Source: Elusimicrobiota bacterium
GTDB lineage: Bacteria > Elusimicrobiota > Elusimicrobia > FEN-1173 > JAKLIF01
Length of the DNA stretch: 64,000 bases
Assembly (NCBI GenBank): GCA_022709755.1
Contig: JAKLIF010000003.1
Span: 29,171-93,170, forward strand
Direction: 5' to 3'
Positions 1-64,000 of this stretch are shown here, one piece after another. Each line of letters starts with the position of its first letter. Position 1 is the first letter of the stretch. The translations under genes were made by a program, and so were the position numbers. The notes beneath the pieces were generated by a model. That model had not been told where the DNA came from. It saw only the letters and a program-made list of their open reading frames with translations, and did not search any database.

Positions 1-4
1 CCGG

Positions 5-910
5 GTGGACGACGTCCGTAAACTGGTGCAGAAGGCCCTGGGGGCCCAGACCCTTTCGAAAGACGGGTTGATGACGGCGGAAAAGCCCGCCGCGTCCTCG
101 GCCTCCACGGCCGAGAAACTCCTGTCGAACGCCCAGAAAAAACCGGCGGGATCGAAGTCCGTCGGTCTGGCCGTCGGCGCGGTCGCGCTCCTGGCGTTGC
201 TGGGAGGGGGATATTTCCTATTCCAGAAAAAAGGGGGGCTCACCGTTCAGGACAAGGAATTCAGCGTCCCTTACAGGAATCCCACCGCGTTGTGTTTTGA
301 CGGCGGCGAGTCCCTCTGGGTCTCGGACTGGGTGTCATCGAGCCTCTATAAACACAAGGTGGACGACGCCATGTCCGTGTCCCAGATATTCCAGCTCCCC
401 GGCGGTCACCCCACGGGCATCGCCTGGGACGGCAGTTCCTTATGGACCTGCAATTCCTGGGAACGGAAGATCTACAAGCATACCCTGGACGCGTCCCTGA
501 GCGTCGCGGCCGAATACCCGAGCCCGGGCCCCGAACCGTCGGGATTGTATTGGGACGGCGTCAACCTGTGGGTCTGCGATTTCAAGGAAGCCAAGTTCTA
601 CCGTCTCAAGGTTTCCGAGGAAGGGTTGTCCGTCATCAATGCCTATGACAGCCCGGGTCCCCACCCCATCGGCCTGTTCTCCACGGCGGAGAACGTCTGG
701 AGCGCCGACTCGGAGACGGACATGATCTACCGACACGCCAAGGACAACACGCTCACCGTGCAGAACATCTATGTGGCCGCTCCCTACGAGGACAAGAAAC
801 TGCACTTGTCGGGACTGGGGTGGGATGGGAAATCGTTGTGGACGTGTGCCGACGAGAACGACCGGATCTACCGCCACGCGCTGAAGAACCTCAAAGAGAA
901 GAAGTTTTAA
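5..910 (+). CDS. membrane-anchored beta-propeller repeat protein (glutaminyl-cyclase-like/NHL-like blades); GTG start at window edge, possibly 5'-truncated
   Basis: Translation shows a Lys/Ala-rich N-terminus, one hydrophobic helix (VGLAVGAVALLALLGGGYFLF), then 4-5 internal ~45-aa repeats with motif P-x-G-[LI]-x-W-D-G-x-x-L-W-x-[CD]...I-Y-[RK]-H. Convergent with the next gene. Confidence 0.5.
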   Translation: MDDVRKLVQKALGAQTLSKDGLMTAEKPAASSASTAEKLLSNAQKKPAGSKSVGLAVGAVALLALLGGGYFLFQKKGGLTVQDKEFSVPYRNPTALCFDGGESLWVSDWVSSSLYKHKVDDAMSVSQIFQLPGGHPTGIAWDGSSLWTCNSWERKIYKHTLDASLSVAAEYPSPGPEPSGLYWDGVNLWVCDFKEAKFYRLKVSEEGLSVINAYDSPGPHPIGLFSTAENVWSADSETDMIYRHAKDNTLTVQNIYVAAPYEDKKLHLSGLGWDGKSLWTCADENDRIYRHALKNLKEKKF

Positions 911-975
911 ACTCCCGCCGAAAGAGATCGATCCCGGGGTCCCCCGTCCGGGGGGACCCGTCGCCGTTCCTCCGG

Positions 976-2256
976 TCAGGTCGTGAAGGTGAGACTCTGA
1001 AGGCAGGCCGTGAGGTTGTCGCTCTGATTTAATAAACCGAGTTTTTTCCGGATGTTCGAGCGGTGTTTGTCGATGGTGGGGGGCGTCGTTTCGCACAGGT
1101 CGGCGATCTCCCGGGTGGTGAGCCCGCAGCGGATCATGTTGCAGATCTGAATCTCGCGCCGGGTGAGTCTGTTCACCTTGGCGGCCATCCGGTGTCCGAA
1201 GTTGTTGGAAAGGTTCTCCAGGTTTTTCATGACCAGGTCCACCTGTTTTCCCGCGGCGGGGGTCGCCATCTGCTTGATCTTCCGCAGGGCGGGGTAGATG
1301 AACTCCTCGATGTTGATGGTGATGTCCTCCTTCAGCCGTTTCTTCTCGATCTCGATGTGTTCCAAGACCTCTCGCAGGACCGTGTTCTTCTTCTCCAGGA
1401 GAGCCGTCTGCTCCAGCAGTTTCGTCTCCGACGCCCGCAGCATCCGCTCCACTTGTTTCCGTTCGGTGATGTCGCGCGCGATGCATTGCACGCCGAACAC
1501 GTAACCGTCCTTCCGGATGGGCCTCAGTCCGAGTTCCATCAGGCGGACCCTCCCTTCCCGGGGAGAGACTTTGACTTCGACCGTGTCCAGGGGTTTCCCG
1601 TCGACCACTTCGCGGAGCTTCGCCCGGAATTCCTCGGAAGACGGGGCCGTGAAGAGGATGCTCGCCGGCTGTCCCTGCAGTGAATCCGCGGTGTATTGCG
1701 TGACGGCCTCGATCTGTTTGTTGACCGAGACGATCACCCCGTTCGGGTCGATGATGAGGATCCCGTCGCTGGCCCATTCGAAGAGGTCCCGGTATTTCTG
1801 TTCGGAGATCTCCAGTTCCTTCACCTTATCCTTCAACTGCTCGGTCAGATAGGCGTTCTCCGCCATCAGCCGGTGGGCCCGCACGGCTTTCTGGACCGGG
1901 TTGAGCAGGTCTTCGAGGCTCTCCAGGGGTTTCAGCAGGTAATCGGTGGCGTCGAGGGTCACGGCCTCCTTGGCGGTCTCGAGGCTGGCGTATCCGGTCA
2001 GCAGGATGATGGGGATGTCCTTGTCTTTTTCCCGCACCGAGGCGGTGAAGTGGATGCCGTCCATCCCGGGAAGCTTGATGTCGCAGATGATCGCGTCGTA
2101 TTTCCTCTCCCCGAACTTCCTCAGCCCGTCCTCCCCGTTGAAAGCGGGGTCCACCGCGAAACCTCTCTTCGTCAGGCGGGCCGTGAGCGCCGTCGAAAAA
2201 TCGACGTCGTCTTCCACCAGAAGAATGGTGATCATGTCTTGAGCGTTGATATCCAT
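976..2256 (-). CDS. response regulator: receiver domain + PAS domain + C-terminal LuxR-type HTH
   Basis: N-terminus ILLVEDD...DAIICDIKLPGMDG is a REC domain with a phospho-acceptor Asp. The middle is a PAS fold. The C-terminus LTRREIQICNMIRCGLTTREIADLCETTPPTIDKHRSNIRKKLG is a LuxR/FixJ HTH. AAGGAG Shine-Dalgarno 10 nt upstream. Last gene of a 6-gene minus-strand operon. Confidence 0.85.
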   Translation of the reverse strand: MDINAQDMITILLVEDDVDFSTALTARLTKRGFAVDPAFNGEDGLRKFGERKYDAIICDIKLPGMDGIHFTASVREKDKDIPIILLTGYASLETAKEAVTLDATDYLLKPLESLEDLLNPVQKAVRAHRLMAENAYLTEQLKDKVKELEISEQKYRDLFEWASDGILIIDPNGVIVSVNKQIEAVTQYTADSLQGQPASILFTAPSSEEFRAKLREVVDGKPLDTVEVKVSPREGRVRLMELGLRPIRKDGYVFGVQCIARDITERKQVERMLRASETKLLEQTALLEKKNTVLREVLEHIEIEKKRLKEDITINIEEFIYPALRKIKQMATPAAGKQVDLVMKNLENLSNNFGHRMAAKVNRLTRREIQICNMIRCGLTTREIADLCETTPPTIDKHRSNIRKKLGLLNQSDNLTACLQSLTFTT

Positions 2257-2260
2257 GTCC

Positions 2261-3631
2261 TTATGACTCCTTCTCGTGTGGAATGGTCGAACCCATCGTC
2301 CAGGGGCTCATCCGTCGCCGGACGGCCCTTCGGGACGTGAACTGGAAATAGACGTCTTCGAAAAAATTGGTCCTGGGAAAGCCGGTGATGTATTGTTTCT
2401 TGAACCGCCAGGCCATCCGCCCGATGTGGGGGATCGAATAGAACCGTTGATAGGACGTCCACACCAGATCCTCCAGTTCCCGCGCCGACATGTTCTTGAA
2501 CGCGATGACGGGATGTTCCGCGTCGTAGAGAGACCAATCCGCGGCGACGATCCTCCCCTCGTTCTTGAACTGTTCGTGGATCCGGGTGCCCGGCAGGGGC
2601 ACCAGCATGAAAATGTAGAGGAATTTGATGTCCCATCCCAGGATCGTCCCGATGGTGTCCTTGAGGGTGTCGGGCGTGTCCTGGTCCAACCCGAATATGA
2701 ACGAGGCTTGTCCCAGGATCCCGGCTTCTTTCATCCGGCGGAAGACCTCCTTGTAAGTCTCCACCTTGTTGAATCCCTTGCGGGCGGATTTCAGGGATTC
2801 CTTGTTGATGCTCTCGATCCCGACGAACGTCTCATGGCAACCCGCCCGGGCGGCGAGGTCGATCAACGCGGGGGTCCGGAGGACGGTGGTGCTCATCTGG
2901 CAGGCCCATCGGATCCGGAGGGGGATGAGGGCCGTGAACAGTTCGCGCGCGTAGGATTCGTCGGCGCAGATGTTGTCGTCGGTAAAAAAGACGAGGGAGG
3001 GTTTGAGGGCCTCGATCTCGCGCACTACGTGAGCCACCGGCTTTTTCCGGATCTCGTTGCCGAGGAACGGATGCACCGAACAGAAACCGCAGGTGTTGGG
3101 ACATCCCCGCGTGGTCTGAAGCGGGAGGCACGGCGTCCGGGCGAACGGGGGGATGAGGTATCGGGAATAGTCCAACAGGTCGAACCGCGGGATGACCAAC
3201 CGGGAGAGGTCCGGCCGTCGCGGAGAGGAATAGATCTTCTTCAGCCGGCCGTCGCGGGCGTCCCGCAGGACCTCTTCCCAGAGGTCTTCCGCTTCGCCGA
3301 TCATCACCGAATCGAAATGGGTCAGCGCCTCGTCGGAACAGAAGGCGGCGTGGATCCCTCCCAGGATGGTCTTCTTCCCTCGACGGCGGAACTCATCGGC
3401 GATCTGGTAGGCGCGCGGCGCGTGGAACGTCATGGCGGTCAACCCCACCAGGTCCACGGGTTCGTCGTAGTCGATCTCCTCGATGTAGTCCACGGTGATC
3501 TTCACGTCCACCTCGGGCGGGGTGAGCGCCGCCACCGTCGGGAGCGAGAGAGACGGCATGAAGAGTTCCGAATAACGGACTCGCGTCCCGTCGGGATTCA
3601 GATGAGCCGGTTGGATCAGTCTAACGCGCAT
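2261..3631 (-). CDS. B12-binding radical SAM protein (class B radical SAM, methyltransferase-like)
   Basis: N-terminal cobalamin-binding-like domain followed by the radical SAM cluster motif CPNTCGFC (CxxxCxxC). Start overlaps the upstream kinase stop by 11 nt; 4-nt gap to the downstream regulator. Confidence 0.85.
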   Translation of the reverse strand: MRVRLIQPAHLNPDGTRVRYSELFMPSLSLPTVAALTPPEVDVKITVDYIEEIDYDEPVDLVGLTAMTFHAPRAYQIADEFRRRGKKTILGGIHAAFCSDEALTHFDSVMIGEAEDLWEEVLRDARDGRLKKIYSSPRRPDLSRLVIPRFDLLDYSRYLIPPFARTPCLPLQTTRGCPNTCGFCSVHPFLGNEIRKKPVAHVVREIEALKPSLVFFTDDNICADESYARELFTALIPLRIRWACQMSTTVLRTPALIDLAARAGCHETFVGIESINKESLKSARKGFNKVETYKEVFRRMKEAGILGQASFIFGLDQDTPDTLKDTIGTILGWDIKFLYIFMLVPLPGTRIHEQFKNEGRIVAADWSLYDAEHPVIAFKNMSARELEDLVWTSYQRFYSIPHIGRMAWRFKKQYITGFPRTNFFEDVYFQFTSRRAVRRRMSPWTMGSTIPHEKES

Positions 3632-5249
3632 GTTGGTTCTCCTGAATGGGGATGCGGAGCGTGAACGTCGCCCCTTTCTCCGGATTGTTCCTTACCTGGA
3701 TATCTCCTTGAAAGCGCTTGATGAGGTTGTAGCTGATGGCCAGTCCGAGCCCGGTCCCCTGCCCCGCGGGTTTGGTGGTGAAGAACGGGTCGAAGATCTT
3801 GTTCATCACGTCCGGCGGTATTCCCGGCCCCGTGTCAGAGATGTCGATGAAGATGTTCGTCCCGTCGTGGCGGGACGTGATGGTGATGGTTCCCTCGTCG
3901 CCGATCGCGTCCACCGCGTTCATCAGGATGTTCATCATCACCTGCTCGATCTGCAATTGGTCGATTTGCAGCGGGGGGAGGTCCCGGCTGAGTTCGTCGC
4001 GCAGCACTATTTGGGGGCCGGGCAGGGAATCCTTCGTCTTATGGACGACGGAGTCCAGGATGGTGTTCATGTCGATCTGTTTCAGGTTCTTCGAATCCCG
4101 CGAGAACGTGAGCAGGTCCGCCACGATGTTCTTGCATCGCCCGGTCGCCTTCTCCGCCCGTTTCAGGCGGTCCCACCGGGGGTCTGTCTCCGGCGTGTCT
4201 TCCAGGACGTCCTGCAGGTAGTTCCGGATGGCCCCGACGGGATTGTTGATCTCGTGGGCCATGCCCGCCGCCAGGCGCCCGACGGACGCCATCTTCTCGG
4301 ATTGGATGAGTTCCTTCTGGCTGTTCTGGAGCTCTTCCAGTGTGCGCCTCAGGTCGAGGTTGCTCTTCTTGAGTTCCTCGGTCCTCTGCACGATCTTCTC
4401 CTGTAATTCGATGTTCATCTTCTCGATGGTTTCCATCGCTTCCATCAGGTTCGCCGTCTCCCGCTGGTTGGCGCTCGTGGTGTCCGCCAGGATGAGCCTG
4501 TTGTCGATGAACCGCCCGGTGATGTATCCGAGGAGGACGAACAGTGTCAACGTGATATAGGAGTGGGAGAGGTCCCATCGGTGGAGGATCAGGTAGAGGA
4601 GGAGGGCGACGGCGGCGCCGACCAGGCCCAGCCATTGGGTGGGGCGGTTCGTCCATTCGACGTGATAGACGCAGTCGGACCCGCCCGTTTCGGCGGCACA
4701 GACGGTCTCGCGGATCTTGGCCTGGGGAAGTCTCAGGAGGGTCGGCACGGCCGCGAAGATCCCCTGCATGTTGAGGCAGTTGTTCCTGTCTTGGCGGTAT
4801 TCCGGATAATAATGGGAGGTGATGGTGCAGCTGGTCCGTTTGAGCTGGGTGACCCTCGTCTCTCCGATCTTGCTGAACCGTGGGGACACGAGTTCGATGA
4901 GTTTGAACGCCGTTCGCGGCGTCGCCAGTTGGACGATGACGTCGGACAGCGCGCCGTAACTCTTTCCGCGCGAGGAATACGTGCCGGCGAGATAGGCGGC
5001 GTTGGGGTCTCCCGTGAATTCGACCAGCTTGGCCAACAGCCGCCGGAAATAGTCGAAACTGATCCAATTGTTGGGGTTCTTGAGATAGTCGAGGTTCATC
5101 CCGGTGTCGCGGATGAGTTCACGCATCGCCTTTTCTCCCCGCGTGTCTTCGAGATACAGGAGTATGCAATGGGTGGTCCGGCAACTGAGCTCCACTTTCG
5201 TGTCGTTGGGGTCCACCTTCGAGAGGGGGATGTTCTGGACGTCAGTCAT
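3621..5249 (-). CDS. sensor histidine kinase with a ~190-aa N-terminal domain of unknown type, two TM helices, coiled coil, HisKA and HATPase_c
   Basis: H-box ASVGRLAAGMAHEINNP. N/G1/G2 boxes NILMNAVDA ... DTGPGIP ... GTGLGLAISY. TM segments WLGLVGAAVALLLYLIL and ITLTLFVLLGYITG. Start overlaps the upstream gene end by 8 nt. Confidence 0.85.
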   Translation of the reverse strand: MTDVQNIPLSKVDPNDTKVELSCRTTHCILLYLEDTRGEKAMRELIRDTGMNLDYLKNPNNWISFDYFRRLLAKLVEFTGDPNAAYLAGTYSSRGKSYGALSDVIVQLATPRTAFKLIELVSPRFSKIGETRVTQLKRTSCTITSHYYPEYRQDRNNCLNMQGIFAAVPTLLRLPQAKIRETVCAAETGGSDCVYHVEWTNRPTQWLGLVGAAVALLLYLILHRWDLSHSYITLTLFVLLGYITGRFIDNRLILADTTSANQRETANLMEAMETIEKMNIELQEKIVQRTEELKKSNLDLRRTLEELQNSQKELIQSEKMASVGRLAAGMAHEINNPVGAIRNYLQDVLEDTPETDPRWDRLKRAEKATGRCKNIVADLLTFSRDSKNLKQIDMNTILDSVVHKTKDSLPGPQIVLRDELSRDLPPLQIDQLQIEQVMMNILMNAVDAIGDEGTITITSRHDGTNIFIDISDTGPGIPPDVMNKIFDPFFTTKPAGQGTGLGLAISYNLIKRFQGDIQVRNNPEKGATFTLRIPIQENQHAR

Positions 5250-6387
5250 GGGCGGTCTCCGGATCGGTCTTGAACACCCGCTTGGGCGGGGTGTTGTCCT
5301 GGGGCGTCATCGCGTCGAAGATCCTCGGGACGAACAGGTGGAACAGCGGGTTCCGGTGTTTCATATACATGTGGAGTGTGACGACTTCCGCCCCGATCTC
5401 TTTTTTCGGTTCCAGCGTGGTGATGCCCAGGTCGATGTCGCGCATGTCGCGTTCACCGGCCAACGCGATGATGTTGTAGAACAGGTTGAAGTAGAGACAA
5501 TAATCCTCATTGAGACTGTAATCCAGACCGCAGAACAGCGGGATGAGCGTCTCATCGTCGAAGAGCAGAAGAGAGAATGCGACGGGCCGGTCCCCTTTCT
5601 TGACGAGAAGGACCGACGACCGGCCGTTCAAACACTGCCGGATGTTCATGAAAAAATCCTTCGTCAGGCGCTCCCGTTTGTATTCCCGGGCCTGGTCATA
5701 CACGTTGAACCAGAGCCGTTCCAGGTCGGCCGCGTGGGGGGTGAAATCCTCCACCACCTGGACCGTGACGTCGTCGCGTTGGAACTTCCGCTTCCGGAGG
5801 GAGATCTCTTTCCGGTATCGTTTGCGCAGACTGTCGAGATACTGGTCGAAAGTCTTCCATGTCACGTCGATCCGCGTACCGGGCAGGTTGTGGATGCGCC
5901 GGTATCCGAAAGAGAGCAGACTGTCGTAAAAGGGGAGTTCCCTGTCGAGGAAATCGCGGAAGAGGATGACGTTGATCCCTTCTCGTTCGGCGATCCCCTC
6001 GATCGCGGCGCGCAACGCCCCGAGAGCCGCCGCGCGGTCCGTCCCCTCCCGGAACGAGAAGGTCGATCCCAAGGCGACGGGGGTGCCGCATTCCAACGAC
6101 CGTAATATCAGGAAGTCCGGCCAGAAGCGGCGCACCCGACCGATCGCCTTTTTCAGAACGCCCGTGGCGAACAGGTCGAGTTCCGTGCTGATGGTGTAGG
6201 CGCAGGTGTGCGCGACGAGCCGGCCCCCTTCGTAGGCCGCGGGATAGAAGAAACGGCAGTCGTTGATCCCGGACCTCTCGATGGCGGAGGGATACTCATG
6301 GGTGCATATCAGCCGGTTGGGGCCGACGATCCCGTTCCAATCATCCTTCGGCACCGCCTCGATCGTCGTGTGGACCTTGATTTCCAT
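5242..6387 (-). CDS. FemAB-like / BioF2-like GNAT-fold acyltransferase (Acetyltransf_6-like)
   Basis: Internal ATG (MEIKVHTTIEAV...) of the 779-aa track ORF. The upstream 398 codons are Arg/Gly/Pro-rich nonsense overlapping the real AOS gene. The ~380-aa product resembles the FemAB/BioF2-like acyltransferase family that often neighbours alpha-oxoamine synthases. 23-nt gap to the upstream gene. Confidence 0.6.
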   Translation of the reverse strand: MEIKVHTTIEAVPKDDWNGIVGPNRLICTHEYPSAIERSGINDCRFFYPAAYEGGRLVAHTCAYTISTELDLFATGVLKKAIGRVRRFWPDFLILRSLECGTPVALGSTFSFREGTDRAAALGALRAAIEGIAEREGINVILFRDFLDRELPFYDSLLSFGYRRIHNLPGTRIDVTWKTFDQYLDSLRKRYRKEISLRKRKFQRDDVTVQVVEDFTPHAADLERLWFNVYDQAREYKRERLTKDFFMNIRQCLNGRSSVLLVKKGDRPVAFSLLLFDDETLIPLFCGLDYSLNEDYCLYFNLFYNIIALAGERDMRDIDLGITTLEPKKEIGAEVVTLHMYMKHRNPLFHLFVPRIFDAMTPQDNTPPKRVFKTDPETAHD

Positions 6388-6407
6388 CGGTATCCGGAGA
6401 CCGCTCC

Positions 6408-7736
6408 TCAGGCGGCGTGTAGCAAGCCGTGCTCCAGGCCGGCTTTTCTCATCACGTCGAGCGTTCTGTCCAGGTCGTCGCGCGTGTGGGTGGCCATGAC
6501 GCTGAACCGGAAACAGCATTTCTCCAGAGGCACGGCCGGGTAGGGCACGGCATTGACGAAGACGCCCCCTTCGTGGATCTCGCGGCTCATCTGTCTCAGT
6601 TTGACGTTGTCGCCGATCGTGATGATCAGGATGGCGGATTCCGGCGGGGAGGGGAACACGGTGTACCCCATCGCCTTCAGGTTGTCGTGCAGGTATCGGG
6701 TGTTCTCCCACAATTGTTTCCGTCGTTCGGGTTCCTCCTCCATGACCTGGAGGGCGGCCAGCGCCGTGGCCACGACAGCCGGCGTGATGCCCGCCGAGAA
6801 CATGTAGGACCTGGCGTAATAGCGGATGTAATGGACGGCCTCCTTGTTCCCGGCCACGAAACCGCCGGTGCACCCCAACGATTTGCTGAAGGTCCCCATC
6901 ACCAGGTCCACTTGTCCTTCCAGGTGGAAATGGTCGGTGGTCCCGCCCCCGTGGGATCCCAGGACGCCCGTGGCGTGGGCGTCGTCCACCAGCACGCGCG
7001 CACCGTAGAGCCGGGCCAGCCGCACGATCTCGGGCAGGGGCGCCAGGTCGCCGTCCATGCTGAAGACGCCGTCCACCACCACCAATTTCCCCATGAATTT
7101 GTGGCGGCATCGCTGAAGCAGTGTCTCCAGATGGCCCATGTCGTTGTGTCGGAACGCCCGGAAGTTCCCTCCGGACAGCCGGCATCCGTCGATGATGCTG
7201 GCGTGGTCCCACCGGTCCATCAGGGCCACGTCTTTGGACCGGATCAGGGCCGAGACGCTCCCCACGTTGGCCGAATACCCGGTCGAGAACACCATGGCGT
7301 CCTCGCAACTCTTCAGCCGGGCCAGGCGGACTTCCAGTTCCCGCACCAGGTCGCAGAGACCGTTCATGTGGGGCGCCCCGCAGAGGCCGCTCCCGTATTT
7401 GGCCAGGGCCTTCTGCCCAGCCTCGATCACCTTGGGGTGCGTGCTCAACCCGAGATAGTTGTTGGACCCCATCATGATCATCTCGCGCGGACGGTCCGTG
7501 AGGTTGTCGAGCACCGTGACGCGGTTGCGGCAGGCCGACAGGAGCCGTCGGAGATAGAAATGCGTTTTCTTCCTCTTCCAATCCTCGATGAACGCGTAAT
7601 AGGACCGGGCCTTGGCGAAAAGGTCCGGATCGTCCTGTTCCACGAAATCGGCCATGGTGTAATGGTCCGAATCGATGGCCCCCTCATCAACAAGAAGCTT
7701 GTGCGGCGCGACATACGAACTGGCAGTGAGTGTCAT
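6408..7736 (-). CDS. PLP-dependent alpha-oxoamine synthase family acyltransferase (BioF / serine palmitoyltransferase / CqsA-like)
   Basis: Aminotransferase class I/II fold with the PLP-lysine motif GTFSKSLG, and the SNNYLGL and VDDAHATG motifs typical of the AOS family. Start chosen at MTLTASS, which has an AAGGAG SD 7 nt upstream. The N-terminal 17 codons of the track ORF were rejected. Confidence 0.85.
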   Translation of the reverse strand: MTLTASSYVAPHKLLVDEGAIDSDHYTMADFVEQDDPDLFAKARSYYAFIEDWKRKKTHFYLRRLLSACRNRVTVLDNLTDRPREMIMMGSNNYLGLSTHPKVIEAGQKALAKYGSGLCGAPHMNGLCDLVRELEVRLARLKSCEDAMVFSTGYSANVGSVSALIRSKDVALMDRWDHASIIDGCRLSGGNFRAFRHNDMGHLETLLQRCRHKFMGKLVVVDGVFSMDGDLAPLPEIVRLARLYGARVLVDDAHATGVLGSHGGGTTDHFHLEGQVDLVMGTFSKSLGCTGGFVAGNKEAVHYIRYYARSYMFSAGITPAVVATALAALQVMEEEPERRKQLWENTRYLHDNLKAMGYTVFPSPPESAILIITIGDNVKLRQMSREIHEGGVFVNAVPYPAVPLEKCCFRFSVMATHTRDDLDRTLDVMRKAGLEHGLLHAA

Positions 7737-7805
7737 GGATAGCTCCTTTCCGTCGATCGTCGTGCTCGGGCCGATTCCGTGGATCAAAAGGCGTGTGTCC
7801 CCGGA

Positions 7806-9065
7806 CTAGAAACGATAGGTCACACCCACCGAAAGGGCCGTGCCGAAATCGTCATACGTTCCGTCGATGCTGGATGAACTGATGGTCTCGTTGTTGTCCA
7901 CGTTGTTGTTCACGTGCACCGTCTTGTAGAAGACGAATTGAAGGGCGGTGTCGATGGTGATGGGACCGCGGGTGTATCCCAACCCCGTGGTCAAAAACTG
8001 GCCGACGGTGTCCTGCAGGCTGGGCCGCCAATGTTCCTCGGGCGCGGCCGGCTGGTTATAGATGTAACCGGCCCTCAGGCGGAGTGGGTCGTTGAGTTTA
8101 TATTCCGCGCCGAGCTTATAGGCGATCGTGTCCCTGTAACCGTATTTGAATGTGGTCGGGGCCAGGGTCGGGTCCTGGTAGTGGACGGTCAGTTTGTCCA
8201 AAGTGCTCCAGTCGGTCCAATCCAGGTTGAATTCGAATTTCCAACGGTCGCCGGGCGTGACGGCATAACCCAACACGACCACGGCCGGATAGGCGATGGA
8301 AGTCTTGGCCTCGCATTTGGACGACGCATTCGCGGGGGGGATCTCCGTGAACGTGGCGTCCCCCTTATACTTCACCGTGAACGGGCTTTTGAACGTGGCA
8401 GCCAGGGTTTGCCGCTCATCGAGCTTATAGGTGGCCCCGGCATTGTAACCCCAGGCGTTCCCATCGGCCGAGAGTTCGCTTCCACCGTCCCATGGAACCG
8501 GAAGGCCATACATCGTGGCGTAGTCGACCTTGCTCTTAAGTTCGGCGGTCGAATGGTAATAGCTGATCCCCACGCCGGCGGAGAACCTGTCCGAGACTTT
8601 CCAGGCCAGGGAGGGATTGACGTCCACCAGGACCAGGTTGGAATAGGTGGTCACATAACGGGCAAACCCCGTTCCGCTCCATTCGCTGGAGATCCCGTTC
8701 GGGACGGTGATTCCGAGTCCCCAACCCCAGGGCCGGTCGGCGCGACGGCCTGTCAGGTAGAAGGCCGGGACGCCCTGCCATTTTTCCAGGTTGCTTTCTT
8801 CCACGCCGGTGGGGCTGGTGCGTTTGAACCATCCGTTCATGATGGAATACTGGCCGGAAACCTGGGTCCCTTCCAGGTTCGTCAATCCCGCCGGATTGAA
8901 GGCGATGGTGGACGGGTCATCGGCCTGGGCGATGAAGGCTTCACCCATGGCGATGGCCTTGGCGCTCTTGACTCCCAGTATCTTGAACCCGTTCGCGGCG
9001 GCGTTGCTCACGAACAACGAACCGCAACAGACGGCTAAAATGATGGATCGGATGGTTTTGAACAT
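7806..9065 (-). CDS. outer-membrane FadL/TodX/OmpP1-family hydrophobic-compound channel
   Basis: Signal peptide MFKTIRSIILAVCCGSLFVSNAAA. N-terminal hatch motif AIAMGEAFIAQADDPSTIAFNPAGL (the NPA motif). Beta-strand-rich, Gly/Tyr-rich sequence ending in an aromatic residue (F). AAGGAG SD upstream. First gene of the operon. Confidence 0.8.
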   Translation of the reverse strand: MFKTIRSIILAVCCGSLFVSNAAANGFKILGVKSAKAIAMGEAFIAQADDPSTIAFNPAGLTNLEGTQVSGQYSIMNGWFKRTSPTGVEESNLEKWQGVPAFYLTGRRADRPWGWGLGITVPNGISSEWSGTGFARYVTTYSNLVLVDVNPSLAWKVSDRFSAGVGISYYHSTAELKSKVDYATMYGLPVPWDGGSELSADGNAWGYNAGATYKLDERQTLAATFKSPFTVKYKGDATFTEIPPANASSKCEAKTSIAYPAVVVLGYAVTPGDRWKFEFNLDWTDWSTLDKLTVHYQDPTLAPTTFKYGYRDTIAYKLGAEYKLNDPLRLRAGYIYNQPAAPEEHWRPSLQDTVGQFLTTGLGYTRGPITIDTALQFVFYKTVHVNNNVDNNETISSSSIDGTYDDFGTALSVGVTYRF

Positions 9066-9094
9066 GAAGATATTTCTCCTTTTTTATATTAAAT

Positions 9095-9111
9095 AACGCA
9101 TTGAATGCGTT
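9095..9111. promoter_or_regulatory. perfect palindrome AACGCATT-g-AATGCGTT followed by a T-run, in the 5' leader of the FadL-like operon; candidate operator
   Basis: Read directly from the sequence. The half-site AATGCG recurs at ~9144 and ~9299 as AATGCGGAA. The region 9066-9460 is ~33% GC versus ~63% for the window. Confidence 0.35.
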
Positions 9112-9483
9112 TTTTTATCACTCAAATCACTTCTTGGACAAAAAATGCGGAACATTTTATACCCAATCGGAAGAACGTGGTGATTTTCATATCCCAATAC
9201 CAGTAAGTTTATCTCCAGATCCGGGTTTTGTCAACTGGAAGAAAGTATGTAGAAAATAGGTACGAAAACTACCAGTTGTAAACCAAAATATGCATTATAA
9301 TGCGGAATTAGCGGTTTTATGGTGATTTTTTGATACTGGAAATTCATATACTCATTTTTCGCCAGAAAACTTCGGATTGTTTTTTTATAGGATTCAATGT
9401 AAATATAGGGTATGGAACATGTGCTGTTCTAACAAGTGAATGAGACCATTTGAACAACTATGAGTTCCGGGGAAAGGACAGAC

Positions 9484-10644
9484 ATGCCGACACCGATCCG
9501 CGTGTTGATTGCCATCGATGTTTCCGACGACGCCCAGTGGCTGCTCGATGAACTTCGTTGCGGGGGCTACTCGCCGGTGTGGAAATGCGTCGTCTCGCTG
9601 GAAGAACTGGGCGATGCTCTCCTGTCGAAACCGTGGGATGTGGTGGTGGCGGATTATTCCACATCGAGTTTCACCGGGCTGGACGTGTTCAACCTGGTCC
9701 GCAAGAGGGGCTTGGATATCCCCGTCATCATCATATCGGACCCCGTGGGGGACATGGACGCGGCCGAGCTCCTCCGCCTGGGCATAGCGGATTTTCTCAT
9801 CAAGGGCCACCTGGAACGGTTGGTCCCCGTGATTGAACGCGAACTCCGCCGCGAGGGGGTCAAGAAAGAGCTGAACGACCTGCGGAGAGAGATGAGGGCG
9901 AAAAGCGAGCAACTCTATCAGGCGAACAAAGTGAGATTTCTGGGCCATCTGGCCGGGGGGATGGCTCACGATTTCAACAACCTGCTCACGGCGATCATCG
10001 GTTACACCGACGTCGTCCTGCAGGATTTAAAAACCGGGAAAGTGAATCGGGAAGATGTGGAGGGGATCCGTCTGGCGGCCCAAAAGTCGGCCGTGTTGAG
10101 CCGCCAGCTGTTGGTGTTCAATCCCCGTCATTCGACGGAACCGCGCCCCGTGGACGTGAACCAATTCGTCACGGACATGGAGAAGATGTTCCAGCGGCTG
10201 ATCGGGGACGGTATCCGACTGGAGCTGGGTTTGGACGCCCACCTCCATCCGGCGGTCGTCGATCCCGTGCATCTGGGGCAGATCCTCTTCAGCTTGGCGG
10301 TCAGCGCCATGGAATCCATGCCCGAGGGAGGGCGCCTCATCATCGAGACGGCCAATGCCCGGTTGGAAGCCATGACCCTCCCTTCGGGAGAGGAGGTCCG
10401 TCCGGGGGACTACGTTCTCCTGGCGGTCAGCGACACCGGTCCGGGGATGGACGCTCATACCCAGTCCCGGCTGTTCAATCCGGCGTTGTCGTCTCCTCCG
10501 GAAGACCATCCCCCGGGGTTGGACACGGCGTACCGCATCGTCAGGCAGAACGCGGGATACATCACGATCTACAGCGAGTTGGGCCGGGGAAAGACCGTCA
10601 AGGTCCATCTGCCCCGGAGTCCGGAACAGTCCGAGAAAGATTGA
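9484..10644 (+). CDS. cytoplasmic hybrid histidine kinase: N-terminal receiver domain + HisKA + HATPase_c
   Basis: REC domain VLIAIDVSDD...VVVADY. H-box FLGHLAGGMAHDFNN. ATPase region SDTGPGMD...GLDTAYRIV...GRGKTVKVHLP. No TM segments. Second ATG chosen because GGAAAGGA sits just upstream. Confidence 0.75.
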   Translation: MPTPIRVLIAIDVSDDAQWLLDELRCGGYSPVWKCVVSLEELGDALLSKPWDVVVADYSTSSFTGLDVFNLVRKRGLDIPVIIISDPVGDMDAAELLRLGIADFLIKGHLERLVPVIERELRREGVKKELNDLRREMRAKSEQLYQANKVRFLGHLAGGMAHDFNNLLTAIIGYTDVVLQDLKTGKVNREDVEGIRLAAQKSAVLSRQLLVFNPRHSTEPRPVDVNQFVTDMEKMFQRLIGDGIRLELGLDAHLHPAVVDPVHLGQILFSLAVSAMESMPEGGRLIIETANARLEAMTLPSGEEVRPGDYVLLAVSDTGPGMDAHTQSRLFNPALSSPPEDHPPGLDTAYRIVRQNAGYITIYSELGRGKTVKVHLPRSPEQSEKD

Positions 10645-10655
10645 AAGGAACGCTC

Positions 10656-10967
10656 ATGTTCGATATGTTGTGGGGAAAGATCACGAATATCGTCGATGAC
10701 GACAGCTTCGACGTGCAGGTGGCCCGTTCCGCCAAGATCAACGCCAACGTCTACCCCGCCGAGGTGCGGGTGCGGTTCGCCGCCACGCCCAATTATGAGA
10801 GTCTTTTGACCAAGGAACAGATGGAAAAATATCTATTGGGTAAGAAGGTGGAGCTGATCGTCCAATTTTGGGATGTGAAGAATCGGCTGGTGTGCGGAGT
10901 GAAAATCCTTCAGCAGGCGAATCCGGCGAAAGAAGCCGCCGCCGCTCCCGTCGCCCAGACGGCCTGA
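10656..10967 (+). CDS. small hypothetical protein, possible SNase-like OB fold
   Basis: 103 aa. GKITNIVDDDSFDVQV...EVRVRF resembles the first strands of thermonuclease-like OB folds. AGGAA SD upstream. Ala/Pro-rich tail. Confidence 0.4.
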   Translation: MFDMLWGKITNIVDDDSFDVQVARSAKINANVYPAEVRVRFAATPNYESLLTKEQMEKYLLGKKVELIVQFWDVKNRLVCGVKILQQANPAKEAAAAPVAQTA

Positions 10968-10974
10968 AAACCCG

Positions 10975-12294
10975 TTACCAAACCTCGTCGAGGAAGGAGA
11001 GCGATTTCTGACACCACTTGTCCACGAAGACCTTGCGGTTGGTCTCCCGGCACCGGTCGTAGTCGGTGTCGGAATACCCCGTCCCTCCTTCGTGATGGAT
11101 GTAGACGTCTTCGATGAGCAGGAGTTTGAACCCCGCCTGCCTCACTCGCAAGGCGTAGTCGTAATCTTCGTAACCCCCGGGCCCGAACCGTTCGTCCAGA
11201 AGGCCCACCAGTTCGATGACGTTCCGTTTGATGAGCAGGCAGAACCCGTCCAGCCGGGGAACGGACAGCCGTCCTCCCTCGTGTTGGCGGGCCCATCGGT
11301 CGGCGAAGGCATCCAGGTTCCTGAGGGATTTATAGGGGATGGGAGCCACTTTCTGGGCGCCCACCGCGCCGTTGGTGTGCGGTCCGGCCATCCCGGCTTT
11401 GGGGTCCACTTTCATCCGGCGGATCATGCGTTCCAGCCAGCGCGCGGTGACCACGGTGTCGGCGTTGAGCAGCATGATGAACCGGCCGTGGGCGGCGCGG
11501 ATGCCCTGGTTACAGGCCGCGGCGAAAAACTTGTTCTGCGGGTTGTGGATCACGGTCACGTCTTTCACTGATTTAAGGAACTCGGTGGACTTGTCGGTGG
11601 TGCCGTTGTCCACGACGATGATCTCGTAAGGGACGTTGGTGTGTTTCCGGATGCTCTCGAGGCAAGCCCCCAGATAGCGGCCGTCGTTGTGCGTGGGGAT
11701 GATGATGCTGGTCAGATCCGCTTTGGGTGTCAGGGTGTTCTTTTTGAAAGTGTGGGTGCCGATGGCCTTGAACTGGTCGTTGAGCCACGGCCCGATCTTT
11801 GAGACGTCGGAAGGGACCACGGCGGGGGTGATGTGGGGGTCCACGCGGGCGGTCAGCGCATCGCCGTCCCGTTCGGAGCGGGTCCAGACGGCATCGGCCG
11901 TCTGAAGGATCTCCGACCACATCTCGCGTTGACGCAGTCCGTCGGTGGTGCCGGTGAGGTCCCTGAGGAACTCCATGTCCGGCAGAAAGCAGACGAGGGA
12001 CTGGTCGGCCCCGGCCAACTGGCGGAGGGGGAAAAAGTAGCGGTTGATGGCCGCACTGTCCAGAAAAAGGACGGCGGTCAGCGGGGTGTTGGTGAGGATG
12101 GTTTTGGCTGTCTGAAGGAACGAATCGACGTTTCCGTGGGGACTTGGGTGGATGGTCAGAGTGGCTGACGGTGGAACCGTGGGTTTCTCTGAGAGCAGGT
12201 GCAACGACCAACCGGACGAGAGGGCTTTATCGAGACCGCCGGTTTGAGTGTCGCCGGGCCATTCGGACGCGACGAGGAGCAAGTTTTGAGTCAT
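10975..12294 (-). CDS. family 2 glycosyltransferase with an N-terminal domain of unknown function
   Basis: C-terminal half carries the GT2 signature IIIPTHNDGRYLGACLESI...IIVVDNGTTD...DAD-like LLNADTVV ... DYDYALR. Confidence 0.8.
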   Translation of the reverse strand: MTQNLLLVASEWPGDTQTGGLDKALSSGWSLHLLSEKPTVPPSATLTIHPSPHGNVDSFLQTAKTILTNTPLTAVLFLDSAAINRYFFPLRQLAGADQSLVCFLPDMEFLRDLTGTTDGLRQREMWSEILQTADAVWTRSERDGDALTARVDPHITPAVVPSDVSKIGPWLNDQFKAIGTHTFKKNTLTPKADLTSIIIPTHNDGRYLGACLESIRKHTNVPYEIIVVDNGTTDKSTEFLKSVKDVTVIHNPQNKFFAAACNQGIRAAHGRFIMLLNADTVVTARWLERMIRRMKVDPKAGMAGPHTNGAVGAQKVAPIPYKSLRNLDAFADRWARQHEGGRLSVPRLDGFCLLIKRNVIELVGLLDERFGPGGYEDYDYALRVRQAGFKLLLIEDVYIHHEGGTGYSDTDYDRCRETNRKVFVDKWCQKSLSFLDEVW

Positions 12295-12611
12295 GGGGTG
12301 ATTCTATGTTTTTTTGCCCTAAAACGGAAACGTTCCTCATCTCATGAGTGTGAGGACGGTCAAGGCCGCTTGGTCACCCTGAAGCGATGAGCAAGGGATT
12401 TAGGTGGGGATGTGAGTGGGAGAGAGTGGTTAACCTTCTTGGGTATACCGCTGCACTCGACGCCCTGCAAGGAGTAGGAGACGGAACATGGGGGTAAAAT
12501 ATAAAGAGGCAGGTTGTTTCTTGAGTAGGTTTAAAAATTGTTTTTGAGATAGAAAATATATTTTAACAGAAGTAAAAAATACCCAATATTTTGAATGGAG
12601 GAGATAAACTA

Positions 12612-13898
12612 ATGATAAATCCTGAACAAGGTTTTACCTCGGGAGTGATTCGTGAGGCAGATCGTTTTGTTGGTCGCTATGAAGATATTCGTGATTGTAT
12701 TAAAGCAATTAATACGGAGTTGGGACTCGTGGCTGTTTACGGTAAACGAGGTGTTGGAAAGTCTTCAATTCTGAGGCAAATACAACACATGGCACTTGGT
12801 GATTATGGGTTGTCAAAAAAATCAGGACTTGAAAGGGAAATTCCTACGCGCCCTCGAACCTATCTAACAGTGTATTATACTTGTGATTCAATGATTAGAT
12901 CGGGGCAGGATCTTCTCCAGCGGTTATGTAACGATCAGGATCCTGAGGACGGGTTGCTTCGCCTCGTTCCAAATGACGGAAAAGAAATTGTTGAGTTTGC
13001 GAGAACGAAGGAGGTTTCTTTGGGTGCAGATCTAAAAGTTGTTAATTGGGGATCAAAGGGAATCGAATCTTCAAAATATGCCCGAATAATTCCTAACGAT
13101 ATAGTCCAAACATTCCGTAATATGGTTAATGCTATTGTTATACATCAGGTCGAAAAACGAATGAAACGTGACGGTCTCTTAGTATTGCTGGATGAGTTTG
13201 ACGTCATAAAAGATAAAGCAGGATTGGGTTCACTTATAAAGTCATTGAGTAGTGAAAAGGTTAAATTTGGTGTTTGTGGTATTGGTCGGGATTTGACGGA
13301 TTTGGTTAATGATCATGCTTCAATAGAAAGGTTATTGGAGGAAGGGGCTATTCATGTGAAGCCTATGGCTGAAATGGAACTTGAACGCATTATTACTAGA
13401 GCTGAAGAATTGTTCAAGGGCGCTCTTAGTTTCTCCTCAACTGTAAAGGCTAGAATCGCAAAGCTCTCTCAAGGGTATCCCTATCTCGTTCAGTTGTTTG
13501 GAAAGGAATGTGTGGCTGTGGCCAATAAGACATCCGTAAATGAAATTGATGACCATGTGTTTGACATGGTAATAGAGGATATTCAATCCGGTCGGGCGTT
13601 TCCGACGCTTGAGGCTATGTATCAAAAGGCAATTGGTGGTTCTACAGATCGACAGAAATTACTTTGGTTGCTTGCCGAGCATAAAGAAGAGGCCCCTCTT
13701 TATCAGGACGAGTCAGGGCGCATACAACTAAAGAAAGTTCGAACAGATGCTGACGTTTTTGATATACCTTACGTTGACCAACTGCTTCCTCGGTTGATTG
13801 ATGCAAATTATGGGCCGATTCTGTATCGTGAAAAACAGGGTGTTTACGAATTTCTCAATCCTGTATTTCGAGTTTACGTCACTCTTCGCAATATCTAG
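12612..13898 (+). CDS. P-loop NTPase of the archaeal-type ATPase (Arch_ATPase/ORC-Cdc6-like AAA) family; low-GC, probably horizontally acquired
   Basis: FVGRYEDIRDCIKAINTELGLVAVYGKRGVGKSSIL matches the FVGR-x-E-L-x-L...GxRRxGKT N-terminal signature. Walker B is LLVLLDEFD. ~40% GC versus ~63% surroundings. GGAGGAG SD 8 nt upstream of the ATG. The track ORF begins at an upstream TTG. Confidence 0.75.
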   Translation: MINPEQGFTSGVIREADRFVGRYEDIRDCIKAINTELGLVAVYGKRGVGKSSILRQIQHMALGDYGLSKKSGLEREIPTRPRTYLTVYYTCDSMIRSGQDLLQRLCNDQDPEDGLLRLVPNDGKEIVEFARTKEVSLGADLKVVNWGSKGIESSKYARIIPNDIVQTFRNMVNAIVIHQVEKRMKRDGLLVLLDEFDVIKDKAGLGSLIKSLSSEKVKFGVCGIGRDLTDLVNDHASIERLLEEGAIHVKPMAEMELERIITRAEELFKGALSFSSTVKARIAKLSQGYPYLVQLFGKECVAVANKTSVNEIDDHVFDMVIEDIQSGRAFPTLEAMYQKAIGGSTDRQKLLWLLAEHKEEAPLYQDESGRIQLKKVRTDADVFDIPYVDQLLPRLIDANYGPILYREKQGVYEFLNPVFRVYVTLRNI

Positions 13899-14117
13899 TT
13901 GCTTTTTAGTTTATTATGTATGGGCGGGATTGGTTGATGTTTATCTTCTTAATATTTATAAAAAACGATTCCGATCTTGTGTGTAAAAGGATGGGTAACT
14001 AATATAGCGAATGATGCCACAAAAAGAATAATACTTTGATATGCAATCCCCGCTCCTTGTTTATGTTCAACGTCGGCCCTCATTTACTTTCCCAATCCTG
14101 ACTGATAGAATAGCTCC

Positions 14118-15221
14118 ATGGCGAAGGTCATCCTGCAGAACCTCCAAAAAAAATACGCGGAACACGACGTCGTCCGGAACGTGAACCTCGAAATCCCGGA
14201 CAAGGAGTTCTTCATCCTTGTCGGGCCGTCCGGGTGCGGTAAATCCACCACGCTCCGCATGATCGCCGGGCTGGAAGATATCAGCGGCGGGCAGGTGCTC
14301 ATCAACGACCGCGTGGTCAACAACGTCGCGCCGAAAGACCGCGATATCGCCATGGTTTTTCAGAACTACGCCCTTTATCCCCACATGACCGTCTATGAAA
14401 ACATGTCGTTCGGGTTGAAACTCAAGAAAATCCCCAAAAAAGAGATCGATAAACGGGTGAACGAGGCGGCCGATATCCTGAACATCCGGGAATTGTTGCA
14501 GCGGAAGCCCAAAGCCCTCTCGGGCGGTCAGCGTCAACGCGTAGCGGTGGGGCGGGCCATCGTGCGCAAACCACAGGTCTTCCTTTTCGACGAGCCGTTG
14601 TCCAACCTGGACGCCAAGATGCGCGTGCAGATGCGGGTGGAGTTGTCCCGCTTGCACGACCAGCTTCAGACCACCATGATCTACGTGACCCACGACCAGG
14701 TGGAAGCCATGACCATGGGTGACCGGATCTGCGTGATGAAAGACGGCGAGGTTCAGCAGGTGGCTCCGCCGTTGGAACTATACCATAAGCCGGTCAATCA
14801 GTTCGTGGCCGGGTTCATAGGAAACCCGCCGATGAATTTCATGCCGGTGCAGGTCGTCCTTCAGGTGGATTCTTACTGGCTCCTCAATGAGTCTGTCAAT
14901 CTGCGCGTGCCAAAAAAATTCGATGCCCGGATGAAAGCGCTCGTCGGCAAGACGGTCACGCTCGGCATCCGCCCGGAAGATATTTACGACAAACTATTTT
15001 ATGGGACCACCGTTCTGCCGGGAACCACCGTCAAGGCCAACGTGGATGTGGTGGAACCGATGGGTTCCGAGATCTACCTTTATTTGAAAGCCGGGAAACA
15101 AGACGTCATTGCGCGGGTCCCTCCTCAAGTCCAAGCCCACGCCGGGCAGAAGATGGAAGTGGTGTTCAATCTGGAACAGCTTCATCTGTTCGACGCCGAG
15201 TCCGGCCTGTCGTTGATTTGA
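14118..15221 (+). CDS. ABC transporter ATP-binding protein, MalK/UgpC/MsiK sugar-import family, with C-terminal TOBE-like regulatory domain
   Basis: Walker A GPSGCGKST, Q-loop, signature LSGGQRQRVAVGRA, Walker B VFLFDEPLSNLD, H-loop VTHDQ. No cognate permease or binding protein in the window. Confidence 0.9.
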   Translation: MAKVILQNLQKKYAEHDVVRNVNLEIPDKEFFILVGPSGCGKSTTLRMIAGLEDISGGQVLINDRVVNNVAPKDRDIAMVFQNYALYPHMTVYENMSFGLKLKKIPKKEIDKRVNEAADILNIRELLQRKPKALSGGQRQRVAVGRAIVRKPQVFLFDEPLSNLDAKMRVQMRVELSRLHDQLQTTMIYVTHDQVEAMTMGDRICVMKDGEVQQVAPPLELYHKPVNQFVAGFIGNPPMNFMPVQVVLQVDSYWLLNESVNLRVPKKFDARMKALVGKTVTLGIRPEDIYDKLFYGTTVLPGTTVKANVDVVEPMGSEIYLYLKAGKQDVIARVPPQVQAHAGQKMEVVFNLEQLHLFDAESGLSLI

Positions 15222-15286
15222 CCTTTTTGTAAAATCCAAGACATCACGAGTCTGTCCTCCTCCGATTGAGGGAAACGATCCATTTT

Positions 15287-16555
15287 ATGAGACCCAATGA
15301 AGGTAAAAGCATATCCCAAATGATTTTGAGGGCGGTTCTTCTCGCCCTGTTCTCGATCGGCCCTCTCGGCGCACAAGGGCCGGAGTGGATCGACGTGCCG
15401 GGATTGGATTCCGAATACGAATCGGACCGGTTCATGAGCGATATCCCGTGGGATTGGCGCGAATCGTTCTGGGCCTCCCCGTCCGGCGTGCAGATGACCG
15501 GCGGTTCCATGAACATCCGCCATCTTTACCTCCAACAGGACATTAAATTGCGGGTGCCGCTGGTGGAGAACAGATTCTGGTTCCGCTACCGGTATCAGAA
15601 ATTCGACACCCTCGAACGGAATAGGTCCGATTCGCTCTGGGAGTTCGAATATCGGCCGTGGCGCGACTGGTTCGTGTCGTTCCTGGGCGAGCCCCGTTAC
15701 CATAAGGCCGAAGCCAACATGGGGGCGCGGGTCCGGTGGGGGCGCGCCGAGAACCGGTCGGTGGACGCCGCCATACTCTTTCCGAACTTCGACACGAATT
15801 ATGCTTTCCATAACACCTCTGTCAACGAGGGTTACCAGGAGTTCTATGACGATTTTCCAAAGGACGTCCGGCTGACGGCCGTTTGGTCGGGCCACGGCAC
15901 GTCCGTGCGCGCTCAAGCCCGAAAAATGACACTCTGGCGGAAACAGCATCGTGACTTGACCACGCCTTTTGTAGAATATAGGGAGACCGGCGGAGAGACC
16001 GACCTGTCGGTGGAGATGCGATGCCGAGGAGAGCGGTTCGGCGTCACGTTGGAAGGGGAATATTGGGACGAACTTCGGTCCGTGTGGTTTTCTCAGACCG
16101 CTTTCGGCCAGGGCCGCCGGCGCGATCAGGTCCGGCGGTTGGTCCGTCCCGCGGCGGAGTGGTATTGGGACCATACCGGAACGGCGCGGATAGGATTTTT
16201 CACGGTGAGACGACGGGAATCGCTCGTGTATTCGGATCCGGCGGTCGCGTCGCGGTTTGAGCGGCAGAACGAGACGTTGCCGTTCGTTCAGGTCATCAAA
16301 AAGTTCGGGCGGGTGATCGAGGCCGAGATGGCTTATGTCCACGATCGGCAAAGGACCACCCGGGAATACGGCGCCGAGACGTTTTCTAAGAGAGAGGAGA
16401 ACCGTTTGAAATTGGCTTGCGGGTTTCAGTTCACTCCGTCCACGTCGCTCCGGTTGGTGACGGGATGGGAATTGGATAAGCGGGATTTCGGCCGGTTCGC
16501 CTATTTCGACGGCGGAACGGTCCAGTTCCAGGCGGTTTTCGGAGGCGTTCAATGA
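15287..16555 (+). CDS. secreted hypothetical protein, Trp/Arg/Phe/Tyr-rich, possibly an outer-membrane beta-barrel
   Basis: Signal-peptide-like MILRAVLLALFSIGPLGAQG, then alternating aromatic/charged beta-like segments. Start uncertain (15287 or 15320). Confidence 0.45.
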   Translation: MRPNEGKSISQMILRAVLLALFSIGPLGAQGPEWIDVPGLDSEYESDRFMSDIPWDWRESFWASPSGVQMTGGSMNIRHLYLQQDIKLRVPLVENRFWFRYRYQKFDTLERNRSDSLWEFEYRPWRDWFVSFLGEPRYHKAEANMGARVRWGRAENRSVDAAILFPNFDTNYAFHNTSVNEGYQEFYDDFPKDVRLTAVWSGHGTSVRAQARKMTLWRKQHRDLTTPFVEYRETGGETDLSVEMRCRGERFGVTLEGEYWDELRSVWFSQTAFGQGRRRDQVRRLVRPAAEWYWDHTGTARIGFFTVRRRESLVYSDPAVASRFERQNETLPFVQVIKKFGRVIEAEMAYVHDRQRTTREYGAETFSKREENRLKLACGFQFTPSTSLRLVTGWELDKRDFGRFAYFDGGTVQFQAVFGGVQ

Positions 16556-17700
16556 CGGATTCATCGAAGGTCGATCCGATCTGCGGCATGAACGGCCGTA
16601 TTCCAGCCCACGGGAAATGGTTTTGTTCCGAATATTGCGTGCGCCAATACGAATCGGATAACGGACTGCCCGCGGCGACGGTCGTGCCGGAGGCGCGGTG
16701 GGGTTGGATCCGGAAACCCATCGTCTGGGTGGCGGCCGCCGAACTGGTTTTGTTGTTCTTGTCTTATCTCCTGCCCGTCCTGGGCCCTTTCCGCCACGTT
16801 TTCGTGATGTATCTCTATAAGATCGCGGGGCCCGTGCTCGTGGGGTTCTTGATCGGCGGGCTGATAGACCATTACGTGCCGCGTTCTTATGTGTCGGGTC
16901 TCATGGCGGGACATGGCGGCGGGGTCTTGGTGCGGTCCACGGGGCTCGGGTTCATCATGGCGGCTTGTTCGCACGGTATTCTGGCGGTGGCCATCGAGTT
17001 GTATCGGAAAGGAGCGTCGGTCCCCGCCGTGATCGCATTCTTGCTCGCCAGCCCGTGGGCGAACTTGCCGGTGACCATCCTCCTGTTCGGGTTTTTCGGG
17101 TTCAAGGCCTTCGCGTTGATATTCATGGCGCTGGTCGTGGCCCTCACCACCGGTTTTTTGTTCCAGGCGTTGGACCGGAAAGGGTGGATCGAGCGGAACC
17201 CCAACACCGTCGAGACGTCCGCCGGTTTTTCAGTCCGGGAAGACATGAGACGGCGCTGGGCGGAGTATCCGCCGACGTGGTCCCGGTTCTTCAGGGAAGA
17301 CGCGCCCGGTGTGGTGCGAGGGGCTTTCTCCCTGGCCGACATGGTGTTGTGGTGGATCCTCCTCGGGATGGGCCTGGCCGCGCTGGCGGGGGCGTTGATA
17401 CCGCCGCATTGGTTCCATCGGTGGATGTCCGCCTCGTGGACGGGGTTGGGCGTCACGCTGTTGCTGGCCACCGTCATGGAGATCTGTTCCGAAGGGACCG
17501 CGCCGTTGGCTTTCGAGATCTATCGACAGACGGGCGCGTTCGGGAATGTGGCGGTGTATCTGATGGCCGGCGTGGCGACGGATTATACGGAGATCGGGTT
17601 GCTCTGGAGCACGATCGGACGGCGGACGGCGTTCTGGTTGCCCGCCCTGACCGTGCCGCAGGTGGTCTTATGGGGAATGTTGTTCAATACGCTGTTTTGA
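16552..17700 (+). CDS. TRASH/YHS metal-binding domain fused to a DUF318-type (ArsP/YraQ-like) permease
   Basis: N-terminal DPICGM...CSEYC is a YHS/TRASH-like Cys motif, followed by ~8 predicted TM helices. ATGA overlap with the upstream gene stop. Confidence 0.7.
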   Translation: MTDSSKVDPICGMNGRIPAHGKWFCSEYCVRQYESDNGLPAATVVPEARWGWIRKPIVWVAAAELVLLFLSYLLPVLGPFRHVFVMYLYKIAGPVLVGFLIGGLIDHYVPRSYVSGLMAGHGGGVLVRSTGLGFIMAACSHGILAVAIELYRKGASVPAVIAFLLASPWANLPVTILLFGFFGFKAFALIFMALVVALTTGFLFQALDRKGWIERNPNTVETSAGFSVREDMRRRWAEYPPTWSRFFREDAPGVVRGAFSLADMVLWWILLGMGLAALAGALIPPHWFHRWMSASWTGLGVTLLLATVMEICSEGTAPLAFEIYRQTGAFGNVAVYLMAGVATDYTEIGLLWSTIGRRTAFWLPALTVPQVVLWGMLFNTLF

Positions 17701-18272
17701 GGAAGACGGTCCCGGCGATCGGGTTGGCGTTCCTCGTTCTCGGGGCCGGCGGCCTTTGGGGCGACGAGGACCGGCAGTTCGGCCATTGGCCGTATCCGGA
17801 AGCCGAACCGTCCCAGTTGACGGTGGTGGACAAACAGAAACCGATCTCTCTCCGGCACGAGGCGGCCAAGGCGTTCGAACAGATGAAAAAGGCCGCGCGG
17901 AAAGATAAAGTCCGGCTGGTCCTTTTATCCGGTTTTCGCAGCGTGGAGTATCAAAAGGGTTTGTTCCGTCGGGCGGTGAAGAAGCACGGGTCTTCCAGGG
18001 CTGCCGCGCGCTGGGTGGCCCCGGCGGGCCATTCGGAACATCACACGGGTTACGCGATGGACCTGGGAGACGGGCACCGTCCCAACACGAACCTGGAACC
18101 GGCCTTTGAATCCACCAAGGCGTTCTATTGGTTACAGAAGAACGCCGCTCAATACGGTTTCGAACTGGCGTTCCCGAAGAAGAACGACCGGGGACCCCGG
18201 TATGAACCCTGGCACTGGCATTACGTGGGGAACGAGGAGAGCCGGGCTCTTTTCCATAGAAATAAAGGATGA
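17670..18272 (+). CDS. VanY-like D-alanyl-D-alanine carboxypeptidase (peptidase M15B), membrane-anchored
   Basis: LLSGFRS...Q, AGHSEHHTGYAMDL and WHWHY motifs of the M15B/VanY family. N-terminal anchor TVPAIGLAFLVLGAGGLW. Start overlaps the permease 3' end by 31 nt. The 5' part of the track ORF (16965-17669) is an out-of-frame shadow of the permease gene. Confidence 0.7.
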   Translation: MGNVVQYAVLRKTVPAIGLAFLVLGAGGLWGDEDRQFGHWPYPEAEPSQLTVVDKQKPISLRHEAAKAFEQMKKAARKDKVRLVLLSGFRSVEYQKGLFRRAVKKHGSSRAAARWVAPAGHSEHHTGYAMDLGDGHRPNTNLEPAFESTKAFYWLQKNAAQYGFELAFPKKNDRGPRYEPWHWHYVGNEESRALFHRNKG

Positions 18273-18278
18273 TCTCCC

Positions 18279-18689
18279 ATGGCTCCCGATGATACCGTAT
18301 CAAAAAATGAAAAAAGCGATATCGAGAGACGGCAGACTTCCCGGATCGGTTGTCGGCTGCCGGTCCGGTATAAGGAAAAGGGGCAGGGGCTCCTGGTTAA
18401 TATCAAAACGGCTCAGAGCGGGAACCTGTCGGCGAATGGGATATTTTTGACTTTCGGGGAGAAGATCGCCGTGGGGATGCTGATGGAACTGGAGATTCCG
18501 GTCCCCGGACTGTTGGCGCCGATCAGCGCTCTGGCGAAGGTCGTTTGGCGTGGAGGGACAACGTCGTGTGTGGAGTGCGGCCTGGAATTTACGGAGATAA
18601 AACCGCAGGATAGGGTTTTCTTGATGAAGTTTATACTCGATCAGAAGAAAATATCTTCAGGGAAAAGCGATAAACCCGGCGGGACCTGA
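18279..18689 (+). CDS. PilZ domain c-di-GMP-binding protein
   Basis: RQTSRIGCR (RxxxR) and NLSANGIF (D/N-x-S-x-x-G) motifs; ~130 aa. Confidence 0.7.
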   Translation: MAPDDTVSKNEKSDIERRQTSRIGCRLPVRYKEKGQGLLVNIKTAQSGNLSANGIFLTFGEKIAVGMLMELEIPVPGLLAPISALAKVVWRGGTTSCVECGLEFTEIKPQDRVFLMKFILDQKKISSGKSDKPGGT

Positions 18690-18691
18690 GG

Positions 18692-19690
18692 TCAGTAGGA
18701 GGGGTGGTTCATCGCCCCGGCGTGTCGGCGGAGCGAGAGGAGCAGGACTTCCAGCGTGAGTTGGGGCGAGACGTTCTGGCGGACCTTCCGCATGGCGTCC
18801 ATGATCTGCTGTAACGTCTGCTGTGCCGAGAGTTCGCCGGAATAAAGCCGGTTCTGATGTTGCAGTAAAAGCCGTTTCAGGAATTTTTCAGTTTCGATCC
18901 GACCGCGGCGTCCTTTGGAAGAGGGTTCCTGGTCGTCGTCGCGCGACCTCTTTGGCCTCTGCAGTTGGGCGCACCATTCCAGTATGTCGTTGACCGTCGC
19001 ATTCTCGTAATCCATCACCGCTCCGTCGGATCCTTCCGCCGCGGCCAGGGCCAGTTCCAGAGACCCTTCCGCGAATTCGGCCATCTCTTTGGCCGCGTCC
19101 GGAGGGAACCCGTGTTTTTCCGTCAAAAACTTCTCGATCATCGCCGTCGGCAACGTGCGGAAGGCGACGGTCTGGCACCGCGACCGGATGGTGGGCAGTA
19201 TCCCGTGCGAGTCCACCGAGAGGAGCACGATGTGCACGGCCGGCGGGGGGTCTTCCAGGATCTTCAAAAGGGAGTGGGCCGCGTCTTCCGTCAGTTGGTC
19301 GGCCGGGTCCACGATGGCGATCTTCGCGCGCCCTTCGTAGGGCTTGAACGAGAGGAGCCGTTCCATCGCGCGCATGGTGTCGATCTTCAGGTTGATCTGC
19401 TTCTCGGTGTCCTCCACTTTCAGCGTCGCTTGGAAATCGTAGTTGATGTGGAGCACGTCGGGGTGGATGTCCTTGTCGATCTTTTCGCAGGAGGCGCAGA
19501 GTCCGCAGGATTCGCCCGCCGACGGCGGTTGCAGGCATTGGATGGCTTTCGCCCATTCTTTGGCGGTGGTGCGCTTGCCGACGCCGTTGGCGCCCGTGAA
19601 GATGTAGGCGTGCGGAACGTGGCCGCGGACCAGGGCCGAGGTCAGCACCTGGCAGGCATGGTCTTGTCCGATGATGGATTTGAACGACAT
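18692..19690 (-). CDS. holB: DNA polymerase III delta-prime subunit
   Basis: AAA+ clamp-loader fold: HAYIFTGANGVGKRTTAKEWAKAI, zinc module CGLCASCEKI, SRC motif PTIRSRCQ. Confidence 0.8.
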   Translation of the reverse strand: MSFKSIIGQDHACQVLTSALVRGHVPHAYIFTGANGVGKRTTAKEWAKAIQCLQPPSAGESCGLCASCEKIDKDIHPDVLHINYDFQATLKVEDTEKQINLKIDTMRAMERLLSFKPYEGRAKIAIVDPADQLTEDAAHSLLKILEDPPPAVHIVLLSVDSHGILPTIRSRCQTVAFRTLPTAMIEKFLTEKHGFPPDAAKEMAEFAEGSLELALAAAEGSDGAVMDYENATVNDILEWCAQLQRPKRSRDDDQEPSSKGRRGRIETEKFLKRLLLQHQNRLYSGELSAQQTLQQIMDAMRKVRQNVSPQLTLEVLLLSLRRHAGAMNHPSY

Positions 19691-19709
19691 GGGGAGGGGA
19701 CCGGCCCGG

Positions 19710-20393
19710 TCAGATCTTTCTTGTGCGGAGGTATCGCTCCACCTCGGTGATGAGGCGGCCGTGGGTCTTCTCGATGCCGGTGCGCCACGGGATGAGCTTG
19801 ATGCGGCGGGGGTCTTGCCGGGTGAGCGTGTAATACCCGCGCCGGACGCGCAGGTGGAAATCGATGTTCTCGCGTTCGAGGCGGTCGCCGGCCACCGAGA
19901 CGTTGTTCTTGGATCCGGCCCGTCCGCGTCCGAGTTTTTTCTGCATGGCGCGGGCTTTCGAGAGGCCGGTCTTGACCGGCACGTCCAGGAAAAGGGTGAG
20001 GTCCGGCTTGAGCCCGCCGGTGGCGATGCGGTTGAGGGAATGGATGTCGGTCAGCGGGAGACGGCGTCCGTAACCTTGATAGGCGACCGTGGCGTCGGTG
20101 TATCGTTCGCACACGACGATCTTGCCGTGCTCCAGAGCCGGACGGACGATCTCGGCGATGTGCTGGGACCGGCTGGCTTCGTAGAGCAACAGTTCCGTCA
20201 TGGGAGCGATGACGCTTTCGGGATGGAGGAGCACCCGGCGGATCGCTTCGGCGATGCTGGTGCCGCCCGGTTCGCGCGTGTGGACGACGGAGAGCCCCCG
20301 CTTCTTGAGGTAATCGCACAGGAGCACCGATTGGGTGCTCTTGCCGCTGCCTTCGGGTCCTTCCAGAGTGATGAAGACGCCTCGGCGTGTCAT
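19710..20393 (-). CDS. tmk: thymidylate kinase
   Basis: P-loop GVFITLEGPEGSGKST, DRY-like VCERY, LID region; ~225 aa. Confidence 0.9.
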   Translation of the reverse strand: MTRRGVFITLEGPEGSGKSTQSVLLCDYLKKRGLSVVHTREPGGTSIAEAIRRVLLHPESVIAPMTELLLYEASRSQHIAEIVRPALEHGKIVVCERYTDATVAYQGYGRRLPLTDIHSLNRIATGGLKPDLTLFLDVPVKTGLSKARAMQKKLGRGRAGSKNNVSVAGDRLERENIDFHLRVRRGYYTLTRQDPRRIKLIPWRTGIEKTHGRLITEVERYLRTRKI

Positions 20394-20397
20394 GGGG

Positions 20398-21279
20398 TCA
20401 GTTCCGTCCCGTGGCGGATTTTTCGGCCAGGGTCACCGTGTTCATGAGGAGCATGGCCACGGTCATGCGTCCCACCCCGCCGGGGACCGGCGTGATGGCG
20501 GAAGCGGTCTTCGAGACGTCCGCGAAATCCACGTCGCCGCACATCCCTTCCTGTTCCCGGTGGATCCCCACGTCGATGACGACGGCTCCCTTTTTGACCA
20601 TGAACGATTTGACCAGCCGGGGTTGCCCGATGGCCGCCACCAGGATGTCGGCCGTTTGGGTGAGGGCCGGCAGGTTCTGGGATTGGGAATGGCATTGGGT
20701 CACGGTGGCGTTCTGGGACAGCAACAGGACGGAGATCGGTTTTCCGACGAGCGCGGAACGGCCCAGGACCACCGCGTGTTTTCCGGCGGCGGAGATCTTG
20801 TTCTGTTCCATCATCTCGATGATGCCGTAGGGCGTGCACGGGAGGGGACATCCGGATTTCTGGATCTCCTCCCAGGATTTGAGCTGGAACCATTTCCCCT
20901 GGTTGTAGGGATGCAGTCCGTCGGCGTCTTTGGCGGGATCGATGCGCTGAAGCACCGTCCAGGTGCAGAGATGTTTGGGAAGCGGGAGTTGAACGAGGAT
21001 CCCGTGGACCGAGGGGTCGGCGTTGAGCGAATCGATCTTCTCGAGGAGTTCTTTTTCGGTGACCAGGGCCGGGAGAGGCACGTGGACGGACCGGAGCCCG
21101 TAGGCCTGGCACGACTTGATCTTCTGGCGGACGTAGGTGGCCGAGGCGGGGTCTTCTCCCACCAGCACCGTGGCCAACCCGGGCACGAGACCGCGCCGGG
21201 CGAGGGACGTGGATTTGGCCTTCACGCGCTCGTAGACCACGTCGGCCGCTTTTTTTCCGTCGATGAGGATCGCCTTCAT
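20398..21279 (-). CDS. folD: bifunctional 5,10-methylene-tetrahydrofolate dehydrogenase/cyclohydrolase
   Basis: GILVQLPLP, VVLGRSALVGKP and PVPGGVGRMT signatures. Confidence 0.9.
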   Translation of the reverse strand: MKAILIDGKKAADVVYERVKAKSTSLARRGLVPGLATVLVGEDPASATYVRQKIKSCQAYGLRSVHVPLPALVTEKELLEKIDSLNADPSVHGILVQLPLPKHLCTWTVLQRIDPAKDADGLHPYNQGKWFQLKSWEEIQKSGCPLPCTPYGIIEMMEQNKISAAGKHAVVLGRSALVGKPISVLLLSQNATVTQCHSQSQNLPALTQTADILVAAIGQPRLVKSFMVKKGAVVIDVGIHREQEGMCGDVDFADVSKTASAITPVPGGVGRMTVAMLLMNTVTLAEKSATGRN

Positions 21280-21806
21280 TGGGGGATGATCTCCAGTTTC
21301 CGGGCCAGGGTCTCCAGGTTCACGATGTCTTCCCGGTTGTATCTCAAAAGCAGGTCGAGCGCCTCTTTGTCGCGGTTCTTAGTGTAGCGGTCCCAGAGGA
21401 TGAGGGCCACGCGTCCGTCGACGCCTTCGGTGTCGCGGTGGATGCCGAGCGCCGTCTCCACCCGTTTCAGTCCGCCGTAGAGCGACCGGGCCCAGCAGTC
21501 GAACATCAGGTCCTGATGGCGGAACTCTTTTTCCAGGTCCACCTGGAGCTGCCTCAGGATCACCGGCAGGTCGAACCGGCTGCCGTTGTAGGTGAAGAAC
21601 TTCTTGGTGCCCCGGAGCGTGTTGCGGATCTCGTCGACGGGAAAATGCGGAGCGATCCATTGGATGGGGTCCTGGCCGGTGCGGTAGATGCCGATGACCG
21701 TGATCCGCTGGCTCCAGTCCGTCTCGATGTCCAGAAAAGCGTAGTCGGTGTGTTTGGCGGACCGTTTGGCGGAGGCGACCCGCTTGGCGACTTTGCGCGT
21801 GACCAT
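21276..21806 (-). CDS. RNase H-like 3'-5' exonuclease domain protein (YprB/PolB-exo-like)
   Basis: Internal ATG of the 429-aa track ORF. AFLDIETD (Exo I DxE motif), FTYNGSRFD, and a C-terminal Y-x3-D-like region. The upstream 253 codons are low-complexity and overlap the lipid kinase gene. 1-nt start/stop overlap with that gene. Confidence 0.55.
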   Translation of the reverse strand: MVTRKVAKRVASAKRSAKHTDYAFLDIETDWSQRITVIGIYRTGQDPIQWIAPHFPVDEIRNTLRGTKKFFTYNGSRFDLPVILRQLQVDLEKEFRHQDLMFDCWARSLYGGLKRVETALGIHRDTEGVDGRVALILWDRYTKNRDKEALDLLLRYNREDIVNLETLARKLEIIPQ

Positions 21807-22702
21807 CAGAGCGGCGCCCAGAGACGGATTTTTTTCGGCAGACGCGAGAAGACGATCTCGTTGACGCCCTCGGCCGGAGGGGGTTCTCCGTCCGCCTGGG
21901 GCCAGACCGGGATGTCGGTCTTGAGTGTGCAGCCCGTGACCGAGAGACGCGTCATCTTGCCGTCGATGAGAGGGAGCCCGATCCGTCCGCGCAGGAGACG
22001 CAGTCCCAACCGCACTTTGGAGGTGGCCGGCACCAGATAGAGGTCCAATAGGTCGTCGGTCGGAGAGGCGGTCTTGTCGAAGTGGAGCCCTCCCGAAAAA
22101 TAAGGGGCGTTGCAGGCGAGGGCCATGTAGTAGATGCCTTTCAGGTGTCCGCCCGGCCAGGTGATCTCCGCGGCGGTGGACCGGAACCCGCGGAGGGTTC
22201 CCAGCGGGCCGGACCGTTTCTCGAAATCCGAGCGGGACCGTCCGAACCCCGCGTTGTTGACGACGATGTCGCCGTTCATGTCCCAGACGGTGTACGAGGT
22301 CAGGGTGCCGGGCGGAGTGGGATGTTCCCATTGGCGCCAGAAATATCTGTCCAGCCGTATCTGTCGCGCCAGGTCGTTGCACGTGCCGACCGGGACCAAC
22401 GCCAGTTCCACCTTGTCTTCGGCCGCCATCGCGAGGAGTTTCTTGGCCGCGCGGTGGAAGGTGCCGTCGCCGCCCCAGACGACGATGCGTTGGTTCCCTT
22501 CCTTCACGGCCCATTCCACAATGGTCTCGGTGTGGTCCGGGTGCGTCTTGGAGACCCACTGCCACAGGACCTGCGATGACCCCGTCGGAGTGAGACTGTT
22601 CTCCTGGCTGTTGGTGGCCAAAGACGGCCGCGCGGAGTCCATGAGAAAACGGACCCAGCCTTCGTAACGGGCGGAGGGGTTCAGGAGATGGAATATCTTC
22701 AT
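21806..22702 (-). CDS. diacylglycerol-kinase catalytic-domain lipid kinase (YegS/BmrU-like)
   Basis: VVWGGDGTFHRAAKKL, the GGDGT motif of the DAGK_cat family. Confidence 0.7.
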   Translation of the reverse strand: MKIFHLLNPSARYEGWVRFLMDSARPSLATNSQENSLTPTGSSQVLWQWVSKTHPDHTETIVEWAVKEGNQRIVVWGGDGTFHRAAKKLLAMAAEDKVELALVPVGTCNDLARQIRLDRYFWRQWEHPTPPGTLTSYTVWDMNGDIVVNNAGFGRSRSDFEKRSGPLGTLRGFRSTAAEITWPGGHLKGIYYMALACNAPYFSGGLHFDKTASPTDDLLDLYLVPATSKVRLGLRLLRGRIGLPLIDGKMTRLSVTGCTLKTDIPVWPQADGEPPPAEGVNEIVFSRLPKKIRLWAPL

Positions 22703-23652
22703 AGGTATCGTCGTTCCGCTGAATTCAGCAGTGTGTCCAATGTCCTTAAGAGCGGCACACGGATCTTCAACCGGCGGGCTTCCTCTAAAAAAGGTCCCAA
22801 GATAAAAGCGCGTTCCGTGGGCCGGCCCCGGCGAAGGTCCTGCGCCATGGAGTTCATGTTGCGGGCGGTCTTCCGGGCCAATGTCAGGACACTATTTTGT
22901 ATTTTTTTTAAGCGGAGCGGTAGTCCTGATTTTTTCAGGACGGTGACGCACTCGTCGGCCACCCGCCGGACGACGGGCTCCAGCGGGGGCTTGGCCAGGG
23001 CGCCGTTGGGAACGTCACCGAGGGCGCCGAGCGGGTTGATGCACGCGTTGGCGATGAGTTTGGTCCATTGGGCTTGCTCGAAATCTCGCCGGATCCGGAC
23101 CGCGAATCCCGCCCGGCGGAGAAGCCGGGCGAGCCGGGCCACGTCCGAAGGCCGGTCCGCGTTTTTGTCCAGCACGACCGCGCCGTCGGCCGCATGGCGG
23201 ATCTTCGTGTCGGAGATCTTCGTGACCCCTTCGGTCAGGAACCCTTCCAACACCCGTCCCGCGCCGGTGGCGCGCGCGATCCGTTCCTTGAGCCCCCGCC
23301 CGTTCTGGAGCGTGACCACGACCGTCCCGGGACCGATCAGCGGGATCAACCTTCGGACGGCTTCCGCCGTCTGGTGCGCCTTCACAAAGACGAAGATCCA
23401 GTCGGGGAAGGAGCCGCGCAACGCTTTTTTGAGGGCGGCGGCCGACGCCGAGACCGAAAAAGAGGAGCCGGAGACCTTGAGCGTCGACAGGCCGGTGGAG
23501 GTCAACCCGGACCGGCGGATGCGCTGGGCGCGGGAGGCCGACCGGTCCAACAGGAGGACGGCGTGGCCGTTCCGGACGAAGCGGAGGACGAAATGGAGTC
23601 CCATGGCTCCGGGACCGGCGATCAGGATGGAGGATTTTGAAGGAGGGGCCAA
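22699..23652 (-). CDS. panE: 2-dehydropantoate 2-reductase family oxidoreductase (PanE/ApbA-like); start codon uncertain (TTG proposed)
   Basis: Rossmann motif ILIAGPGAMG near the N-terminus, and the K-x-N-x-x-I-N ApbA_C region LIANACINPLGAL. The 59 codons upstream in the ORF are Pro/Ser-rich nonsense. Start set to an in-frame TTG 8 nt after the upstream stop. Gene symbol is tentative. Confidence 0.6.
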   Translation of the reverse strand: MAPPSKSSILIAGPGAMGLHFVLRFVRNGHAVLLLDRSASRAQRIRRSGLTSTGLSTLKVSGSSFSVSASAAALKKALRGSFPDWIFVFVKAHQTAEAVRRLIPLIGPGTVVVTLQNGRGLKERIARATGAGRVLEGFLTEGVTKISDTKIRHAADGAVVLDKNADRPSDVARLARLLRRAGFAVRIRRDFEQAQWTKLIANACINPLGALGDVPNGALAKPPLEPVVRRVADECVTVLKKSGLPLRLKKIQNSVLTLARKTARNMNSMAQDLRRGRPTERAFILGPFLEEARRLKIRVPLLRTLDTLLNSAERRYL

Positions 23653-23662
23653 GGGGTGCGGA

Positions 23663-24679
23663 TCAGGAACGGATGGACTGGAAAGAGGATTTGACCGTGC
23701 GCCAGACTTTGCCCGGATCCTCCGAGAGGGTGGTGTCGAGGACGGCGCCGCCGTCGTGGCTCCAGGCGGCCAGATGGGTGATGCCCGATCGGGCGGCGGC
23801 GTCGACGGCCGCGCGGATCTCGGTCTCACGTCCCTTGGGGAACCGCATGGACTGGATCCATATCTGGCTGTGCCGCCGGAGGGGGATCGTGGCGGTCAGG
23901 ACCTTCTTCGAAAAACGGGTCACGTGCTCCCGGGGATCCGCCGAGGTGCGCGGGGGCCATCGCCAATAGGGGTCGCATCCGAAGACATCGAGCTGTTTCA
24001 AGGACGACAGGTCGTTCCAGATGAGTTCGTATTCGTCGGACCCTTCGAAGGCGTAGAGGCAGAGGGCGTTCTTGAGTTTTTTCGTCCGGGCGAACGAGAC
24101 CATTTCCTCCAAAAATCCCCGGAGGGACCGGAGGCGGAACGCGCGGGCGGTCTCGTTCATCGTCGCGGGGAGAGATTCTCCGAACTGTTTCCGGCAGAGT
24201 TTCTGGCAGAGAGGGCACGCGCAGGAATAGGTGCCGGCCCATTCGAGGTCCCAATGAAAGTAGACGTGGGGTTCGTCCCAGAAGAGGACGTCGGCGCCCA
24301 TTTCTCGGACGGTGAGGATCCATTCGCGCACGAAGTTGCGGAAAGCGGGTTGGTGAAGACAGGCGGCGGGGACACGCCGTCCGTCGGAAAGGACCTGCCA
24401 GGAGTCGGGATGGTCCAGGAGGAACCGGGAGAACGTTTCGCCGCCGAAGACGCCGCCCAGACCCCAGGGGTCCGCCCAGACTTCGAGGCCCTGGCGGTGC
24501 GAATCCGAGAATATTTTTTCGAGGGAGGCCTTGTGGTAGTGGAAGTCCGTCTCGCTCACCGTGTGGACGACGTAGTCGCAGGCCTCGGCGATGTCCGCAA
24601 GGTCCCGCCGGGCGTGGGAGACGATCCTGTTTCCCAGGTAGGCGACGCCGGTGTGGATCTTCTTGTCGGAAGGGGGCAT
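23663..24679 (-). CDS. conserved hypothetical protein, possible TIM-barrel glycoside-hydrolase-like fold
   Basis: 338 aa from the internal ATG with GAGG 9 nt upstream. Motifs VWADPWG and FWDEPHVYFHWDLEW. The 137 upstream codons are Arg/Pro-rich and were rejected. Confidence 0.4.
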   Translation of the reverse strand: MPPSDKKIHTGVAYLGNRIVSHARRDLADIAEACDYVVHTVSETDFHYHKASLEKIFSDSHRQGLEVWADPWGLGGVFGGETFSRFLLDHPDSWQVLSDGRRVPAACLHQPAFRNFVREWILTVREMGADVLFWDEPHVYFHWDLEWAGTYSCACPLCQKLCRKQFGESLPATMNETARAFRLRSLRGFLEEMVSFARTKKLKNALCLYAFEGSDEYELIWNDLSSLKQLDVFGCDPYWRWPPRTSADPREHVTRFSKKVLTATIPLRRHSQIWIQSMRFPKGRETEIRAAVDAAARSGITHLAAWSHDGGAVLDTTLSEDPGKVWRTVKSSFQSIRS

Positions 24680-24690
24680 GGGACGCATCC

Positions 24691-27018
24691 TCAACGATCG
24701 TATAACTTCAGGAAAGCTTCCGGTATCCAATAATCGTTCTGCGGTTTCCACCCGGTCTTGCGCGCCATGAAACGGAAGAGGATCTCCTTGATGTCTTTGA
24801 CGCGCTCCGTCTGTCTCGGCGCCAGGTTTTTCCGCATGTCCGGGTCGGCCGAGAGGTCGAAGAGGGCGCAGTCGACACCGTTCTCTTCGGGAACGTAGAT
24901 CAGGCGTTCGGTCCCTGTCTGGAAGATCCGTTTTTTCGCGATGATGATGAGGTCCTCCCAATCTTTCCTGACCGTCCAGAACCCGCCGTTGCGGATGTCG
25001 GGTTCGATGAGTTCCTGGATGGGAGGGAGCGTTATCCCGCCGGCGGCGGGGAGGGCCAGGGCGGGCAGGCCGGACCACCAGTGGGGGTCCGGCATCCACA
25101 GGGCCCCGTAGGTCTCGAGCGTGTCGGGAAGAATGCCCGTCTCCGAATAGAGGGTCGAGGGTTCCAGCGTGAGGGGGTCGGCGGAAGTGAGATCGATCCC
25201 CGGAGAGTCGGGGTCTTGAGCACGGACGGGGAGGGAGTCCCTGAAGAGCGGGCGGCCTTCCATCGTCGAGGGGATGGGGAGGTTCAGGATGTCCAGCAGG
25301 GAGGGCGCGATGTCTTCGGTGCGCACGGGCGAGTGGACGGTCTTGGGCAATAGTTTCAGGCGCGGTTCGAGGAAAAAGAGGGGGACGGTCACGATGTCCC
25401 GCTTGAGAAGGGAGGGGACCGCCGGAGACTGGTCGACGGCGTCGGAATAGAGAAAACCGTGGTTGGACCAGAAGACGATGTAGGTGTTGTCGGTCAGTTT
25501 GAGCCGTTTGAGGGAATGAAGGACTTTCCCGACGGCCGCGTCGACGGCTTGGAGGTTGGCGTCATAGATGGCGCGCGTGTAGACCTGGTCGTCCAACGTC
25601 GACGACCGGCTGGCCGCCGGTCCCCCGTATTTGAAGGGGCCCCGGTATCGGGCGTTGGCGAACCGTTGGATGTGGTCGGACGCGACGGCGGACCGGCTGT
25701 GCGTGGCGGAGAAATAGAGAGTCAGGAAAAAACGGTCTCGGAACCGGAGTCTCCGAAGCTGGCAGTCGGCCTCCCGCGCGAGGAACCGGGGGTCCGCCAG
25801 TTCGGGCATGTTCCGGTATTCCGGGAACAGAAGGCGGCCCGTCAGGAGGATGTAGGGGAACAGATGGCCCTGCTGGTGAAGGAGGCGCGTCCGGAGAAGG
25901 GAGGCGCTGTCCAGGCGGGGCGCGATAATCCTGTCGAATCCCATGGCCAGCCGGGAGAAGGCGTATCCCATGTAGTCGGCGATCGCCACGGACGTGTAGC
26001 CCTGGTCCCGGAGGAGAGCGGGAAGAGTCTCCGGTCCCAGGTCGGTTTCACCCTGGTCCGGGAAAGGGTGTCTGATCCCGTGCATGAGGGGCGTCTTTCC
26101 CGTCATGAGGGTTGTGATCGCGGGGAGACTTTCGGGAACGGGGACGTGGCACGTGTCGAAGTAACAGCCCCGTTTCTTGAGCTCGTGGAGGTGGGGGAGA
26201 TAGGAGGGGTCCCGTTCGGCCCGTTCGAACGCGTCGGAGCGCATGGAATCGACGACGATGAGGAGGATGTTCGTTCCGGCGTTGCGTGTTTTTTGGGTGC
26301 GGACGACGTTCCAGAGTCCCAGGAGGGTGAGGACCAGTCCGGACAGGAGGACCAACGTGCCGACGCGGACCGGTCTGGAGAGCCGCAGGAACCGCTCGAG
26401 ATATTTGACGACGACGTTCGTGCCCGCCAGCAGGATCAGGATCATGACGCCGGCGACCGCCAGCCGCGCCGACCAGCCCGGCACGATGTCCGTCAGATAA
26501 ACCTGCAACGAGCGGAGGGCCTCGGAATGGAAATAGAACGAATCCTTGTAGAACGCCGGGTAGAGCCGCATCGTCCGGAGCAGGAGGACGGAATGGATGA
26601 AGAGGAATCCGAGGAGCGTCACCCCCGTCCGGCCGACGTCGTATTTGAAGACGATGACCGCGCGGGGAAAAACGCGGATGCCGAGTTCGCAGACGTTCTT
26701 CAACACCCAGCCGATCGCCAGCCCGATCGCCATCGACAGGAGCAGGAGTGTGGATTGGAAGGTGAGGACGGTCTTCCAGTCGATCGCGCGGCTTGTCTGG
26801 GAGGCGATCTGTTCCGAGAGGAGCGGCGCCGGGAGGAAATGGGGACCGTGGAGGTAGGAGAGGATGAAGAGGGCCAGCCCGCCCCAAAGCCCGATCTTGA
26901 GTTCGATGGGGATGGGACGCCGCCGCCGCGCGTTCTCCACCTGTTCCCGGGCGTGCCGGTCGAGCCGATGATGGAGCTGTCTGACGGATTCCAGCAGATG
27001 AGAGAGCCGCGCCTTCAT
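24691..27018 (-). CDS. polytopic membrane sulfatase-family protein (alkaline-phosphatase superfamily; LTA-synthase / phosphoglycerol- or phosphoethanolamine-transferase-like)
   Basis: ~6 N-terminal TM helices then a sulfatase domain, LLIVVDSMRSDAF...YFDTCHVPVPESLPAITTLMTG. Start at MKARLSH, whose ATG lies 1 nt after the upstream stop. Confidence 0.75.
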   Translation of the reverse strand: MKARLSHLLESVRQLHHRLDRHAREQVENARRRRPIPIELKIGLWGGLALFILSYLHGPHFLPAPLLSEQIASQTSRAIDWKTVLTFQSTLLLLSMAIGLAIGWVLKNVCELGIRVFPRAVIVFKYDVGRTGVTLLGFLFIHSVLLLRTMRLYPAFYKDSFYFHSEALRSLQVYLTDIVPGWSARLAVAGVMILILLAGTNVVVKYLERFLRLSRPVRVGTLVLLSGLVLTLLGLWNVVRTQKTRNAGTNILLIVVDSMRSDAFERAERDPSYLPHLHELKKRGCYFDTCHVPVPESLPAITTLMTGKTPLMHGIRHPFPDQGETDLGPETLPALLRDQGYTSVAIADYMGYAFSRLAMGFDRIIAPRLDSASLLRTRLLHQQGHLFPYILLTGRLLFPEYRNMPELADPRFLAREADCQLRRLRFRDRFFLTLYFSATHSRSAVASDHIQRFANARYRGPFKYGGPAASRSSTLDDQVYTRAIYDANLQAVDAAVGKVLHSLKRLKLTDNTYIVFWSNHGFLYSDAVDQSPAVPSLLKRDIVTVPLFFLEPRLKLLPKTVHSPVRTEDIAPSLLDILNLPIPSTMEGRPLFRDSLPVRAQDPDSPGIDLTSADPLTLEPSTLYSETGILPDTLETYGALWMPDPHWWSGLPALALPAAGGITLPPIQELIEPDIRNGGFWTVRKDWEDLIIIAKKRIFQTGTERLIYVPEENGVDCALFDLSADPDMRKNLAPRQTERVKDIKEILFRFMARKTGWKPQNDYWIPEAFLKLYDR

Positions 27019-27019
27019 G

Positions 27020-29425
27020 TCACGGGGCCTCTCCGAAGACGGGTTGTCGCTCGATATGGATCTGGGAACTGTTCCCCGGCCGGGGGTTCCCCGTCCCGCG
27101 CAGAAGGGGGAACGAGTTGGCGTCATACCATTCGAGGTGCTGTTGTTCCAATAAGGGGAGGTTGATCGTGGAGACCGTGTAGGCGGAGGGGGGGAGACTC
27201 CGTTGTTTCTGGCGGAGCTGGAGCGTGAACGGGGCCGTGGAGGGGTCCGTCTCGAAGGACACGGTCCCCGCGTTTTCAGATATCTTGAAATCCAACTGGC
27301 CGCTCCACGCCTGGCTGGTGCCGCCGGCGATGCGGAACCGTTCGAGTTGTCCTCCCGGGATGCGCAAGGTCCCTTCCAGAGGGGTCTCCGGGACGGTGTT
27401 GACGGTGATCACGGTGCGGGTCCGGTCGGGGTTGTGGGCGTCCATGGTCCGACGGAGCATGGACAACGTGGACCGGTCGCGCCGGGCCAGGTTCACCGTT
27501 TCGTCGGGGTCCATCCAAAGGTCGTAGACCTCCTCCTCGTCGAACTGGGTGACGACGGATTTGTCCCCGAAGATGGATTTTTTCGTGAAGCGGAGAGGGA
27601 TCGGTTCGTGGCGGATGTATTTGAGATGCCCTTCGCTGATGAACCCCTTGCAGTGCAGTCCCGTCAGAAGGAGGGGGGCGGGTTCGCTGCCTTCTCCGTA
27701 GGACGGCGCGGAAAAATAGGATTGGGCCCTTCCCCGGAACCCGGGCGGCGGGGCGATGTCGAGGATCGAGAGGATGACCGGCGAGAAGTCCAGGAGTTGG
27801 ACCGGCCCCGGCAGTTTCTGGCCCTGCGGCATCGACGGATGTTTCATGGCCCAGACCACGCGGACGTCTCCCTCCCTCAGGTTGAGCCCGGGATCGGTCA
27901 ACACGCCGAAGGCCGGTTGTCCATCGAGCAAGACCGGTTTCGGTTGGAAATCAATGCCGTGCATCGAGAGGAAGGAGACGAGCCCGTCGTCCCACGTCTT
28001 CAGGGCGTCCATCACCGAGAAAAGCCAGCCGACGTATTCGTCGATGTAAGCCAGCTGGCTGAGGTAGGACCATTGTTCGAGGCCGATCCCTCCGTAGAAG
28101 AGCTTGGGGAGCGCGCGGGCGAAGAAGCGGATGGGGATCAGCGTGTCGGTCCGGGGTTCGCTGAAGAAGACGAAAAGACAGAAGGGCCGGTTGTCGCGGT
28201 TTCGGGCCAACCAATCGGCCGTCTCCTGGGCGATGTGCGCCGGTTCGTAGCCGGGGTGGTCGAACAGCACCGCCTCGTCGAATCCCCAGTCGATCCCTTC
28301 GGGGGAACCGTCGGCAATCTCCGGCAGGGATCCGATGGCCGCCGTCTGATATCCCTTCTCCCGGAGGACCGTCGGCAGGGTCGGGATCTTCTTCATGTAG
28401 AAACGTTCTTTCTCCACGCGGGTCAGCGAATTTCCGAACGGGAGAAAGTCCATCTGGAACGGCCAGCGGGAGGCCAACAAGGAGGGCAACGCCAGCCGGG
28501 GCGTGTTCCCGTTGGAATAGACGATCTGGCTGTCGATCCCTTCGTGGATGAACCGGTCCATGTTGGGCGTGAGGGACTTCTTGAAACCGTGCGCGCCGAG
28601 CGATGACCAGTTGAGCGGGTCCACCACCAGCACGATCAGGTTGTTCCGCGTCGGGGCGTTGGGGTTCGCCGGTCCCCAGAGCCGCGGATTGGCCCAGAAG
28701 GCGTGGGCGGGTTCCGGGGAATCCGCCGGAGAGACCGGGACCGTCTTGAAACGCAGGGTCGTCTTCTTTCCGGCGGCGTTCCCGAACCTGACGGTGCCGT
28801 GGATCCATCGTTCGTCGGGCGGGACCGGGCGGTGGAGGACGCGTCGGACGGCCTTTTTGATGAAGGAACGGGAGGGGGAGGAGTCCGGGACCGATTCCGT
28901 CGAAAAGAGGGTGGCCGTCTTGCCGTCTTCGTCCACCGCTTCGATGAGGAAACGGACCGCGGGACCGGGCGAGAGGACGCCGCAATCGAATTCCAGGAGC
29001 CCGTTCGGCGGGACGTCCACATGGAATTCATACGTGGTGGAGGCCGGCGCGTAGAGGGCATGGCGCCGGACCGTGCGTGCGCTGTCTTCTCTCAGGGAGA
29101 CGTGCACCGCGTGGTCGGACGAGTGCCATCGCCGGTTCGCGTTGACGGCGGGTCGCAGGACCAATTGCAACCGCGAGGATTCGAACCGGTCGGATTGGAT
29201 CCTGGCTTCCGCGACGTGGTCGATGAAAGAATAAACGATCTGCCGAGCGGGGGCCGCGTCTTGGATCCCGGGAAACCGGAACGGGATCCGCTGGTCGTTC
29301 GGCCAGAGATAGGTGAAGTAACAGAAGGAGGCCACCACGACGGCCAGGAGGACGACGATCAGGGTGTATTCGATCGTGCGTTGCCGGGTCACCCGGCGGA
29401 GTTGGAGAGGGTTTTGAGAGGTCAC
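27020..29425 (-). CDS. sulfatase-family (alkaline-phosphatase superfamily) protein with a single N-terminal TM anchor and a large C-terminal extension
   Basis: TM IEYTLIVVLLAVVVASFCYF. Core LIVLVVDPLNWSSLGAHG...TPNMDRF...GNTPRLALPSLLASRWP. 801 aa. Confidence 0.7.
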   Translation of the reverse strand: MTSQNPLQLRRVTRQRTIEYTLIVVLLAVVVASFCYFTYLWPNDQRIPFRFPGIQDAAPARQIVYSFIDHVAEARIQSDRFESSRLQLVLRPAVNANRRWHSSDHAVHVSLREDSARTVRRHALYAPASTTYEFHVDVPPNGLLEFDCGVLSPGPAVRFLIEAVDEDGKTATLFSTESVPDSSPSRSFIKKAVRRVLHRPVPPDERWIHGTVRFGNAAGKKTTLRFKTVPVSPADSPEPAHAFWANPRLWGPANPNAPTRNNLIVLVVDPLNWSSLGAHGFKKSLTPNMDRFIHEGIDSQIVYSNGNTPRLALPSLLASRWPFQMDFLPFGNSLTRVEKERFYMKKIPTLPTVLREKGYQTAAIGSLPEIADGSPEGIDWGFDEAVLFDHPGYEPAHIAQETADWLARNRDNRPFCLFVFFSEPRTDTLIPIRFFARALPKLFYGGIGLEQWSYLSQLAYIDEYVGWLFSVMDALKTWDDGLVSFLSMHGIDFQPKPVLLDGQPAFGVLTDPGLNLREGDVRVVWAMKHPSMPQGQKLPGPVQLLDFSPVILSILDIAPPPGFRGRAQSYFSAPSYGEGSEPAPLLLTGLHCKGFISEGHLKYIRHEPIPLRFTKKSIFGDKSVVTQFDEEEVYDLWMDPDETVNLARRDRSTLSMLRRTMDAHNPDRTRTVITVNTVPETPLEGTLRIPGGQLERFRIAGGTSQAWSGQLDFKISENAGTVSFETDPSTAPFTLQLRQKQRSLPPSAYTVSTINLPLLEQQHLEWYDANSFPLLRGTGNPRPGNSSQIHIERQPVFGEAP

Positions 29426-29493
29426 AAAGAACCGGTCCTCCGGTCGTCAGGGTTTTCGCAGAGGGGACGCGCCGTCACGGAGGGGGACGTCCG

Positions 29494-29991
29494 TCAGCGG
29501 TAATTGTCGAATTGGACGGGGATGCCGAAATCTTTCGAGCGGAGCAAGGCGATGACCGACTGGAGGTCGTCTTTGGCGCGGCCGGTGACGCGGACCTGTT
29601 CTCCCTGGATGGATGCGGTGACCTTGATCTTCGAATCCTTGATCACGCGGACGATCTCCTTGGCCTTCTCCGACGCGATCCCCTGGTTGATCTTGGCCAC
29701 TTGGCGGACCGTGGCGCTCTCGGCGGGTTCGATCTTCTGGTATTGGAGGGCTTGCAGGGAGATTCCCTGTTTGACCAGACGGCCCTGGAGCACGTCGATG
29801 ACGCTCTTGAGTTTCCCTTCATCGTCGCTGTAGAGGGTGATTTGGGCCAGTTTCTTGTCGAGTTCGATGCGGCTGACGCTGCCGCGGAAATCGAAACGGG
29901 TGGATATCTCGCGCGCCGCTGTGTTGACGGCGTTGTCGACCGCCTGAAGGTCCACTTTGCTTACGATGTCGAATGAAAATTCCTGTGCCAT
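29494..29991 (-). CDS. yajQ: YajQ-family (UPF0234) nucleotide / c-di-GMP-binding protein
   Basis: 165 aa with the typical duplicated ferredoxin-like YajQ sequence FDIVSKVDLQAVDNAVN...IKVTASIQGEQVRVTG. Confidence 0.8.
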   Translation of the reverse strand: MAQEFSFDIVSKVDLQAVDNAVNTAAREISTRFDFRGSVSRIELDKKLAQITLYSDDEGKLKSVIDVLQGRLVKQGISLQALQYQKIEPAESATVRQVAKINQGIASEKAKEIVRVIKDSKIKVTASIQGEQVRVTGRAKDDLQSVIALLRSKDFGIPVQFDNYR

Positions 29992-30009
29992 GTGAGAAGT
30001 CTCCTTTTC

Positions 30010-30432
30010 TTATTGCTTTAAAAAAGCCATTCCGGCGACGACCAGGACGACGCCGATGAATTTCTGGGGGGTGAGGGATTCCCGGCCCAACGCCAGACTG
30101 AGAAGGAACGCCACCAGGGGCCACGAGCCGGAGAGGGCGGTGATGCGGCCGATCTCGCCGGTCTTGAGGGCCTTATAGAAGAAGAGTTGTCCGACCACGG
30201 CCGCCGCCAGACCGCTGGTGGCCAGAAGGGTGAACGAACGGATCCCCATCTTGGCGACGTGCTGGAGAATGGGAGGCCAGGCCGCGGTGAGCAGGAGTAT
30301 CCCGGCCGTCGCCCCCATGCAACGGGCCCAGAGCCCGGCCATGGGGTCCGCGTCGCGCAACCCCATCTTTTCCACGATGGCGGTGGCTCCCCAGATCAGG
30401 GCGGCGATGATGGCGATCCAAAACGAGGTCAT
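30010..30432 (-). CDS. EamA-like small transporter (DMT superfamily, 4 TM)
   Basis: 140 aa with four hydrophobic helices. AAGGAG SD for the downstream yajQ lies just after its stop. Confidence 0.65.
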   Translation of the reverse strand: MTSFWIAIIAALIWGATAIVEKMGLRDADPMAGLWARCMGATAGILLLTAAWPPILQHVAKMGIRSFTLLATSGLAAAVVGQLFFYKALKTGEIGRITALSGSWPLVAFLLSLALGRESLTPQKFIGVVLVVAGMAFLKQ

Positions 30433-30518
30433 GGGCCCTTCCTTTCCCGGTCAATAATAATGATGTATGAAAACGCCGCTACAATTGTACAATGAGAGGA
30501 CCCAAGGCACAAATCCTA

Positions 30519-31571
30519 ATGAACGATATTCTATATCAAAGCCGTTTCCTGAAAGCCTGCCGCCGCGAAAAAACGGACGTCACGCCGGTCTGGCTGATGC
30601 GCCAGGCGGGCCGCTATATGAAGAGCTATCGGGCGCTCCGGGCCAAACATTCCTTTCTGGAGATGTGCCGCACGCCGGAACTGGCCGCCCGCGTGACGGT
30701 CGACGCCGTGGACCAGTTGGGCGTGGACGCCGCCATCCTTTTTTCGGATATCTTGCTGATCCTCCAGGCGTTCGGGCGGGAACTCCGCTACGAGTCGGAG
30801 GTCGGGCCCGTCGTCACGCCCGCTCTCACCGAGGCGCGGCTGGTCGGGAGACTTCCGCGGATATCCGTCGATGAATCGCTGGGTTTCGTGTTCGAGGCGG
30901 TGCGCCTGGCCCGGGCCGGTCTGCCGCCGTCTCTCCCGCTGATCGGATTCGCGGGGGCCCCGTTCACGCTGGCCGCATACCTGATCGAGGGTGGAAAATC
31001 CCATCAGTTCGTGAAGACCCGGTCGTTCATGTATCAGCATCCGGCCGAATGGGACCGGTTGATGGGGAAATTGTCGGACGCGACCTCGGACTACCTGCGG
31101 GGACAGATCGACGCCGGCGTTCAGGCGGTGCAGGTGTTCGACAGCTGGGTCGGTTGCCTCTCCCCGGCGGACTATCGCAACAGCGTGTTGCCTTACACGG
31201 AACGGATCGTGGCGTCCGTCCGATCGCGCGTGCCCGTGATCTATTTCGGCACCCAGACGGCCGCCCTGCTCCCCTGGATGAAGAAGACGGGGTGCGACGT
31301 GATGGGGTTGGATTGGCGGGTGGATCTGAAAGAAGAGTGGGACCGGCTGGGACGGACCGCCGTGATGGGGAACCTGGACCCGGCGGTGCTGTTGGCGTCC
31401 CGCGCGGACATCAAGAGGAACGCCGAGGCGATCCTGCGGAGCGTGGCCGGCCGGCCGGGACATATCTTCAATCTGGGGCACGGCGTGTTGCCCACGACCC
31501 CGCCGGACCATGTGAAGTATCTGGTGGACGTCGTCCATCGGTTCTCCGGGGCCCGGTCGCGTCTTTCGTAA
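30519..31571 (+). CDS. hemE: uroporphyrinogen decarboxylase
   Basis: PVWLMRQAGRYM (the URO-D signature PxWxMRQAGR), conserved along its full length. Confidence 0.9.
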   Translation: MNDILYQSRFLKACRREKTDVTPVWLMRQAGRYMKSYRALRAKHSFLEMCRTPELAARVTVDAVDQLGVDAAILFSDILLILQAFGRELRYESEVGPVVTPALTEARLVGRLPRISVDESLGFVFEAVRLARAGLPPSLPLIGFAGAPFTLAAYLIEGGKSHQFVKTRSFMYQHPAEWDRLMGKLSDATSDYLRGQIDAGVQAVQVFDSWVGCLSPADYRNSVLPYTERIVASVRSRVPVIYFGTQTAALLPWMKKTGCDVMGLDWRVDLKEEWDRLGRTAVMGNLDPAVLLASRADIKRNAEAILRSVAGRPGHIFNLGHGVLPTTPPDHVKYLVDVVHRFSGARSRLS

Positions 31572-31628
31572 ACAAGGTAAAAAACGTATCATGGGGGGCG
31601 CATTGAAATCCTCCGGAGGAGACGTCTC

Positions 31629-32144
31629 ATGAAACCAACTTCGAACAAGACACTGACACAGGCGGAGATCGAAAAACTGAAGTGGAACCAATCCACCATC
31701 GGCGGAGTGCAACTGGTGGCGCTGGAGACCAATATGGACGACCGGGGTTACCTGGTGGAGATCGTGCGGAGCACCGATCCCTACGTGCCGAAGTTCGGAC
31801 AGGTGTATCTGGTGGGGAACCTGACCCGGGGCGTGGTCCGCGCGTTCCATAAACACGAGGTCCTGTGGGACTACTTTTTCATCAGTCATGGTTCGGCGAA
31901 GTTCGTTCTGGTGGATGACCGGCCTCAGAGCCCCACTTACGGAGCGGTGAACATTTTCATCTTGTCGACGAAAAAACACAGTCTTTTGGTGATCCCGCCC
32001 GGAGTCTTCCATGGATGGATGTCTCTGGAGGACGACACGCAGATGATCAGCACGGCGTCGGAAGTATATAACCGGCAGAAACCGGACGAGGTCCGCATCG
32101 CGCCGGATAGTTTCGGCGACCTGTGGACGGTCCGGGGACGGTGA
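31629..32144 (+). CDS. RmlC-like cupin sugar-nucleotide 3,5-epimerase
   Basis: 171 aa. DDRGYLVEI...HKH...PPGVFHGW matches the dTDP-4-dehydrorhamnose 3,5-epimerase fold. A perfect 12-bp palindrome TCCTCCGGAGGA covers its SD (31609-31620). Confidence 0.7.
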   Translation: MKPTSNKTLTQAEIEKLKWNQSTIGGVQLVALETNMDDRGYLVEIVRSTDPYVPKFGQVYLVGNLTRGVVRAFHKHEVLWDYFFISHGSAKFVLVDDRPQSPTYGAVNIFILSTKKHSLLVIPPGVFHGWMSLEDDTQMISTASEVYNRQKPDEVRIAPDSFGDLWTVRGR

Positions 32145-32147
32145 ACC

Positions 32148-33224
32148 ATGGGTAAGATACTGGTCGTCGGCGGAGGCGGGTATGTGGGGAGCGTCCTGTG
32201 CCGTGAACTCCTCGACCGGGGGTTCGCCGTCAAGGTGGCGGACCGGTTCTATTACGGCAACGCCGGTCTCAACGACATCAAGGAACGCATCGAGATCCAG
32301 ACGGCCGATCTGCGCGCGTTGACTCCCGCCGATCTGGAGAACGTGGACGCCGTGGTCAATCTGGGGGGGCTCTCCAACGACCCCACGGCGGAATACAGTC
32401 CGGAAGCCAACTGGGACATCAACGCCCTGGGCGCCGAACATCTGGCGAAACTGAGCCGCGAGGCCGGCGTGCGGCGGTATATCCTGGCGTCGTCGGCGTC
32501 CGTCTACGACCTCGGGTCCTTCGATGAAGACGAGGATGTCGTCCAGACCGAAGAGTCGAAGGTGAAACCGAAGGCGGCCTACGCCGTGTCCAAACTGGAA
32601 GCGGAACGCCGCGTGTTGGCCCTGGCCGATAAGAAGTTCTGCCCCGTGATACTGCGGAAAGGGACCGTCTACGGGTTTTCCCCGAGGATGCGCTACGACT
32701 TGGTGGTCAACACCTTCGTGAAAGACGCGCTCTCGTCGGGACATATCACTTTGTATTACGGCGGAGAGATGTGGCGGCCGATGGTGGAGATTCACGACGT
32801 GTCGCGCGCCTACATCCTGGCCATCCAGGCCCCCGCGGAGAAGGTCTGCGCGCAGGTCTTCAACGTGGTCCATCGGAATTTTCGCATCTCCGAGGTGGGA
32901 TTGCGGGTCAAACAGAAACTCGTGCAGATGGGAGTGCCGACGAAAATCCAGGTGGATTACACCTACCGCGGGGTTCGCAACTATCGCGTCTCCGGCCGGA
33001 AGATCCGCCAGGTGCTGGGGTGGAACCCGGTCGTGACCGTGGACGAGTCGGTCGAGGTGATGGTCGGTAAGATCCGGGAACTCGGCTATACGAATTTTGA
33101 CCATCCGCGCTATTACAACATCGAGTGGCTTAAACTTCTGCAGGAGACCCGCGGCGCCGATCCGGCCGGGAAACAGGAGAGCATCTTCAGCGTTTCCGCC
33201 AACCTGCCGGCCCACCCGGCCTGA
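32148..33224 (+). CDS. NAD-dependent epimerase/dehydratase (extended SDR)
   Basis: GGGGYVGSVL Rossmann motif and the YxxxK-like YAVSK motif. 3-nt gap after the cupin gene. Confidence 0.8.
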   Translation: MGKILVVGGGGYVGSVLCRELLDRGFAVKVADRFYYGNAGLNDIKERIEIQTADLRALTPADLENVDAVVNLGGLSNDPTAEYSPEANWDINALGAEHLAKLSREAGVRRYILASSASVYDLGSFDEDEDVVQTEESKVKPKAAYAVSKLEAERRVLALADKKFCPVILRKGTVYGFSPRMRYDLVVNTFVKDALSSGHITLYYGGEMWRPMVEIHDVSRAYILAIQAPAEKVCAQVFNVVHRNFRISEVGLRVKQKLVQMGVPTKIQVDYTYRGVRNYRVSGRKIRQVLGWNPVVTVDESVEVMVGKIRELGYTNFDHPRYYNIEWLKLLQETRGADPAGKQESIFSVSANLPAHPA

Positions 33225-33386
33225 CCTCTTCGCCTCACCGGACCCCGCCCCGGGGTCCTTGAAAACCTCCGTCACAACCCCCGCGATCTGAGCGGAGGGC
33301 CTCTCCGCCCGCGACGCGATTTCCTTGCAGCTCGCCGACGGAAATGATAAAATTCAGTTGAAAGGATTTTCCGTGAGGAGGAACCC

Positions 33387-34598
33387 TTGAAAACCATCTA
33401 TTTCGACTACAACGCGACCACTCCCATCCGGCCGGAAGTCCATGAGGAGATGAAGCCTTGGATGGAGCCGGGCGGAGAGTTCGGCAACCCGTCCAGCATT
33501 CATTCGGTGGGGATGAAGGCGCGCGCGGCCGTTGAAAAAGCACGGGGTCAGGTGGCGACGCTCCTGGGTGTTTCGGATCCGGGACAGATCGTTTTCACCT
33601 CCGGCGGCACCGAGGCCGATAACATGGCCATCAAGGGGGCGGCCCTGTCCCACCGGGAAGCCAAGCACATCGTCACCAGTTCCATCGAACATCACGCGGT
33701 CCTCAACGTGTGCGAATACCTCAAGGAGAATTTCGGTTATCGGGTCACCTTCCTTCCCGTGGATAAGGGGGGGCGTGTCGACCCGGAGGCCGTCGCCCGG
33801 GCGATCGAGCCGGATACGCTGATGGTCAGCGTGATGCTGGCCAACAACGAGATCGGCACGTTGCAGCCCATCGAGAAGATCGGGGCCCTCTGCCGCGACC
33901 GGCGGATCCTTTTCCACACCGACGCCGTCCAGGCGGTCGGAAAGATCCCCCTGTCTTTGGACAAGATGCCCGTCGACCTCCTCTCCCTGTCGGCGCACAA
34001 GATCTATGGCCCTAAGGGGATCGGCGCGCTGTATATCCGCAAGGGGACGCGCCTTCAATCGCTTTTTCATGGAGGCCAGCACGAAAAGAACCGCCGGGCC
34101 GGCACCGAGAACCTCTCCGGCATCGTCGGGTTGGGGGCGGCCTGCGCCGCGATCGGTCCCGAAATGGAAGCGGAGGAAGCCCGTCAGCGCCGGCTGAGGG
34201 ACCGGCTGGAAAAAGGATTGTTGGATCAGATCCCCTCGTCCCGCGTGAACGGACATCCGACGGAACGCTTGAACAATACCGCCCACCTGTCGTTTGAATG
34301 CGTGGAAGGGGAAGGGCTTCTGATGCTGTTGGATGCGGCCCAGGCCGACCGGCCGGGGCTGGCCGTCTCCACGGGATCGGCGTGCGCGTCGGGGTCCCTG
34401 GAACCGTCCCATGTGATGCAGGCGTTGGGGGTGGGACCCGAATGGATCCACGGGAGCGTCCGTTTTTCTCTTGGAAAATTCAACACCGAGGAGGACGTCG
34501 ACTGGGCCCTGAAACTGGTGCCCCCGGTGGTGGCCCGTCTTCGGGAGATGTCGCCTCTCTGGCAAGACAAAATAAAAAGATCGGCGGTGAAAAACTGA
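33387..34598 (+). CDS. iscS: cysteine desulfurase (NifS/IscS family)
   Basis: TTG start with GAGGAGGA SD. SAHKIYGPKGIGALY (PLP lysine) and the active-site loop GSACASGSLEPSHV. Confidence 0.9.
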   Translation: MKTIYFDYNATTPIRPEVHEEMKPWMEPGGEFGNPSSIHSVGMKARAAVEKARGQVATLLGVSDPGQIVFTSGGTEADNMAIKGAALSHREAKHIVTSSIEHHAVLNVCEYLKENFGYRVTFLPVDKGGRVDPEAVARAIEPDTLMVSVMLANNEIGTLQPIEKIGALCRDRRILFHTDAVQAVGKIPLSLDKMPVDLLSLSAHKIYGPKGIGALYIRKGTRLQSLFHGGQHEKNRRAGTENLSGIVGLGAACAAIGPEMEAEEARQRRLRDRLEKGLLDQIPSSRVNGHPTERLNNTAHLSFECVEGEGLLMLLDAAQADRPGLAVSTGSACASGSLEPSHVMQALGVGPEWIHGSVRFSLGKFNTEEDVDWALKLVPPVVARLREMSPLWQDKIKRSAVKN

Positions 34599-34599
34599 C

Positions 34600-34983
34600 A
34601 TGTATACACCACAAGTGCTGGATCATTTCCAGAACCCGCGGAACGTCGGCGAAATGGCGGACGCCAACGCCGTCGGCGAGTCGGGGAGCGCCGTCTGCGG
34701 CGATGTGATGCGCATCTTCCTGCGGATCGAGGGGGGGGTCGTCCAAAAGGCCTCGTTCAAGACCTTCGGTTGCGGGGCCGCCATCGCCACGTCCTCCGTG
34801 CTGACGGAACTGGTGAAGGGAAAGACCATCGACGAAGTCCGGAAGATCAAGAACACGGACGTGGTGGCGATGCTGGGGGGTCTTCCCCCGATCAAGATCC
34901 ATTGTTCCGTGCTGGCCGAGGAGACTCTAAAAGCGGCTCTGGACGACTATGAGCGCCGCACGCCGTCCGGAACGGGGAAATGA
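34600..34983 (+). CDS. iscU: Fe-S cluster scaffold protein (NifU/IscU N-terminal type)
   Basis: GSAVCGD, FKTFGCGAAIA and IHCS cysteine motifs. 1-nt gap after iscS. Confidence 0.9.
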   Translation: MYTPQVLDHFQNPRNVGEMADANAVGESGSAVCGDVMRIFLRIEGGVVQKASFKTFGCGAAIATSSVLTELVKGKTIDEVRKIKNTDVVAMLGGLPPIKIHCSVLAEETLKAALDDYERRTPSGTGK

Positions 34984-35004
34984 CGCTTTTCCGATCCGCC
35001 CGCG

Positions 35005-36963
35005 ATGCCCGATAGACCGTATTGCGACACCTTGTTGCATCGGTCACGCCGGAAGACGCGGGAAGTGATGGTCGGTCCCGTCGGGATCGGCGGAGACAAC
35101 CCCCTTCGATTGCAGTCCATGACCACCGTCGCCACGGCCGATACCGGGCCCTGCGTCGACCAGATTCTCCGTCTCGCCGGGGCGGGTTGTGAGATCGTCC
35201 GGCTGACGGTTCCCACCGAGACAGACGCTGAAAACCTGAAACAGATCAAATCGATGTTGACGTCCCGGGGATGTCACGTGCCCTTGGTGGCGGACGTCCA
35301 TTTCCGCCAGGAGGCCGCCCTGGAGGCGGCTCTTCACGTGGAGAAAGTCCGCATCAATCCGGGGAATTATGTCGACGCCAAGGCGTTCCGGGAGAAGAAT
35401 TATGACGACCGCCGATATGCCGGGGAGTTGGAACGGATCGAAGAACGGTTCATCCCCCTGTTGAACCGGTTGAAGGAGCGAGGCCGGGCGCTGAGGATCG
35501 GCACGAACCATGGTTCTTTGTCGGACCGCATCCTGAACCGGTTCGGCGACACGCCCGAGGGGATGGTGGAGTCTGCCCTGGAGTTCATCCGGATATGCCG
35601 GAGACACGATTACCATGAGATCGTCGTCTCCATGAAAGCGTCCAACCCGAAGATCATGATCGCGGCGTATCGGCTCCTGGCCCGCCGGATGAAGGACGAG
35701 GGGATGGATTATCCGTTCCATCTGGGCGTCACGGAAGCCGGGTTCGGCGTCGATGGGCGGCTGAAGTCCGCCGTCGGGATCGGGGCCCTGTTGGAAGACG
35801 GGATCGGCGACACGCTCCGCGTCTCTTTGACGGAGGAGCCGGAACTCGAGATTCCCGTCGCCCGGAAGATCGCGCGGAGATACGGCGCGGCGCCGGCCGT
35901 CCCCGCCCCGACCGATTCCGCCGGGCTGTCGTATGTGGAGAGTTATTATTCTTATCACCGCCGGGCCACCCGCGCCGTGACCCTGGGCCCGGTTTCCCTG
36001 GGAGGAAACTCTCCGGTGAGGGTGGTCGTGTCGGGCCCGACGGAGGCGCTTCTGAGCCCGACAGGAGGCGATCTCCGCGCGGAGATCGCCGTTCAGCCCA
36101 TGGAGACCGAGGAGGATCGGGCCGGGTTCCGGAAGATACGGAAAGATTTGGAGTCGCGGAGGAAGGTGATGGCCGTCGTCTTTGAGATATCGTCGTCTCC
36201 CGGGGATGACTTCTCTCTCGATGAGGCCGACGGCGTCTGTTGGCGGGGGGCCGATCCGGAATCGTTGAGGACGGTCGCGCGTCAGTGCGCGCAGAGACGG
36301 AAAGTCTTGATTTTGGAATCGTCGTCGGCGGACCGATTGATCGAACAGATCTCCGTCGTCTCTTCGTCGACGGCGGACCTGGCGGTCTCCTTGGTTTCGG
36401 AGGGGGGGGCGGGTTTTGTCCATGAGGCGCGTCGCCTGGTTTCGGCCGTCCCCGTCCGAGATCTCCGTCTTCCCCTGGTGTTGAAGGTCATGGCGGCACC
36501 CGCCGAGGAGGACGAATCCCACTCACTGAGAGCGGCCATCGAGACGGGATCCCTTCTCTGCGACGGGATCGGCGATGCCGTCCAGGTGGGATCGTCGGTC
36601 GGGCTGGCCTACGGGCTTCTCCAGGCCGCCGGTGTGCGGCAGACGCGCGCCGAATATATATCCTGTCCCTCCTGCGGACGGACCCTTTTCAAGATCCAGG
36701 AAGTCGCCGAGCGGATCTCGGCCCGGACGAGGCATCTGAAGGATCTGAAGATCGCCATCATGGGATGCATCGTGAACGGTCCCGGAGAGATGGCGGACGC
36801 CGATTTCGGTTATGTGGGGGCCGGCCCCGACCGGGTCAACCTCTACGTCGGCCGCGATTGCGTGGAGAAAGGGATCCCGGCGGACCAGGCCGTGGAACGG
36901 CTGATCCGGCTGATCCGGGAGCGGGGTCGCTGGACGGAACCGGAAGGAGATTCGACGCGATGA
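35005..36963 (+). CDS. ispG: 4-hydroxy-3-methylbut-2-en-1-yl diphosphate synthase, long form with inserted A* domain
   Basis: RRKTREVMVGPVGIGGDNPLRLQSMTT N-terminus, TIM-barrel part, ~270-aa insertion, then the C-terminal CPSCGR...GCIVNGPGE 4Fe-4S domain. Confidence 0.9.
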   Translation: MPDRPYCDTLLHRSRRKTREVMVGPVGIGGDNPLRLQSMTTVATADTGPCVDQILRLAGAGCEIVRLTVPTETDAENLKQIKSMLTSRGCHVPLVADVHFRQEAALEAALHVEKVRINPGNYVDAKAFREKNYDDRRYAGELERIEERFIPLLNRLKERGRALRIGTNHGSLSDRILNRFGDTPEGMVESALEFIRICRRHDYHEIVVSMKASNPKIMIAAYRLLARRMKDEGMDYPFHLGVTEAGFGVDGRLKSAVGIGALLEDGIGDTLRVSLTEEPELEIPVARKIARRYGAAPAVPAPTDSAGLSYVESYYSYHRRATRAVTLGPVSLGGNSPVRVVVSGPTEALLSPTGGDLRAEIAVQPMETEEDRAGFRKIRKDLESRRKVMAVVFEISSSPGDDFSLDEADGVCWRGADPESLRTVARQCAQRRKVLILESSSADRLIEQISVVSSSTADLAVSLVSEGGAGFVHEARRLVSAVPVRDLRLPLVLKVMAAPAEEDESHSLRAAIETGSLLCDGIGDAVQVGSSVGLAYGLLQAAGVRQTRAEYISCPSCGRTLFKIQEVAERISARTRHLKDLKIAIMGCIVNGPGEMADADFGYVGAGPDRVNLYVGRDCVEKGIPADQAVERLIRLIRERGRWTEPEGDSTR

Positions 36964-37934
36964 TCACCCCGACAACGGGAAATACCGGTCCGTTCACGAT
37001 CCTTCTGGCCCGTCCGCGCGGATTCTGCGCGGGGGTGGTCCGTGCGATCGATATCGTGGAACAAGTCCTTCAGAAATATCCCCCGCCGATCTATGTGCGG
37101 AAGGAGATCGTTCACAATAAGGCCGTGGTGGAGTCGTTCCGTCAGAAGGGCGTGCGGTTCGTCGATTCGCTGGAGGAGGTTCCCGCCGGAGGGCTGGTCG
37201 TTTTCAGCGCCCATGGGGTCTCTCCGGACGTGAGGAAACGCGCCCAGGAGAGGAAGCTCCGGGTGATCGACGCCACCTGCCCCCTCGTGACGAAGGTCCA
37301 CCTCGAGGTCCACCGGTTTTTGAAAGATGGGTATTCGCTGGTCCTGATCGGGCATGCCGACCACGACGAGGTCGTCGGCACCGTCGGAGAAGCCCCGGAC
37401 CGGATCCACCTGGTGGCGACGGAGGAGGATGTGGCCGGGTTGGACGTGGGCAACCCCAGTAAGATCATGATCCTCACGCAGACCACGTTGAGCGTCGACG
37501 AGGCGCGCAAGATGATCGAGATCATCCAGAAGAAATATCCCGGAGCCTCGACCCCTCCCCGGCATGACATCTGTTATGCGACCCAGAACAGACAGGACGC
37601 CGTGAAAGAACTCATGCGGGAAGGGATGCAACTCCTCCTGGTGGTGGGATCCCAGAACAGCTCCAATTCCCGACGGTTGTGCGAGGTGGCGCGGAAGACC
37701 GGGGTGCCGGCGCATCTCATCGACAAAGCTTCCGAGATCGAGGACGGCTGGTTCGGCGGCCTCCGTTGCGTGGGTGTCACCGCCGGCGCGTCGGCTCCCG
37801 AATACCTGGTCAGGGATGTGATCCAACGCCTCCAGGCCGCTGGCCGCGGCGTCGTGCGGGAAGTGTCGGTGAGGGAAGAGGAGATCCACTTTTCGATCCC
37901 CCCGGATCTGATGGGGAGTCAGGAGAAACCATGA
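36960..37934 (+). CDS. ispH: 4-hydroxy-3-methylbut-2-enyl diphosphate reductase
   Basis: ATGA start/stop overlap with ispG. FCAGV, TCPLVTKVH and SSNSRRL motifs. Confidence 0.9.
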   Translation: MITPTTGNTGPFTILLARPRGFCAGVVRAIDIVEQVLQKYPPPIYVRKEIVHNKAVVESFRQKGVRFVDSLEEVPAGGLVVFSAHGVSPDVRKRAQERKLRVIDATCPLVTKVHLEVHRFLKDGYSLVLIGHADHDEVVGTVGEAPDRIHLVATEEDVAGLDVGNPSKIMILTQTTLSVDEARKMIEIIQKKYPGASTPPRHDICYATQNRQDAVKELMREGMQLLLVVGSQNSSNSRRLCEVARKTGVPAHLIDKASEIEDGWFGGLRCVGVTAGASAPEYLVRDVIQRLQAAGRGVVREVSVREEEIHFSIPPDLMGSQEKP

Positions 37935-38461
37935 ACGACAAGATGATCCGTCTGACCCGCGAGGGTTTCGTCTCCCCCGTTTCGCAGGACCGCGATCTGG
38001 CGGTGCGTCTGTTGAACCGATCCACCCGGGATTGGGCCGCGGCTCAGTCCCTCCGGAAGGATCCGGAGGCGCTCCTTCATTGCGTGGGGGTGATGGGTTT
38101 CCGTCTGGGATGGGGGCTGATGGCGCTGCGCGGTTACCGGCCGACGGGCCGGGATCCCGAAAGGGCCGTCCATGAGGCCGTCTCGGGCTGGCTGGTGACG
38201 GAGACCGCGTTTTTGACCGGCGACTATGCGCCGCTCCTTCAATCGTGGCGGACCAACCTCTATGAACCCGACATGCCCAACGAATACTTGTCGGCCCTTT
38301 CTCCTTCCGCCGTCTCCAAGAAGATCCTTTCGGTCGGCCGCCGGTATCGGGAGGCGATCCGCCGGTTCATCGGAGAAAATCATCCGGAGTTCACGCCCGT
38401 CCTGAACGGGAGGACGAGGGGATCCACGGACTTGAGCGCGGAAAGGACGTTCCGTGGATGA
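37931..38461 (+). CDS. hypothetical all-alpha protein (weak HEPN-like R-x6-H motif), translationally coupled to ispH
   Basis: 176 aa. ATGA overlap with the ispH stop. RDPERAVH is a weak HEPN-like motif. No confident family assignment. Confidence 0.45.
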   Translation: MNDKMIRLTREGFVSPVSQDRDLAVRLLNRSTRDWAAAQSLRKDPEALLHCVGVMGFRLGWGLMALRGYRPTGRDPERAVHEAVSGWLVTETAFLTGDYAPLLQSWRTNLYEPDMPNEYLSALSPSAVSKKILSVGRRYREAIRRFIGENHPEFTPVLNGRTRGSTDLSAERTFRG

Positions 38462-39182
38462 GGTGATCGTTTTTCAGCATGTCCTCCATGAACATGCCGG
38501 CACTCTGAGCGCCGTCTTGCGGCGGCAGGGATTCAGACTGAGGACAGTCGATGTCTGGAAGAAGATCCCGCCGTTGTCCCGCTTGTCGAGGGCCGCTGGG
38601 TTGGTCGTGATGGGCGGTCCCATGAGCGTCTATGAGTCGCACCGGTATCCTTATCTTCGCCGGGAGATGGAGGTCATCCGGCATTTCATCCGGAAGGGGA
38701 AACCCGTTCTGGGAATCTGCCTGGGGTCTCAACTGATCGCCGGGGCTCTGGGCGCCCGCGTGTATCCGAACCGGGTCCGCGAGATCGGCTGGGTCGCCGT
38801 CCGATCGACCCCGGAGGGCCGCCGGGACCCCGTCTGCGGCGAGATGCCCACTCCCTCCCGTGTGTTCCAGTGGCATCAGGATACGTTCGATCTTCCCCGC
38901 CAGGCGGTCCTTCTGGTCACCGGCGATGACTGCCGTCATCAGGCGTTTCGCGTCGGGAAAACCGTTTACGGGTTCCAATTCCATCCGGAGATGGACGCGA
39001 CCATGATCCGCGATTGGATCCAATCATCGGACGGCCGTCGTGAGATATCCGGATGTCCCGGGAACTCGCCGGAGAGGATCCTCCGGGACACCCGCCGCTC
39101 GCTGTCTGGAATGAAACGGTGGGGCCGCCGGCTGTTCAACGCTTTTTCATCGACGATACGCGGGTCCCATCCCGGGGCCTGA
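38454..39182 (+). CDS. class I glutamine amidotransferase-like protein
   Basis: GICLGSQL (nucleophile Cys) and FQFHPE (His/Glu) motifs. Overlaps the upstream gene by 8 nt. Confidence 0.75.
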   Translation: MDEVIVFQHVLHEHAGTLSAVLRRQGFRLRTVDVWKKIPPLSRLSRAAGLVVMGGPMSVYESHRYPYLRREMEVIRHFIRKGKPVLGICLGSQLIAGALGARVYPNRVREIGWVAVRSTPEGRRDPVCGEMPTPSRVFQWHQDTFDLPRQAVLLVTGDDCRHQAFRVGKTVYGFQFHPEMDATMIRDWIQSSDGRREISGCPGNSPERILRDTRRSLSGMKRWGRRLFNAFSSTIRGSHPGA

Positions 39183-39202
39183 GAATAAAGTCCTCCAAAA
39201 GA

Positions 39203-40897
39203 ATGTATAGAATATTCTTTCATAAAATCCGTTCCAAACATTGGCTCACGGTGTTTGGCGTGTCGTTGGTTTCCTGCACTGTCATGTTCCTGGGGGGCGA
39301 ACTGTATTTCCGGTCACACCAGGACGAATGCGTCACCGCGCACGAATTAACCGAGAACATCCGCTATGAGTGCCATACACAATCCGCATTTTTTCGAATC
39401 ACGACACGGGGTGGAAAGAAATACCTGGTCCACGATGTGCACACGGTCAATTTGGATTGCATGTGTATGAGGGTCAAGGGGGCTGATAATGATCCACTGA
39501 TGTTCCCGGTGGCGAAGGACCCCTCGAAGAAAAGGATCGTCGTGCTCGGCGAGTCGAGCGCGGTGCTGTTGGGTTGGGGGATTGATCGGGTGATCCGGCG
39601 TTCGCCGGAATCGCGGGACTACGAGGTCATGAACTGCGCGCTCGGGGCCTCGAACCTGACGATGCTCGAACGGATGTTTGACGAGGTCAACCGCTATTCA
39701 CCGGACCTGATCATCGTTTATTTCGGCAATAATTGCCATTACAATCTTTGGCGGCTTCCTCGGCGGTATTACCCACTCTACTGGGTGGGACTCGTCGCCC
39801 AGAAGAGCGCCTTGTTGAGTATCCCCTTCAATCGGATCCCTTACCGATATCATGCCGAGACGTTCTCATCCCCCCAACGACTGGCTGGTTACGAAAATTT
39901 CCTCACCCGCCTGGGAGAATATACCCGTCAGAATAAGGTCTCGGCGCTGATCTGCACGGTCCCGGTCAACATGTTGTTCTGGGGCGGGGACAGACCTTAT
40001 GATGAGGAACTGGTCTTTGAACCGCAGTGGCTCTATGTCGTCGGCCGGAAGCAGGAGGCCATCGGGCTCCTGCAAAAAGGTCTCGCATCGGCCCGGCATC
40101 CTTGGCCTCACTATCTGATGGGGGAGTGGATGAGGAGAGGATCCCGATGCGCCGAGGCTTATCGCCATTATCGACGCGCGTTGGATTTGCGCATGGACGG
40201 GTCGGGTGAGAATCTGATCTCACCGACGATCATCAACGAGATGATCCGCCGGAAGTGCCGCGAGGAGGGGTTGATGTTGGCGGATCTGGCAATGGCCATT
40301 CCCCGGGTGTCGGAGTGCGGCATCCCGGGCTGGGATGTTTTTTCGGATTATTGCCATGCGCGCGATTCTTTCGCGGATTATGAGGCGGCACTCGTCTTGG
40401 ACGTTTTGAAAAGGGAGGAGGGTGCGCAAGGAGGAGCCTGGGATATCCCCGTGTCGGACCGTCTTCCATCGGCGAACGCATTCTTTTCGCGGTTACAGGT
40501 CCCGGGAGACATCGATTGGAATCGAGTCCCGGTATTGTTCCGTAGTGTGGTCCATGATGAAATCAAAGGGGAAGGGGAACTGATCCGGTCGATCCATGAT
40601 TGGATCGAATCCAACCGGAAGGGGAAGCCGGCCCGTGACGTGGCTGTGGAATATCTGGTTCTGGGGGAGCTCTGCCGCTATCTGGACCGGGATGAAGAGG
40701 CGGTCGGGTATCTGAAGACGGCGGGACGTGAGGATCCCGGTTGGGAGGAGCCTGATTTTCAAGCGGGAGTCTGTCATCTGAAGAGGGACCACCGGGAGGA
40801 GGCGCGTTCCGCGTTTGAGAGGGCCCATTCCCTCAATCCCCGCCGGCGAGACATCGCCTATTTCCTTGATCGGTTGACCGGGGAGCGCCGTGAATAG
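39203..40897 (+). CDS. membrane-anchored SGNH/GDSL-like hydrolase domain protein with C-terminal TPR-like repeats
   Basis: N-terminal TM (AT-rich codons). IVVLGESSAV (GDS-like block I) and IIVYFGNN (GxND block). Helical repeat C-terminus. Start after the upstream gene's stop at 39182. Confidence 0.5.
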   Translation: MYRIFFHKIRSKHWLTVFGVSLVSCTVMFLGGELYFRSHQDECVTAHELTENIRYECHTQSAFFRITTRGGKKYLVHDVHTVNLDCMCMRVKGADNDPLMFPVAKDPSKKRIVVLGESSAVLLGWGIDRVIRRSPESRDYEVMNCALGASNLTMLERMFDEVNRYSPDLIIVYFGNNCHYNLWRLPRRYYPLYWVGLVAQKSALLSIPFNRIPYRYHAETFSSPQRLAGYENFLTRLGEYTRQNKVSALICTVPVNMLFWGGDRPYDEELVFEPQWLYVVGRKQEAIGLLQKGLASARHPWPHYLMGEWMRRGSRCAEAYRHYRRALDLRMDGSGENLISPTIINEMIRRKCREEGLMLADLAMAIPRVSECGIPGWDVFSDYCHARDSFADYEAALVLDVLKREEGAQGGAWDIPVSDRLPSANAFFSRLQVPGDIDWNRVPVLFRSVVHDEIKGEGELIRSIHDWIESNRKGKPARDVAVEYLVLGELCRYLDRDEEAVGYLKTAGREDPGWEEPDFQAGVCHLKRDHREEARSAFERAHSLNPRRRDIAYFLDRLTGERRE

Positions 40898-40976
40898 AGC
40901 CGCTCGGAATGGGACTTTTTTCCGGGCGGATGTTGACCATCGGACGGCCTTTTGATAATCTAAACCAGCGTTTCTT

Positions 40977-41939
40977 ATGGATCAATCTTCCACTACATCA
41001 CCTGTCGCGCCGGTCAGGCCTCGGTTTTACCAAATCAGCCAAATCATGATTCTGCTGGGATTGGGAACGTTGACCCTTTCCTTCCATTGCATGAGGATCG
41101 GGCGTGAGCCGTTCGCCACGTGGTTCTATAATTTCGCCTGGTGGAGCTATATCCTCGTGATTGACGGACTGGTCTATCGCCGTCGAGGGGAATCCCTGCT
41201 GTTGTCCTATCCCCGTCGTTTTCTGTTGTTGGCGGCTTGGTCGTCCGTCCTGTGGTTCCTCTTCGAGGCGCTGAACTTCCGTTTGAACAATTGGTTCTAT
41301 GTCGGCCTGCCGTCTTCCTCTGTGGCCCGTTGGATCGGTTATTTCATGGCGTATGCGACGGTCGTACCCGCTCTCTTTGAAACGATGGATTGCCTGGATG
41401 CCGCCGGGTTCGTGAGGGATAAGGAATCGAAATACAAACTGTCCTCCCGGGTCCGCGGGCGAGTCTGGGGCGGGGTCGGTATCGTCCTTCTGGTCCTTCC
41501 GATGATTTGGCCCCGCTATTTCTTCCCGCTCGTCTGGGGAGGGTTCGCGTTCCTGGTGGAACCCTGGAATGAACGGTGGGGGCAGCGAGGTCTCTGGGCC
41601 GACCTCCGGGAGGGACGTCTCCGACGGGTGATCCTGCTCTTGTGGTCCGGCTTGATCTGCGGCGGACTCTGGGAATTCTGGAATTTTTGGGCCCGCGCCA
41701 AATGGGAATACAGCGTGCCTTTCGTCGGTTCACTGAAGATGTTCGAGATGCCCGTGCTGGGTTATCTCGGATTCCCCGTTTTTGCCGTCGAATGTTTCAT
41801 CATGACCATGGCGGTCGTGACGCTGTGGAACCGTCTCTCGAGGATCGGCCGATGGAGCCTCGGCTTTGTCGGTCTCGCCTTCGGCCTGTTGTCCTGCTGG
41901 GCTATCGACCATTTCACGGTCAGGTCTTTTTATGGCTAA
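40977..41939 (+). CDS. polytopic integral membrane protein, unknown function
   Basis: ~8 hydrophobic helices, Trp-rich. Confidence 0.5.
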
Positions 41940-42921
41940 ACGACTGGGCCGGAGAGCCCGGCGCATCCTGGTCACCGGTGGAGCCGGTTTCTTGGGGTCC
42001 CATCTGTGCGACGCTCTCATCAGCCGGGGTCATTCCGTCATCTGTGTGGATAATTTTCTGACGGGGAAACCGGACAACATCGCTCATTTGATGGGCCATC
42101 CCCGTTTCGAGTTCATCCGCCATAACGTCACCCACGATCTGTTCATCCACGGTCCCCTTCACGCCATCATGCATTTCGCCAGCCCGGCCTCTCCCGTCGA
42201 TTACCTGAATTATCCGATCGAAACGCTGAAAGTGGGGGCGTTGGGGACCCATAAGATGCTCGGCCTGGCTCGGGCCAAGGGGGCTGTTTTTTTTCTGGCA
42301 TCCACTTCGGAAGTCTACGGCGATCCGCAGGTCCATCCGCAGCGGGAGGACTATTGGGGACACGTCAATCCGGTGGGCCCCCGCGGCGTCTACGACGAGG
42401 CCAAGCGGTTCGGCGAAGCCCTTTGTATGGCGTATCACAAGGTCCATCGGATCCCGGTGAGATTGGTTCGGATCTTCAACGTCTACGGTCCCCGCATGCA
42501 ATTGCGCGACGGCCGGGCGGTGCCGGCTTTCATCTCGGCGGCGCTCAACCGGAAACCCTTCCCGGTCTTCGGGAACGGACGGCAGACCCGCTCTTTCTGC
42601 TATATCGACGACATGGTGGACGGATTGCTCCGTCTCCTTTTTTCCGACTACAACGGTCCGGTGAACATCGGCAATCCTCAGGAGATCAGCGTCTTGAAGA
42701 TGGCCCAGACCATCAAGCGCCTGACGAAGAGCCGGTGTCCGATCGTCCATAAGGGGTTGCCCGTCGACGACCCCAAGGTCCGTCAGCCGGATATCACTTT
42801 GGCCAAACGATTGTTAGGTTGGAGCCCTCGGGTATCGCTGGAGGACGGTCTGAGCCGGACGATCCGCTGGTTTCGTGAGGAACGATACGAAAAGCGGGAG
42901 AGAACCCATGAAAAAAAATAG
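41932..42921 (+). CDS. UDP-glucuronate decarboxylase (UDP-xylose synthase-like extended SDR)
   Basis: [21 protein letters not shown] and the typical UXS/ArnA C-terminal region. Overlaps the upstream stop by 8 nt. Confidence 0.85.
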
Positions 42922-44899
42922 ATTCATCACTTTGATGATCGCCGTGTCCTGGTCGCTGCTCGTGACGATCCTGTTCCTCCGGGGGTCGTTCCAGGGGCTG
43001 GAGAACAAGACCGTTGATTCCCGTTTCGCCCTCCGAGGACAACGCGCGCCGGACCCGCGGGTCGTGATCATCACGGTGGATGAAAAATCCATCGCCGAGA
43101 TGGGCCGTTGGCCTTGGCCCCGACACATCCACGCCCAGTTGATCGAACTCCTGACGAAGGCCGGCGCCACGTCCATCGCGTTCGATATGCTATCGACGGA
43201 AGTGGACAAGGAACATCCGGATTCAGACCAGCGTTTCGCGCAGGCGGCCCAGCAGAGCGGCCGGGTCACGGTCGGGATGTTGTTCCAGCTCGGTGAAGGC
43301 GGAGCGGCCACAGCGCCGTTGTTTCCCTACGAAGCCTTGGCTCAAAAGGCGTCTCTCATGGGTTTCGTCAATAATTTCCCGGAAGCCGACGGGGTCAGCC
43401 GGAAAGTGCCGCTCTACGCCGTCTACAACGATCGGCTCTACCCCTCCCTGTCGTGCGCGGCGCTGGCTGTTCATGAAGGCAAAACGCCGGAAGACCTCCT
43501 GGAGAGACTGAACCTGCCTCTGGAGGGGATCTGGAACGAGATGACCGTCAACTATGTGGGCGGGTTCCAGTCGTTCCCTTATTTTTCCTTCGTGGATGTG
43601 CTGAACGGGAAGGTCACCCCGGACACGTTCAAGGACAAGATCGTCCTGATCGGCGGAACAGCCACGGCGCTGTTTGATTTCCGGGCGGTCCCCAATGTCC
43701 CCGTTTTTCCGGGGCTGGAGATCCACGCCAACGCCATCGACAACTATCTCAACAAAAACCACCTCCGTCATTCCACCTTGCTCCTCGGCGTGCTCCTCAT
43801 CCTGGTCTTCGGCATCAGCTGCGGGCTCATCATGTTCCGCTTGCCGGCCTGGATCGGGGCGGTCTCCATCGGGGCCTGGATGACGGGCTTTTTCTTCTTC
43901 TGTCAGTGGATCTTCGTCAGGACCAACGTGGTCATCGACTTCGTGGGGCCGACGGTCTCCCTGTTGGGATGCTATGTCTTCGTCCTGTTCTACCGGTTCA
44001 TCACCGAGGAACGAGAGAAGCGGTGGATCAAGGGGACGTTCTCCCAATATCTGTCGCCGAAGGTCATCGAGGTCATCACCTCGGATCCCAGCCGGCTTCG
44101 CCTGGGCGGCGAGGAACGCATCATGACCGTGTTTTTCTCCGATCTGGCCGGGTTCACCTCCATCTCGGAAGCCCTCAAGCCGCCGGAACTCGTGGCCGTG
44201 CTGAACGAATATCTCACGGCCATGAGCGAGATCATCTTGAAATACGACGGGGTGGTGGATAAATACATCGGCGACGCCATCATGGCGTTCTGGAACGCTC
44301 CCCTCGACGAACCGCGACACGCCAGTCTGGCCTGCTTCTCCGCGCTGGAGAACATCCAGCAGTTGAAGATCCTTCAAAAGAAGTTCCAACAGCAGGGGTT
44401 GCCGTTGATCGACTGCCGAATCGGGTTGAACACCGGGAACATGGTCGTCGGAAACATGGGATCCAAAAACCGGTTCGACTACACGGTCATGGGGGATTCC
44501 GTCAACCTGGGGTCCCGCCTCGAAGGGGCCAATAAACCGTTCCATACCCGCATCATGGTGTCGGATTTCACATATCAGCAGGCGAAGAACGACGTCGAGG
44601 TCCGCGAACTGGACCTCCTTCGGGTGAAGGGGAAAGCGGTGCCGATCCGCGTCTATGAGTTGGTGGCCCGAAAAGGGGAACTCACCGATACCCAGCGCAA
44701 GGGGTTCGATCTGTATGCCGAAGGGTTGCAATTTTACCGTGACAGGAAATTCTCGAAGGCCGTCGAAAAATTCAAGAAGGTGTATGAGTCCATCCCCGAC
44801 GACGGCCCCTCCGCCGTCTATATCTCTCGCAGCGAAGGATATATCGCCACGCCGCCTCCTCCGGAATGGGACGGCGTCTACGTGATGACCACGAAGTAA
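42908..44899 (+). CDS. CHASE2 sensor domain / class III adenylate-guanylate cyclase
   Basis: N-terminal TM, periplasmic CHASE2, three TM helices, then a cyclase homology domain with [19 protein letters not shown] and [14 protein letters not shown]. Confidence 0.85.
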
Positions 44900-44942
44900 C
44901 GGCGATCGCCCCAGCCGGTTTTCCCAGCCGTGTCCCCGATCC

Positions 44943-46337
44943 ATGCGTCCTCCCGATAAATCCAGCCGGATCCATATCCCTTTCGCGTGGAGTTTCCTGC
45001 TCTATCTGTGCCTCTCCGGGCTGGTCGTGACCGTCCATAACCGGATCGTGGATTCCAACGCTATGGATGCCCGCAAGATACTGCACCGGCAAGTGCTGTC
45101 CAACGAGGCTCCGGCGCCCGTGCAATACCGGGTCATGACCGTGTATCTGGCCGAAGGTCTGCAGCGACTCGGGTTCTCTTTTCAATCGTCCTACCTGATC
45201 CTTCGTGGAGTGACCACCCTGTTGGCCGCCCTGTTGCTCCATCGGTTCCTGGCGTGTTATCTCCCTCCGCCGTGGAACGTCTGGGGCGTCACGTTGTTCT
45301 TCGCCTGGTTGCCGCTGACCTATATCAATTACTATATGCAGGAAACCGACCCTCTGAACCTCGTGTTCTATCTGGGGGCGTTCCTCCTCATCCGTCGGAG
45401 GAAGGATCTGTGGTTGATTCCCCTGCTGGCCGTGTCCCTGTTGAACCGGGAGACCCCGGTGCTGATCCCGTTGGTCTGGCTGTTCTACCGGTGGGATGAA
45501 CTTCCCGCCGGAACGACCGTCGCCCGTTTTTCGGGATATACACTCCTCGGGTTGGGCGTCTACGCGCTCCTTCGGTATGTGTTCGGGCACCATCCGGCCT
45601 ATTCCGAGTTCTATTACCTCTGGTTCAACCTGAAATCCTGGGAGACGTATTACTATTTCTTCCTGATCTTCGGGGCGTTCCTCCTCCCGTCGTGGAAAGG
45701 ATGGTCCACCCGGCCGAAATTCCTGCGCCGTCTGGCCCTGTTCATCCCGTTCTTCCTGGTGTTCCATTTGATCATCCCGATCTTCAAGGAATCGCGTCTG
45801 ATCCTGCCCCTGATGCCCGTGTTCCTGGCTTTGGGGTTGTCGGTGTTCTTGGATGACAGGGACCTGGCTCCCGCGCACGCCGAAGAGGACCGGCCCGTCG
45901 TCTGGCGCCCGCCCCTTCCTTCGACGGTGGTCTATGGGGTTCTCTGGGCGGTTTTTACCGGATCGATCTACGTTTTTTCGGCGTATATCGACCGGGTCCA
46001 TGTGAAGGAATTCAGCGTCCGGCAGAAGGCCGAACAGTATTATGAGCGCGGGCGGGAATTCTACGACTTGCAATCGTATACGGAGGCCGTTCAGGAATGG
46101 GAGAGGGGACTCCTGTTTGATCCCGACCATTTCGATATGCACTATCTCTTGGCCGGTCTCTATGCGCGGATGTATGACCTGGAGAAGGCGAGGAAACACG
46201 CGCAGGAATGCCACCGGATATCGCCGGATGACCCGCGCTTCGAGGCTTTGGAGGAGATGTTCCGAGTGACCGAGACGAATTACCGTCAGGCGTTCCGCCC
46301 GTCGGTCCCCGTCCGAAAAGAGAACCCCGCCCGCTAA
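44943..46337 (+). CDS. polytopic membrane protein with C-terminal TPR repeat; function unknown
   Basis: ~10 TM helices. C-terminal YYERGREFYDLQSYTEAVQEWERGL is a TPR. Confidence 0.5.
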   Translation: MRPPDKSSRIHIPFAWSFLLYLCLSGLVVTVHNRIVDSNAMDARKILHRQVLSNEAPAPVQYRVMTVYLAEGLQRLGFSFQSSYLILRGVTTLLAALLLHRFLACYLPPPWNVWGVTLFFAWLPLTYINYYMQETDPLNLVFYLGAFLLIRRRKDLWLIPLLAVSLLNRETPVLIPLVWLFYRWDELPAGTTVARFSGYTLLGLGVYALLRYVFGHHPAYSEFYYLWFNLKSWETYYYFFLIFGAFLLPSWKGWSTRPKFLRRLALFIPFFLVFHLIIPIFKESRLILPLMPVFLALGLSVFLDDRDLAPAHAEEDRPVVWRPPLPSTVVYGVLWAVFTGSIYVFSAYIDRVHVKEFSVRQKAEQYYERGREFYDLQSYTEAVQEWERGLLFDPDHFDMHYLLAGLYARMYDLEKARKHAQECHRISPDDPRFEALEEMFRVTETNYRQAFRPSVPVRKENPAR

Positions 46338-47341
46338 CGTTTTTTTCGCCGTTCCGCCCGCTTGTGTCGTTTTCCTCTGAGATGGTCTTCGTAGGAACTG
46401 TAGAAGGTGTGGCTTCCCTGCCCGTCGGCCAGGAAGAACATGGCCTCGCTGTCCGCCGGGAAAAGAGCGGCTTCCAAGGCCGCTTTCCCGGGACTGCAGA
46501 TCGGCCCCGGCGGTAATCCAAAATGCCGGTACGTGTTGTAGGGGGATGGAACGTCCAGGTCTTTGTAGGTGAGCCGGGGTTTCCATTCCCCGAGACTGTA
46601 TTGCACGGTGGCGCAGGATTCGATATACCACCGCTTTCGGATCCGGTTGTGGAATACGGATGAAACCAACGGACGTTCTTCCGGTTTTCTGGCTTCCCGC
46701 TCGATCAGGGAGGCCAACGTCAGGATCTGTTTGGGTGTATAACGTTTGTCCCTGACCCAGACGTCGGCCGAACGGACATCCGTGGATTTTCCAAACTCCA
46801 CCCGGAGCCGGCCGGTGTCGGCGGCGGTCCGGACCATCTGTTCCCAGACGGTCTCATATTGAGCCCGCATGACGTCGATGACTTGTCCCGGGGATGTCTT
46901 TTTCTCGAGGAAATAAGTCTCCGGGAAGAGGAACCCCTCGGCTCCCCTCGTCGATACCTCCGCCAGGAACGCTCCTCCCCCACAGATACCCGCCTTCTCC
47001 AATTTATCCGCGATCTGCCATGAGGCATACCCTTCCGGGATGGTGACGGAGATCGTCAGGGTGCGCCCTTCTTTGAGGGCGGCCAACGCTTTCCCGGCGG
47101 AATGAGGGGGAGGGAAAGAATAGGTGCCGGCATGGAGGCGGTTGGATCCCTTCCGCAGTTGGACGAGGAAGAGGAACCAGCGCGTGGAACCGATCACCCC
47201 CGCTTCACGGAGGAGCCGGGCGATCTGGGTCGCCGTTGAACCTTCGGGAATGGTGACGGTGATGGGTGTTTTTTCGCCCGGAGCACAGGCGCAGAGCAGG
47301 AAGAACAGCAACAAGAACGCCGCGGAGCCACGCCGGTTCAT
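46334..47341 (-). CDS. mltG: endolytic murein transglycosylase MltG (YceG-like)
   Basis: N-terminal TM then the YceG domain: FLFPETYF, SLIEREA (catalytic Glu), YNTY...GLPPGPI.SPG. Start/stop overlap with ruvX. Confidence 0.8.
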   Translation of the reverse strand: MNRRGSAAFLLLFFLLCACAPGEKTPITVTIPEGSTATQIARLLREAGVIGSTRWFLFLVQLRKGSNRLHAGTYSFPPPHSAGKALAALKEGRTLTISVTIPEGYASWQIADKLEKAGICGGGAFLAEVSTRGAEGFLFPETYFLEKKTSPGQVIDVMRAQYETVWEQMVRTAADTGRLRVEFGKSTDVRSADVWVRDKRYTPKQILTLASLIEREARKPEERPLVSSVFHNRIRKRWYIESCATVQYSLGEWKPRLTYKDLDVPSPYNTYRHFGLPPGPICSPGKAALEAALFPADSEAMFFLADGQGSHTFYSSYEDHLRGKRHKRAERRKKR

Positions 47342-47790
47342 CAGGAGGCCTCCGAGGGGGGCGGGGCCGCCGTCTGGGCGCGGAGGCGGTCCAGATGGGT
47401 CTGGAGGATGAGGCAGGCTGCCGTTTTGTCGACGGTCTGCCGTCGCCGCCTCCGTTGTTTGGCCGGTTTGTCGCGGAGCAGACATTCCGCTTCGAAACTG
47501 GTCAATCGCTCGTCGGAAAATGTCACGGGACAGCCGGAAAGGGCGTGGAGGTCTTCTCCGAACCGCCGCGCAGCCTGCGCGCTGGGCCCTTCGGTCCCGT
47601 TCATGTTGAGCGGGAGGCCCACGACCACCTCACAGGGATGATAGCGCCGGATCAGTTCGATCACGGAGCGGATTGATTGCTCTTTGGATTTGACGGGGAG
47701 GGTGTCTGCGGGGTGGGCCATCAGGCCCAGTTCGTCGGAGACGGCGACTCCGATCCGTTTGGTTCCCCAGTCCAGTCCGATCCGTCTCAT
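47341..47790 (-). CDS. ruvX: Holliday-junction resolvase-like pre-16S rRNA nuclease YqgF/RuvX
   Basis: MRRIGLDWGTKRIGVAVSD N-terminus and the RNase H-like fold. 149 aa. Confidence 0.85.
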   Translation of the reverse strand: MRRIGLDWGTKRIGVAVSDELGLMAHPADTLPVKSKEQSIRSVIELIRRYHPCEVVVGLPLNMNGTEGPSAQAARRFGEDLHALSGCPVTFSDERLTSFEAECLLRDKPAKQRRRRRQTVDKTAACLILQTHLDRLRAQTAAPPPSEAS

Positions 47791-47805
47791 GGAGCGGGCT
47801 CGGTG

Positions 47806-48594
47806 TCAGGATGCGGGTTGGCTCGCGGTCGCGGCGGCCATGTCCGAATGCCTGGGCAGAAGCCAGACGGCGGAGCCGGAGCTATCCAACATCTCGGAGA
47901 TGGTGTAGAATTCGAACCCTTTTTTTCGGAGGTCATGGATCAACCGGGGGAGCATGGCCAACGTGTTCTCCATGCCGGAATGGAGGAGGATCACCCCGCC
48001 GTCCTGGGCTCCGTCCATCACCCGTTGGTAGATTAAGTCCGCCGGCAACGCCCGGTGGTCCTGGGGAAGGACGGTCCAGAGGACCATGCGATAACCTTTT
48101 TCCACCGTGACCCGGATGGAATCCTTGTCGAACCGTCCCCCCGGCGGTCTGAAATAGCGCACGTCGACTCCCGACGCCGTCCGGATGGAGGTCTGCGTCC
48201 GGTCCAACTCCTCGGACAGGAGGGTCGGGTTCATCTGATCGAAGTTGAGGTGGTTGTAGGTATGGCTGGCTATTTCGTGGCCGTTCCGGTGGATGTCCCG
48301 GATCAGGTTGGGGTAGAGGTCCACCTGTTTTCCGACGACGAAGAAAGTGGCCGCCGCCCGCTCTTGTTCCAGCGCTCTCAGAAGACGGTCCGTGAAAGCC
48401 GGATGCGGCCCGTCATCGAACGTCAGGGCGATCTTGTATTTCGGCCGGGGTTGGGTGGGGAAAAAATCGCTGTCCCTGGAGAACAGAGCCACGCTCCCCA
48501 TCAACATGCCCGACAGGAGCAACAGGATGGCCTGGTATCGCCTCAGGAAGACGATCGTCGATGAATCGGCGTCGTGAAGGGGTCGGTCCGTCAT
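47806..48594 (-). CDS. polysaccharide deacetylase (NodB homology, CE4)
   Basis: TFDDGP, HTYNH and LLHSG motifs. Start at the internal ATG forming an ATGA overlap with the upstream stop. The 94 upstream codons were rejected. Confidence 0.8.
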   Translation of the reverse strand: MTDRPLHDADSSTIVFLRRYQAILLLLSGMLMGSVALFSRDSDFFPTQPRPKYKIALTFDDGPHPAFTDRLLRALEQERAAATFFVVGKQVDLYPNLIRDIHRNGHEIASHTYNHLNFDQMNPTLLSEELDRTQTSIRTASGVDVRYFRPPGGRFDKDSIRVTVEKGYRMVLWTVLPQDHRALPADLIYQRVMDGAQDGGVILLHSGMENTLAMLPRLIHDLRKKGFEFYTISEMLDSSGSAVWLLPRHSDMAAATASQPAS

Positions 48595-49190
48595 GACAGG
48601 GGGATCGCCGCCAGTTCGGTGTGGATCGGCCCGTCGGCCCGGAGATCGCTTTTGAAAAGGGAGACCTTTGAGACGGGGAAGGATAAAAAGAGTCTGTCTT
48701 TCGATGACAGGTAAGCGTCCATGGACGAGGCGTTGACCGGACGTTTGAAGCGGGCGATCGTCAGGTGGGGCTCGAAAGGCCTGTCCGCTCTCGGCAGGCC
48801 GATCCGGGCGAGTCCGTCCTCTGTTTTTCCGGCCAATGTGCTCAGTGTGTCGCCTCCGCGTCCGGTCCCAATCCACAGGATCCGGGCATGCTGTTCATCG
48901 GGGAAAACCCCCAACCCTTTACATTCTATATCAAATGACGCTTGGTCCGACAGACAATTTTTCAGCGCGTCGACGATGGGATCGACCCATCGCGCGTCCG
49001 TCTCTCCGAGGAACTTCAAGGTAAAATGTTGTTGAGAGGGGGGAGTCCATCTCACCGAAGCCGGATACGTCGTGTTTCCGGAAAGACGGGGCTTGTCCAA
49101 GCGGGGTTCCAGTTCCTGTCGGATCCCGGCGACGGCGGCGTGGGACTGCACGGGAGAGGAGATGGCGATGAATAATCGGAGTCTCGTCAT
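48591..49190 (-). CDS. thpR: RNA 2',3'-cyclic phosphodiesterase (2H phosphoesterase, LigT/ThpR family)
   Basis: Two H-x-T/S-x motifs, HFTLKF and HLTIAR. ~200 aa. Confidence 0.75.
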   Translation of the reverse strand: MTRLRLFIAISSPVQSHAAVAGIRQELEPRLDKPRLSGNTTYPASVRWTPPSQQHFTLKFLGETDARWVDPIVDALKNCLSDQASFDIECKGLGVFPDEQHARILWIGTGRGGDTLSTLAGKTEDGLARIGLPRADRPFEPHLTIARFKRPVNASSMDAYLSSKDRLFLSFPVSKVSLFKSDLRADGPIHTELAAIPLS

Positions 49191-49351
49191 GCGATGACTG
49201 AAGGATAGCAAACACTTCGGTCCTCCGCAATTCGTCCGGAACGGGCCGCTCCGGACCACGGTTTACATCATAAATCCGCGCCGATTATGTATCCGCCCGA
49301 AGATAAAAATGGGTTGACTTCTCAGAGGAAGTAACTTAAACTTAAAAAGAT

Positions 49352-51562
49352 ATGCTGAGTCACATACGGATCAGTTTGTTCATGAAAGTGGCCCTCCTCA
49401 TGGTGGGCTTGGCCACGGTGCCGTTGATGATCGTGGGGACTCAGATCCTCAGTCTGAATAAAGACTCACTCCAATACGAAGTTCTGAGATATCATACCCG
49501 CCTGGCCCAGTCGCTGGCTGAAAAATGGGACGGCCACCTGGCCGTCCTTGAAGAGAAGATCCGGTTCATCATGTCCACGTTCCAATCCAGCGAGATCAGT
49601 TGGCCCGAACGCCAATCGATCCTGCAGTCACTCGTGGATTCCAGCCCGTCGTTCGCCGTGGTATCCATCGTGGGGCAGGACGGTAAGGAATATATGAAGG
49701 TGTATAACCCAATCCTGGAACCGGAGTTGGCCGCATTCCCGTCCTTGGCTTCCCACAGCGAAGAGCCGTTGTTCCAGGATTTCCTCAAATCAAAGCACCG
49801 GGTCATGGAAGTGATCCGGGACAGTGACAATCCCCGCCTGCACCTCTACTACCCCCTTGAAACGCCGACGGGCCGTCACGCGATCTACATCGACACGTCC
49901 CTGCGGGCGTTCTGGGACGAGATCCTGAACACGCGCATCGGACAGACGGGGTTCGCCTATCTGGTCGGGGTGGAAGGGAGCCTCCTGGCCCATCCGGACC
50001 GGAACATGATGGAGGAGCCCCATTCCGTCAGGACCATTCCCCTGGTGGCCGCCGCGTTGGCGGGGAATTCCGGTGCTTCCGAGTTCTCGGATGCGAAGAA
50101 CGTCCAGTGGATCGGCGCCTCGGCCCCGATCCGCCGGATGCAGGGCGCCATCATCACCCAACAACAGCGCAACGAGGCTTACGCCGCCTCGCGGAAGGGC
50201 CAACGCCATGCTCTGTTCTGGATCGTGCTTTCCGCCTTTCTCGCGTCACTCATCGCGGCCCTCTTTGCCCGTCAGATCACCCGCCCCGTGCTGGATTTGA
50301 CCCGCGCCGCCCAGGACGTGAAGGTCGACGTGGGACAGTTCCCTGACGAAGTCGAGGTGCGCACGCACGACGAACTCCAGGACCTGAGCGAGACCTTCAA
50401 CACGATGACCAAAGAGCTGAAATCCTACGCGGCCATGCAGTTGGAACACCTCTTGGCGGAAAAGACCAAGACGGAGGCCATCGTCTTTTCGATTGTCGAC
50501 GGGCTCATCATGACCGATCACCAGGGGCTCATCGAGTTCATCAATCATCGGGCGCGCCAGATCCTGGGGATCACGGCTGAATACCAATCCTTGTTGAAAA
50601 AACCCCTGTGGGATTTCATCCCGCATACGGAAGCGCTCGACGTGCTGTGGGATATCACCCAAAATCCCCAAGACAACACGGCGCGCGAGATCGATCTCTC
50701 GGAGACGGGATATCGGCGGGTTTTCAAGGTGTTCTCCGAAGTGGTCCGCACCCCGACCCGCGGAGAAGACATCGGCGTCGTCATCATCCTCCACGATGTG
50801 ACGCTGGAGAAGGAGATCGAACAGATGAAGGAGGATTTCCTCCATTCCATCACCCATGACCTCCGCAATCCCATGACATCCATCCGGGGATTCCTCAAGT
50901 TCCTCCTGGACGAACTCGGGGGCCCTCTGACGGAACAACAGCGGAAGATGCTCGATACCATGGACCGCGCCAGCCTGCGGCTCCTCGGGATGATCAACGA
51001 CATCCTCGATGTGGCCAAGCTCGAAGCCGGGAAGATGGAAGTCAACCTCGCCGAAACAGATTTGATCGAACTTTCCCAGCGCATCCTTGAACTCCTGCAG
51101 GCCCAGGCCGGGAAGAAGAACATCGAACTGGTCCTGGATGCCAATCCGCAGATGCCCAAATCCATCCTCGATCCGCTCCTCATGGAGCGCCTTCTGACGA
51201 ACTTGGTGGGGAACTCCATCAAGTTTACGCCGGAAAAAGGTCGCATCACGATCGAGTGGCGGGATACGCCGACACAGATCCAGGGGGCCGTCTGCGATAC
51301 GGGAGAAGGGATGCCGCCCGATTTTATGGACAAGATATTCGGGAAGTTCCAGCAAGTGCGCGGCCAGCGCAAGGGAGGCACCGGGCTGGGATTGACCATC
51401 TGTAAATATATCGTCGAGAGTCATAAAGGGACCATCGGCGTGGAATCGACCCTCGGTAAGGGGTCCCGCTTTTATTTCACCATCCCCAAGGGTCTTCAAC
51501 GGGCGGAATCCGGAGAGGTTTATGTCACCAACAGTCCAGCGATATCACAGCAGACCGTCTAG
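49352..51562 (+). CDS. sensor histidine kinase: periplasmic Cache-like domain, HAMP, PAS, HisKA, HATPase_c
   Basis: Two TM helices flank a ~260-aa periplasmic domain. HAMP region. H-box HSITHDLRNP. N/G boxes LVGNSIKF...DTGEGMP...GTGLGLTICK. Confidence 0.85.
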   Translation: MLSHIRISLFMKVALLMVGLATVPLMIVGTQILSLNKDSLQYEVLRYHTRLAQSLAEKWDGHLAVLEEKIRFIMSTFQSSEISWPERQSILQSLVDSSPSFAVVSIVGQDGKEYMKVYNPILEPELAAFPSLASHSEEPLFQDFLKSKHRVMEVIRDSDNPRLHLYYPLETPTGRHAIYIDTSLRAFWDEILNTRIGQTGFAYLVGVEGSLLAHPDRNMMEEPHSVRTIPLVAAALAGNSGASEFSDAKNVQWIGASAPIRRMQGAIITQQQRNEAYAASRKGQRHALFWIVLSAFLASLIAALFARQITRPVLDLTRAAQDVKVDVGQFPDEVEVRTHDELQDLSETFNTMTKELKSYAAMQLEHLLAEKTKTEAIVFSIVDGLIMTDHQGLIEFINHRARQILGITAEYQSLLKKPLWDFIPHTEALDVLWDITQNPQDNTAREIDLSETGYRRVFKVFSEVVRTPTRGEDIGVVIILHDVTLEKEIEQMKEDFLHSITHDLRNPMTSIRGFLKFLLDELGGPLTEQQRKMLDTMDRASLRLLGMINDILDVAKLEAGKMEVNLAETDLIELSQRILELLQAQAGKKNIELVLDANPQMPKSILDPLLMERLLTNLVGNSIKFTPEKGRITIEWRDTPTQIQGAVCDTGEGMPPDFMDKIFGKFQQVRGQRKGGTGLGLTICKYIVESHKGTIGVESTLGKGSRFYFTIPKGLQRAESGEVYVTNSPAISQQTV

Positions 51563-51596
51563 GCGGGCTTTCGGACGGGGCAGTCTCACCGTCCTG

Positions 51597-53111
51597 ATGG
51601 CCTTGTGGATGGGATTGAACGTCGGCCTGGGCGCGACCGACGTCCTTCAAGAGATCGTCGTTCGAGACGGCGACACGCTGTGGAAGATCGCCAACTATTA
51701 TATGAAGGACCCCAAACGCTGGCCCGAACTCCTTCAGTATAATCCCAGGTTGAAGAGCGATCCGACGGTGGCCCTGAGCGGGATGAAACTCCAGGTCCCG
51801 GTCTACCTAATCAAGGAACATCTGCGCGCGGCGGAACTCGTCTATCTCTTGAAAGAGGTCCGCTACAGACGGGACGGGAGCGAACTGTGGAAGCCCGCCG
51901 CCGTCAACATGGAACTGTACAACGAGGACAGCCTCCGCACCATGAAAGAGGCCAAGGCCGACATCCGGTTCCCGACGGGAGAGGTGGTCCACCTGAACGA
52001 GAATTCGCTGGTCCTGGTCCGTCCCGAGAAGGCGAAAGAAGAGCTTTTCCTGATGTCGGGAGACGTGCTGGCCAATCGAGCCAAGGTCATCACCGCCGGC
52101 GGAGCGGAGATCAGCCCCCAGTCTCCCGATGCCCAATACCGGACGCGGATCAAGCCGGATAAGTCGGAACTGGTCCTGGTCTTCAAGGGGAACGTGGACG
52201 TGACCGCGCAAGGGAAGACGGTCCGCATTGCCGAAGGGTTCGGTTCGGAGATCCGGCCGTTGTCACCACCCACCCAGCCCATCCCTCTTCCCCAGATCCC
52301 CGTCGTGGCGGAGAAATACGGCGACCCGGAGAAGAAGGACGTCGCCATCCGTCCGATGTCCACCCGGGACGGACTCATCCTGAAGGTGGATCTGCCTTCT
52401 CTCCAGGTGGAATCTCCGGAGGATCAATCGTCAGCTCCGACGGCAAACAGGGATATCCCGGGGGCTCCCCCGTCGTCCCGGTCCCAGGCGATTACGGCTA
52501 AAAATTTCATCCAAAGATACCGGATTCAGATCAACAAGACCAAAGATTTCTCGAGCCCGCTCGTCGATGGCGTGTATCCTATTTCCCAGAAATTGAACCT
52601 GACCAAACAGGGTCTGGCGGACGGGGAGTATTGGTGGAGGATCGCCTATATCGATTCTTTGGGGCTGGAGGGTCGTTTTTCGACGCCTCAGTCGTTCCAG
52701 GTGGACCTGACACCTCCCGCCTTGATTGTGGCCAGCCCCCTCGAGGGGGAGGAGTTTTCATTTGAGAGCGATGAAATCCGTATTGAGGGAACCTGTGAAC
52801 CCGAGTCCTCCGTGATCGTTGAGGAGAAGGGGATGACTGTCGACGGACAGGGGGTATTCAAGGGCGTAATCTACCTCAAGGAAGGGAAAAACCGGCTGAC
52901 TTTTTTAGCGCGCGACTCTTTCGGGAACCTGACGACCGTCGAGCGGGTCGTCTATCGGTTGGGAGAGGGACAGGAAGGCCGGTATGCGAAACGCGTGGAG
53001 GAGGAAGAAGATTCGGACAAGCCCCGGAAAGAGACGACGTTCGCCACCTTCGGTCTCGGACTGTTGACCATCGGGGTGTTGGTGGGCGTTTTTATTTTGA
53101 TCATCGGTTGA
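51597..53111 (+). CDS. LysM + FecR-like domain protein with C-terminal TM anchor
   Basis: LysM VVRDGDTLWKIANYY...LLQYN. FecR-like beta-rich segment. C-terminal TM TTFATFGLGLLTIGVLVGVFILIIG. Start set to MALWMGL, downstream of the kinase stop. Confidence 0.6.
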   Translation: MALWMGLNVGLGATDVLQEIVVRDGDTLWKIANYYMKDPKRWPELLQYNPRLKSDPTVALSGMKLQVPVYLIKEHLRAAELVYLLKEVRYRRDGSELWKPAAVNMELYNEDSLRTMKEAKADIRFPTGEVVHLNENSLVLVRPEKAKEELFLMSGDVLANRAKVITAGGAEISPQSPDAQYRTRIKPDKSELVLVFKGNVDVTAQGKTVRIAEGFGSEIRPLSPPTQPIPLPQIPVVAEKYGDPEKKDVAIRPMSTRDGLILKVDLPSLQVESPEDQSSAPTANRDIPGAPPSSRSQAITAKNFIQRYRIQINKTKDFSSPLVDGVYPISQKLNLTKQGLADGEYWWRIAYIDSLGLEGRFSTPQSFQVDLTPPALIVASPLEGEEFSFESDEIRIEGTCEPESSVIVEEKGMTVDGQGVFKGVIYLKEGKNRLTFLARDSFGNLTTVERVVYRLGEGQEGRYAKRVEEEEDSDKPRKETTFATFGLGLLTIGVLVGVFILIIG

Positions 53112-53120
53112 GTCGCCCCC

Positions 53121-55427
53121 ATGGATCGACGAGACGGGGTGGCCGCCGTTGTGTTCTCCCTGATCGGCCTCCTGTGGCTGTTCCCTCAGATTTTCCTCGG
53201 TCGGATCCCCTTCGTCGGCGATCTTCTGAATTCTTTCAACCCGTGGTTCACTTCCGCGGCCCAGGCGCTCCAGTCGGGCCGTCTCCCTCTCTGGAATCCT
53301 TATACCGCTTCCGGTGAACCGTTCCTGGCCAATCCCCAGGCGATGATGTTCTATCCCGGAGCCCTGGTCTTCTGGCTGTTTCCTTATGGGTTCGCCTGGC
53401 CCGCCTTTCTAATGATGCATGTGGTCCTGATCGGTGCGGGGACTTTTTTATTGGCCAAGAAATGGGGTTTCTTGACGGGACAAGCCCTTTTTATCGCCTT
53501 GGCGATGGTTTGGAACGGCTTCATGGTCGTCCATTGGGAGTTCCCACCGGCGTTGGCGGCGTCGGCCTATGTCAGCTTGATGATCCTCGTCGGCGGGGCC
53601 TATCGGTCTCGCGTGTCGCCGATGTGGGTTGGTTTTGTGTTGGCCATCACGACGACACTCTTGTGTTTGACCGGTTATCCCCACTTCATCTACTACATAC
53701 TCCTCTTGGCGGTCGTTCACCGGCTCACGGAGAGCGGTCGGCGTTTGTGGCGTGGAGACGAGCCCCGGTTCAAGACCGTCTATCATGTCCTTCTGTGGGG
53801 GGCTTTTGTCGGTTTTGGAATCGTCATGAGTCTTCCTCAATGGGGACCGGCCTTGGAAGCCGTTTCCCAGTCCATCCGCAACAGGATTCCGCTGAACTCC
53901 GCGGCGGATTACAGCCTCAATCCGGCGTTCATCCTTAAATTCATCATCCCCGATATCGTCGACAAAGTGGCTCTCCCGTTCCGTTCCTCTCCTTTCGGAG
54001 CTGAATTCTGGCCGTTGCAGCGCAACTGGTTGACCACGTTCTTCATCGGGACGGGGCCGTTCGTGCTGGCGCTGGCCGCACTGCGACACCGGTCTCGATG
54101 GCATCTGGCGGGAGTGGCCCTGTTCGCCGGGATGTTGGCTTGCGCGATGCCGGTCGTGTTCCCGCTGGTTTGGACCCTGTTCCCGGGGATGAGATACATG
54201 ACTCATTTCGCCAACGCCATGTTGATTGCCGTCTGGGCGGTTGTTTTCCTGGCGGGCTTCGGGCTGAAAGACCTGTCCGGCGACCGGAAGCCGGCGCTCC
54301 TCCTCCTGGCCTTGGTGGCCGTGGTCTCGACGGTCGTGGCGTTGAGCGGGACTTTTCGGGGGATGTCGGCCCGTTGGCTTCTGGGACTCGGGTCTCTGAG
54401 CGAGGCCCAACATATGTGGATGAAGACGGCCGCGTGCCATAGCGTGGTCTGGATGGCGCTCTGGGCCGGATTGTTCTTTTTTCGCTGGAAGGGGAAGACT
54501 TTGTCCCTGTTGGCCTTGTTGTCGGCTGAACTGTGGATGTTCGGCCATGATATCCATCCCTTGACCCGTCATTCCTTCTTCCATGAGCCGGTGACATTGG
54601 CGCGTTTCGTCCAAACGAAAGATGTGCGCTTTGTGATGGATCCGGAACTCATGAAGAAGAGCCGGATCATGACCGGTGATTCCCTGGCGGCGGGTTATCA
54701 GAGTATACGTCAGGTCCTTTATCCCAATGTCCATCTGCCCTTTCGTGTGGAGGCGGCGTGGGGTTATGAGGTCATGCCGAATAAAGCCTACGCCGATTTC
54801 CGACGACAAATATCCGGGAATCTCCTGGAAAACCGGTTGGTGCGGTTCCTGTCCGGAGGCATCGTCCTCTCTGAAACCGATCAGGGTCGTTTCAAGCGGG
54901 CGGATCATTACCATTTCAGCGTCCATGATAACCCCGACGTTCTTCCCAAGGCGACATGGAATTCCAGACGGAAAGTCATTCCGGGGAGCGACGAACGCCT
55001 TCGTTACCTGGTTCGGGAATGGGATCCTTCTTCCGAGACGGTCTTGGAGACGGGGACCGAGGGGGGAGCGCTGACGGGAGTTCAGGGCGGACCGTTGTCG
55101 TTTGGAGAGACGGAAGAGAGTGTTTCTGTCCGGGGGGAACGGTCCACGGCGGGATTTCTTGTGATGAACCGGATCTATTATCCCGGATGGGAAGTGTTCG
55201 TCAATGGAAAGAGGGGAACCCTCCTGCGAGCCAACCATGCTTTTCAATGCGTTGAGACGCCCGCTGGGTATTGGGACGTCGTTTTTAAATATCGGCCCAG
55301 AATTTTTTATTTGGCGGTATGGGGGTTTGTGTCTGTCTCGTTGTTCCTGATCGCATCCAATCTGTTGATGGCGATCCCGAAAAAAAGGGCTTTTTTTGCG
55401 TCAAAAAACGCAAAATACAGGGTTTAA
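53121..55427 (+). CDS. YfhO-family large polytopic membrane protein (glycosyl-modification-associated)
   Basis: 768 aa, ~14 TM helices and a C-terminal extracytoplasmic domain, typical of the YfhO/DUF2723 architecture. Confidence 0.65.
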   Translation: MDRRDGVAAVVFSLIGLLWLFPQIFLGRIPFVGDLLNSFNPWFTSAAQALQSGRLPLWNPYTASGEPFLANPQAMMFYPGALVFWLFPYGFAWPAFLMMHVVLIGAGTFLLAKKWGFLTGQALFIALAMVWNGFMVVHWEFPPALAASAYVSLMILVGGAYRSRVSPMWVGFVLAITTTLLCLTGYPHFIYYILLLAVVHRLTESGRRLWRGDEPRFKTVYHVLLWGAFVGFGIVMSLPQWGPALEAVSQSIRNRIPLNSAADYSLNPAFILKFIIPDIVDKVALPFRSSPFGAEFWPLQRNWLTTFFIGTGPFVLALAALRHRSRWHLAGVALFAGMLACAMPVVFPLVWTLFPGMRYMTHFANAMLIAVWAVVFLAGFGLKDLSGDRKPALLLLALVAVVSTVVALSGTFRGMSARWLLGLGSLSEAQHMWMKTAACHSVVWMALWAGLFFFRWKGKTLSLLALLSAELWMFGHDIHPLTRHSFFHEPVTLARFVQTKDVRFVMDPELMKKSRIMTGDSLAAGYQSIRQVLYPNVHLPFRVEAAWGYEVMPNKAYADFRRQISGNLLENRLVRFLSGGIVLSETDQGRFKRADHYHFSVHDNPDVLPKATWNSRRKVIPGSDERLRYLVREWDPSSETVLETGTEGGALTGVQGGPLSFGETEESVSVRGERSTAGFLVMNRIYYPGWEVFVNGKRGTLLRANHAFQCVETPAGYWDVVFKYRPRIFYLAVWGFVSVSLFLIASNLLMAIPKKRAFFASKNAKYRV

Positions 55428-55467
55428 TCTTTTCGTCGGGGAAAAAGGCTATTTAGCAATAAAACCC

Positions 55468-55496
55468 TTGACAAAATGGGGTTCGGACCCTATACT
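55468..55496 (+). promoter_or_regulatory. sigma70-type promoter: TTGACA - 17 nt - TATACT
   Basis: Exact -35 hexamer at 55468-55473 and -10 hexamer at 55491-55496, with 17-nt spacing, 40 nt after the yfhO-like stop. Predicted TSS ~55503. Confidence 0.55.
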
Positions 55497-55504
55497 TGGA
55501 GTGA

Positions 55505-55630
55505 CGATAAGGGCAACCCTCGGTGAAAGCTGGGGGGCGCAAAGCTACGGGGCTAAAGAGAGGTCATTCTATATCCAAAGTGAAAGCTTTGGATACCTTC
55601 CGCGAGGGAGGGCTGGCCGAGCTGCCGAAT
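55505..55630 (+). ncRNA. c-di-GMP-I (GEMM) riboswitch-like aptamer, copy 1 (divergent, extended P3)
   Basis: AAGGGCAACCC - hairpin with GAAA tetraloop (CCUCGGU GAAA GCUGGGG) - GGGCGCAAAGCUACGGGGCUAAAG ... GGCUGGCCGAGCUGCCGAA. This matches the GEMM-I order GGCAAACC / GNRA-capped P2 / GACGCAAAGCC-ACGGG / P3 / ...GCCGA. One A is missing from the GGCAAAC box. Confidence 0.5.
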
Positions 55631-55688
55631 TATGACGAGAGCAGTTGCTCGTGCGTTCGTGCAGCCGTGGGACTCGATCCCATGTTTT

Positions 55689-55724
55689 AGCCGCGTTTGC
55701 TCAGTGCAAATGGCGGCTTTTTTA
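55689..55724 (+). terminator. intrinsic terminator (expression platform of riboswitch 1): AGCCGCGTTTGC-tcagt-GCAAAtgGCGGCT + TTTTTT
   Basis: ~11-bp GC-rich stem with a 5-nt loop, immediately followed by a T6 run. Read directly from the sequence. Confidence 0.6.
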
Positions 55725-55791
55725 TTCAGTCTGAAACATTGATCTTTTGATTCGCTCGACAAATCTCCTTTAACCGGGAGGCCTTTCCAAG

Positions 55792-55886
55792 AGTTCGGAA
55801 AGGGGCAAACCCGTCGCAAGACGGGGACGCAAAGCCACGGGCCCAGGAACCGCTGAATGGTTTTGGGGCAGCCGGGTTGCCGAAGA
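55792..55886 (+). ncRNA. c-di-GMP-I (GEMM) riboswitch aptamer, copy 2
   Basis: GUUCGGAAAGGGGCAAACC CGUC-GCAA-GACG GGGACGCAAAGCCACGGGCCC...GGGGCAGCCGGGUUGCCGAAG. It has the GGCAAACC box, a GNRA-capped P2, the GACGCAAAGCC-ACGGG core and the 3' GCAGCCGGGUUGCCGA element, nearly identical to the V. cholerae Vc2 consensus. P1 is UUCGG/CCGAA. Downstream leader ends in a U8 tract (56027-56035) just before the GGAGAGG SD of the first cluster gene. Confidence 0.7.
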
Positions 55887-56049
55887 ACAGACGTGTTTGG
55901 CCGACGGCGTTGTAACTTATAAGAAAGACGGCGCTGTAGGTACAATCACTTCATTTTCTTCTTTTGTATCAGCCGGTGACCGTGGTCACGAGCGATCAGT
56001 GATAGTCAGTGACATCGGGCGTCGGCATTTTTTTTGAACGGAGAGGAAA

Positions 56050-56463
56050 ATGAACCAAAAACGGCTTCAAACGATGGCAGTCGCGGCGGGGATCCTGGGA
56101 TGGATCCTTTGCGTGACGCCTGTTTGTCAGCCGGGCCACAGCATCGCCATCCAATCCCTCGAAAACCTGACCAATTACCCCAACCCGTTCGATTCCCGTT
56201 CCGCCGTCACCGTGATCGCCTATACGCTGCCTTCTGAAGCCAGCGTCAAGATCGTCATTTTCGATTTGGGCGGCAATGAGATCCGCCGTTGGGACATCTC
56301 CGCCGGGACGGAGGGATCTCGGCAAGGTTCGAACAGATGGACATGGGATGGAACGGATGAATCGGGGAGCAAAGTTGCGGCGGGGGGGTATGTGTGCCGC
56401 GTGATGGTGGAAGAGGGATACGGTTTCTCTTCCGGAGTCCGGAAGATCGGAGTGATCCGGTAA
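56050..56463 (+). CDS. small secreted protein with FlgD-Ig-like / T9SS C-terminal-domain-like beta-sandwich
   Basis: Signal peptide MNQKRLQTMAVAAGILGWILCVTPVCQ. YPNPFDSRSAVTVIAYTLPSEASVKIVIFDLGGNEIRRW...WTWDGTDESGSKVAAGGYVCRVMVE follows the NPF...I.Y.L......I.D..G..V......G....W.G.D..G..V..G.Y pattern of FlgD Ig-like/Por_Secre_tail domains. GGAGAGG SD. Confidence 0.6.
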   Translation: MNQKRLQTMAVAAGILGWILCVTPVCQPGHSIAIQSLENLTNYPNPFDSRSAVTVIAYTLPSEASVKIVIFDLGGNEIRRWDISAGTEGSRQGSNRWTWDGTDESGSKVAAGGYVCRVMVEEGYGFSSGVRKIGVIR

Positions 56464-56475
56464 CGGAGAACGGCC

Positions 56476-58119
56476 ATGAGACAAGGACTGACCTCATCGA
56501 GCTTCTTCGGAAACCAGGCCCGGCGGCGGTTCGCCGGCCGGCTGGTGTCGGTCCTTCTTGCGGCTCTCCAGGTGGTCTCTCTGTTCCCGATGTCGGCGTC
56601 GGCTCAGGCCAAAGGAGGCGCTCCGGGACAATTCCTCTCGTGGGGAACCGGCGCCCGCAGCATGGGGATGGGAAAGGCCTTCTCCGCCATCGCCGACGAC
56701 GCCACTTCCGTTTATTGGAACCCGGCCGCGATGGTTCAGGCCGAACGGAAAGAGTTGTCCGCCATGCACGTGACCCTTTTCAAAGACACCGCCTACGATT
56801 CCATCAGCTATGTCCACCCGACTTCCAGAGCCGGCACGCTCGGCCTTAATTTCACCCGTCTCTTGTCCTCCGGATTCGAGAAGATCGGGATCAGCATCGA
56901 CCCCAAATCGCAGGAGATCGTCAAGTTGGAGAAGCTCGGCACTTTCGACGACCTTCAACAGGCCTACACGCTGGCTTACGGAAAACAGTTCACGGAAAAG
57001 ATGTCCATCGGCGTGTCCGTCAAACAGATCAGCCATCAGATGGATACGTTCAAACAGGGGTTCGTGGCCGTCGATGCGGCGTTCTTCGGGCGTGAATTTT
57101 TCCCCCATCACCGGATCGCGCTGGTGGGGCAGAACATCGTTTCCCAGGTCTCCGGACAGACGGACGATCAACTGCCGTTGACGGTACGCGTCGGGAACGC
57201 CTATTCCTTGCTGAGGGACCGCATCAACCTGGGGCTGGATATCACGCAGAACAGTTTTTCCGGGTTGGGCTACAATTTCGGGGCCGAATATTGGGTCCTG
57301 CGGTGGGCGGCGCTGAGGCTCGGGATCGAGGCGCATAGCGAAGGAATCGCGGAGACGAGCGTCGGGTTGGGGTTGAAACATCGGAACTATAGCCTGGATG
57401 TCGCCATGGCGATCCATGAACTGGGGATGTCCCAGCGGGTCTCGGCGTCCTGGCGTTTCGGCCGCTCGGTCAAGTCCAGCCAGAGAGAAGAAACCCAGAG
57501 CCTCATCGAACAGGGTCACGAGATGTTCCGGCAGGGCAATTATCTGCAGGCCATCCAGAAATTCAGCGCGGCGTTGGACGTGAACCCGTCCAATAAAGAG
57601 GTCCAGGCCATGGTGGCCAAATTGCAGGATATCGTCTCCGATCTTCCGAAGGCGCCGTCCGGCGACGTGGGCCGGTTGGTGGCTTCCGGCGTCAAGGCGT
57701 ATATGGACGGCGATCTGAACGGCGCGTATGACAGCTTCCGGGCCGCCTTCGATAAGGAGCCGGAGAACGGCCAGTTGATGAATCTGACCAACCGTCTGGC
57801 GAAACAGACCAATCGGCCGATGGTGGAACGGCCCAAGGGCGCCAGCGCGGCCGCCCGATGGACGCTGGTGGACCAGAAGCTGCATGACGCCCTGCAGGCC
57901 ATCTACGAAGGCCGCTATGACGTGGCCATCCAGAAATGCGACGAGGTCCTGCGCATCGAGCCCACGAACGTGGTGGCGATCGGCCGGATGGGCGCGGCGT
58001 TCTTCCTCCTGGGAGAACGGGACAAGGCGGTGGCTCTCTGGAAGCGGGCCCTGGAACTGGATCCGACCCATCGCCCGGCCATCGAATACCTGCAGCAACT
58101 GGGTGAATACAAACGATGA
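56476..58119 (+). CDS. FadL/PorV-like outer-membrane beta-barrel fused to C-terminal TPR repeats
   Basis: Signal peptide ending ...SASAQA. Hatch motif GARSMGMGKAFSAIADDATSVYWNPAAM, the same A-x-AMG-x-AF-x-A-x-ADD-x-S-x-x-x-NPA motif as the FadL at 7806-9065. ~300-aa beta-rich barrel, then ~200 aa of TPR (ALDVNPSNKE..., ALELDPTHRPAIEYL). Confidence 0.65.
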   Translation: MRQGLTSSSFFGNQARRRFAGRLVSVLLAALQVVSLFPMSASAQAKGGAPGQFLSWGTGARSMGMGKAFSAIADDATSVYWNPAAMVQAERKELSAMHVTLFKDTAYDSISYVHPTSRAGTLGLNFTRLLSSGFEKIGISIDPKSQEIVKLEKLGTFDDLQQAYTLAYGKQFTEKMSIGVSVKQISHQMDTFKQGFVAVDAAFFGREFFPHHRIALVGQNIVSQVSGQTDDQLPLTVRVGNAYSLLRDRINLGLDITQNSFSGLGYNFGAEYWVLRWAALRLGIEAHSEGIAETSVGLGLKHRNYSLDVAMAIHELGMSQRVSASWRFGRSVKSSQREETQSLIEQGHEMFRQGNYLQAIQKFSAALDVNPSNKEVQAMVAKLQDIVSDLPKAPSGDVGRLVASGVKAYMDGDLNGAYDSFRAAFDKEPENGQLMNLTNRLAKQTNRPMVERPKGASAAARWTLVDQKLHDALQAIYEGRYDVAIQKCDEVLRIEPTNVVAIGRMGAAFFLLGERDKAVALWKRALELDPTHRPAIEYLQQLGEYKR

Positions 58120-60047
58120 TCTCCGCCCCCTATTATAGAGTAGGTAACTACATGGGGCCCCGCCCCCGGTTCTTGGGTCGCGCGGTCTTCGTTGTGGTGG
58201 CGGCGTTGGTCTGTTCCGGGATTCTGACGGAGACGGGTTTCACCGTCGGCGCCGCCGCCCCGGACCCGGTCATCATCGAACAGGAGAACCTCATCCGCCG
58301 CGAAGCGGAGGAAAAGATCCAGCGGGACATCTTGGACCGCATCCTCGGAGAGGGGCGGGCCAGCGTGCTGGTGAACGTCGAGGTCAGTCTCGAGAGCGAA
58401 AAACGGGAGTCAGGCACGGCGGAAGGGAAAGTGGACGACCGCAAAGGATTGGGCGATCAGGACTACATCCTGCCGTGGGTTCCGGCCCAGAAGTCGGTCA
58501 GCAAGAACAATGAGGTCCCCAAGGACGCCAAGGTGGAATCCGCTTCGGGAGAGATAGCGACCTCCGCGATCCGTCAGGTCGTGCGCCGTTTCGACGTGAC
58601 CGTGATCCACGATGAATCCATGGGCAAACCGCAGATGGAGCTGGTGGATGCGGCCATCCGTTCCGCTTATTCGCGTTACGAGAAGGTCATGAGCGTTATC
58701 TATAAGGCGACCCGGTTTGCCAAATATGAGATGAAGGTCAAGATCAGGGAGGGTTTCTGGGATTTTCTGAAACCCCAGTATCTGTTGCCCGGTCTCATCG
58801 CCCTCCTCCTGTTGTTCTTCCTGTTCGGTCCGGTGTGGCAGTTCCTTCGGGCGGTGTTGAAGGCCATGACGGCCCGCCGTGGAGCGGACATGTTCAGTGA
58901 TTCCAACACACGGCTTGAATCGAAGGGGGAGAACGAGGATAAGGACAAGGATAAAGACGGAAAGAATGGGGAAGGGGAAGAGGCCGATGCTCTGGCGGCC
59001 CTTCAGAAGAAGATGCAGGAGGAGAAATACATCCCCTTCCTCTATGTCGACGATAAGAACCTGAAACGGCTGATCTACCTCATCCGGAAAGAGCCGCCGG
59101 AAGTCATCGCCGTCATCGTGTCTTACCTGAAGCCGGAGTTCGTCAAGGAGATATTGAATTCGCTGGTGCCGGAGTTACAGGCCAAAGTGGCCATGCATAT
59201 GGCCGCGGTGAAACAGATGACGCAGGCGGAGATCCGTTCGTTGGATATGGAGATCAAGGAGAAGATCGATTTTCTCGTGGGGGGTCTCCATTCGTTGTTG
59301 AAGGTCCTCGATGAGGTGAATTCCACCAGCCGTGACAACATCTTGGAATATCTCAAGAACGAACGTCCGAGACTCTATGAGAAGGTGCGGCATTATATCC
59401 TGATGTTCGACGACATCATCAACTTTCCGGACCAGGCCATGCAGATCATCGTCCGTGAGTTAAGGACGGAGAATCTGGCCAAGGCCCTTCAGGGGGCCAG
59501 CCCGGACATCACGAACAAGGTCTTCAACAACATGTCGAAAGGGGCCATGGCTCTTCTCAAGGAGGAGATGGAGTTCAGCCGGGCCTTGACGCCGGATCAG
59601 ATCACGGACGAACGTCAGAAGATATTGAACACCGTCAAGAGCCTTGAATTGGCCGGGAAGATATCGATCCGGGAGAAATTGCCGGATGATTTCCTGGAGT
59701 GGGAGGACATGGAGGTCCTGTCCAACACCGGACAATGGCTCGCCGGCCGTTCTTCGTCGGAACCGGCCGCCTCCCCGGCCGCCAACCCCGAATATTTCAC
59801 GGCAGGAATACAACTCTATCAGGCGGGACAGTATTCGGAAGCACTGCCATATCTTCAGTACGCGGATCAGCTGGACCCCCGGTCCGAGGAGACGAAACAG
59901 TATCTGGGGCACTGCTATTACGCGTTGGGTCAGTACGGCGCCGCGTTGGCGACGTATGAGACGTTGTCAGCGATGAAACCAGGGGATGCGGCTTTGAAAC
60001 AGTGGGTGGAACAGTTCCGCGCGAGCATCTCTCTCCCGACGACATAA
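58116..60047 (+). CDS. chimeric FliF(C-terminal ring-building/TM part)-FliG(middle + C-terminal domains) membrane protein with C-terminal TPR
   Basis: Residues ~50-260 align with the FliF RBM3 and C-terminal TM region: NLIRREAEEKIQRDILDRILGEGRASVLVNVEVSLE versus FliF NDVESRIQRRIEAILSPIVGNGNVHAQVTAQLD, then TM LLPGLIALLLLFFLFGPVWQF. Residues ~300-520 are FliG-like. EPPEVIAVIVSYLKPEFVKEILNSLVPELQAKVAMHMAAV matches the FliG-M EHPQ region. ILMFDDIINFPDQAMQIIVREL...GASPDITNKVFNNMSKGAMALLKEEM...RQKILNTVKSLELAGKISI matches the FliG-C MFxF and charged-helix region. C-terminus is TPR-like (AGIQLYQAGQYSEALPYLQYA...). ATGA overlap with the upstream stop. Confidence 0.7.
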   Translation: MISAPYYRVGNYMGPRPRFLGRAVFVVVAALVCSGILTETGFTVGAAAPDPVIIEQENLIRREAEEKIQRDILDRILGEGRASVLVNVEVSLESEKRESGTAEGKVDDRKGLGDQDYILPWVPAQKSVSKNNEVPKDAKVESASGEIATSAIRQVVRRFDVTVIHDESMGKPQMELVDAAIRSAYSRYEKVMSVIYKATRFAKYEMKVKIREGFWDFLKPQYLLPGLIALLLLFFLFGPVWQFLRAVLKAMTARRGADMFSDSNTRLESKGENEDKDKDKDGKNGEGEEADALAALQKKMQEEKYIPFLYVDDKNLKRLIYLIRKEPPEVIAVIVSYLKPEFVKEILNSLVPELQAKVAMHMAAVKQMTQAEIRSLDMEIKEKIDFLVGGLHSLLKVLDEVNSTSRDNILEYLKNERPRLYEKVRHYILMFDDIINFPDQAMQIIVRELRTENLAKALQGASPDITNKVFNNMSKGAMALLKEEMEFSRALTPDQITDERQKILNTVKSLELAGKISIREKLPDDFLEWEDMEVLSNTGQWLAGRSSSEPAASPAANPEYFTAGIQLYQAGQYSEALPYLQYADQLDPRSEETKQYLGHCYYALGQYGAALATYETLSAMKPGDAALKQWVEQFRASISLPTT

Positions 60048-60052
60048 AAACG

Positions 60053-63000
60053 ATGAACGATAAACTCAAATCTCTGTTCGGCCGAAAAAAAGGGGATCCG
60101 TCCACGGATTCCCGGAACCTTCCTGTTCCGTCGGAACCGGCGCGACCCCCGATGGTCCCTCCTCGGGAGGAAGCCGGATCGTCCGATCAGGCGGCTGATT
60201 CTCTTTTTCAGAAACAGGAGCTTGAACGCGCGGCGGCCACGGCCGAACTTCAGGAGGCCGAGACGGCCGCCGCGGTGAGGCAACAGGCCTTCAACGAAGA
60301 GATGAAGACATTCCATGAGGATATTGAGGCCACCTTGCGCGCGTGGGAGGAACATGCCCTGGTCTCGAAGAAACGATGGACCGAACTGATCGAAAAAAAG
60401 ATGTCGGAGATGAAACAAGAGTCGGAGAAAGCCCTGGAACTCGAATCCCTGCTGAAATATCACAGGGAATCGTCATCCAAGTCCGCCGTCCTCCAGGAGC
60501 AGATGGAGCAGGAGAAAAGACAGTCCCTTGAAAAACAGATGCGGGGCGAGAGGGCCCGGTGGGAACAGCGGCTGGAGGACCAGAAACAGAAGATCGGTTC
60601 TCTCCGCCAGAAGATCGAGGTATTGAGAGGTCAGAAGGTCCTCGAGGAGGAGGCGCACCGCAAGGAGATCGAGACGTTGAAGGCGCAGTTCTCCAGCGAG
60701 ACGTTGCGTCGTCAACGGGAATGGGAACTCATCAAGGGACAATTGGAGAGGACGTTACAAGAGAAAGCCAAAGCCCTGCGGGAGATGAAGCTCAGGACCG
60801 AAGAATTCAAGATGTCGATCGACATGGAGTTGAAGAATCAGGAGGACGAGAAACAGCGGCTGATCTCCACGTCCCAGGAACGGCTCCAGACCCTCGGCCT
60901 CCGGAAACAAAACGAACAGATGAAGTTTGAATCGGTTCTGAAGACCCTCGCGGAGACCCATCAGAAATCGATCGCGGAGTTGGAGATGATCCAGGCCCAG
61001 TCCAAGGCCGAAAAAGAAATCCACCAGAAGGAATATCGGGATCTGGTGGCCAAGGCCCAACAGGATCTTCAGGAATTGGAACATCGTCTCCAGCGCGAGG
61101 AGGGTTCTTTCCGCCAGGTTATCGACGATAAAAATCGGGAAGCGCAGTCCCTGCAAGAACAGCTTGAGCAGATCGAGAAGTCGTCCCAATCGGGATGGAA
61201 AGACGTTCAGTCCCGGCTGGAGCAGGATCGTCTCCAACTGGCCGCCCAGATCCGGTCGCAGGAAGAGGCGTTGCAGAACCTCCTGAAAGAGCAGGAGGAG
61301 AAGTTGAACCGCCAGAAGGCCGATTATGCGGCGCTCCAACAGGCCTGGAGCCAGCGGTTGAAGGAAGAACAGTCCCAGCACGCCCAACTCATCCAAACAT
61401 TGCAGGAGCAGAGGAGAGGGTTGGAGATGAAACAGGCGGAGTTGGAGAAGTCTTTGAACGGGCAGCGCGAAGAGTGGAAAAAACAGATCGTTGAGACGGA
61501 ACGCGCCGTCGCGGAAGCGCAGACTCAATTGTCTCAGAAACAATCCGAGGTTAAGAGGACTCTGCAACGGTTGGAGTGGGACCATCAGGAGGCGGCCCGT
61601 CCGTTGGTGGCGAAAAAGACCGAGATCGAGAGGCGGTTGCAGTCCCTCCAGACCGATTTTCAAAAGGCCATGGAGGACAAGGAACGATGGGTCCAGTCGT
61701 ACGTGGACCAGATGAACCGCCGGGAGGAGGCGGCCAAACGGTTGTACGATGAGCAGAAGAACGCGGCCCAACGGGAACTCGAAAAACTGTCCAAGGCGGA
61801 GGCGGAGGCGTCGGTCCGTTGGAGGGTGGAAGAGCAGAAGATGAGGGAATCCCTCGATCTAAAGAACGTGGAGCTGGGACGTCTCCAGGGGGAACTGTCC
61901 GCGAAGGTGGATCAGGGCCAGGTTGAACAGTCTCAAATGAAGCAACGGTTCGAAGAGGAGTTGCTCCGGCTTCGGGAAGAAGTTAAAGCTGTTTCGGATC
62001 ATGTCGACAAACAGAGACAGGAGAATCAACGGATCTTATCGGAGAAGGATCAAGATATCTCGGCGCTGAAGATCCGCTTGAAAGAACAGGCCCAGCGCCT
62101 CGAAGAGGAGGGGCGTCTCCTCTCCGTCTCTTTCGAAGAAGAACGTTGCCGGTTGCAGAAATCGTTGGAAGAGGAGGAGGTCCGTCGTCAGAAGATCCAA
62201 GAGGGTTGGAATCTCGAGAAAGATTCCCTGATCAATCGTCAAAGGGAACTGGAGAAACAGATCGAAGACGCATCGGTCCTTCATCGTCGGGAGATGGAAG
62301 CGCTCGCCGCGGATCGGGCCAGGGTGCGTCAGCCGCTCTCCCAACAGAAAGCCGATCTGGAGATCCAACTGGAAACCCTGCTGAAGGACCGGGAGGGCGC
62401 GCTTCAGGCCTTGGAGTCGGAAAAGCAGAATCTTGAATATCAACTTCAACAGAAACAGGAGTCGGTGGGGAATATCCGGGAGCGGCATCATCAGGATGTC
62501 GCGAACCTGAAAGACCAGTTTCGGGAACGTTTTGCGCGGATGAGGGAGGAGTGGACCGCGCTGGAAAACCGGCATGCGACGGCGTTGCAGGATCTGGAGC
62601 GCCAGATCCTGAACGTTCAGAAACAGTTTGCGGAAACGAAATCGGAGTTGGATCAGGAAAAAGATAATTTCCTCCAGGTCTCTCATCGGGAGAAGGCGGC
62701 CTTGCTCGACAGTCTCGCGGAATTGGATCGGAAGATCGGTTCCTTCAAGGAAGAGTGGCCCCGGCAACGCCAGGAAAAAATGGATTATCTCGATCAGATT
62801 CAGAAGAAGGTCGCGCTCCTCCAGCGTCAGTTGGATGAACAGGAGAAGGAGTCGGTCCGCGCTCTGGATCAACGGCGCCAGCGGTTCCTGAAACGGGAAT
62901 CGAAAGTCCGGCAGGTGATCGGTTCTCGGACCGAGAAACAGAAACAGGAACTGAATAAGAGTCAGTCTCTCCTCCAATCTCTTCAGAAGGAGACGGCCGG

Positions 63001-64000
63001 ACAGGAACAGTCGTTGCGGAACCAGTTGACCGAAACGGAAAAAGCATACGCGGCCGAGAGGGACCGGTTGGGACAGCAGAAGAAGGAACTGCAGTCCCGA
63101 TGGGAGATCCTCGAGAAGGAACGAGCCGAGGAATTATCGAAATTGAGCGGCGAGATCCAGCGTTTGGAGACCCAATACGCCACTCAGCAATCCCAATGGG
63201 ACAGGCAGCTCCAAAAACAGAGGGAAAACGAGGCCTCGGAGATCGAATCCTTCCATGTCCGGATCCGGGAGATCCTGGAACGGCAGAAGAAGGACGAGGC
63301 GGCGGCGGACGCGGTCATCCAACGGGCGGAGGCGGATCGGGCAAAACTGCAGAAGGAATATGAGGACCGCCGCTGGGCATTGGAATCCCAGATCATCGAA
63401 AAACGGAAACAATGGACACCCCTTTTGGAGAAGATGAAGGAGGAGGTCCGGAGCCTATCGGAGAAAGAGACGGATCTCCTCCAGCGCTTCACGACGGAAA
63501 AAGAGCATCGCGTCAAGAAACTGGCCGATCTTCAGAACCAGCTCCAGAACTGGAACGAGAAGATGCAGGCGGAGAAGAAGGAACATGAGATACGGCATGA
63601 GGATAAGATCGCTTCCCTGCAGGAGCAGATCGATAAGAACACCCAACTGTTGGTCAAGACAAAGAAAGAATTGGACGTGCGGGTGCAGTCGAATCAGGAG
63701 GAGTTGCAGAAAGTCACCACGGATTTGCAGGAACGGGAACGTCAGATCATGGCGCAGATCGACAAAGAGGAGGCGGACTGGAAAGAGGGGCTGACCGCCG
63801 TTGAGGAAGAGGCGCAGCAACTGAAGTCCCGGCTCCAGTCGACAGAGTCCGCCCACCGGGAGACGGTCGGCGGATTGGAAGTGCGCATCAGTCAGATTCA
63901 GATGGAGCTGACCCTGAAGGAGACGCAGCGGGAGTCGGACAAGGCCCGTTTCGAGAGGGAATCGGCCAAGGTCCGCCGTCCTCTGGAACAGAAGTTGAAG
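60053..64000 (+). CDS. giant coiled-coil protein (>1315 aa, 3'-truncated by window end)
   Basis: ATG 5 nt after the FliF/FliG-like stop. The frame is open to the last base of the window. Translation is E/Q/K/R/L-rich with heptad periodicity throughout (e.g. LQEQLEQIEKSSQSGWKDVQSRLEQDRLQLAAQIRSQEEALQNLLKEQEEKL). It is absent from the ORF track only because it has no stop in the window. All minus-strand ORFs in 60.7-63.9 kb are its shadows. Confidence 0.6.
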   Translation, partial: MNDKLKSLFGRKKGDPSTDSRNLPVPSEPARPPMVPPREEAGSSDQAADSLFQKQELERAAATAELQEAETAAAVRQQAFNEEMKTFHEDIEATLRAWEEHALVSKKRWTELIEKKMSEMKQESEKALELESLLKYHRESSSKSAVLQEQMEQEKRQSLEKQMRGERARWEQRLEDQKQKIGSLRQKIEVLRGQKVLEEEAHRKEIETLKAQFSSETLRRQREWELIKGQLERTLQEKAKALREMKLRTEEFKMSIDMELKNQEDEKQRLISTSQERLQTLGLRKQNEQMKFESVLKTLAETHQKSIAELEMIQAQSKAEKEIHQKEYRDLVAKAQQDLQELEHRLQREEGSFRQVIDDKNREAQSLQEQLEQIEKSSQSGWKDVQSRLEQDRLQLAAQIRSQEEALQNLLKEQEEKLNRQKADYAALQQAWSQRLKEEQSQHAQLIQTLQEQRRGLEMKQAELEKSLNGQREEWKKQIVETERAVAEAQTQLSQKQSEVKRTLQRLEWDHQEAARPLVAKKTEIERRLQSLQTDFQKAMEDKERWVQSYVDQMNRREEAAKRLYDEQKNAAQRELEKLSKAEAEASVRWRVEEQKMRESLDLKNVELGRLQGELSAKVDQGQVEQSQMKQRFEEELLRLREEVKAVSDHVDKQRQENQRILSEKDQDISALKIRLKEQAQRLEEEGRLLSVSFEEERCRLQKSLEEEEVRRQKIQEGWNLEKDSLINRQRELEKQIEDASVLHRREMEALAADRARVRQPLSQQKADLEIQLETLLKDREGALQALESEKQNLEYQLQQKQESVGNIRERHHQDVANLKDQFRERFARMREEWTALENRHATALQDLERQILNVQKQFAETKSELDQEKDNFLQVSHREKAALLDSLAELDRKIGSFKEEWPRQRQEKMDYLDQIQKKVALLQRQLDEQEKESVRALDQRRQRFLKRESKVRQVIGSRTEKQKQELNKSQSLLQSLQKETAGQEQSLRNQLTETEKAYAAERDRLGQQKKELQSRWEILEKERAEELSKLSGEIQRLETQYATQQSQWDRQLQKQRENEASEIESFHVRIREILERQKKDEAAADAVIQRAEADRAKLQKEYEDRRWALESQIIEKRKQWTPLLEKMKEEVRSLSEKETDLLQRFTTEKEHRVKKLADLQNQLQNWNEKMQAEKKEHEIRHEDKIASLQEQIDKNTQLLVKTKKELDVRVQSNQEELQKVTTDLQERERQIMAQIDKEEADWKEGLTAVEEEAQQLKSRLQSTESAHRETVGGLEVRISQIQMELTLKETQRESDKARFERESAKVRRPLEQKLK

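What the first reader, a model, noticed from the sequence alone, without database searches (positions are those of the whole stretch)
56050..64000. Riboswitch-controlled cluster encoding a flagellar-rotor-derived (FliF/FliG chimera) envelope system without any other flagellar genes
Four co-directional, tightly coupled genes (ATGA overlap, 5-12 nt gaps) follow two c-di-GMP riboswitch-like elements. They encode (i) a small secreted FlgD-Ig/T9SS-CTD-like beta-sandwich protein, (ii) a FadL/PorV-like OM barrel with periplasmic TPR, (iii) a natural fusion of the FliF C-terminal ring/TM region to the FliG middle and C domains plus TPR, and (iv) a >1300-aa coiled-coil protein. FliF and FliG normally form the MS-ring/C-ring rotor and their interface is recreated here in a single polypeptide, yet no hook, rod, export or motor gene is present within 64 kb. 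This domain assortment (inner-membrane ring + OM barrel + filament-like coiled coil + Ig cargo, under second-messenger control) looks like a repurposed rotor or secretion-like machine. It could be a novel c-di-GMP-regulated surface structure or motility/adhesion apparatus. I do not recognise this gene combination as a described system.
Basis: partly seen in the sequence, partly recalled or inferred. Interest (0 to 1): 0.9.

Follow-up and report, generated by a model that had tools for sequence, protein, structure and literature searches.

The report
Flagellar-rotor-like envelope machine, no flagellum
A bacterium from a phylum reported to lack flagella carries a c-di-GMP-riboswitch-controlled operon built around one protein that fuses the two flagellar rotor parts (FliF ring domain and FliG torque domains). 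The operon is conserved across that phylum, usually next to flagellar-type motor (MotA/MotB) genes and type-IX-secretion-like outer-membrane parts. It looks like an undescribed envelope machine.

Summary
Two c-di-GMP-I riboswitches (55502-55629, 55795-55885) precede tightly coupled genes: a 137-aa signal-peptide plus CTD-only protein, a PorV/PorQ-family barrel with TPR, a TM-RBM3(FliF)-TM-FliG(M+C)-TPR protein, and a coiled-coil protein. On the source contig the coiled-coil protein is 1599 aa and two more coiled-coil genes follow.

The window comes from an Elusimicrobiota MAG. That phylum is reported to lack flagella, and no other flagellar gene occurs in the 64 kb.

The cluster is conserved. 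180 species-level genomes encode the fusion protein. In the 79 loci fetched from 80 kept hits, the PorV-TPR gene sits upstream and a proline-rich coiled-coil gene downstream. Riboswitches precede the cluster in at least 54 of 66 testable loci. MotA and plug-bearing MotB follow in 49 loci, though not in the window's own variant. The small protein's domain is the C-terminal tag of giant neighbouring proteins elsewhere.

Best reading: a new proton-motor-linked, rotor-like trans-envelope machine handling CTD-tagged surface proteins, probably repressed by c-di-GMP. Its function is inferred, not shown. I found no description in the searchable literature.

The parts
55468..55496 (+). Sigma-70-like promoter (TTGACA-17-TATACT), 6 nt upstream of riboswitch 1
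   Evidence: Consensus scan: 11 of 12 matches, the only site in 55300-56100. A pattern match only.
55502..55629 (+). c-di-GMP-I riboswitch aptamer 1, with a 54-nt insertion in the second hairpin
   Evidence: Rfam RF01051, 51.7 bits (GA 35), E 3.4e-7. Also found by my covariance model R1 as L001 7387-7514, 58 bits.
55689..55723 (+). Terminator-like hairpin plus U-run after aptamer 1
   Evidence: Terminator scan. RNAfold hairpin 55689-55716 and T-run 55718-55723. It forms in both modelled aptamer states, so the switching logic is unresolved.
55795..55885 (+). c-di-GMP-I-type riboswitch aptamer 2
   Evidence: Rfam RF03167, 70.1 bits (GA 59), E 1.5e-14. It has A, not G, at the position where the GGC-variant consensus has G (GACGCAAAGCC; alignment).
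55953..56049 (+). Leader hairpin that pairs a pyrimidine run with the Shine-Dalgarno region and start codon. It encloses a hairpin followed by U8 (56028-56035).
   Evidence: RNAfold MFE. Prediction only.
56050..56463 (+). ORF1: 137-aa protein made of a signal peptide plus one CTD-like (FlgD_ig / T9SS-type) beta-sandwich domain
   Evidence: Pfam FlgD_ig 7.3e-11. It aligns to the last ~95 residues of proteins longer than 2300 aa that lie just upstream of the PorV-TPR gene in other loci, with a shared YPNPFDSR...GGYI...RKIGVIH-COOH pattern. It is the only CTD ORF in the window.
56476..58119 (+). ORF2: outer-membrane PorV/PorQ-family beta-barrel (residues ~52-328) with a C-terminal, presumably periplasmic, TPR domain
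   Evidence: NCBIfam NF033709, 115.7 bits (cutoff 90); several TPR models. Directly upstream of the ORF3 homologue in 70 of 81 loci.
58116..60047 (+). ORF3: TM1, then FliF-RBM3-like periplasmic domain with a ~50-aa insertion, then TM2, an acidic linker, FliG middle and C-terminal domains, and a TPR pair
   Evidence: Pfam/NCBIfam. AlphaFold models. Foldseek: FliG 1.8e-11 and FliF 3.5e-4 for the full model; top 14 hits all FliF for the periplasmic domain. Relatives pass the PF08345 GA. 205 homologues; 180 species genomes.
60053..64000 (+). ORF4: cytoplasmic coiled-coil protein, cut by the window end. Full length is 1599 aa with a C-terminal TPR pair. Two more coiled-coil genes (1036 and 543 aa) follow on the source contig.
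   Evidence: Open frame to the window end. Full genes in L001, L002 and L084. Weak TPR hits at residues 1519-1584. No signal peptide is visible in the sequence.

Best explanation
The window's end holds the first four genes of a six-gene operon. The operon encodes an Elusimicrobiota-wide trans-envelope machine.

Core: one inner-membrane protein unites the ring-building C-terminal periplasmic domain of FliF (RBM3 with an insertion at the position of the FliF beta-collar) with the middle and C-terminal (torque) domains of FliG. I infer that it forms a membrane ring carrying a cytoplasmic crown of FliG domains, a minimal rotor without FliM/FliN, export gate, rod or hook.

Stator: in most lineages the same operon ends with flagellar-type MotA and plug-bearing, OmpA-domain MotB. 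I infer that proton flow through MotAB acts on the FliG crown.

Outward link: the ring is inferred to be coupled to a PorV/PorQ-family outer-membrane barrel through that barrel's periplasmic TPR domain. The barrel family is the one that holds C-terminal sorting domains (CTDs) in type IX secretion. The cluster always brings a CTD protein: a giant adhesin-like protein, or, as here, a CTD-only mini-protein.

Inward link: the C-terminal TPR of the fusion protein and the large proline-rich coiled-coil proteins are inferred to form a cytoplasmic scaffold or track.

Proposed function: energised export, attachment or movement of CTD-tagged surface proteins. This would be a functional analogue of the Bacteroidota T9SS/gliding motor built from flagellar rotor and stator parts.

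Regulation: expression is gated by c-di-GMP riboswitches. In the single-riboswitch variants the start codon abuts the aptamer, which suggests that c-di-GMP turns the system off.

Shown: domain identities, gene order, conservation, riboswitch presence. Inferred: ring formation, rotation, coupling to the barrel, cargo handling, and the sign of regulation.
For: Domains.

Folds: the FliG_C part superposes on FliG bound to MotAB (8ucs_H, TM 0.94) and the full model also hits FliF rings. The periplasmic domain alone gives FliF RBM3/collar as its top 14 hits, then PrgK.

Transitive sequence link: the profile of the periplasmic domain finds 334 cluster representatives. Among them, P0320, P0330 and P0362 pass the PF08345 gathering score and all carry FliG_M and FliG_C.

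Synteny over 81 loci: PorV-TPR upstream in 70, coiled-coil downstream in 66. MotA (PF01618, 7.7e-25) and MotB (MotB_plug 1.4e-9, OmpA 5.4e-15) follow co-directionally in 49 loci. A conserved lipoprotein follows MotB in 35 loci.

Divergent relatives: the same triad recurs in L082 and L083, which lack the riboswitch. L083 has a giant 7555-aa protein, a CTD protein passing the TIGR04183 cutoff, a PorV/Q-family-like TPR protein (78.8 bits, below the 90-bit cutoff), an HK-FliF_C-FliG fusion, MotA and MotB.

CTD: the domain is shared between ORF1 and the extreme C-termini of giant proteins.

Stator interface: the residue equivalent to E. coli FliG D288 is Glu in 80 of 80 loci. MotA keeps a basic residue at the R90 position.

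Riboswitches: 68 hits, all on the + strand, lie just upstream of the cluster. At least 54 of 66 testable loci have one and 11 have two in tandem. The ATG lies 1-7 nt after the aptamer in 14 of 14 single-riboswitch loci examined.

No flagellum: window survey and the statement for the whole phylum in PMC11257099.
Against: The window's own variant has no MotAB in the window or within 10 kb downstream. Whether its genome has MotAB elsewhere is unknown.

Only one of the five canonical charged FliG torque-helix residues is invariant. The R281 equivalent is Gly in 72 of 80 loci and the D289 equivalent is variable. The stator-rotor interface, if any, therefore differs from the flagellar one.

The window protein itself does not hit the Pfam FliF models, and the profile search of PDB sequences is not significant.

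The AlphaFold models are of moderate quality (pLDDT 71-73) and monomeric. Ring formation was not tested.

All cultured Elusimicrobiota are reported non-motile.

The T9SS translocon and ring genes (Sov, PorK/L/M/N) were not seen, so how cargo would cross the outer membrane is open.

The riboswitch logic of the window's tandem leader could not be resolved by folding.
Confidence: 0.5

Rival explanations
1. Static scaffold. The FliF/FliG fusion, the TPR domains and the giant coiled-coil proteins form a non-rotating envelope-spanning anchor or cytoskeletal organiser (cell shape, polarity, adhesin anchoring). The FliG domains serve only as protein-binding modules, at least in the window's MotAB-less variant.
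For: There is no MotAB in the window or within 10 kb downstream. This variant instead has three coiled-coil genes totalling about 3200 residues. Four of the five canonical charged torque-helix positions are not conserved. The FliM-binding EHPQR motif is changed. FliG-like helical domains also occur in the non-rotary MgtE N domain (Pfam MgtE_N hit).
Against: The Glu at the D288 position is invariant in loci with and without adjacent MotAB, and the FliG_C fold is close to stator-bound FliG. 49 related loci encode MotAB in the same operon, so the family as a whole is stator-linked. MotAB could lie elsewhere in the window's genome.
Confidence: 0.22
2. Envelope-integrity or division system of the Tol-Pal kind. 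MotAB-type energy is transmitted through the ring and TPR proteins to an outer-membrane barrel in order to tether or constrict the outer membrane. It does not act on cargo.
For: MotB has an OmpA-like peptidoglycan-binding domain. TPR domains sit on the periplasmic and cytoplasmic sides. Endomicrobiaceae are reported to lack several standard outer-membrane assembly factors (passage from PMC11257099).
Against: The barrel belongs to the PorV/PorQ family. A CTD-bearing protein is a constant neighbour, including giant adhesin-like ones. Control by a c-di-GMP riboswitch is typical of motility and adhesion genes rather than housekeeping envelope functions (established knowledge). MotA is of the flagellar type, with a plug-bearing MotB.
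Confidence: 0.1
3. Divergent paralogue or decaying relic of a true flagellar gene set that exists elsewhere in the genome.
For: About 33% identity to Thermotoga FliG shows descent from flagellar FliG.
Against: No other flagellar gene is in the 64 kb. The phylum is reported to lack flagellar machinery in all genomes. The full-length protein is conserved across 180 species genomes, with 46% mean column identity in a sample of 24 homologues, and the ORFs are intact, which means purifying selection and not decay.
Confidence: 0.03
4. Chance juxtaposition or over-interpretation of weak domain hits.
For: The FliF assignment lacks a direct Pfam hit.
Against: E-values run from 1e-11 to 1e-37 for the other domains. 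Both riboswitches are above gathering score. The same order is found in 66-70 of 81 loci over 33-68% protein identity.
Confidence: 0.01

Closest known systems
Bacterial flagellar rotor and stator (FliF MS-ring, FliG, MotA5B2)
   Same: FliG middle and C-terminal domains (2.9e-37 to T. maritima FliG). A FliF RBM3-like ring-building domain between two TM helices. Flagellar-type MotA and plug-bearing MotB in the operon of most relatives. The FliF-FliG junction is recreated covalently; engineered FliF-FliG fusions are known to form rings (PMC10941966, listed).
   Different: No FliF RBM1/RBM2, no FliG N-domain, no FliM/FliN, no export apparatus, rod, hook or filament. EHPQ is changed to E-x-P-W. Only the D288-equivalent charge is invariant. 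There are extra C-terminal TPR and giant coiled-coil partners. The host phylum is reported to lack flagella.
Type IX secretion / gliding motor of Bacteroidota (GldLM/PorLM motor, PorKN ring, Sov, PorV, CTD cargo such as SprB)
   Same: The logic: an inner-membrane proton-driven 5:2-type motor, a PorV/PorQ-family outer-membrane barrel, cargo marked by a C-terminal beta-sandwich domain, and giant adhesin-like cargo (the giant L057 protein has fn3 repeats).
   Different: The motor is MotAB acting on a FliG crown, not GldLM reaching across the periplasm. No PorK/N/Sov homologues were seen. The barrel carries its own TPR domain. The phylum is different. Expression is under c-di-GMP riboswitch control.
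Myxococcus Agl-Glt focal-adhesion gliding machinery
   Same: An analogous parts list: a Mot/Tol-like motor, TPR proteins, outer-membrane barrels, a surface adhesin, and a large cytoplasmic coiled-coil protein (AglZ). This comparison rests on my own knowledge, not on a test here.
   Different: No sequence relationship was tested or expected. Agl-Glt has no FliF or FliG domains.
c-di-GMP-I (GEMM-I) riboswitches upstream of motility and adhesion operons, for example Cd1 before the Clostridioides difficile flgB operon (my own knowledge)
   Same: The same aptamer class, above Rfam gathering scores. It sits at the head of a motility/adhesion-type operon. Tandem arrangement occurs in other genes too (PMC12452182).
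   Different: The controlled operon is new. The association is nearly universal across a phylum. Two platform types occur: the aptamer abuts the ATG in single-riboswitch loci, whereas the tandem leader of the window (the only one folded) has terminator-like hairpins.

Membership tests
Flagellar rotor protein FliG | FliG middle (PF14841) and C-terminal (PF01706) domains | tested here: met
   48.5 and 91.9 bits, both above gathering score. 2.9e-37 to T. maritima FliG. Foldseek 1.8e-11.
Flagellar rotor protein FliG | FliG N-terminal domain that binds the FliF C-terminal helices | tested here: not met
   The PF14842 hit is below cutoff and falls on the middle domain. Residues 259-287 are a disordered acidic linker directly after TM2.
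Flagellar rotor protein FliG | EHPQR motif (FliM contact) | tested here: not met
   The window has E-P-P-E. The family consensus is E-E-P-W. The Arg is replaced by His in the window.
Flagellar rotor protein FliG | Charged torque-helix residues (E. coli K264, R281, D288, D289, R297) | tested here: inconclusive
   The D288 equivalent is Glu in 80 of 80 loci. The D289 equivalent is variable, the R281 equivalent is Gly in 72 of 80, and the K264 equivalent is variable.
Flagellar MS-ring protein FliF | C-terminal ring-building domain (RBM3 / PF08345) between two TM helices | tested here: met
   No direct Pfam hit. The model has an alpha-beta-beta-alpha-beta fold with an insertion. The top 14 Foldseek hits are all FliF RBM3/collar. 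Profile-linked relatives pass the PF08345 GA (46.5, 34.9 and 31.4 bits). Support is therefore structural and transitive, not direct.
Flagellar MS-ring protein FliF | N-terminal RBM1/RBM2 region (PF01514) | tested here: not met
   Only ~170 periplasmic residues are present and there is no PF01514 hit.
Bacterial flagellum (whole system) | Export apparatus, rod, hook, filament and FliM/FliN genes in the genome | tested here: not met
   None among the ~40 surveyed ORFs of the window, and none within 10 kb downstream. The phylum is reported to lack them (PMC11257099). The whole genome could not be scanned here.
MotAB stator | MotA_ExbB channel protein plus MotB with plug and OmpA-like domain, encoded with the rotor | tested here: not met
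   For the window: no hit in the window at phmmer E 1e-4, and no MotA/MotB Pfam family among the called genes within 10 kb downstream. For the family: met in 49 related loci.
Type IX secretion system | PorV/PorQ-family outer-membrane barrel | tested here: met
   NF033709, 115.7 bits against a cutoff of 90. The equivalog models for PorV, PorQ and PorV2 are far below their cutoffs, so this is a family member and not an orthologue.
Type IX secretion system | Type A C-terminal sorting domain (TIGR04183) on cargo | tested here: inconclusive
   ORF1 scores 19.6 bits against a cutoff of 23, and Pfam FlgD_ig passes. The homologous small protein in L083 passes TIGR04183 (33.3 bits). The domain sits at the extreme C-terminus of the giant proteins.
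Type IX secretion system | Core genes PorK/L/M/N and the Sov translocon | tested here: not met
   No such Pfam families among the surveyed ORFs of the window or in the called genes of L001 and L082-L084. Whole genomes were not scanned.
c-di-GMP-I riboswitch (RF01051 clan CL00126) | Aptamer sequence and structure above the curated score | tested here: met
   51.7 bits against 35, and 70.1 bits against 59. Conserved in at least 54 of 66 related loci.
c-di-GMP-I riboswitch (RF01051 clan CL00126) | Binds c-di-GMP and changes expression | not testable with these tools
   Needs in-line probing or reporter assays. Folding gave no clear ON/OFF answer for the window.

The most novel reading that the evidence does not exclude
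This is a third kind of proton-driven surface machine. A minimal non-flagellar rotor, a FliF-RBM3/FliG ring turned by MotAB, transmits work through a PorV-like barrel to giant CTD-tagged adhesins, for gliding or energised secretion. It operates in a phylum that has no flagella and is switched off by c-di-GMP. If it is ancient rather than a flagellar remnant, it would be a living example of a rotor-stator module working without the type III export apparatus, which bears directly on how the flagellar motor arose.
Probability: 0.35. Interest if true: 0.95.

Novelty: categorically new. Interest (0 to 1): 0.88.

Why it matters
As far as I know, FliF and FliG are known only as parts of the flagellum. 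Every non-flagellar relative of the MotAB motor described so far (ExbBD, TolQR, GldLM, AglRQS, ZorAB) works without them.

A conserved, riboswitch-controlled operon that pairs a FliF/FliG fusion with MotAB and with type-IX-like outer-membrane parts would be a new class of envelope machine, in a phylum reported to lack flagella and to be non-motile.

It would make several questions testable:
- Can a rotor-stator pair work without the export apparatus and the C-ring?
- Do Elusimicrobiota glide or move adhesins?
- How are CTD-tagged proteins handled outside Bacteroidota?

It also gives a clear physiological target for one of the most conserved c-di-GMP riboswitch associations seen so far.

Tried and rejected
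1. Direct sequence proof of the FliF part failed. Pfam on ORF3 gave no FliF model. The profile of the periplasmic domain against PDB sequences gave only non-significant SpoIIIAG (0.65) and FliF (1.3) matches. I therefore relied on fold search and on relatives that pass PF08345.

2. I tried to find MotA of the window's own genome by matching contig lengths among MotA homologues. The 120 listed hits all score about equally and none lies on the window's contigs, so the question stays open. Downstream walking showed no MotAB within 10 kb.

3. ON/OFF logic of the window's tandem leader: thermodynamic folding with and without the aptamer's 3' strand gave the same terminator hairpins. No conclusion.

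4. A chemotaxis-gene link: a che cluster lies beside the system in L008 only. I rejected it as a conserved feature.

5. The AlphaFold-database fold library was not available, so no UniProt organisms could be listed.

6. Eight literature searches found no description of the system. One led to the passage on the absence of flagella in the phylum (PMC11257099, read). The library holds only open-access papers and bioRxiv.

7. The 'GGC variant' label of riboswitch 2 is not taken as evidence for another ligand. The variant-defining position is the canonical A.
Full report
**What is in the window**

The + strand from 55468 to the window end reads as one transcription unit.
- A sigma-70-like promoter (TTGACA-17-TATACT, 55468-55496).
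- A c-di-GMP-I aptamer (55502-55629; 51.7 bits).
- A hairpin plus U-run (55689-55723).
- A second aptamer of the same clan (55795-55885; 70.1 bits).
- A leader hairpin that covers the ribosome-binding site.
- ORF1 (56050-56463), ORF2 (56476-58119), ORF3 (58116-60047, ATGA overlap) and ORF4 (60053 to the window end).

The source contig was found by exact protein look-up (ENA ERZ761563 NODE_163, 104 kb). On it ORF4 is 1599 aa, and two further co-directional coiled-coil genes of 1036 and 543 aa follow. After those come an unrelated deaminase gene and, on a longer contig carrying identical copies of four of the operon's proteins, genes on the other strand. The operon therefore has six genes. The last protein is identical to an NCBI entry from an Elusimicrobiota MAG.

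**The four products**

ORF1 is a signal peptide plus a single beta-sandwich domain (Pfam FlgD_ig 7.3e-11).

ORF2 passes the NCBIfam PorV/PorQ family cutoff (115.7 bits against 90) over residues 52-328 and ends in TPR repeats.

ORF3 has two hydrophobic helices (about 21-42 and 220-245) around a ~170-residue domain. An acidic disordered linker follows, then FliG_M (1e-12), FliG_C (3.9e-26) and a TPR pair. The FliG part is about 33% identical to Thermotoga FliG (2.9e-37). Its C-domain superposes on the FliG fragment solved in complex with MotAB (8ucs_H, TM 0.94).

ORF4 has no family hit. The sequence shows no signal peptide, and weak TPR hits fall at its C-terminus.

**Is the N-terminal half of ORF3 really FliF-like?**

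Pfam does not say so for the window protein, and a profile search of PDB sequences is not significant. Three other lines agree, however.
- The AlphaFold model of the periplasmic domain is alpha-beta-beta-alpha-beta, the ring-building motif. A ~50-residue unmodelled insertion lies between the two first strands, where FliF RBM3 carries its beta-collar.
- Foldseek against the PDB returns FliF MS-ring, RBM3/collar or S-ring chains as the top 14 hits (2.9e-5 to 3.6e-3), then the injectisome ring protein PrgK.
- A profile of the domain, run against 1.84 billion representative proteins, finds 334 relatives. Of ten more distant ones that I scanned, seven carry FliG_M plus FliG_C, and three of those pass the gathering score of PF08345 (YscJ_FliF_C): 46.5, 34.9 and 31.4 bits against 23.8.

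I accept the FliF-RBM3 assignment as supported structurally and transitively. RBM1/RBM2 and the FliG N-domain are absent. The covalent link replaces the FliF-FliG_N contact.

**Not part of a flagellum**

A Pfam survey of about 40 GC3-selected ORFs in 1-56000 shows regulators, sugar and isoprenoid metabolism, sulfatases, a FadL, and similar genes. There is no hook, rod, export, switch or stator gene. [quoted passage not shown]

**Conservation**

The big protein database holds 205 homologues. The best 120 are almost all full-length, 576-684 aa (two are shorter fragments); all but one carry both FliG_M and FliG_C and nearly all carry TPR, with names from Elusimicrobia or Endomicrobia MAGs. A scan of one genome per species finds relatives in 180 genomes. 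Of the best 80 hits kept (79 distinct loci), all but two are labelled Elusimicrobia, Elusimicrobiota or Endomicrobia.

On my ORF calls for 81 loci:
- the PorV-TPR gene is directly upstream in 70;
- a coiled-coil gene with a proline-rich N-terminus is directly downstream in 66; most of the remaining loci are cut short by contig ends.

**A stator in the same operon**

In 49 loci the coiled-coil gene, or the fusion gene itself, is followed co-directionally by a MotA gene (PF01618, 7.7e-25), in nearly all of them together with a MotB gene (MotB_plug 1.4e-9, OmpA 5.4e-15). These MotA proteins are very conserved, with 76% mean column identity, and keep a basic residue at the position of E. coli R90. 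A conserved lipoprotein ending in ...EEDLFKGFGFGQ follows MotB in 35 loci.

On the rotor side, the residue matching E. coli FliG D288 is Glu in 80 of 80 loci. The other canonical charges are not kept, and the FliM-contact motif EHPQ reads E-E-P-W in most members. The link to MotAB is therefore strong genetically, but any interface is not simply the flagellar one.

**Two architectures**

Type A: a single riboswitch, PorV-TPR, the fusion, one coiled-coil gene, MotA, MotB and the lipoprotein, often preceded by a giant gene.

Type B, which includes the window, its close relatives and Endomicrobia-type lineages: tandem riboswitches, a small CTD-only protein, PorV-TPR, the fusion, and then two or three large coiled-coil genes (three in the window's organism), with no adjacent MotAB.

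I could not establish whether type-B genomes have MotAB elsewhere. This is the main gap for the window itself.

**The small protein is a cargo tag**

ORF1 aligns over ~95 residues with the extreme C-terminus, ending 0-1 residues from the stop, of proteins longer than 2300-2700 aa that lie just upstream of the PorV-TPR gene in many loci. The shared pattern is YPNPFDSR...IYDLLG...WDG.N..G..V..GGYI...RKIGVIH. This is the layout of type-IX C-terminal sorting domains. The homologous small protein of a divergent locus passes the TIGR04183 cutoff. One CTD-bearing neighbour has fibronectin-III repeats, and another locus has a 7555-aa Laminin_G protein beside a stand-alone CTD protein.

PorV is the barrel that binds such domains in type IX secretion. 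That statement is established knowledge and was not tested here.

**Deeper relatives**

Two loci reached through the domain profile repeat the core triad of CTD protein, PorV/Q-family-like TPR barrel and FliF_C-FliG fusion.
- L082 carries the core without a riboswitch. Its fusion protein is TPR-less and two GAF response regulators lie nearby.
- L083 carries a fusion protein with an N-terminal histidine kinase, followed by MotA and MotB.

The module is thus older and wider than the riboswitch association.

**Regulation**

Rfam on 13 loci and my covariance model on 80 loci give 68 aptamers. All are on the coding strand and all lie just upstream of the cluster. At least 54 of the 66 loci where the region is present have one, and 11 have two in tandem. 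Where a giant gene precedes the cluster, the aptamer lies between it and the PorV-TPR gene.

In 14 of 14 single-riboswitch loci examined, the ATG lies 1-7 nt after the aptamer's last base. The ribosome-binding region is then part of the aptamer. The simplest reading is that ligand binding blocks initiation, an OFF switch. That is an inference. For the window's tandem leader, folding gave no decision.

Repression by c-di-GMP would fit a motility-like or dynamic surface function.

**Mechanism proposed, and rivals**

I propose a ring of the fusion protein in the inner membrane, acted on by MotAB. It would be coupled in the periplasm to the TPR domain of the PorV-like barrel, which holds CTD proteins at the surface. 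The cytoplasmic TPRs and the coiled-coil proteins would act as scaffold or track. Ring formation, rotation, the contacts and the cargo role are all inferred.

The main rival is a static scaffold, at least for the MotAB-less type B. A Tol-Pal-like envelope role is possible but fits the CTD and PorV features poorly. A flagellar remnant and chance juxtaposition are effectively excluded.

**Comparison and novelty**

The system shares parts with the flagellar motor and logic with the Bacteroidota T9SS/gliding motor, but it fails defining features of both. It has no export apparatus, rod, hook or FliM/N, and no PorK/L/M/N or Sov.

Eight literature searches of the open-access library found no description. 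A 2025 survey of MotAB relatives does not mention Elusimicrobia. I rate the system categorically new, with the caveat that subscription-only papers could not be searched.

Noticed in passing
L005, L008, L011, L014, L021, L030 and others; L001 19700-19868 and 21400-21504: In many type-B loci, and in some type-A loci (L005, L011), the coiled-coil proteins downstream of the fusion gene end in a similar short motif, hydrophobic-x-x-(W/L)-(L/M)-(N/D/K)-x-P-(I/V/L)-(I/V)-(E/D/S)-(I/V/F). Examples are GLWGWLNKPAIEINF, FWRNLHQPVIEIN and GFFGWLMKPLVVIETG. It could be a docking peptide for the TPR domains or a membrane-binding tail.
   Followed up: no
window 57480-58119, 59780-60047; L001 16500-16737: ORF2, ORF3 and ORF4 each end in a similar ~70-residue pair of TPR repeats. 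One is presumably periplasmic and two cytoplasmic. The shared tail may reflect a common binding mode or domain shuffling within the operon.
   Followed up: no
L066 8221-8280, L054 8299-8350, L041, L045, L060, L040, L057, L080: A G/C-rich hairpin (GGGGC...GCCCC, in either order) recurs within ~50 nt after the aptamer, in what I called the first codons of the PorV-TPR gene. Its strands are complementary to the aptamer's second hairpin, so it may be the expression platform. The true start codon may be a downstream ATG in some loci.
   Followed up: partly
L071 9959-14092; also L048, L037, L068, L050: Some genomes have a fusion-protein gene followed directly by MotA/MotB (only MotA lies within the fetched stretch in L037 and L050), with no PorV-TPR gene upstream, no coiled-coil gene and no riboswitch. 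This may be a stripped-down or second copy of the module.
   Followed up: no
P0362 / L083 8001-10544; P0312: Variants of the rotor-like protein: one has an N-terminal histidine kinase (HisKA plus HATPase_c) fused to FliF_C-FliG_MC. Another representative (372 aa) combines the RBM-like domain with a MotA_ExbB domain.
   Followed up: partly
L008 1-7270: A chemosensory cluster lies directly upstream of the riboswitches in one Endomicrobiales MAG only. It holds CheA, a PAS response regulator, a 743-aa actin-like ATPase, two CheC genes, CheD, CheY and another response regulator.
   Followed up: yes
L057 1-7685; L014 1-2735: Extra modules occur upstream of the main cluster: another PorV-like barrel gene and a CTD-bearing protein (1670 aa with fn3 repeats in L057). 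L057 also has a Cache-HAMP adenylate/guanylate cyclase gene beside them.
   Followed up: partly
window 12001-14000 (ORF 12591-13898 +): A low-GC island (0.44 against ~0.60) holds a STAND-type NTPase ORF (nSTAND1, 4.2e-9). It is possibly a horizontally acquired defence-type gene.
   Followed up: no
window 29494-29991 (-) and 42875-44899 (+): A DUF520/YajQ-family protein is present; from memory, members of that family bind nucleotides, including c-di-GMP in some bacteria. A CHASE2-domain adenylate/guanylate cyclase is also present. I saw no GGDEF or EAL gene among the window ORFs I surveyed.
   Followed up: no
window 55795-55885: Rfam assigns the second aptamer to the 'GGC' variant family. However, the sequence has the canonical A at the variant-defining position (GACGCAAAGCC). 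The higher score may come from the outer stem, which that model includes.
   Followed up: partly
L084 14067-21632 (-): Downstream of the operon, on the opposite strand, lie a 1055-aa protein without any family hit and a protein of at least 3405 aa with a SpoIIE/PP2C phosphatase domain.
   Followed up: no

What the first reader, a model, noticed from the sequence alone, without database searches (positions are those of the whole stretch)
56476..58119. FadL/PorV-like outer-membrane barrel carrying ~200 aa of C-terminal TPR repeats
FadL/TodX/PorV barrels normally end with the last beta-strand. A TPR extension predicted to lie in the periplasm could dock the inner-membrane FliF/FliG-like ring or the coiled-coil protein, making this gene the OM component of a trans-envelope complex. 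The first gene product (FlgD-Ig/T9SS-CTD-like) resembles the cargo domains recognised by PorV in type IX secretion, hinting at a PorV-like shuttle relationship.
Basis: inference. Interest (0 to 1): 0.6.

Follow-up and report, generated by a model that had tools for sequence, protein, structure and literature searches.

The report
PorV-like barrel wired to flagellar-type motor
This gene encodes an outer-membrane barrel related to the type IX secretion protein PorV with a periplasmic TPR tail, and in many Elusimicrobiota it belongs to a c-di-GMP-riboswitch-controlled operon with a FliF–FliG fusion protein, long coiled-coil proteins and often MotAB stators, which looks like an undescribed envelope machine in a phylum that mostly lacks flagella.

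Summary
Window 56476-58119 (+) encodes a 547-aa protein made of a signal peptide, a FadL/PorV-type plug, a 14-strand barrel and about 215 aa of TPR helices. It scores above threshold for the PorV/PorQ family. The best fold match is F. johnsoniae PorV.

The architecture is conserved in at least 67 Elusimicrobiota homologues. So is its neighbourhood:
- Upstream lies a small secreted FlgD_ig/T9SS-CTD-like protein, or a giant protein of 8,000-11,000 aa ending in that domain.
- Directly downstream lies a two-TM protein that is a FliF (RBM3-like) + FliG (M and C domains) + TPR fusion. It is present in 25 of 27 loci.
- Cytoplasmic coiled-coil proteins follow.
- FlbD-MotA-MotB follow in at least 16 species, but not next to the cluster in this genome.
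- A c-di-GMP-I riboswitch sits directly upstream in 21 of 23 clusters. It is tandem in this window.

A preprint reports that most free-living Elusimicrobiota lack flagellar structural genes yet keep motAB, flbD and fliG, and calls their role "enigmatic".

My best reading is that this protein is the outer-membrane, CTD-binding module of a c-di-GMP-regulated, proton-motive-force-driven trans-envelope machine for surface adhesins. All physical contacts and the function are inferred. I found no description of this system. Interest is high.

The parts
55468..55496 (+). Sigma-70-like promoter (TTGACA-17-TATACT) in the 620-bp gap upstream of the operon
   Evidence: 11 of 12 consensus positions match. 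This is a consensus match only. A comparable TTGACA-17-TATAAT site lies upstream of the riboswitch in L009.
55502..55629 (+). c-di-GMP-I riboswitch aptamer 1
   Evidence: RF01051 scores 51.7 bits (gathering score 35); the GGC-variant model scores 48 bits on the same stretch.
55686..55726 (+). Intrinsic terminator-like hairpin (AGCCGCGTTTGC...GCAAATGGCGGCT followed by T6), a likely expression platform for aptamer 1
   Evidence: One search found the core hairpin at 55694-55712; the hairpin is present in the MFE fold. The extended stem was read from the sequence.
55795..55885 (+). c-di-GMP-I-GGC riboswitch aptamer 2
   Evidence: RF03167 scores 70.1 bits (gathering score 59), E 2e-16. The MFE fold pairs 55951-55966 with the RBS and start codon at 56040-56055. 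Whether the switch turns expression on or off is undetermined.
56050..56463 (+). Small secreted FlgD_ig / T9SS-CTD-like protein (137 aa: signal peptide plus one Ig-like domain)
   Evidence: Pfam FlgD_ig scores 42.3 bits (cut-off 27). NCBIfam best hits are the C-terminal domains of PorU (E 3e-10) and PorZ (E 2.6e-6); TIGR04183 scores 19.6 bits against a cut-off of 23. It forms its own family of 98 small proteins of 99-200 aa.
56476..56604 (+). Target: signal peptide (residues 1-43, ...SASA|QAKGG)
   Evidence: Read from the sequence. The model has a helix at 13-36. The cleavage site is inferred from the AXA motif.
56614..56748 (+). Target: N-terminal plug/hatch (residues 47-91, GGxPGxFLxWGxGARSxGMGxA...DDAxAxYWNPA)
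   Evidence: This is the most conserved region of the family (column-majority frequency 0.83). It aligns with the N-terminal regions of the FadL/Toluene_X and PorV models.
56749..57459 (+). Target: 14-strand beta-barrel (residues 92-328)
   Evidence: One search shows 14 strands. PorV (8gl6_F) is the top fold hit, followed by FadL and TodX. NF033709 is above its cut-off.
57460..58119 (+). Target: periplasmic TPR domain (residues 329-547; 11 helices) plus stop codon
   Evidence: TPR Pfam families; helices at 332-541. The C-terminal half is strongly conserved. Periplasmic location is inferred from the even strand count.
58116..60047 (+). FliF(RBM3-like)-FliG(M,C)-TPR fusion protein, 643 aa. Layout: TM1 ~22-44, periplasmic alpha-beta-beta-alpha-beta domain 51-199, TM2 ~220-245, FliG_M 318-385, FliG_C 412-518, TPR 554-639.
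   Evidence: FliG_C scores 91.9 bits and FliG_M 48.5 bits. YscJ_FliF_C is found in 13 of 36 homologues. T. maritima FliG-MC matches at E 4.5e-37. Foldseek: FliG 1lkv E 8e-12, FliG_C 8ucs_H TMt 0.94, FliF rings 7bk0_B E 5.9e-4 and 8ftf_A (RBM3) E 5.6e-3. The gene overlaps the target by 4 bp.
60053..64000 (+). Start of a 1599-aa cytoplasmic coiled-coil protein with a C-terminal TPR; it runs off the window. Two further coiled-coil genes (1036 and 543 aa) follow in the same genome.
   Evidence: Its C-terminal TPR is homologous to the TPR of the FliG-like protein (31% identity, E 1e-10).

Best explanation
Shown:
- The gene encodes a PorV/PorQ-family outer-membrane protein. It has a signal peptide, a FadL-type plug and a 14-strand barrel, and its last strand continues into a conserved TPR domain of about 215 aa that must lie in the periplasm.
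- In Elusimicrobiota it is the first or second gene of an operon behind c-di-GMP-I riboswitches.
- The operon also encodes an inner-membrane FliF(RBM3)-FliG(MC)-TPR fusion and one to three long cytoplasmic coiled-coil proteins. In many species it also encodes FlbD-MotA-MotB.
- Just upstream lies either a small protein that is a lone FlgD_ig/CTD-like domain or a giant protein of 8,000-11,000 aa ending in that domain.

Inferred mechanism:
- The barrel acts like PorV/PorQ or SprF. It binds the Ig-like C-terminal domain and so holds the small protein or the giant adhesin-like protein at the outer membrane.
- Its periplasmic TPR tail connects the barrel to the periplasmic ring domain of the FliF-FliG fusion. 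A possible contact is the conserved Pro-rich loop L-G-x-x-x-[YF]-[IL]-L-P-[GW]-[VI]-P-x-P-K in that domain.
- The cytoplasmic FliG_C domain keeps the acidic pair of the torque helix and is engaged by MotAB stator units.
- Together they would form a proton-motive-force-driven machine, switched by c-di-GMP, that moves, deploys or secretes surface adhesins (gliding or adhesion). The coiled-coil proteins would serve as a cytoplasmic scaffold.
For: Architecture and fold of the target.

Family conservation, with the TPR C-half more conserved than the barrel.

Synteny:
- The FliG-like gene lies directly downstream in 25 of 27 barrel-TPR loci, with a 4-bp overlap in the window.
- Starting from three FliG-like homologues, the barrel-TPR gene is always directly upstream.
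- FlbD-MotA-MotB lie within 10 kb downstream in 16 loci, plus the P0199 locus.

Neighbour identity: the neighbour is a FliF-RBM3-like plus FliG_MC fusion.

Stator-rotor residues:
- In the FliG-like family the equivalents of E. coli D288/D289 are E/E, invariant or nearly so. The Gly-Gly linker is invariant.
- The cluster MotA proteins keep a basic residue at R90 and keep P173 and P222. MotB keeps D32.
- The R90-D288/D289 and E98-R281 pairings are as stated in PMC12505986.

CTD link:
- The FlgD_ig protein best matches the PorU and PorZ CTDs.
- Giant proteins of 10,738 and 7,967 aa end in FlgD_ig next to the barrel gene.
- ORFs of at least 2,900 aa ending in this domain lie upstream in 10 Elusimicrobia loci. 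Proteins of 600-3,100 aa ending in it lie directly upstream of TPR-less PorV-like barrels in other phyla.

Regulation: a c-di-GMP-I-class riboswitch lies directly upstream in 21 of 23 clusters.

Literature: most free-living Elusimicrobiota lack flagellar structural genes but carry motAB, flbD and fliG of 'enigmatic' role (bioRxiv 10.1101/2022.07.08.499144).
Against: - No physical interaction was tested. Everything beyond domain identity and synteny is inference.
- In this window's genome the operon ends with three coiled-coil genes followed by a deaminase gene. No FlbD/MotAB and no giant CTD protein is adjacent. The same holds for L005, L007, L088 and L089.
- The FliG-like family lacks the R281 equivalent (G or N instead). 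Its EHPQR motif is degenerate. MotA E98 is mostly Q. Rotor function is therefore not assured.
- No SprA-like translocon, PorU or GldKLMN is in the cluster or the window. How a 10,000-aa protein would cross the outer membrane is unexplained.
- A TPR of about 5 repeats plus an RBM domain may not span the periplasm.
- Cultured Elusimicrobia were described as non-motile.
- Two of 27 barrel-TPR loci (L022, L029) lack the FliG-like gene downstream.
Confidence: 0.5

Rival explanations
1. Stand-alone T9SS-like anchor or shuttle. The barrel-TPR protein only binds, sorts or anchors proteins carrying the FlgD_ig/CTD domain, as PorQ does for PorZ, PorV for PorU, and SprF for SprB. The TPR would chaperone cargo in the periplasm, as in Slam. 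The FliF/FliG, coiled-coil and MotAB genes would be merely co-regulated and not physically coupled.
For: The pairing of a CTD-bearing protein with a PorV-like barrel also occurs without TPR or FliG genes in other phyla. The window's own operon has no MotAB. There is a weak TPR_Slam resemblance (22 bits).
Against: The TPR-fused form is found only together with the FliG-like gene (25 of 27 loci, and 3 of 3 from the FliG side). The two genes overlap by 4 bp. They share one riboswitch-controlled transcription unit.
Confidence: 0.2
2. Envelope-tethering or cell-architecture system. The FliF/FliG-MotAB module would energise an outer-membrane-linked TPR barrel as Tol-Pal or TonB systems do. Its job would be to maintain outer-membrane attachment, cell shape or division together with the coiled-coil cytoskeleton. 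The adhesin link would be secondary.
For: The operon encodes giant coiled-coil proteins. Those in the window's genome carry basic and aromatic C-terminal tails (GLWGWLNKP, GLWFRFVGWWKKP) that suggest membrane binding. MotB has an OmpA-like peptidoglycan-binding domain. 5:2 motors energise outer-membrane processes in the Tol and Ton systems (PMC9389320 and PMC12965293, listed).
Against: Control by a c-di-GMP riboswitch and adjacency to giant CTD proteins point to surface behaviour rather than housekeeping. FliG_C-type rotors are not known in Tol or Ton systems.
Confidence: 0.12
3. Degenerate or reduced flagellar basal body. The cluster would be what remains of a flagellum: an MS-ring/FliG/stator core, a FlgD-like Ig-domain protein as a cap or rod-associated piece, and the barrel-TPR protein as an outer-membrane bushing or collar replacing the L/P rings.
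For: FliF-, FliG-, FlbD-, MotA- and MotB-like proteins and an FlgD_ig domain are all flagellum-associated families. NCBIfam FlgD models hit the small protein at E 6e-7.
Against: No export apparatus, rod, hook or filament genes lie in any of the loci. The small protein matches the PorU and PorZ CTDs better than FlgD. The barrel is PorV-like, not FlgH-like. The cluster is conserved and under purifying selection across the phylum, which argues against decay.
Confidence: 0.1
4. FadL-type transporter for hydrophobic substrates, with the TPR tail handing the substrate on in the periplasm. The neighbouring genes would be unrelated.
For: The protein has a FadL/TodX-like fold and plug. There is a weak Toluene_X hit of 21.7 bits.
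Against: The Toluene_X score is below the Pfam cut-off, whereas PorV/PorQ is above its cut-off. The genome already has a canonical FadL. The tight, conserved operon with non-transport genes argues against it.
Confidence: 0.04

Closest known systems
PorV (and PorQ) of the Bacteroidota type IX secretion system
   Same: Both have a 14-strand FadL-like barrel with an N-terminal plug. The target is above threshold for the NCBIfam PorV/PorQ family, and PorV is its best structural match (8gl6_F). Both are genetically paired with proteins carrying an Ig-like C-terminal domain related to T9SS CTDs.
   Different: The target scores far below the PorV, PorQ and PorV2 equivalog cut-offs (38/250, 61/220, 70/325). 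It carries a ~215-aa periplasmic TPR extension that PorV and PorQ lack. It occurs in Elusimicrobiota. No SprA/Sov, PorU or PorKLMN was seen nearby. Instead it is linked to FliF/FliG- and MotAB-type genes.
SprB-SprF and other type-B-CTD / PorP-like pairs (PMC9143113); PorZ-PorQ and PorU-PorV attachment pairs
   Same: The gene for a very large adhesin or CTD-bearing protein lies immediately next to the gene for its cognate outer-membrane barrel. The barrel is thought to anchor the retained CTD at the surface.
   Different: The barrel family (PorV/PorQ rather than PorP/SprF) and the CTD type (FlgD_ig) both differ. The barrel here has a TPR tail. Here the anchor role is inferred from adjacency only.
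Flagellar rotor-stator core (FliF MS-ring, FliG, MotAB, FlbD/SwrD)
   Same: The neighbour has a FliF RBM3-like periplasmic domain between two TM helices. It also has FliG_M and FliG_C folds, the Gly-Gly linker and the acidic pair of the torque helix. The cluster MotA and MotB keep R90 (as K/R), P173, P222 and D32.
   Different: FliF and FliG are fused in one 600-650-aa chain with an extra C-terminal TPR. RBM1/2 and FliG_N are missing. The EHPQR motif is degenerate and the R281 equivalent is lost. No FliM/N, export gate, rod, hook or filament genes are in the cluster. The host phylum is mostly non-flagellated.
GldLM/PorLM-driven T9SS gliding machinery of Flavobacterium (PMC8986121)
   Same: The concept is shared: a proton-driven inner-membrane 5:2 motor is coupled across the periplasm to outer-membrane components that handle giant CTD-bearing adhesins.
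   Different: The motor proteins differ completely (MotAB plus FliG-type rotor rather than GldL/GldM). There is no GldK/N ring and no SprA. The coupling here is hypothetical.
Slam (surface lipoprotein assembly modulator), BcsC and PgaA: TPR plus outer-membrane barrel proteins
   Same: Each combines a periplasmic TPR domain with an outer-membrane barrel (14 strands in Slam), and the TPR handles cargo or partners in the periplasm.
   Different: The domain order is reversed: the TPR is N-terminal in Slam, BcsC and PgaA. The barrel families are unrelated. TPR_Slam scores 22 bits against a cut-off of 35.2.

Membership tests
PorV/PorQ family (NCBIfam NF033709) | Whole-protein HMM score at or above the curated cut-off | tested here: met
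   115.7 bits against a cut-off of 90, over residues 52-328.
PorV/PorQ family (NCBIfam NF033709) | 14-strand FadL-like barrel with an N-terminal plug | tested here: met
   The AF2 model has 14 strands at 92-328 and a plug at 52-88, with pLDDT 85. The top Foldseek hit is PorV 8gl6_F, E 2e-11. The profile hit to PorV 6h3i_F has E 2.3e-11.
PorV/PorQ family (NCBIfam NF033709) | Protein ends with the last barrel strand (no extra periplasmic domain) | tested here: not met
   219 residues of TPR follow strand 14.
T9SS PorV, PorQ or PorV2 orthologue (NF033710, NF033711, NF052325) | Equivalog HMM score at or above the cut-off | tested here: not met
   38.2 against 250, 60.7 against 220, and 70.2 against 325.
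Type IX secretion system component | Co-occurrence with core T9SS genes (SprA/Sov, PorU, PorK/L/M/N) | not testable with these tools
   None is in the 64-kb window or in the 10-kb flanks of related loci. Whole genomes could not be scanned. Reviews describe T9SS as restricted to Bacteroidota/FCB (PMC5445135 and PMC12398890, abstracts).
FadL/TodX (Pfam PF03349 Toluene_X) | HMM score at or above the gathering threshold | tested here: not met
   21.7 bits against 29.7, and only residues 63-114 match. The window's canonical FadL scores 216 bits.
TPR repeat proteins | Multiple 34-residue helix-turn-helix repeats | tested here: met
   TPR_2 scores 60.7 bits, TPR_19 51 bits and TPR_1 47.7 bits. The model has 11 helices at 332-541.
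T9SS type A CTD (TIGR04183 / PF18962), for the upstream 137-aa protein | HMM score at or above the cut-off | tested here: not met
   TIGR04183 scores 19.6 against 23, and PF18962 scores 13.9 against 27. FlgD_ig (PF13860) scores 42.3 against 27 and is met. The best NCBIfam local hits are the CTDs of PorU (E 3e-10) and PorZ (E 2.6e-6). So the domain is related to, but not a member of, the type A CTD family.
Flagellar FliG (TIGR00207), for the downstream neighbour | Equivalog score, EHPQR motif, and charged torque-helix residues K264, R281, D288, D289 and R297 | tested here: not met
   The equivalog score is 126.8 bits against 226.7. The EHPQ motif is ExPx. R281 is replaced by G or N. D288/D289 are replaced by E/E and so stay acidic. 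K264 is R or K in 32 of 36 homologues but Q in the window. The FliG_M and FliG_C domain models are met.
Flagellar FliF MS-ring, for the downstream neighbour | Two TM helices flanking periplasmic ring-building motifs | tested here: inconclusive
   The model shows a two-TM topology and a single alpha-beta-beta-alpha-beta domain with a long insert. Foldseek hits FliF rings at E 6e-4 to 6e-3. Pfam YscJ_FliF_C is found in 13 of 36 homologues but not in the window protein. RBM1 and RBM2 are absent.

The most novel reading that the evidence does not exclude
The cluster encodes a previously undescribed proton-motive-force-driven envelope machine. It would be a chimera of a minimal flagellar-type rotor/stator (FliF-FliG fusion, MotAB, FlbD) and a T9SS-like outer-membrane receptor for Ig-like C-terminal domains (the PorV-TPR protein). 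It would move or deploy giant surface adhesins (gliding or adhesion) under c-di-GMP riboswitch control. This would explain the orphan fliG, motAB and flbD genes of non-flagellated Elusimicrobiota. It would also show that a FliF/FliG/MotAB torque module can work without a type III export apparatus, rod or filament.
Probability: 0.35. Interest if true: 0.92.

Novelty: categorically new. Interest (0 to 1): 0.8.

Why it matters
Three fields would be affected if this is right.

1. **Flagellar evolution.** A FliF-FliG-MotAB-FlbD torque module without an export apparatus, rod or filament is either a relic or an independent use of the rotor-stator core. Either case bears on how the flagellar motor arose and what else it can drive.

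2. **Type IX-like biology outside Bacteroidota.** The pairing of a PorV/PorQ-family barrel with proteins ending in an FlgD_ig/CTD-like domain recurs across several candidate phyla. This suggests a general module linking a C-terminal domain to its barrel receptor.

3. **Elusimicrobiota biology.** The model gives a concrete, testable role to the 'enigmatic' motAB, flbD and fliG genes and to the giant genes of the phylum. The conserved c-di-GMP riboswitch gives a handle for experiments.

The gene taken alone is only a new variant of the PorV/PorQ family. The 'categorically new' rating applies to the conserved gene cluster, which matches no described system. That rating rests on comparative genomics and structure prediction only.

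Tried and rejected
- **MotA, MotB and FlbD in the window and its genome.** tblastn with the L006 proteins against the window and the same-genome flanks found nothing. Extending 10 kb past the FliG-like gene showed that the operon ends at a deaminase gene. I tried to fetch more of the contig with an exact 57-mer in metagenome contigs and got no hit. Whether this genome has MotAB elsewhere remains unknown.
- **T9SS core genes or other secretion genes in the window.** A Pfam scan of 30 further ORFs found only housekeeping, signalling and cell-wall genes.
- **A shared docking module among the three TPR tails of the operon.** The TPRs of the FliG-like protein and of coiled-coil protein 1 are homologous to each other (E 1e-10). 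The target's TPR is not specifically related to them (E 0.006-0.1). I rejected the idea for the target.
- **Riboswitch polarity (on or off).** MFE folds show a terminator after aptamer 1 and an RBS-sequestering helix after aptamer 2. Aptamers in relatives abut the start codon. I could not decide the polarity.
- **The small FlgD_ig gene as a remnant of a giant gene.** I rejected this. It belongs to its own family of 98 small proteins, and it coexists with a giant gene in L005.
- **FadL-type transporter.** I rejected this as the primary reading (see rival explanations).
- **Literature.** Six full-text searches found no description of the cluster. The only relevant text is a preprint remark that the role of motAB, flbD and fliG in non-flagellated Elusimicrobiota is enigmatic.
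Full report
**1. The observation**

Window 56476-58119 (+) is a 547-aa ORF.

- NCBIfam places residues 52-328 in the PorV/PorQ family. NF033709 scores 115.7 bits against a cut-off of 90.
- The PorV, PorQ and PorV2 equivalog models score far below their cut-offs.
- Pfam finds several TPR families over residues ~340-545. It finds only a sub-threshold FadL (Toluene_X) match.

I built an AlphaFold2 model on an alignment of 36 homologues. Mean pLDDT is 85.4. The model has:
- a signal helix;
- a plug at 52-88;
- exactly 14 strands at 92-328;
- 11 helices at 332-541.

The best PDB fold match is PorV in the F. johnsoniae T9SS translocon (8gl6_F, E 2e-11). FadL and TodX follow. A profile search of PDB sequences also finds PorV.

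The barrel has 14 strands. With an even strand number and periplasmic termini, as in FadL and PorV (established structural knowledge), the TPR tail is periplasmic.

A canonical FadL in the same window (7806-9065, minus strand) ends at its last strand '...YRF'. The target continues for 219 residues after 'SASWRF'.

**2. It is a conserved family, not a one-off fusion**

The identical protein is annotated by NCBI as a PorV/PorQ family protein of an Elusimicrobiota MAG. About 67 full-length homologues, down to 39% identity, keep barrel plus TPR. A scan of GTDB species genomes returned 24 more Elusimicrobiota loci matched across barrel and TPR (most over residues ~22-542; a few cut short by contig ends). 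Column-majority frequency in the alignment is 0.83 for the plug, 0.76 for the C-terminal TPR half and 0.62 for the barrel. The TPR tail is therefore functionally constrained.

**3. The operon in the window**

The genes are tightly packed:
- a 137-aa FlgD_ig protein (56050-56463);
- a 12-bp gap;
- the target;
- a 4-bp overlap;
- a 643-aa protein (58116-60047);
- a 5-bp gap;
- a 1599-aa coiled-coil protein that runs off the window;
- coiled-coil proteins of 1036 and 543 aa;
- an unrelated deaminase gene.

**4. The downstream neighbour is a FliF-FliG fusion**

- It has FliG_M and FliG_C domains and matches T. maritima FliG-MC at E 4.5e-37.
- The model shows two TM helices flanking a periplasmic alpha-beta-beta-alpha-beta domain (residues 51-199). 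This domain carries a long low-confidence insert. The FliG domains and a C-terminal TPR follow.
- Foldseek hits FliG (E 8e-12; FliG_C TM-score 0.94) and also FliF MS-ring structures, including the RBM3 ring (E 6e-4 to 6e-3).
- Pfam YscJ_FliF_C is detected in 13 of 36 homologues.
- In the family the Gly-Gly linker and the acidic pair equivalent to E. coli D288/D289 are invariant or nearly so (E/E). The R281 equivalent is G or N, and the EHPQR motif is degenerate.
- The periplasmic insert contains a conserved Pro-rich linear motif, L-G-x-x-x-[YF]-[IL]-L-P-[GW]-[VI]-P-x-P-K.

**5. The conserved neighbourhood**

I ran tblastn of the cluster proteins against 27 barrel-TPR loci.

- The FliG-like gene lies directly downstream in 25 of the 27 loci.
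- FlbD-MotA-MotB lie a few kb further in 16 loci.
- Starting from three distant FliG-like homologues, the barrel-TPR gene is always directly upstream. One of these loci again carries FlbD-MotA-MotB.
- The cluster MotA proteins keep a basic residue at R90 and keep P173 and P222. E98 is mostly Q. MotB keeps D32.
- The loss of MotA E98 parallels the loss of its FliG partner R281. The R90-D288/D289 pair is retained. The pairings are as given in PMC12505986.

In the window's own sub-type of the cluster (also L005, L007, L088 and L089), the coiled-coil genes are longer and MotAB is not adjacent.

**6. The cargo link**

- The 137-aa protein is a signal peptide plus one FlgD_ig domain. Its best NCBIfam matches are the retained C-terminal domains of PorU and PorZ.
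- It is the founder of its own family of small proteins (98 homologues of 99-200 aa).
- In relatives, the gene immediately upstream of the barrel-TPR gene is often a giant protein ending in the same domain. Annotated lengths are 10,738 and 7,967 aa, and ORFs of at least 2,900 aa run off the flank in 10 loci.
- Proteins of 600-3,100 aa ending in this domain also lie directly upstream of TPR-less PorV-like barrels in Poribacteria, Calditrichia, KSB1 and other MAGs.

This resembles the SprB-SprF and PorZ-PorQ logic in Bacteroidota, in which a CTD-bearing protein is encoded next to its cognate barrel.

**7. Regulation**

The 620-bp gap upstream of the operon contains, in order:
- a near-consensus promoter;
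- a c-di-GMP-I aptamer (55502-55629);
- a strong intrinsic terminator;
- a second aptamer, of the GGC variant (55795-55885).

The same riboswitch class lies directly upstream of the barrel-TPR gene, or of the small CTD gene, in 21 of 23 clusters scanned. In loci with a giant gene it sits between that gene and the barrel-TPR gene. The barrel-TPR gene therefore heads, or nearly heads, a c-di-GMP-controlled transcription unit. I could not determine the polarity of the switch.

**8. Literature**

- A preprint on magnetotactic Elusimicrobiota reports that most free-living members lack flagellar structural genes. They nevertheless carry motAB, flbD and fliG, whose role it calls unclear or enigmatic. 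Cultured isolates were described as non-motile.
- A study of giant genes notes that proteins of 10,000 aa or more are frequent in Elusimicrobiota.
- None of the searches found a description of this cluster or of a PorV-TPR protein.

**9. Interpretation**

Shown:
- domain identities and folds;
- conservation of the family;
- synteny;
- riboswitch association.

Inferred:
- The barrel binds the Ig-like C-terminal domain of the small protein or the giant protein at the outer membrane.
- The periplasmic TPR contacts the periplasmic ring domain of the FliF-FliG fusion.
- MotAB stators act on its FliG_C domain.
- The whole is a c-di-GMP-switched machine for surface adhesins, with the cytoplasmic coiled-coil proteins as scaffold.

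I give this 0.5. The main rival (0.2) is a stand-alone anchor or shuttle that is only co-regulated with the rest. Minor rivals are an envelope-tethering system, a reduced flagellar basal body and a FadL-type transporter.

Weak points:
- No contacts were tested.
- No outer-membrane translocon has been identified for the giant proteins.
- There are no adjacent stator genes in this genome.
- The FliG-like protein has lost R281 and the EHPQR motif.
- The periplasm-spanning element is uncertain.

**10. Verdict**

The gene itself is a new variant of the PorV/PorQ family. The conserved cluster it belongs to matches no described system.

Noticed in passing
window 55502-55629 and 55795-55885: Tandem c-di-GMP-I-class riboswitch aptamers sit upstream of the operon, with an intrinsic terminator (~55686-55726) between them. 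The same class is conserved upstream of the barrel-TPR gene in 21 of 23 related clusters. Polarity (on or off) was not resolved, and the ligand of the GGC variant was not checked.
   Followed up: yes
window 7806-9065 (-): A canonical FadL/TodX outer-membrane transporter (419 aa, Toluene_X 216 bits) ends at its last strand (...GVTYRF). It is a useful internal contrast to the TPR-extended barrel.
   Followed up: partly
window 12000-14000; ORF 12591-13898 (+): A low-GC island (44% against about 60% for the window) encodes an nSTAND1/AAA_16 NTPase. It may be a horizontally acquired defence-type gene.
   Followed up: no
L087 11938-16737, 16758-19868 and 19873-21504 (same genome, downstream of the window): Three consecutive cytoplasmic coiled-coil proteins. 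The first ends in a TPR homologous to the C-terminal TPR of the FliG-like protein (31% identity, E 1e-10). The second and third end in similar aromatic and basic tails (GLWGWLNKP and GLWFRFVGWWKKP) that look like membrane-binding motifs.
   Followed up: partly
window 58116-60047, residues ~112-128 of the product: A conserved Pro-rich linear motif (LGDQDYILPWVPAQKSV; family pattern L-G-x-x-x-[YF]-[IL]-L-P-[GW]-[VI]-P-x-P-K) lies inside a low-confidence periplasmic loop of the FliF-like domain. It could be a beta-collar-like element or a peptide ligand for the TPR of the barrel protein.
   Followed up: partly
window 49352-55427: Directly upstream of the operon's promoter region lie three genes: a dCache/HAMP/PAS histidine kinase, a LysM-FecR-Glucodextran_B secreted protein with a C-terminal TM segment, and a YfhO-like polytopic membrane protein. 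A YfhO-like match also lies upstream in the related locus L036. A link to the operon was not established.
   Followed up: no
window 42875-44899 (+) and 976-2256 (-): A CHASE2-adenylate/guanylate cyclase and a REC-PAS-LuxR regulator are encoded here. No GGDEF or EAL gene was seen among the ORFs scanned, although the operon is riboswitch-controlled by c-di-GMP.
   Followed up: no
window 24691-27126 (-) and 27020-29425 (-): Two adjacent large sulfatase/phosphodiesterase-family proteins (811 and 801 aa), apparently paralogous. Their ORF boundaries overlap by about 100 bp as listed, so one start codon is probably downstream of the one listed.
   Followed up: no
L022 626-7443 and L029 5151-6758: These two barrel-TPR loci lack a recognisable FliG-like gene downstream. 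In L022 a 1635-aa protein follows the barrel gene directly. They are exceptions to the synteny rule.
   Followed up: no

What the first reader, a model, noticed from the sequence alone, without database searches (positions are those of the whole stretch)
60053..64000. Unterminated >1300-aa coiled-coil ORF hidden from the ORF track
The largest coding feature of the window is invisible in the six-frame track because it has no stop within the window. It is continuous heptad-repeat sequence with no recognisable enzymatic motif (no Walker A, so not SMC-like). Position and coupling (5 nt after the FliF/FliG-like gene) suggest it is the structural, filament- or tether-like element of the cluster.
Basis: seen in the sequence. 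Interest (0 to 1): 0.55.

Follow-up and report, generated by a model that had tools for sequence, protein, structure and literature searches.

The report
Giant 61-residue-repeat rod beside FliG-like rotor
The open frame is a real 1,599-residue gene of an uncultured Elusimicrobiota bacterium that encodes a roughly 200-nm helical rod built from 23 exact 61-residue repeats, and it sits in a c-di-GMP-riboswitch-controlled operon built around a flagellar-rotor-like protein in a phylum that has no flagella.

Summary
Window 60053-64000 (+) is open for 1,316 codons. On the parent contig the gene ends at 1,599 aa, and an independent metagenome carries the identical gene.

The protein is coiled-coil-like but not a plain heptad coil. 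Residues 49-1451 are 23 uninterrupted 61-residue repeats with 17 core positions each (3.59 residues per turn). They follow a disordered N-terminus and precede a C-terminal TPR module that lies beyond the window. All 17 orthologues keep the 61-residue period at 15-26% identity. Their length varies only by tandem 244-residue (4-repeat) blocks.

At sequence level the family is nearly orphan: 4 hits among 1.84 billion representative proteins.

The gene is fourth in an operon conserved across Elusimicrobiota:
- c-di-GMP-I riboswitch(es)
- a T9SS-CTD-like protein
- a PorV-like barrel with TPR
- a FliF(RBM)-FliG(MC)-TPR fusion
- coiled-coil proteins
- MotAB plus a lipoprotein, in 48 of 79 related loci but not in this window

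Best reading: it is a length-quantised cytoplasmic scaffold or tether of a non-flagellar FliG/MotAB-type envelope machine. The gene and its architecture are shown. The attachment and the function are inferred.

The parts
60053..64000 (+). Giant repeat-rod gene, first 1,316 of 1,599 codons. The gene continues to what would be window 64852 on the parent contig.
   Evidence: Open frame. Full gene on L001 11938-16737. Identical in an independent sample. Positional orthologues in 15 genomes.
60053..60196 (+). N-terminal non-repeat part, residues 1-48: a short basic motif (MNDKLKSLFGRKKG) followed by a Pro-rich segment predicted to be disordered.
   Evidence: Sequence. AF2 pLDDT below 50 and no secondary structure for residues 1-52. 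Conserved 'MxxFxKxK' start in the A2 consensus.
60197..64000 (+). 61-residue repeats 1-20 and part of repeat 21, out of 23 (residues 49-1451). They are in phase without any indel. W or F occupies repeat position 61 at W109, W170, F292, F353, W475, F536, W719, W902, F1146 (and F1329, W1451 beyond the window).
   Evidence: BLOSUM autocorrelation peaks only at multiples of 61. Stacked repeats. Pooled profile of about 420 repeats. No DNA-level tandem repeat, and repeats are 13% identical to each other.
58116..60047 (+). Upstream gene (643 aa): TM - FliF-like ring-building periplasmic domain - TM - FliG_M - FliG_C - TPR.
   Evidence: Pfam FliG_C 3.9e-26 and FliG_M 1e-12. AF2 model with alpha-beta-beta-alpha-beta periplasmic domain. 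Foldseek hits to FliG (1lkv), stator-bound FliG_C (8ucs_H, TM 0.94) and FliF rings (7bk0_B, 8t8p_A). Torque-helix columns.
56476..58119 (+). PorV/PorQ-family outer-membrane barrel fused to TPR repeats (547 aa, with signal peptide).
   Evidence: NCBIfam NF033709 PorV_fam at 115.7 bits against a cut-off of 90. Pfam UPF0164 and TPR. NCBI names it a PorV/PorQ family protein, HOW27472.1.
56050..56463 (+). 137-aa secreted protein made only of a signal peptide and a T9SS-CTD-like / FlgD_ig domain (NYPNPFD...WDG...GGY).
   Evidence: Pfam FlgD_ig 7.3e-11. Best NCBIfam matches are the C-termini of PorU and PorZ; TIGR04183 scores 19.6 against a cut-off of 23. Sequence.
55795..55885 (+). c-di-GMP-I-type riboswitch aptamer B (GGC-variant model).
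   Evidence: Rfam RF03167 at 70.1 bits against a gathering score of 59. Own model R1 at 86.6 bits.
55502..55629 (+). c-di-GMP-I riboswitch aptamer A.
   Evidence: Rfam RF01051 at 51.7 bits against a gathering score of 35. R1 at 68.4 bits.
55694..55722 (+). Terminator-like hairpin plus T-run between the two aptamers, a candidate expression platform for aptamer A.
   Evidence: Consensus scan. Sequence read.
55468..55496 (+). Sigma-70-like promoter TTGACA-17-TATACT, 6 nt before aptamer A.
   Evidence: 11 of 12 consensus matches; 0.3 such sites expected in shuffles.

Best explanation
The ORF is a genuine gene for a cytoplasmic, rod-shaped structural protein of an uncultured Elusimicrobiota bacterium.

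Architecture (shown):
- a short basic N-terminal peptide and a linker of about 40 disordered residues;
- 23 uninterrupted 61-residue repeats, each with 17 hydrophobic core positions (four heptads plus three hendecads, 3.59 residues per turn) and an aromatic residue at position 61;
- a short non-periodic helical stretch;
- a C-terminal TPR module paralogous to the TPR that ends the upstream FliF-FliG fusion protein.

If fully extended, the periodic part would be about 208 nm long, at 9.06 nm per repeat.

Context (shown): it is gene 4 of a six-gene operon behind tandem c-di-GMP-I riboswitches. The core of that operon is conserved across Elusimicrobiota: riboswitch, CTD-type ligand, PorV-like barrel with TPR, FliF(RBM)-FliG(MC)-TPR, coiled-coil proteins, and in most lineages MotA-MotB-lipoprotein.

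Mechanism (inferred): the FliF-FliG fusion forms an inner-membrane ring that stator units can act on. The PorV-like barrel and its CTD partner form the outer-membrane end. The giant rod is the cytoplasmic scaffold or tether of this machine. It would dock through its TPR, or through the conserved C-terminal peptide of the next coiled-coil protein. Its strictly periodic, length-quantised lattice (steps of 4 repeats, 36 nm) would set distance or spacing.

c-di-GMP decides whether the whole set is transcribed. The direction of that switch was not determined.
For: Gene reality:
- Open frame and a full 1,599-aa call on the contig.
- An identical copy in an independent sample.

Repeat architecture:
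- The top self-similarity shifts are exclusively multiples of 61 in the window protein and in all 17 orthologues. A(61) = 0.29 against a maximum of -0.096 in 200 shuffles.
- The stack is in phase from residue 49 to 1451.
- A profile pooled from about 420 repeats shows 17 core positions, with Y/W/F at position 61 in 49% of repeats.
- The repeats are old: 13% identical to each other, with no DNA-level tandem repeat.
- Orthologue lengths differ by exact 244-residue blocks that are tandem duplications, 55% identical in L030.
- AF2 predicts about 95% helix in long segments, at low confidence.

Cytoplasmic location: no signal peptide or TM segment.

TPR:
- Present in 12 of 15 orthologues.
- Closest to the TPR of the FliG-like protein, 31% over 77 aa; the FliG class scores best in 13 of 15 orthologues.

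Linkage:
- The gene always lies immediately after the FliG-like gene, here with a 5-nt spacer.
- Riboswitch aptamers lie on the coding strand upstream in 59 of 79 loci, and in all 7 clade-A loci tested with Rfam.

Rotor and stator nature of the neighbours:
- Pfam and fold matches for the FliG-like protein.
- E483 is invariant and E484 is kept in 19 of 21 sequences; these align with E. coli D288/D289 (contact residues from PMC12505986).
- MotA_ExbB, MotB_plug and OmpA domains in the downstream genes of 48 of 79 loci.
Against: - No experiment or multimer model shows that the rod binds the rotor. Adjacency and a shared TPR type are indirect evidence.
- In the clade that has the giant rod, including this window, no motA or motB lies within 10 kb. 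A working stator for this particular operon is therefore not shown.
- The equivalent of FliG R281 is G or N throughout the family.
- The oligomeric state and orientation of the rod are unknown: parallel, or a folded-back hairpin of about 104 nm. The AF2 model has a pLDDT of only 60.
- All isolates of the phylum are reported as non-motile (PMC11257099), so no phenotype is attached to the operon.
Confidence: 0.55

Rival explanations
1. It is an autonomous intermediate-filament-like cytoskeletal protein, comparable to Scy, FilP or crescentin. It would form filaments or a polar matrix for cell shape or polarity and would merely be co-transcribed with the FliG-like machine.
For: It has a very long rod with non-heptad, long-period repeats, as in Scy/FilP (PMC9858780). 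It has no enzymatic domains. It evolves fast while keeping its architecture.
Against: It is never seen apart from the FliG-like gene in the loci examined. Its TPR is paralogous to the TPR of the FliG-like protein. There is no DivIVA-like N-terminal domain. The cores are Leu/Ile/aromatic rather than Ala-rich.
Confidence: 0.2
2. It is a rack or track. The 9-nm periodic lattice would be engaged by the rotating FliG-like ring or by stator units, so that rotation is converted into linear displacement. This would be a cytoplasmic analogue of the rack-and-pinion idea proposed for Bacteroidota gliding.
For: The period is exact and free of indels over 1,403 residues, and is conserved at 15-26% identity. 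Length changes only in 4-repeat units. The repeat carries a conserved surface-charged K7-[ED]8-x-E10 motif. Rotor and stator homologues lie in the same operon family.
Against: This reading is purely inferential. No motor-binding motif has been identified, stator genes are not linked in the clade that has the giant rod, and no motility is reported for the phylum.
Confidence: 0.12
3. It is an exported surface fibril or adhesin, like an M protein or flagellin, secreted through the FliF/FliG-associated apparatus or the PorV-like barrel.
For: The operon contains outer-membrane and secretion-type parts (PorV-like barrel, CTD-like protein). The N-terminus is disordered, as in flagellar export substrates.
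Against: There is no signal peptide and no T9SS-type CTD on this protein. No FlhA/FlhB/FliPQR/FliI genes occur in any locus, and flagellar machinery is reported absent from the phylum. Its TPR is paralogous to the TPR that follows the cytoplasmic FliG_C domain of the neighbour.
Confidence: 0.05
4. It is an SMC/Rad50-like chromosome-organising protein, or a non-coding or misassembled low-complexity stretch.
For: The neighbouring coiled-coil proteins give weak sub-threshold SMC coiled-coil matches. The composition is strongly biased: E, Q, L, R and K make up 57% of residues.
Against: There is no Walker A/B motif or head or hinge domain. An identical ORF occurs in an independent assembly. The frame, period and TPR are conserved in 17 orthologues.
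Confidence: 0.02

Closest known systems
Scy and FilP of Streptomyces (DivIVA-like, intermediate-filament-like coiled-coil proteins)
   Same: These are bacterial cytoplasmic scaffold proteins with very long rods (Scy over 1,000 residues). Their hydrophobic periodicity departs from heptads through hendecads arranged in a long-period repeat (PMC9858780; the 51-residue figure is from my memory of Walshaw et al. 2010, J Struct Biol 170:202). They act as organisers of a multiprotein assembly.
   Different: The repeat here is 61 residues (4 heptads plus 3 hendecads), not 51. The cores are Leu/Ile/aromatic, not Ala-rich. There is no DivIVA-like N-terminal domain, and there is a C-terminal TPR. The phylum and the genomic context (FliG-like operon) differ, and there is no detectable sequence homology.
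Flagellar MS-ring/C-ring rotor (FliF, FliG) with MotAB stators
   Same: The adjacent gene has a FliF-type ring-building periplasmic domain and FliG_M and FliG_C domains. It keeps the Gly-Gly linker and the acidic pair of the torque helix. MotA (with K..E at the R90/E98 positions) and MotB (with plug, Asp and OmpA domain) follow in 48 of 79 related loci.
   Different: FliF and FliG are fused in one polypeptide, FliG_N is missing and a TPR is appended. There is no FliM/FliN, export gate, rod, hook or filament gene. The phylum is described as lacking flagella (PMC11257099). No flagellar component resembles the 61-residue-repeat rod.
Myxococcus Agl-Glt gliding complex (AglZ coiled-coil protein, GltI TPR protein, AglRQS motor, outer-membrane barrels, CglB adhesin). 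This comparison rests on my own knowledge.
   Same: The logic is the same: a MotAB/TolQR-family motor, a cytoplasmic platform of coiled-coil and TPR proteins, periplasmic TPR parts, outer-membrane barrels and a surface protein.
   Different: No component is homologous apart from the motor superfamily. AglZ has a receiver domain, which is absent here. The rotor here is FliG-like. No motility is known for Elusimicrobiota.
T9SS PorV/PorQ barrels with CTD-bearing partners (PorU, PorZ, cargo) and Bacteroidota gliding
   Same: The operon pairs a PorV/PorQ-family barrel with a protein whose only domain resembles the CTDs of PorU and PorZ. In other clades that CTD ends a secreted protein of at least 2,500 aa.
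   Different: The barrel is fused to TPR repeats. No SprA, PorL/M/N/K or GldJ genes occur in the loci. The associated motor parts are FliG/MotAB-type rather than GldLM.
Periodic ruler or co-filament proteins such as tropomyosin and nebulin. This comparison rests on my own knowledge.
   Same: The period is exact and conserved over the whole molecule. Length changes occur in whole super-repeats, here 4 x 61 = 244 residues, about 36 nm.
   Different: These are eukaryotic and unrelated in sequence. No periodic partner filament is known here.

Membership tests
SMC/Rad50-type coiled-coil ATPases | N- and C-terminal ABC-type head with Walker A and Walker B motifs, plus a hinge | tested here: not met
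   No Walker A/B pattern. No Pfam or NCBIfam domain in the 1,316-aa or 1,599-aa protein other than the TPR.
Canonical heptad coiled coil | Continuous a/d hydrophobic pattern with a period of 3.5 residues | tested here: not met
   The a/d signal is strong (z = 18.8). However, the register changes every 25-40 residues, Fourier power is higher at 3.6 than at 3.5, and the repeat has 17 core positions per 61 residues, or 3.59.
Coiled-coil / alpha-helical rod proteins in general | Long amphipathic helices with 3-4 hydrophobic spacing and few Pro or Gly | tested here: met
   About 95% helix in AF2, in helices of 87-230 residues, at low confidence. 17 Pro and 37 Gly in 1,599 aa, mostly at the ends. 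Core pattern.
Scy/FilP (DivIVA-like IF-like proteins) | N-terminal DivIVA-like domain | tested here: not met
   No DivIVA Pfam hit in any of the 15 orthologues. The N-terminus is disordered and Pro-rich.
Scy/FilP (DivIVA-like IF-like proteins) | Long-period non-heptad repeat rich in hendecads, with Ala-rich cores | tested here: inconclusive
   A long-period non-heptad repeat is present, but it is 61 residues long with Leu/Ile/aromatic cores. Ala is never a leading residue at core positions.
TPR-domain proteins | Tandem 34-residue helix-turn-helix repeats matching TPR profiles | tested here: met
   Residues 1514-1590, beyond the window. Pfam TPR_16 is sub-threshold in this protein (20.7 bits), but TPR_2 or TPR_1 is hit in 12 of 15 orthologues down to 6.8e-8. 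PDB consensus-TPR hits at E = 1e-4. 31% identity to the TPR of the FliG-like protein.
FliG (for the neighbouring gene) | FliG_M and FliG_C domains with the Gly-Gly linker | tested here: met
   Pfam 48.5 and 91.9 bits, above cut-offs. 31-33% identity to T. maritima FliG_MC. G389 and G390 are invariant.
FliG (for the neighbouring gene) | Charged torque-helix residues that contact MotA (E. coli K264, R281, D288, D289, R297) | tested here: inconclusive
   The D288/D289 equivalents are kept (E483 in 21 of 21, E484 in 19 of 21). The R297 equivalent is R or K in 16 of 21. The K264 equivalent is R or K in 18 of 21 (Q in this protein). The R281 equivalent is G or N in all.
FliG (for the neighbouring gene) | FliG_N domain that binds the FliF C-terminus, as a separate polypeptide | tested here: not met
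   No FliG_N above cut-off (21.4 against 25, and placed over FliG_M). Instead there is a direct fusion to a TM-RBM-TM module. TIGR00207 scores 126.8 bits against a cut-off of 226.7.
Bacterial flagellum (for the operon) | Export gate, rod, hook and filament genes, FliM/FliN, and MotAB | tested here: not met
   None except MotAB occurs in any of 79 loci, and MotAB is absent from this window and contig stretch. The literature states that flagellar machinery is absent from the phylum, while orphan motAB and fliG have been noted.
PorV/PorQ family (for the gene two upstream) | Match to the NF033709 family model above its cut-off | tested here: met
   115.7 bits against a cut-off of 90.
T9SS type A C-terminal sorting domain (for the 137-aa protein) | Match to TIGR04183 above its cut-off | tested here: inconclusive
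   TIGR04183 scores 19.6 against 23. The best matches are the CTDs of PorU and PorZ. Pfam FlgD_ig scores 42.3 against 27.
c-di-GMP-I riboswitch (for the operon leader) | Covariance-model score above the Rfam gathering threshold | tested here: met
   RF01051 at 51.7 against 35 and RF03167 at 70.1 against 59 in the window. 14 further hits in 7 related loci. Ligand binding was not tested.
AglZ-type gliding scaffold | N-terminal receiver domain followed by a coiled coil | tested here: not met
   No Response_reg hit.

The most novel reading that the evidence does not exclude
The operon encodes a previously undescribed, non-flagellar rotary envelope machine, either descended from the flagellar rotor-stator module or a sister of it. 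Its parts would be an inner-membrane FliF-FliG fusion ring driven by MotAB, a PorV-like outer-membrane unit holding a CTD-anchored surface protein, and a c-di-GMP riboswitch as the master switch. In this machine the 61-residue-repeat protein would be a mechanically active, length-quantised element: a rack, driveshaft or spoke with a 9-nm pitch and 36-nm super-period that couples ring rotation to displacement or positioning. It would give a phylum regarded as non-motile and aflagellate a new kind of motor-driven process.
Probability: 0.15. Interest if true: 0.95.

Novelty: new variant of a known kind. Interest (0 to 1): 0.74.

Why it matters
There are three reasons.

First, the protein defines a new long-period coiled-coil repeat: 61 residues with 17 core positions. 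The repeat is kept exactly in phase for 1,400 residues and across orthologues that are only 15-26% identical, and length changes only in 4-repeat steps. That degree of geometric constraint normally marks a ruler, a lattice partner or a mechanical element, so the protein is a tractable object for coiled-coil structural biology.

Second, it points to a phylum-wide operon in Elusimicrobiota. The operon joins a natural FliF-FliG fusion and MotAB stators to a PorV/CTD outer-membrane pair under c-di-GMP riboswitch control, in a phylum described as lacking flagella and motility. Orphan fliG and motAB genes had been noticed there, with their role called unclear. The operon gives that puzzle a concrete, testable machine.

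Third, a FliF-FliG-MotAB module working without any type III export apparatus bears on how the flagellar motor evolved, either as a repurposed relic or as a rotor-stator unit that can exist independently.

Tried and rejected
- **Word-indexed homology search with the full 1,599-aa protein:** nothing at E <= 1e-5. The exact sequence is not in that collection, so I identified orthologues by synteny instead.
- **Exhaustive HMMER search with residues 1-1200:** only 4 hits. I conclude the family is nearly orphan in sequence.
- **Looking further downstream with the giant protein as anchor:** A look-up with window ORF 39053-40897 found no record.
- **MotA/MotB in the window and L001 by tblastn:** none.
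- **AF2 single-sequence model of residues 1-1200:** pLDDT 60. I used it only for helix content and break positions, and did not run a fold search on it because the matches would be meaningless.
- **dN/dS against the closest relative:** not possible, because the second contig is identical and the next orthologues are saturated at about 25% identity.
- **Tryptophan spacing as evidence for spectrin-like repeats:** dropped once the 61-residue period explained the W/F positions.
- **Recent DNA tandem duplication as the source of the period:** rejected (TRF finds none; repeats are 13% identical).
- **SMC-like, secreted-fibril and artefact readings:** rejected for the reasons given under rival explanations.
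- **Literature searches:** no description of this operon or of a 61-residue coiled-coil repeat. The library is incomplete, so prior description elsewhere cannot be excluded.
- **Cultured carrier of the operon:** a second homology search found only MAGs among named hits.

Full report
**1. Observation**

- Window 60053-64000 (+) is an unbroken frame of 1,316 codons.
- The mechanical ORF list does not show it, because it never meets a stop inside the window. The largest complete ORF in the window is 914 aa.
- The upstream gene stops with TAA at 60045-60047 and the ATG follows after 5 nt.
- The window lies on ENA metagenome contig ERZ761563 NODE_163 (104 kb). The fetched stretch L001 overlaps the window for 15,885 nt without a mismatch.
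- On that contig the gene is 1,599 codons long.
- A contig from a different sample (JGI 3300025706, L081) carries the same 4,800 nt with no difference, followed by the same two downstream genes. Assembly error or a hidden frameshift is therefore very unlikely.
- NCBI's copy of this genome, an Elusimicrobiota MAG, numbers the operon's proteins consecutively, HOW27473 down to HOW27468.

**2. What the protein is**

Composition and domains:
- E, Q, L, R and K make up 57% of residues. Pro and Gly are rare and sit mostly at the ends.
- There is no Walker A or B motif, no TM segment and no signal peptide.
- Pfam and NCBIfam find nothing in the window part.
- The a/d-type hydrophobic pattern is far above shuffled controls (z = 18.8). 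However, the best register changes every 25-40 residues, and Fourier power is higher at 3.6 than at 3.5 residues.

The repeat. The register shifts are explained by a strict long-period repeat:
- BLOSUM autocorrelation of the rod peaks only at 61, 122, 183, 244 ... 671 residues. This holds in the window protein and in every one of 17 orthologues. A(61) = 0.29 against a maximum of -0.096 in 200 shuffles.
- Stacked at period 61, the sequence stays in phase from residue 49 to 1451, giving 23 repeats with no indel. W or F closes about half of the repeats.
- Pooling about 420 repeats from all orthologues gives a sharp profile. Core positions are 4, 11, 14, 18, 25, (29), (32), 36, (39), 43, 47, 50, 54, (57) and 61.
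- That is 17 positions per 61 residues, or 3.59 per turn, equivalent to four heptads plus three hendecads. Position 61 is Y/W/F in 49% of repeats. The conserved motif is `[YWF]-x3-[LI]-x2-K-[ED]-x-E-[IL]-x2-L-K-x2-L`.
- An undistorted helix has 3.63 residues per turn (PMC9858780), so this rod should be only slightly supercoiled.
- Ala is not prominent at core positions, and a large aromatic sits at a 4-4 (stutter) position. By the reasoning in PMC9858780 this argues against a simple Scy-like two-stranded hendecad dimer and for a bundle of more helices. This is inference.

Age of the repeats:
- The repeats are on average 13% identical to each other, against 9% out of register. TRF finds no DNA tandem repeat.
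- The period is therefore maintained by selection on geometry, not by recent duplication.

The two ends:
- Residues 1-48 are a basic peptide plus a Pro-rich segment that AF2 leaves disordered. AF2 predicts about 95% helix for residues 53-1199, in segments of 87-230 residues, but at pLDDT 60.
- Residues about 1514-1590, beyond the window, are a TPR module. Hits are weak in this protein, but 12 of 15 orthologues are hit down to 6.8e-8, and PDB consensus-TPR hits reach 1e-4.

**3. Family and length**

- Sequence searches barely see the family. The word-indexed search found nothing.
- The exhaustive HMMER scan of 1.84 billion representatives found 4 proteins at E <= 1e-3, the best at 7.7e-9. Two are full length (1,605 and 1,854 aa) and both end in a TPR.
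- Synteny finds it easily. Anchoring on the FliG-like neighbour gave 119 species genomes, of which 79 loci were kept, almost all Elusimicrobiota.
- In one clade of 15 loci the gene after the FliG-like gene is 1,558-2,103 aa.
- Eleven of the 15 aligned proteins, the window protein and 10 of its 14 locus orthologues, are 1,558-1,650 aa. The longer ones differ by exact 244-residue blocks: +244 in L007, L023 and L030, and +488 in L011, at two different sites.
- These blocks are tandem duplications of four repeats. The copies are 55% identical in L030, 36% in L023 and 33% in P0129.
- Mean autocorrelation is also highest at 244.
- The approximately 583-604-aa genes in the same position in a second clade show the same 61/122/244 period. 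The next gene, the 'CC1036' family, does not (0 of 65).

**4. The operon**

Genes on the same strand, tightly spaced or overlapping:
- **56050-56463:** a 137-aa secreted protein consisting of a T9SS-CTD-like / FlgD_ig domain. Its best NCBIfam matches are the C-termini of PorU and PorZ.
- **56476-58119:** a PorV/PorQ-family barrel (115.7 bits against a cut-off of 90) fused to TPR repeats.
- **58116-60047:** TM, an alpha-beta-beta-alpha-beta periplasmic domain, TM, FliG_M, FliG_C, then TPR.
- **60053 onward:** the giant rod.
- **Then a 1,036-aa coiled-coil protein** with a Pro-rich N-terminus, a conserved block (residues 77-310) and a conserved C-terminal peptide.
- **Then a 543-aa coiled-coil protein** with a similar W-rich C-terminus.

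The FliG-like neighbour:
- Foldseek places the model on FliG_MC (1lkv, 32% identity) and on FliG_C bound to the MotAB stator (8ucs_H, TM 0.94). It matches FliF MS-ring chains more weakly (7bk0_B, 8t8p_A; E about 1e-3).
- The Gly-Gly linker is invariant.
- The acidic pair equivalent to E. coli D288/D289 is kept (E483 in 21 of 21, E484 in 19 of 21). The R281 equivalent is G or N. The contact residues are taken from PMC12505986.

The leader:
- A near-consensus promoter at 55468-55496.
- A c-di-GMP-I aptamer at 55502-55629.
- A terminator-like hairpin at 55694-55722.
- A second aptamer at 55795-55885.

Upstream genes (a histidine kinase, a LysM/FecR protein and a 768-aa membrane protein) are not conserved in other loci.

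**5. Conservation of the system**

- PorV-TPR is present in 73 of 79 loci and the FliG fusion in all 79. A CC1036-family gene is present in 65 of 79.
- MotA (MotA_ExbB, 1e-28), MotB (plug plus OmpA) and a 250-aa lipoprotein follow the coiled-coil genes in 48 of 79 loci.
- A covariance model built from the aptamers finds 70 aptamers in 59 of 79 loci plus the window. All are on the coding strand, just upstream of the CTD or PorV gene. Tandem pairs occur in 9 loci.

Two forms exist:
- **Clade A (this window):** a CTD-only protein of 122-190 aa, the giant repeat rod with TPR, a CC1036-like protein of 810-1,244 aa, often a third small coiled coil, and no MotAB within 10 kb.
- **Other clades:** a secreted protein of at least 2,500 aa ending in the CTD (encoded upstream of the riboswitch), a short coiled coil of 600-850 aa or 583 plus about 900 aa, and MotAB plus the lipoprotein.

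The rod's TPR is closest to the TPR of the FliG fusion: 31% over 77 aa, with the FliG class scoring best in 13 of 15 orthologues.

**6. Mechanism**

Shown:
- The gene, its repeat architecture and its cytoplasmic character.
- Its invariable position after the FliG-like gene.
- The riboswitch leader.
- The rotor-like, stator-like and PorV/CTD-like identities of the neighbours.

Inferred:
- The FliF-FliG fusion oligomerises into an inner-membrane ring acted on by MotAB-type units. In clade A those units must be encoded elsewhere. The literature reports numerous motAB homologues in free-living Elusimicrobiota.
- The PorV-TPR barrel with its CTD partner forms the outer-membrane end.
- The rod is the cytoplasmic scaffold or tether. 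It would dock by its TPR or through the CC1036 C-terminal peptide.
- Its exact 9.06-nm period and 36-nm duplication unit serve spacing, length-setting or engagement with a periodic partner.
- c-di-GMP gates transcription. The direction of the switch is undetermined.

I put 0.55 on the scaffold or tether reading. The rivals are an autonomous IF-like cytoskeleton (0.2), a rack or track (0.12), an exported fibril (0.05), and SMC-like or artefact (0.02).

**7. Comparison with the known, and novelty**

- The closest protein class is Scy/FilP: long rods with long-period non-heptad repeats. The N-terminal domain, repeat length, core chemistry, C-terminal domain, context and phylum all differ, and no homology is detectable.
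- The closest systems are the flagellar rotor and stator, the T9SS PorV-CTD pair, and, by logic only, the Myxococcus Agl-Glt complex.
- PMC11257099 states that flagellar machinery is absent from all Elusimicrobiota genomes and that all isolates are non-motile.
- A 2022 preprint (10.1101/2022.07.08.499144) noted orphan motAB and fliG homologues in the phylum and called the role of MotAB unclear.
- I found no description of the operon, its riboswitch, the FliF-FliG-TPR fusion or the 61-residue repeat in the searchable library. That library is incomplete.
- I rate the rod itself as a new variant of a known kind (periodic coiled-coil scaffolds). The surrounding machine may prove to be more than that.

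Noticed in passing
window 55468-55885: Near-consensus promoter, then two tandem c-di-GMP-I-type aptamers (RF01051, and the RF03167 'GGC' variant) with a terminator-like hairpin between them. The same arrangement, on the same strand and in the same position, occurs in 59 of 79 related Elusimicrobiota loci, as tandem pairs in 9. Ligand and ON/OFF logic were not determined.
   Followed up: yes
window 58116-60047: A natural single-polypeptide FliF(RBM)-FliG(M,C)-TPR fusion. It has at least 580 homologues across two searches, essentially all from Elusimicrobiota MAGs. The acidic pair of the torque helix is invariant or nearly so, but the R281 equivalent is always G or N.
   Followed up: yes
window 56050-58119: A protein made only of a signal peptide plus a T9SS-CTD-like domain (closest to the PorU and PorZ C-termini) sits next to a PorV/PorQ-family barrel fused to TPR repeats. 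The phylum is not known for T9SS.
   Followed up: partly
L004 69-7541; L008 57-7958; L050 3-7580 and about 30 other loci: In clades without the giant rod, the CTD-like domain ends a secreted protein of at least 2,500 aa (cut by the locus edge) with almost no recognisable domains. It is encoded upstream of the riboswitch. A giant outside protein goes with a short cytoplasmic coiled coil, and the reverse also holds.
   Followed up: partly
L050 14726-17104 and 47 other loci: MotA (KK..E at the R90/E98 positions), MotB (YADLMT Asp, plug, OmpA domain) and a conserved 250-aa lipoprotein with no family match directly follow the coiled-coil gene. None of them lies in the window or within 6 kb downstream of it.
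   Followed up: yes
L001 16758-19868 and 19873-21504 (downstream of the window): Two further coiled-coil proteins. The 1,036-aa one belongs to the most widely conserved coiled-coil family of the operon (65 of 79 loci). It has a Pro-rich N-terminus, a conserved block at residues 77-310, and a short conserved C-terminal peptide ('W/F-L-N/D-x-P-h-I-E-h' in two clades, 'RLKWAhKGKK' in the third). That peptide is a candidate TPR ligand. The 543-aa protein ends in a similar W-rich motif.
   Followed up: partly
window about 12000-14000 (ORF 12591-13898 +): A low-GC island (0.44 against about 0.60 for the rest of the window) encodes a STAND-type NTPase (nSTAND1, AAA_16). It may be horizontally acquired or defence-related.
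   Followed up: no
window 42875-44899 and 49352-51562: A CHASE2-adenylate/guanylate cyclase and a dCache-HAMP-PAS histidine kinase lie upstream of the operon. The kinase and the LysM/FecR and 768-aa membrane proteins between it and the riboswitch are not conserved in related loci.
   Followed up: partly
L017, L018 (record titles): Two loci that carry the operon are labelled Ignavibacteria or Omnitrophica in some sources, while the same contigs are labelled Endomicrobia elsewhere. This is probably mis-binning or mislabelling rather than a wider distribution.
   Followed up: no
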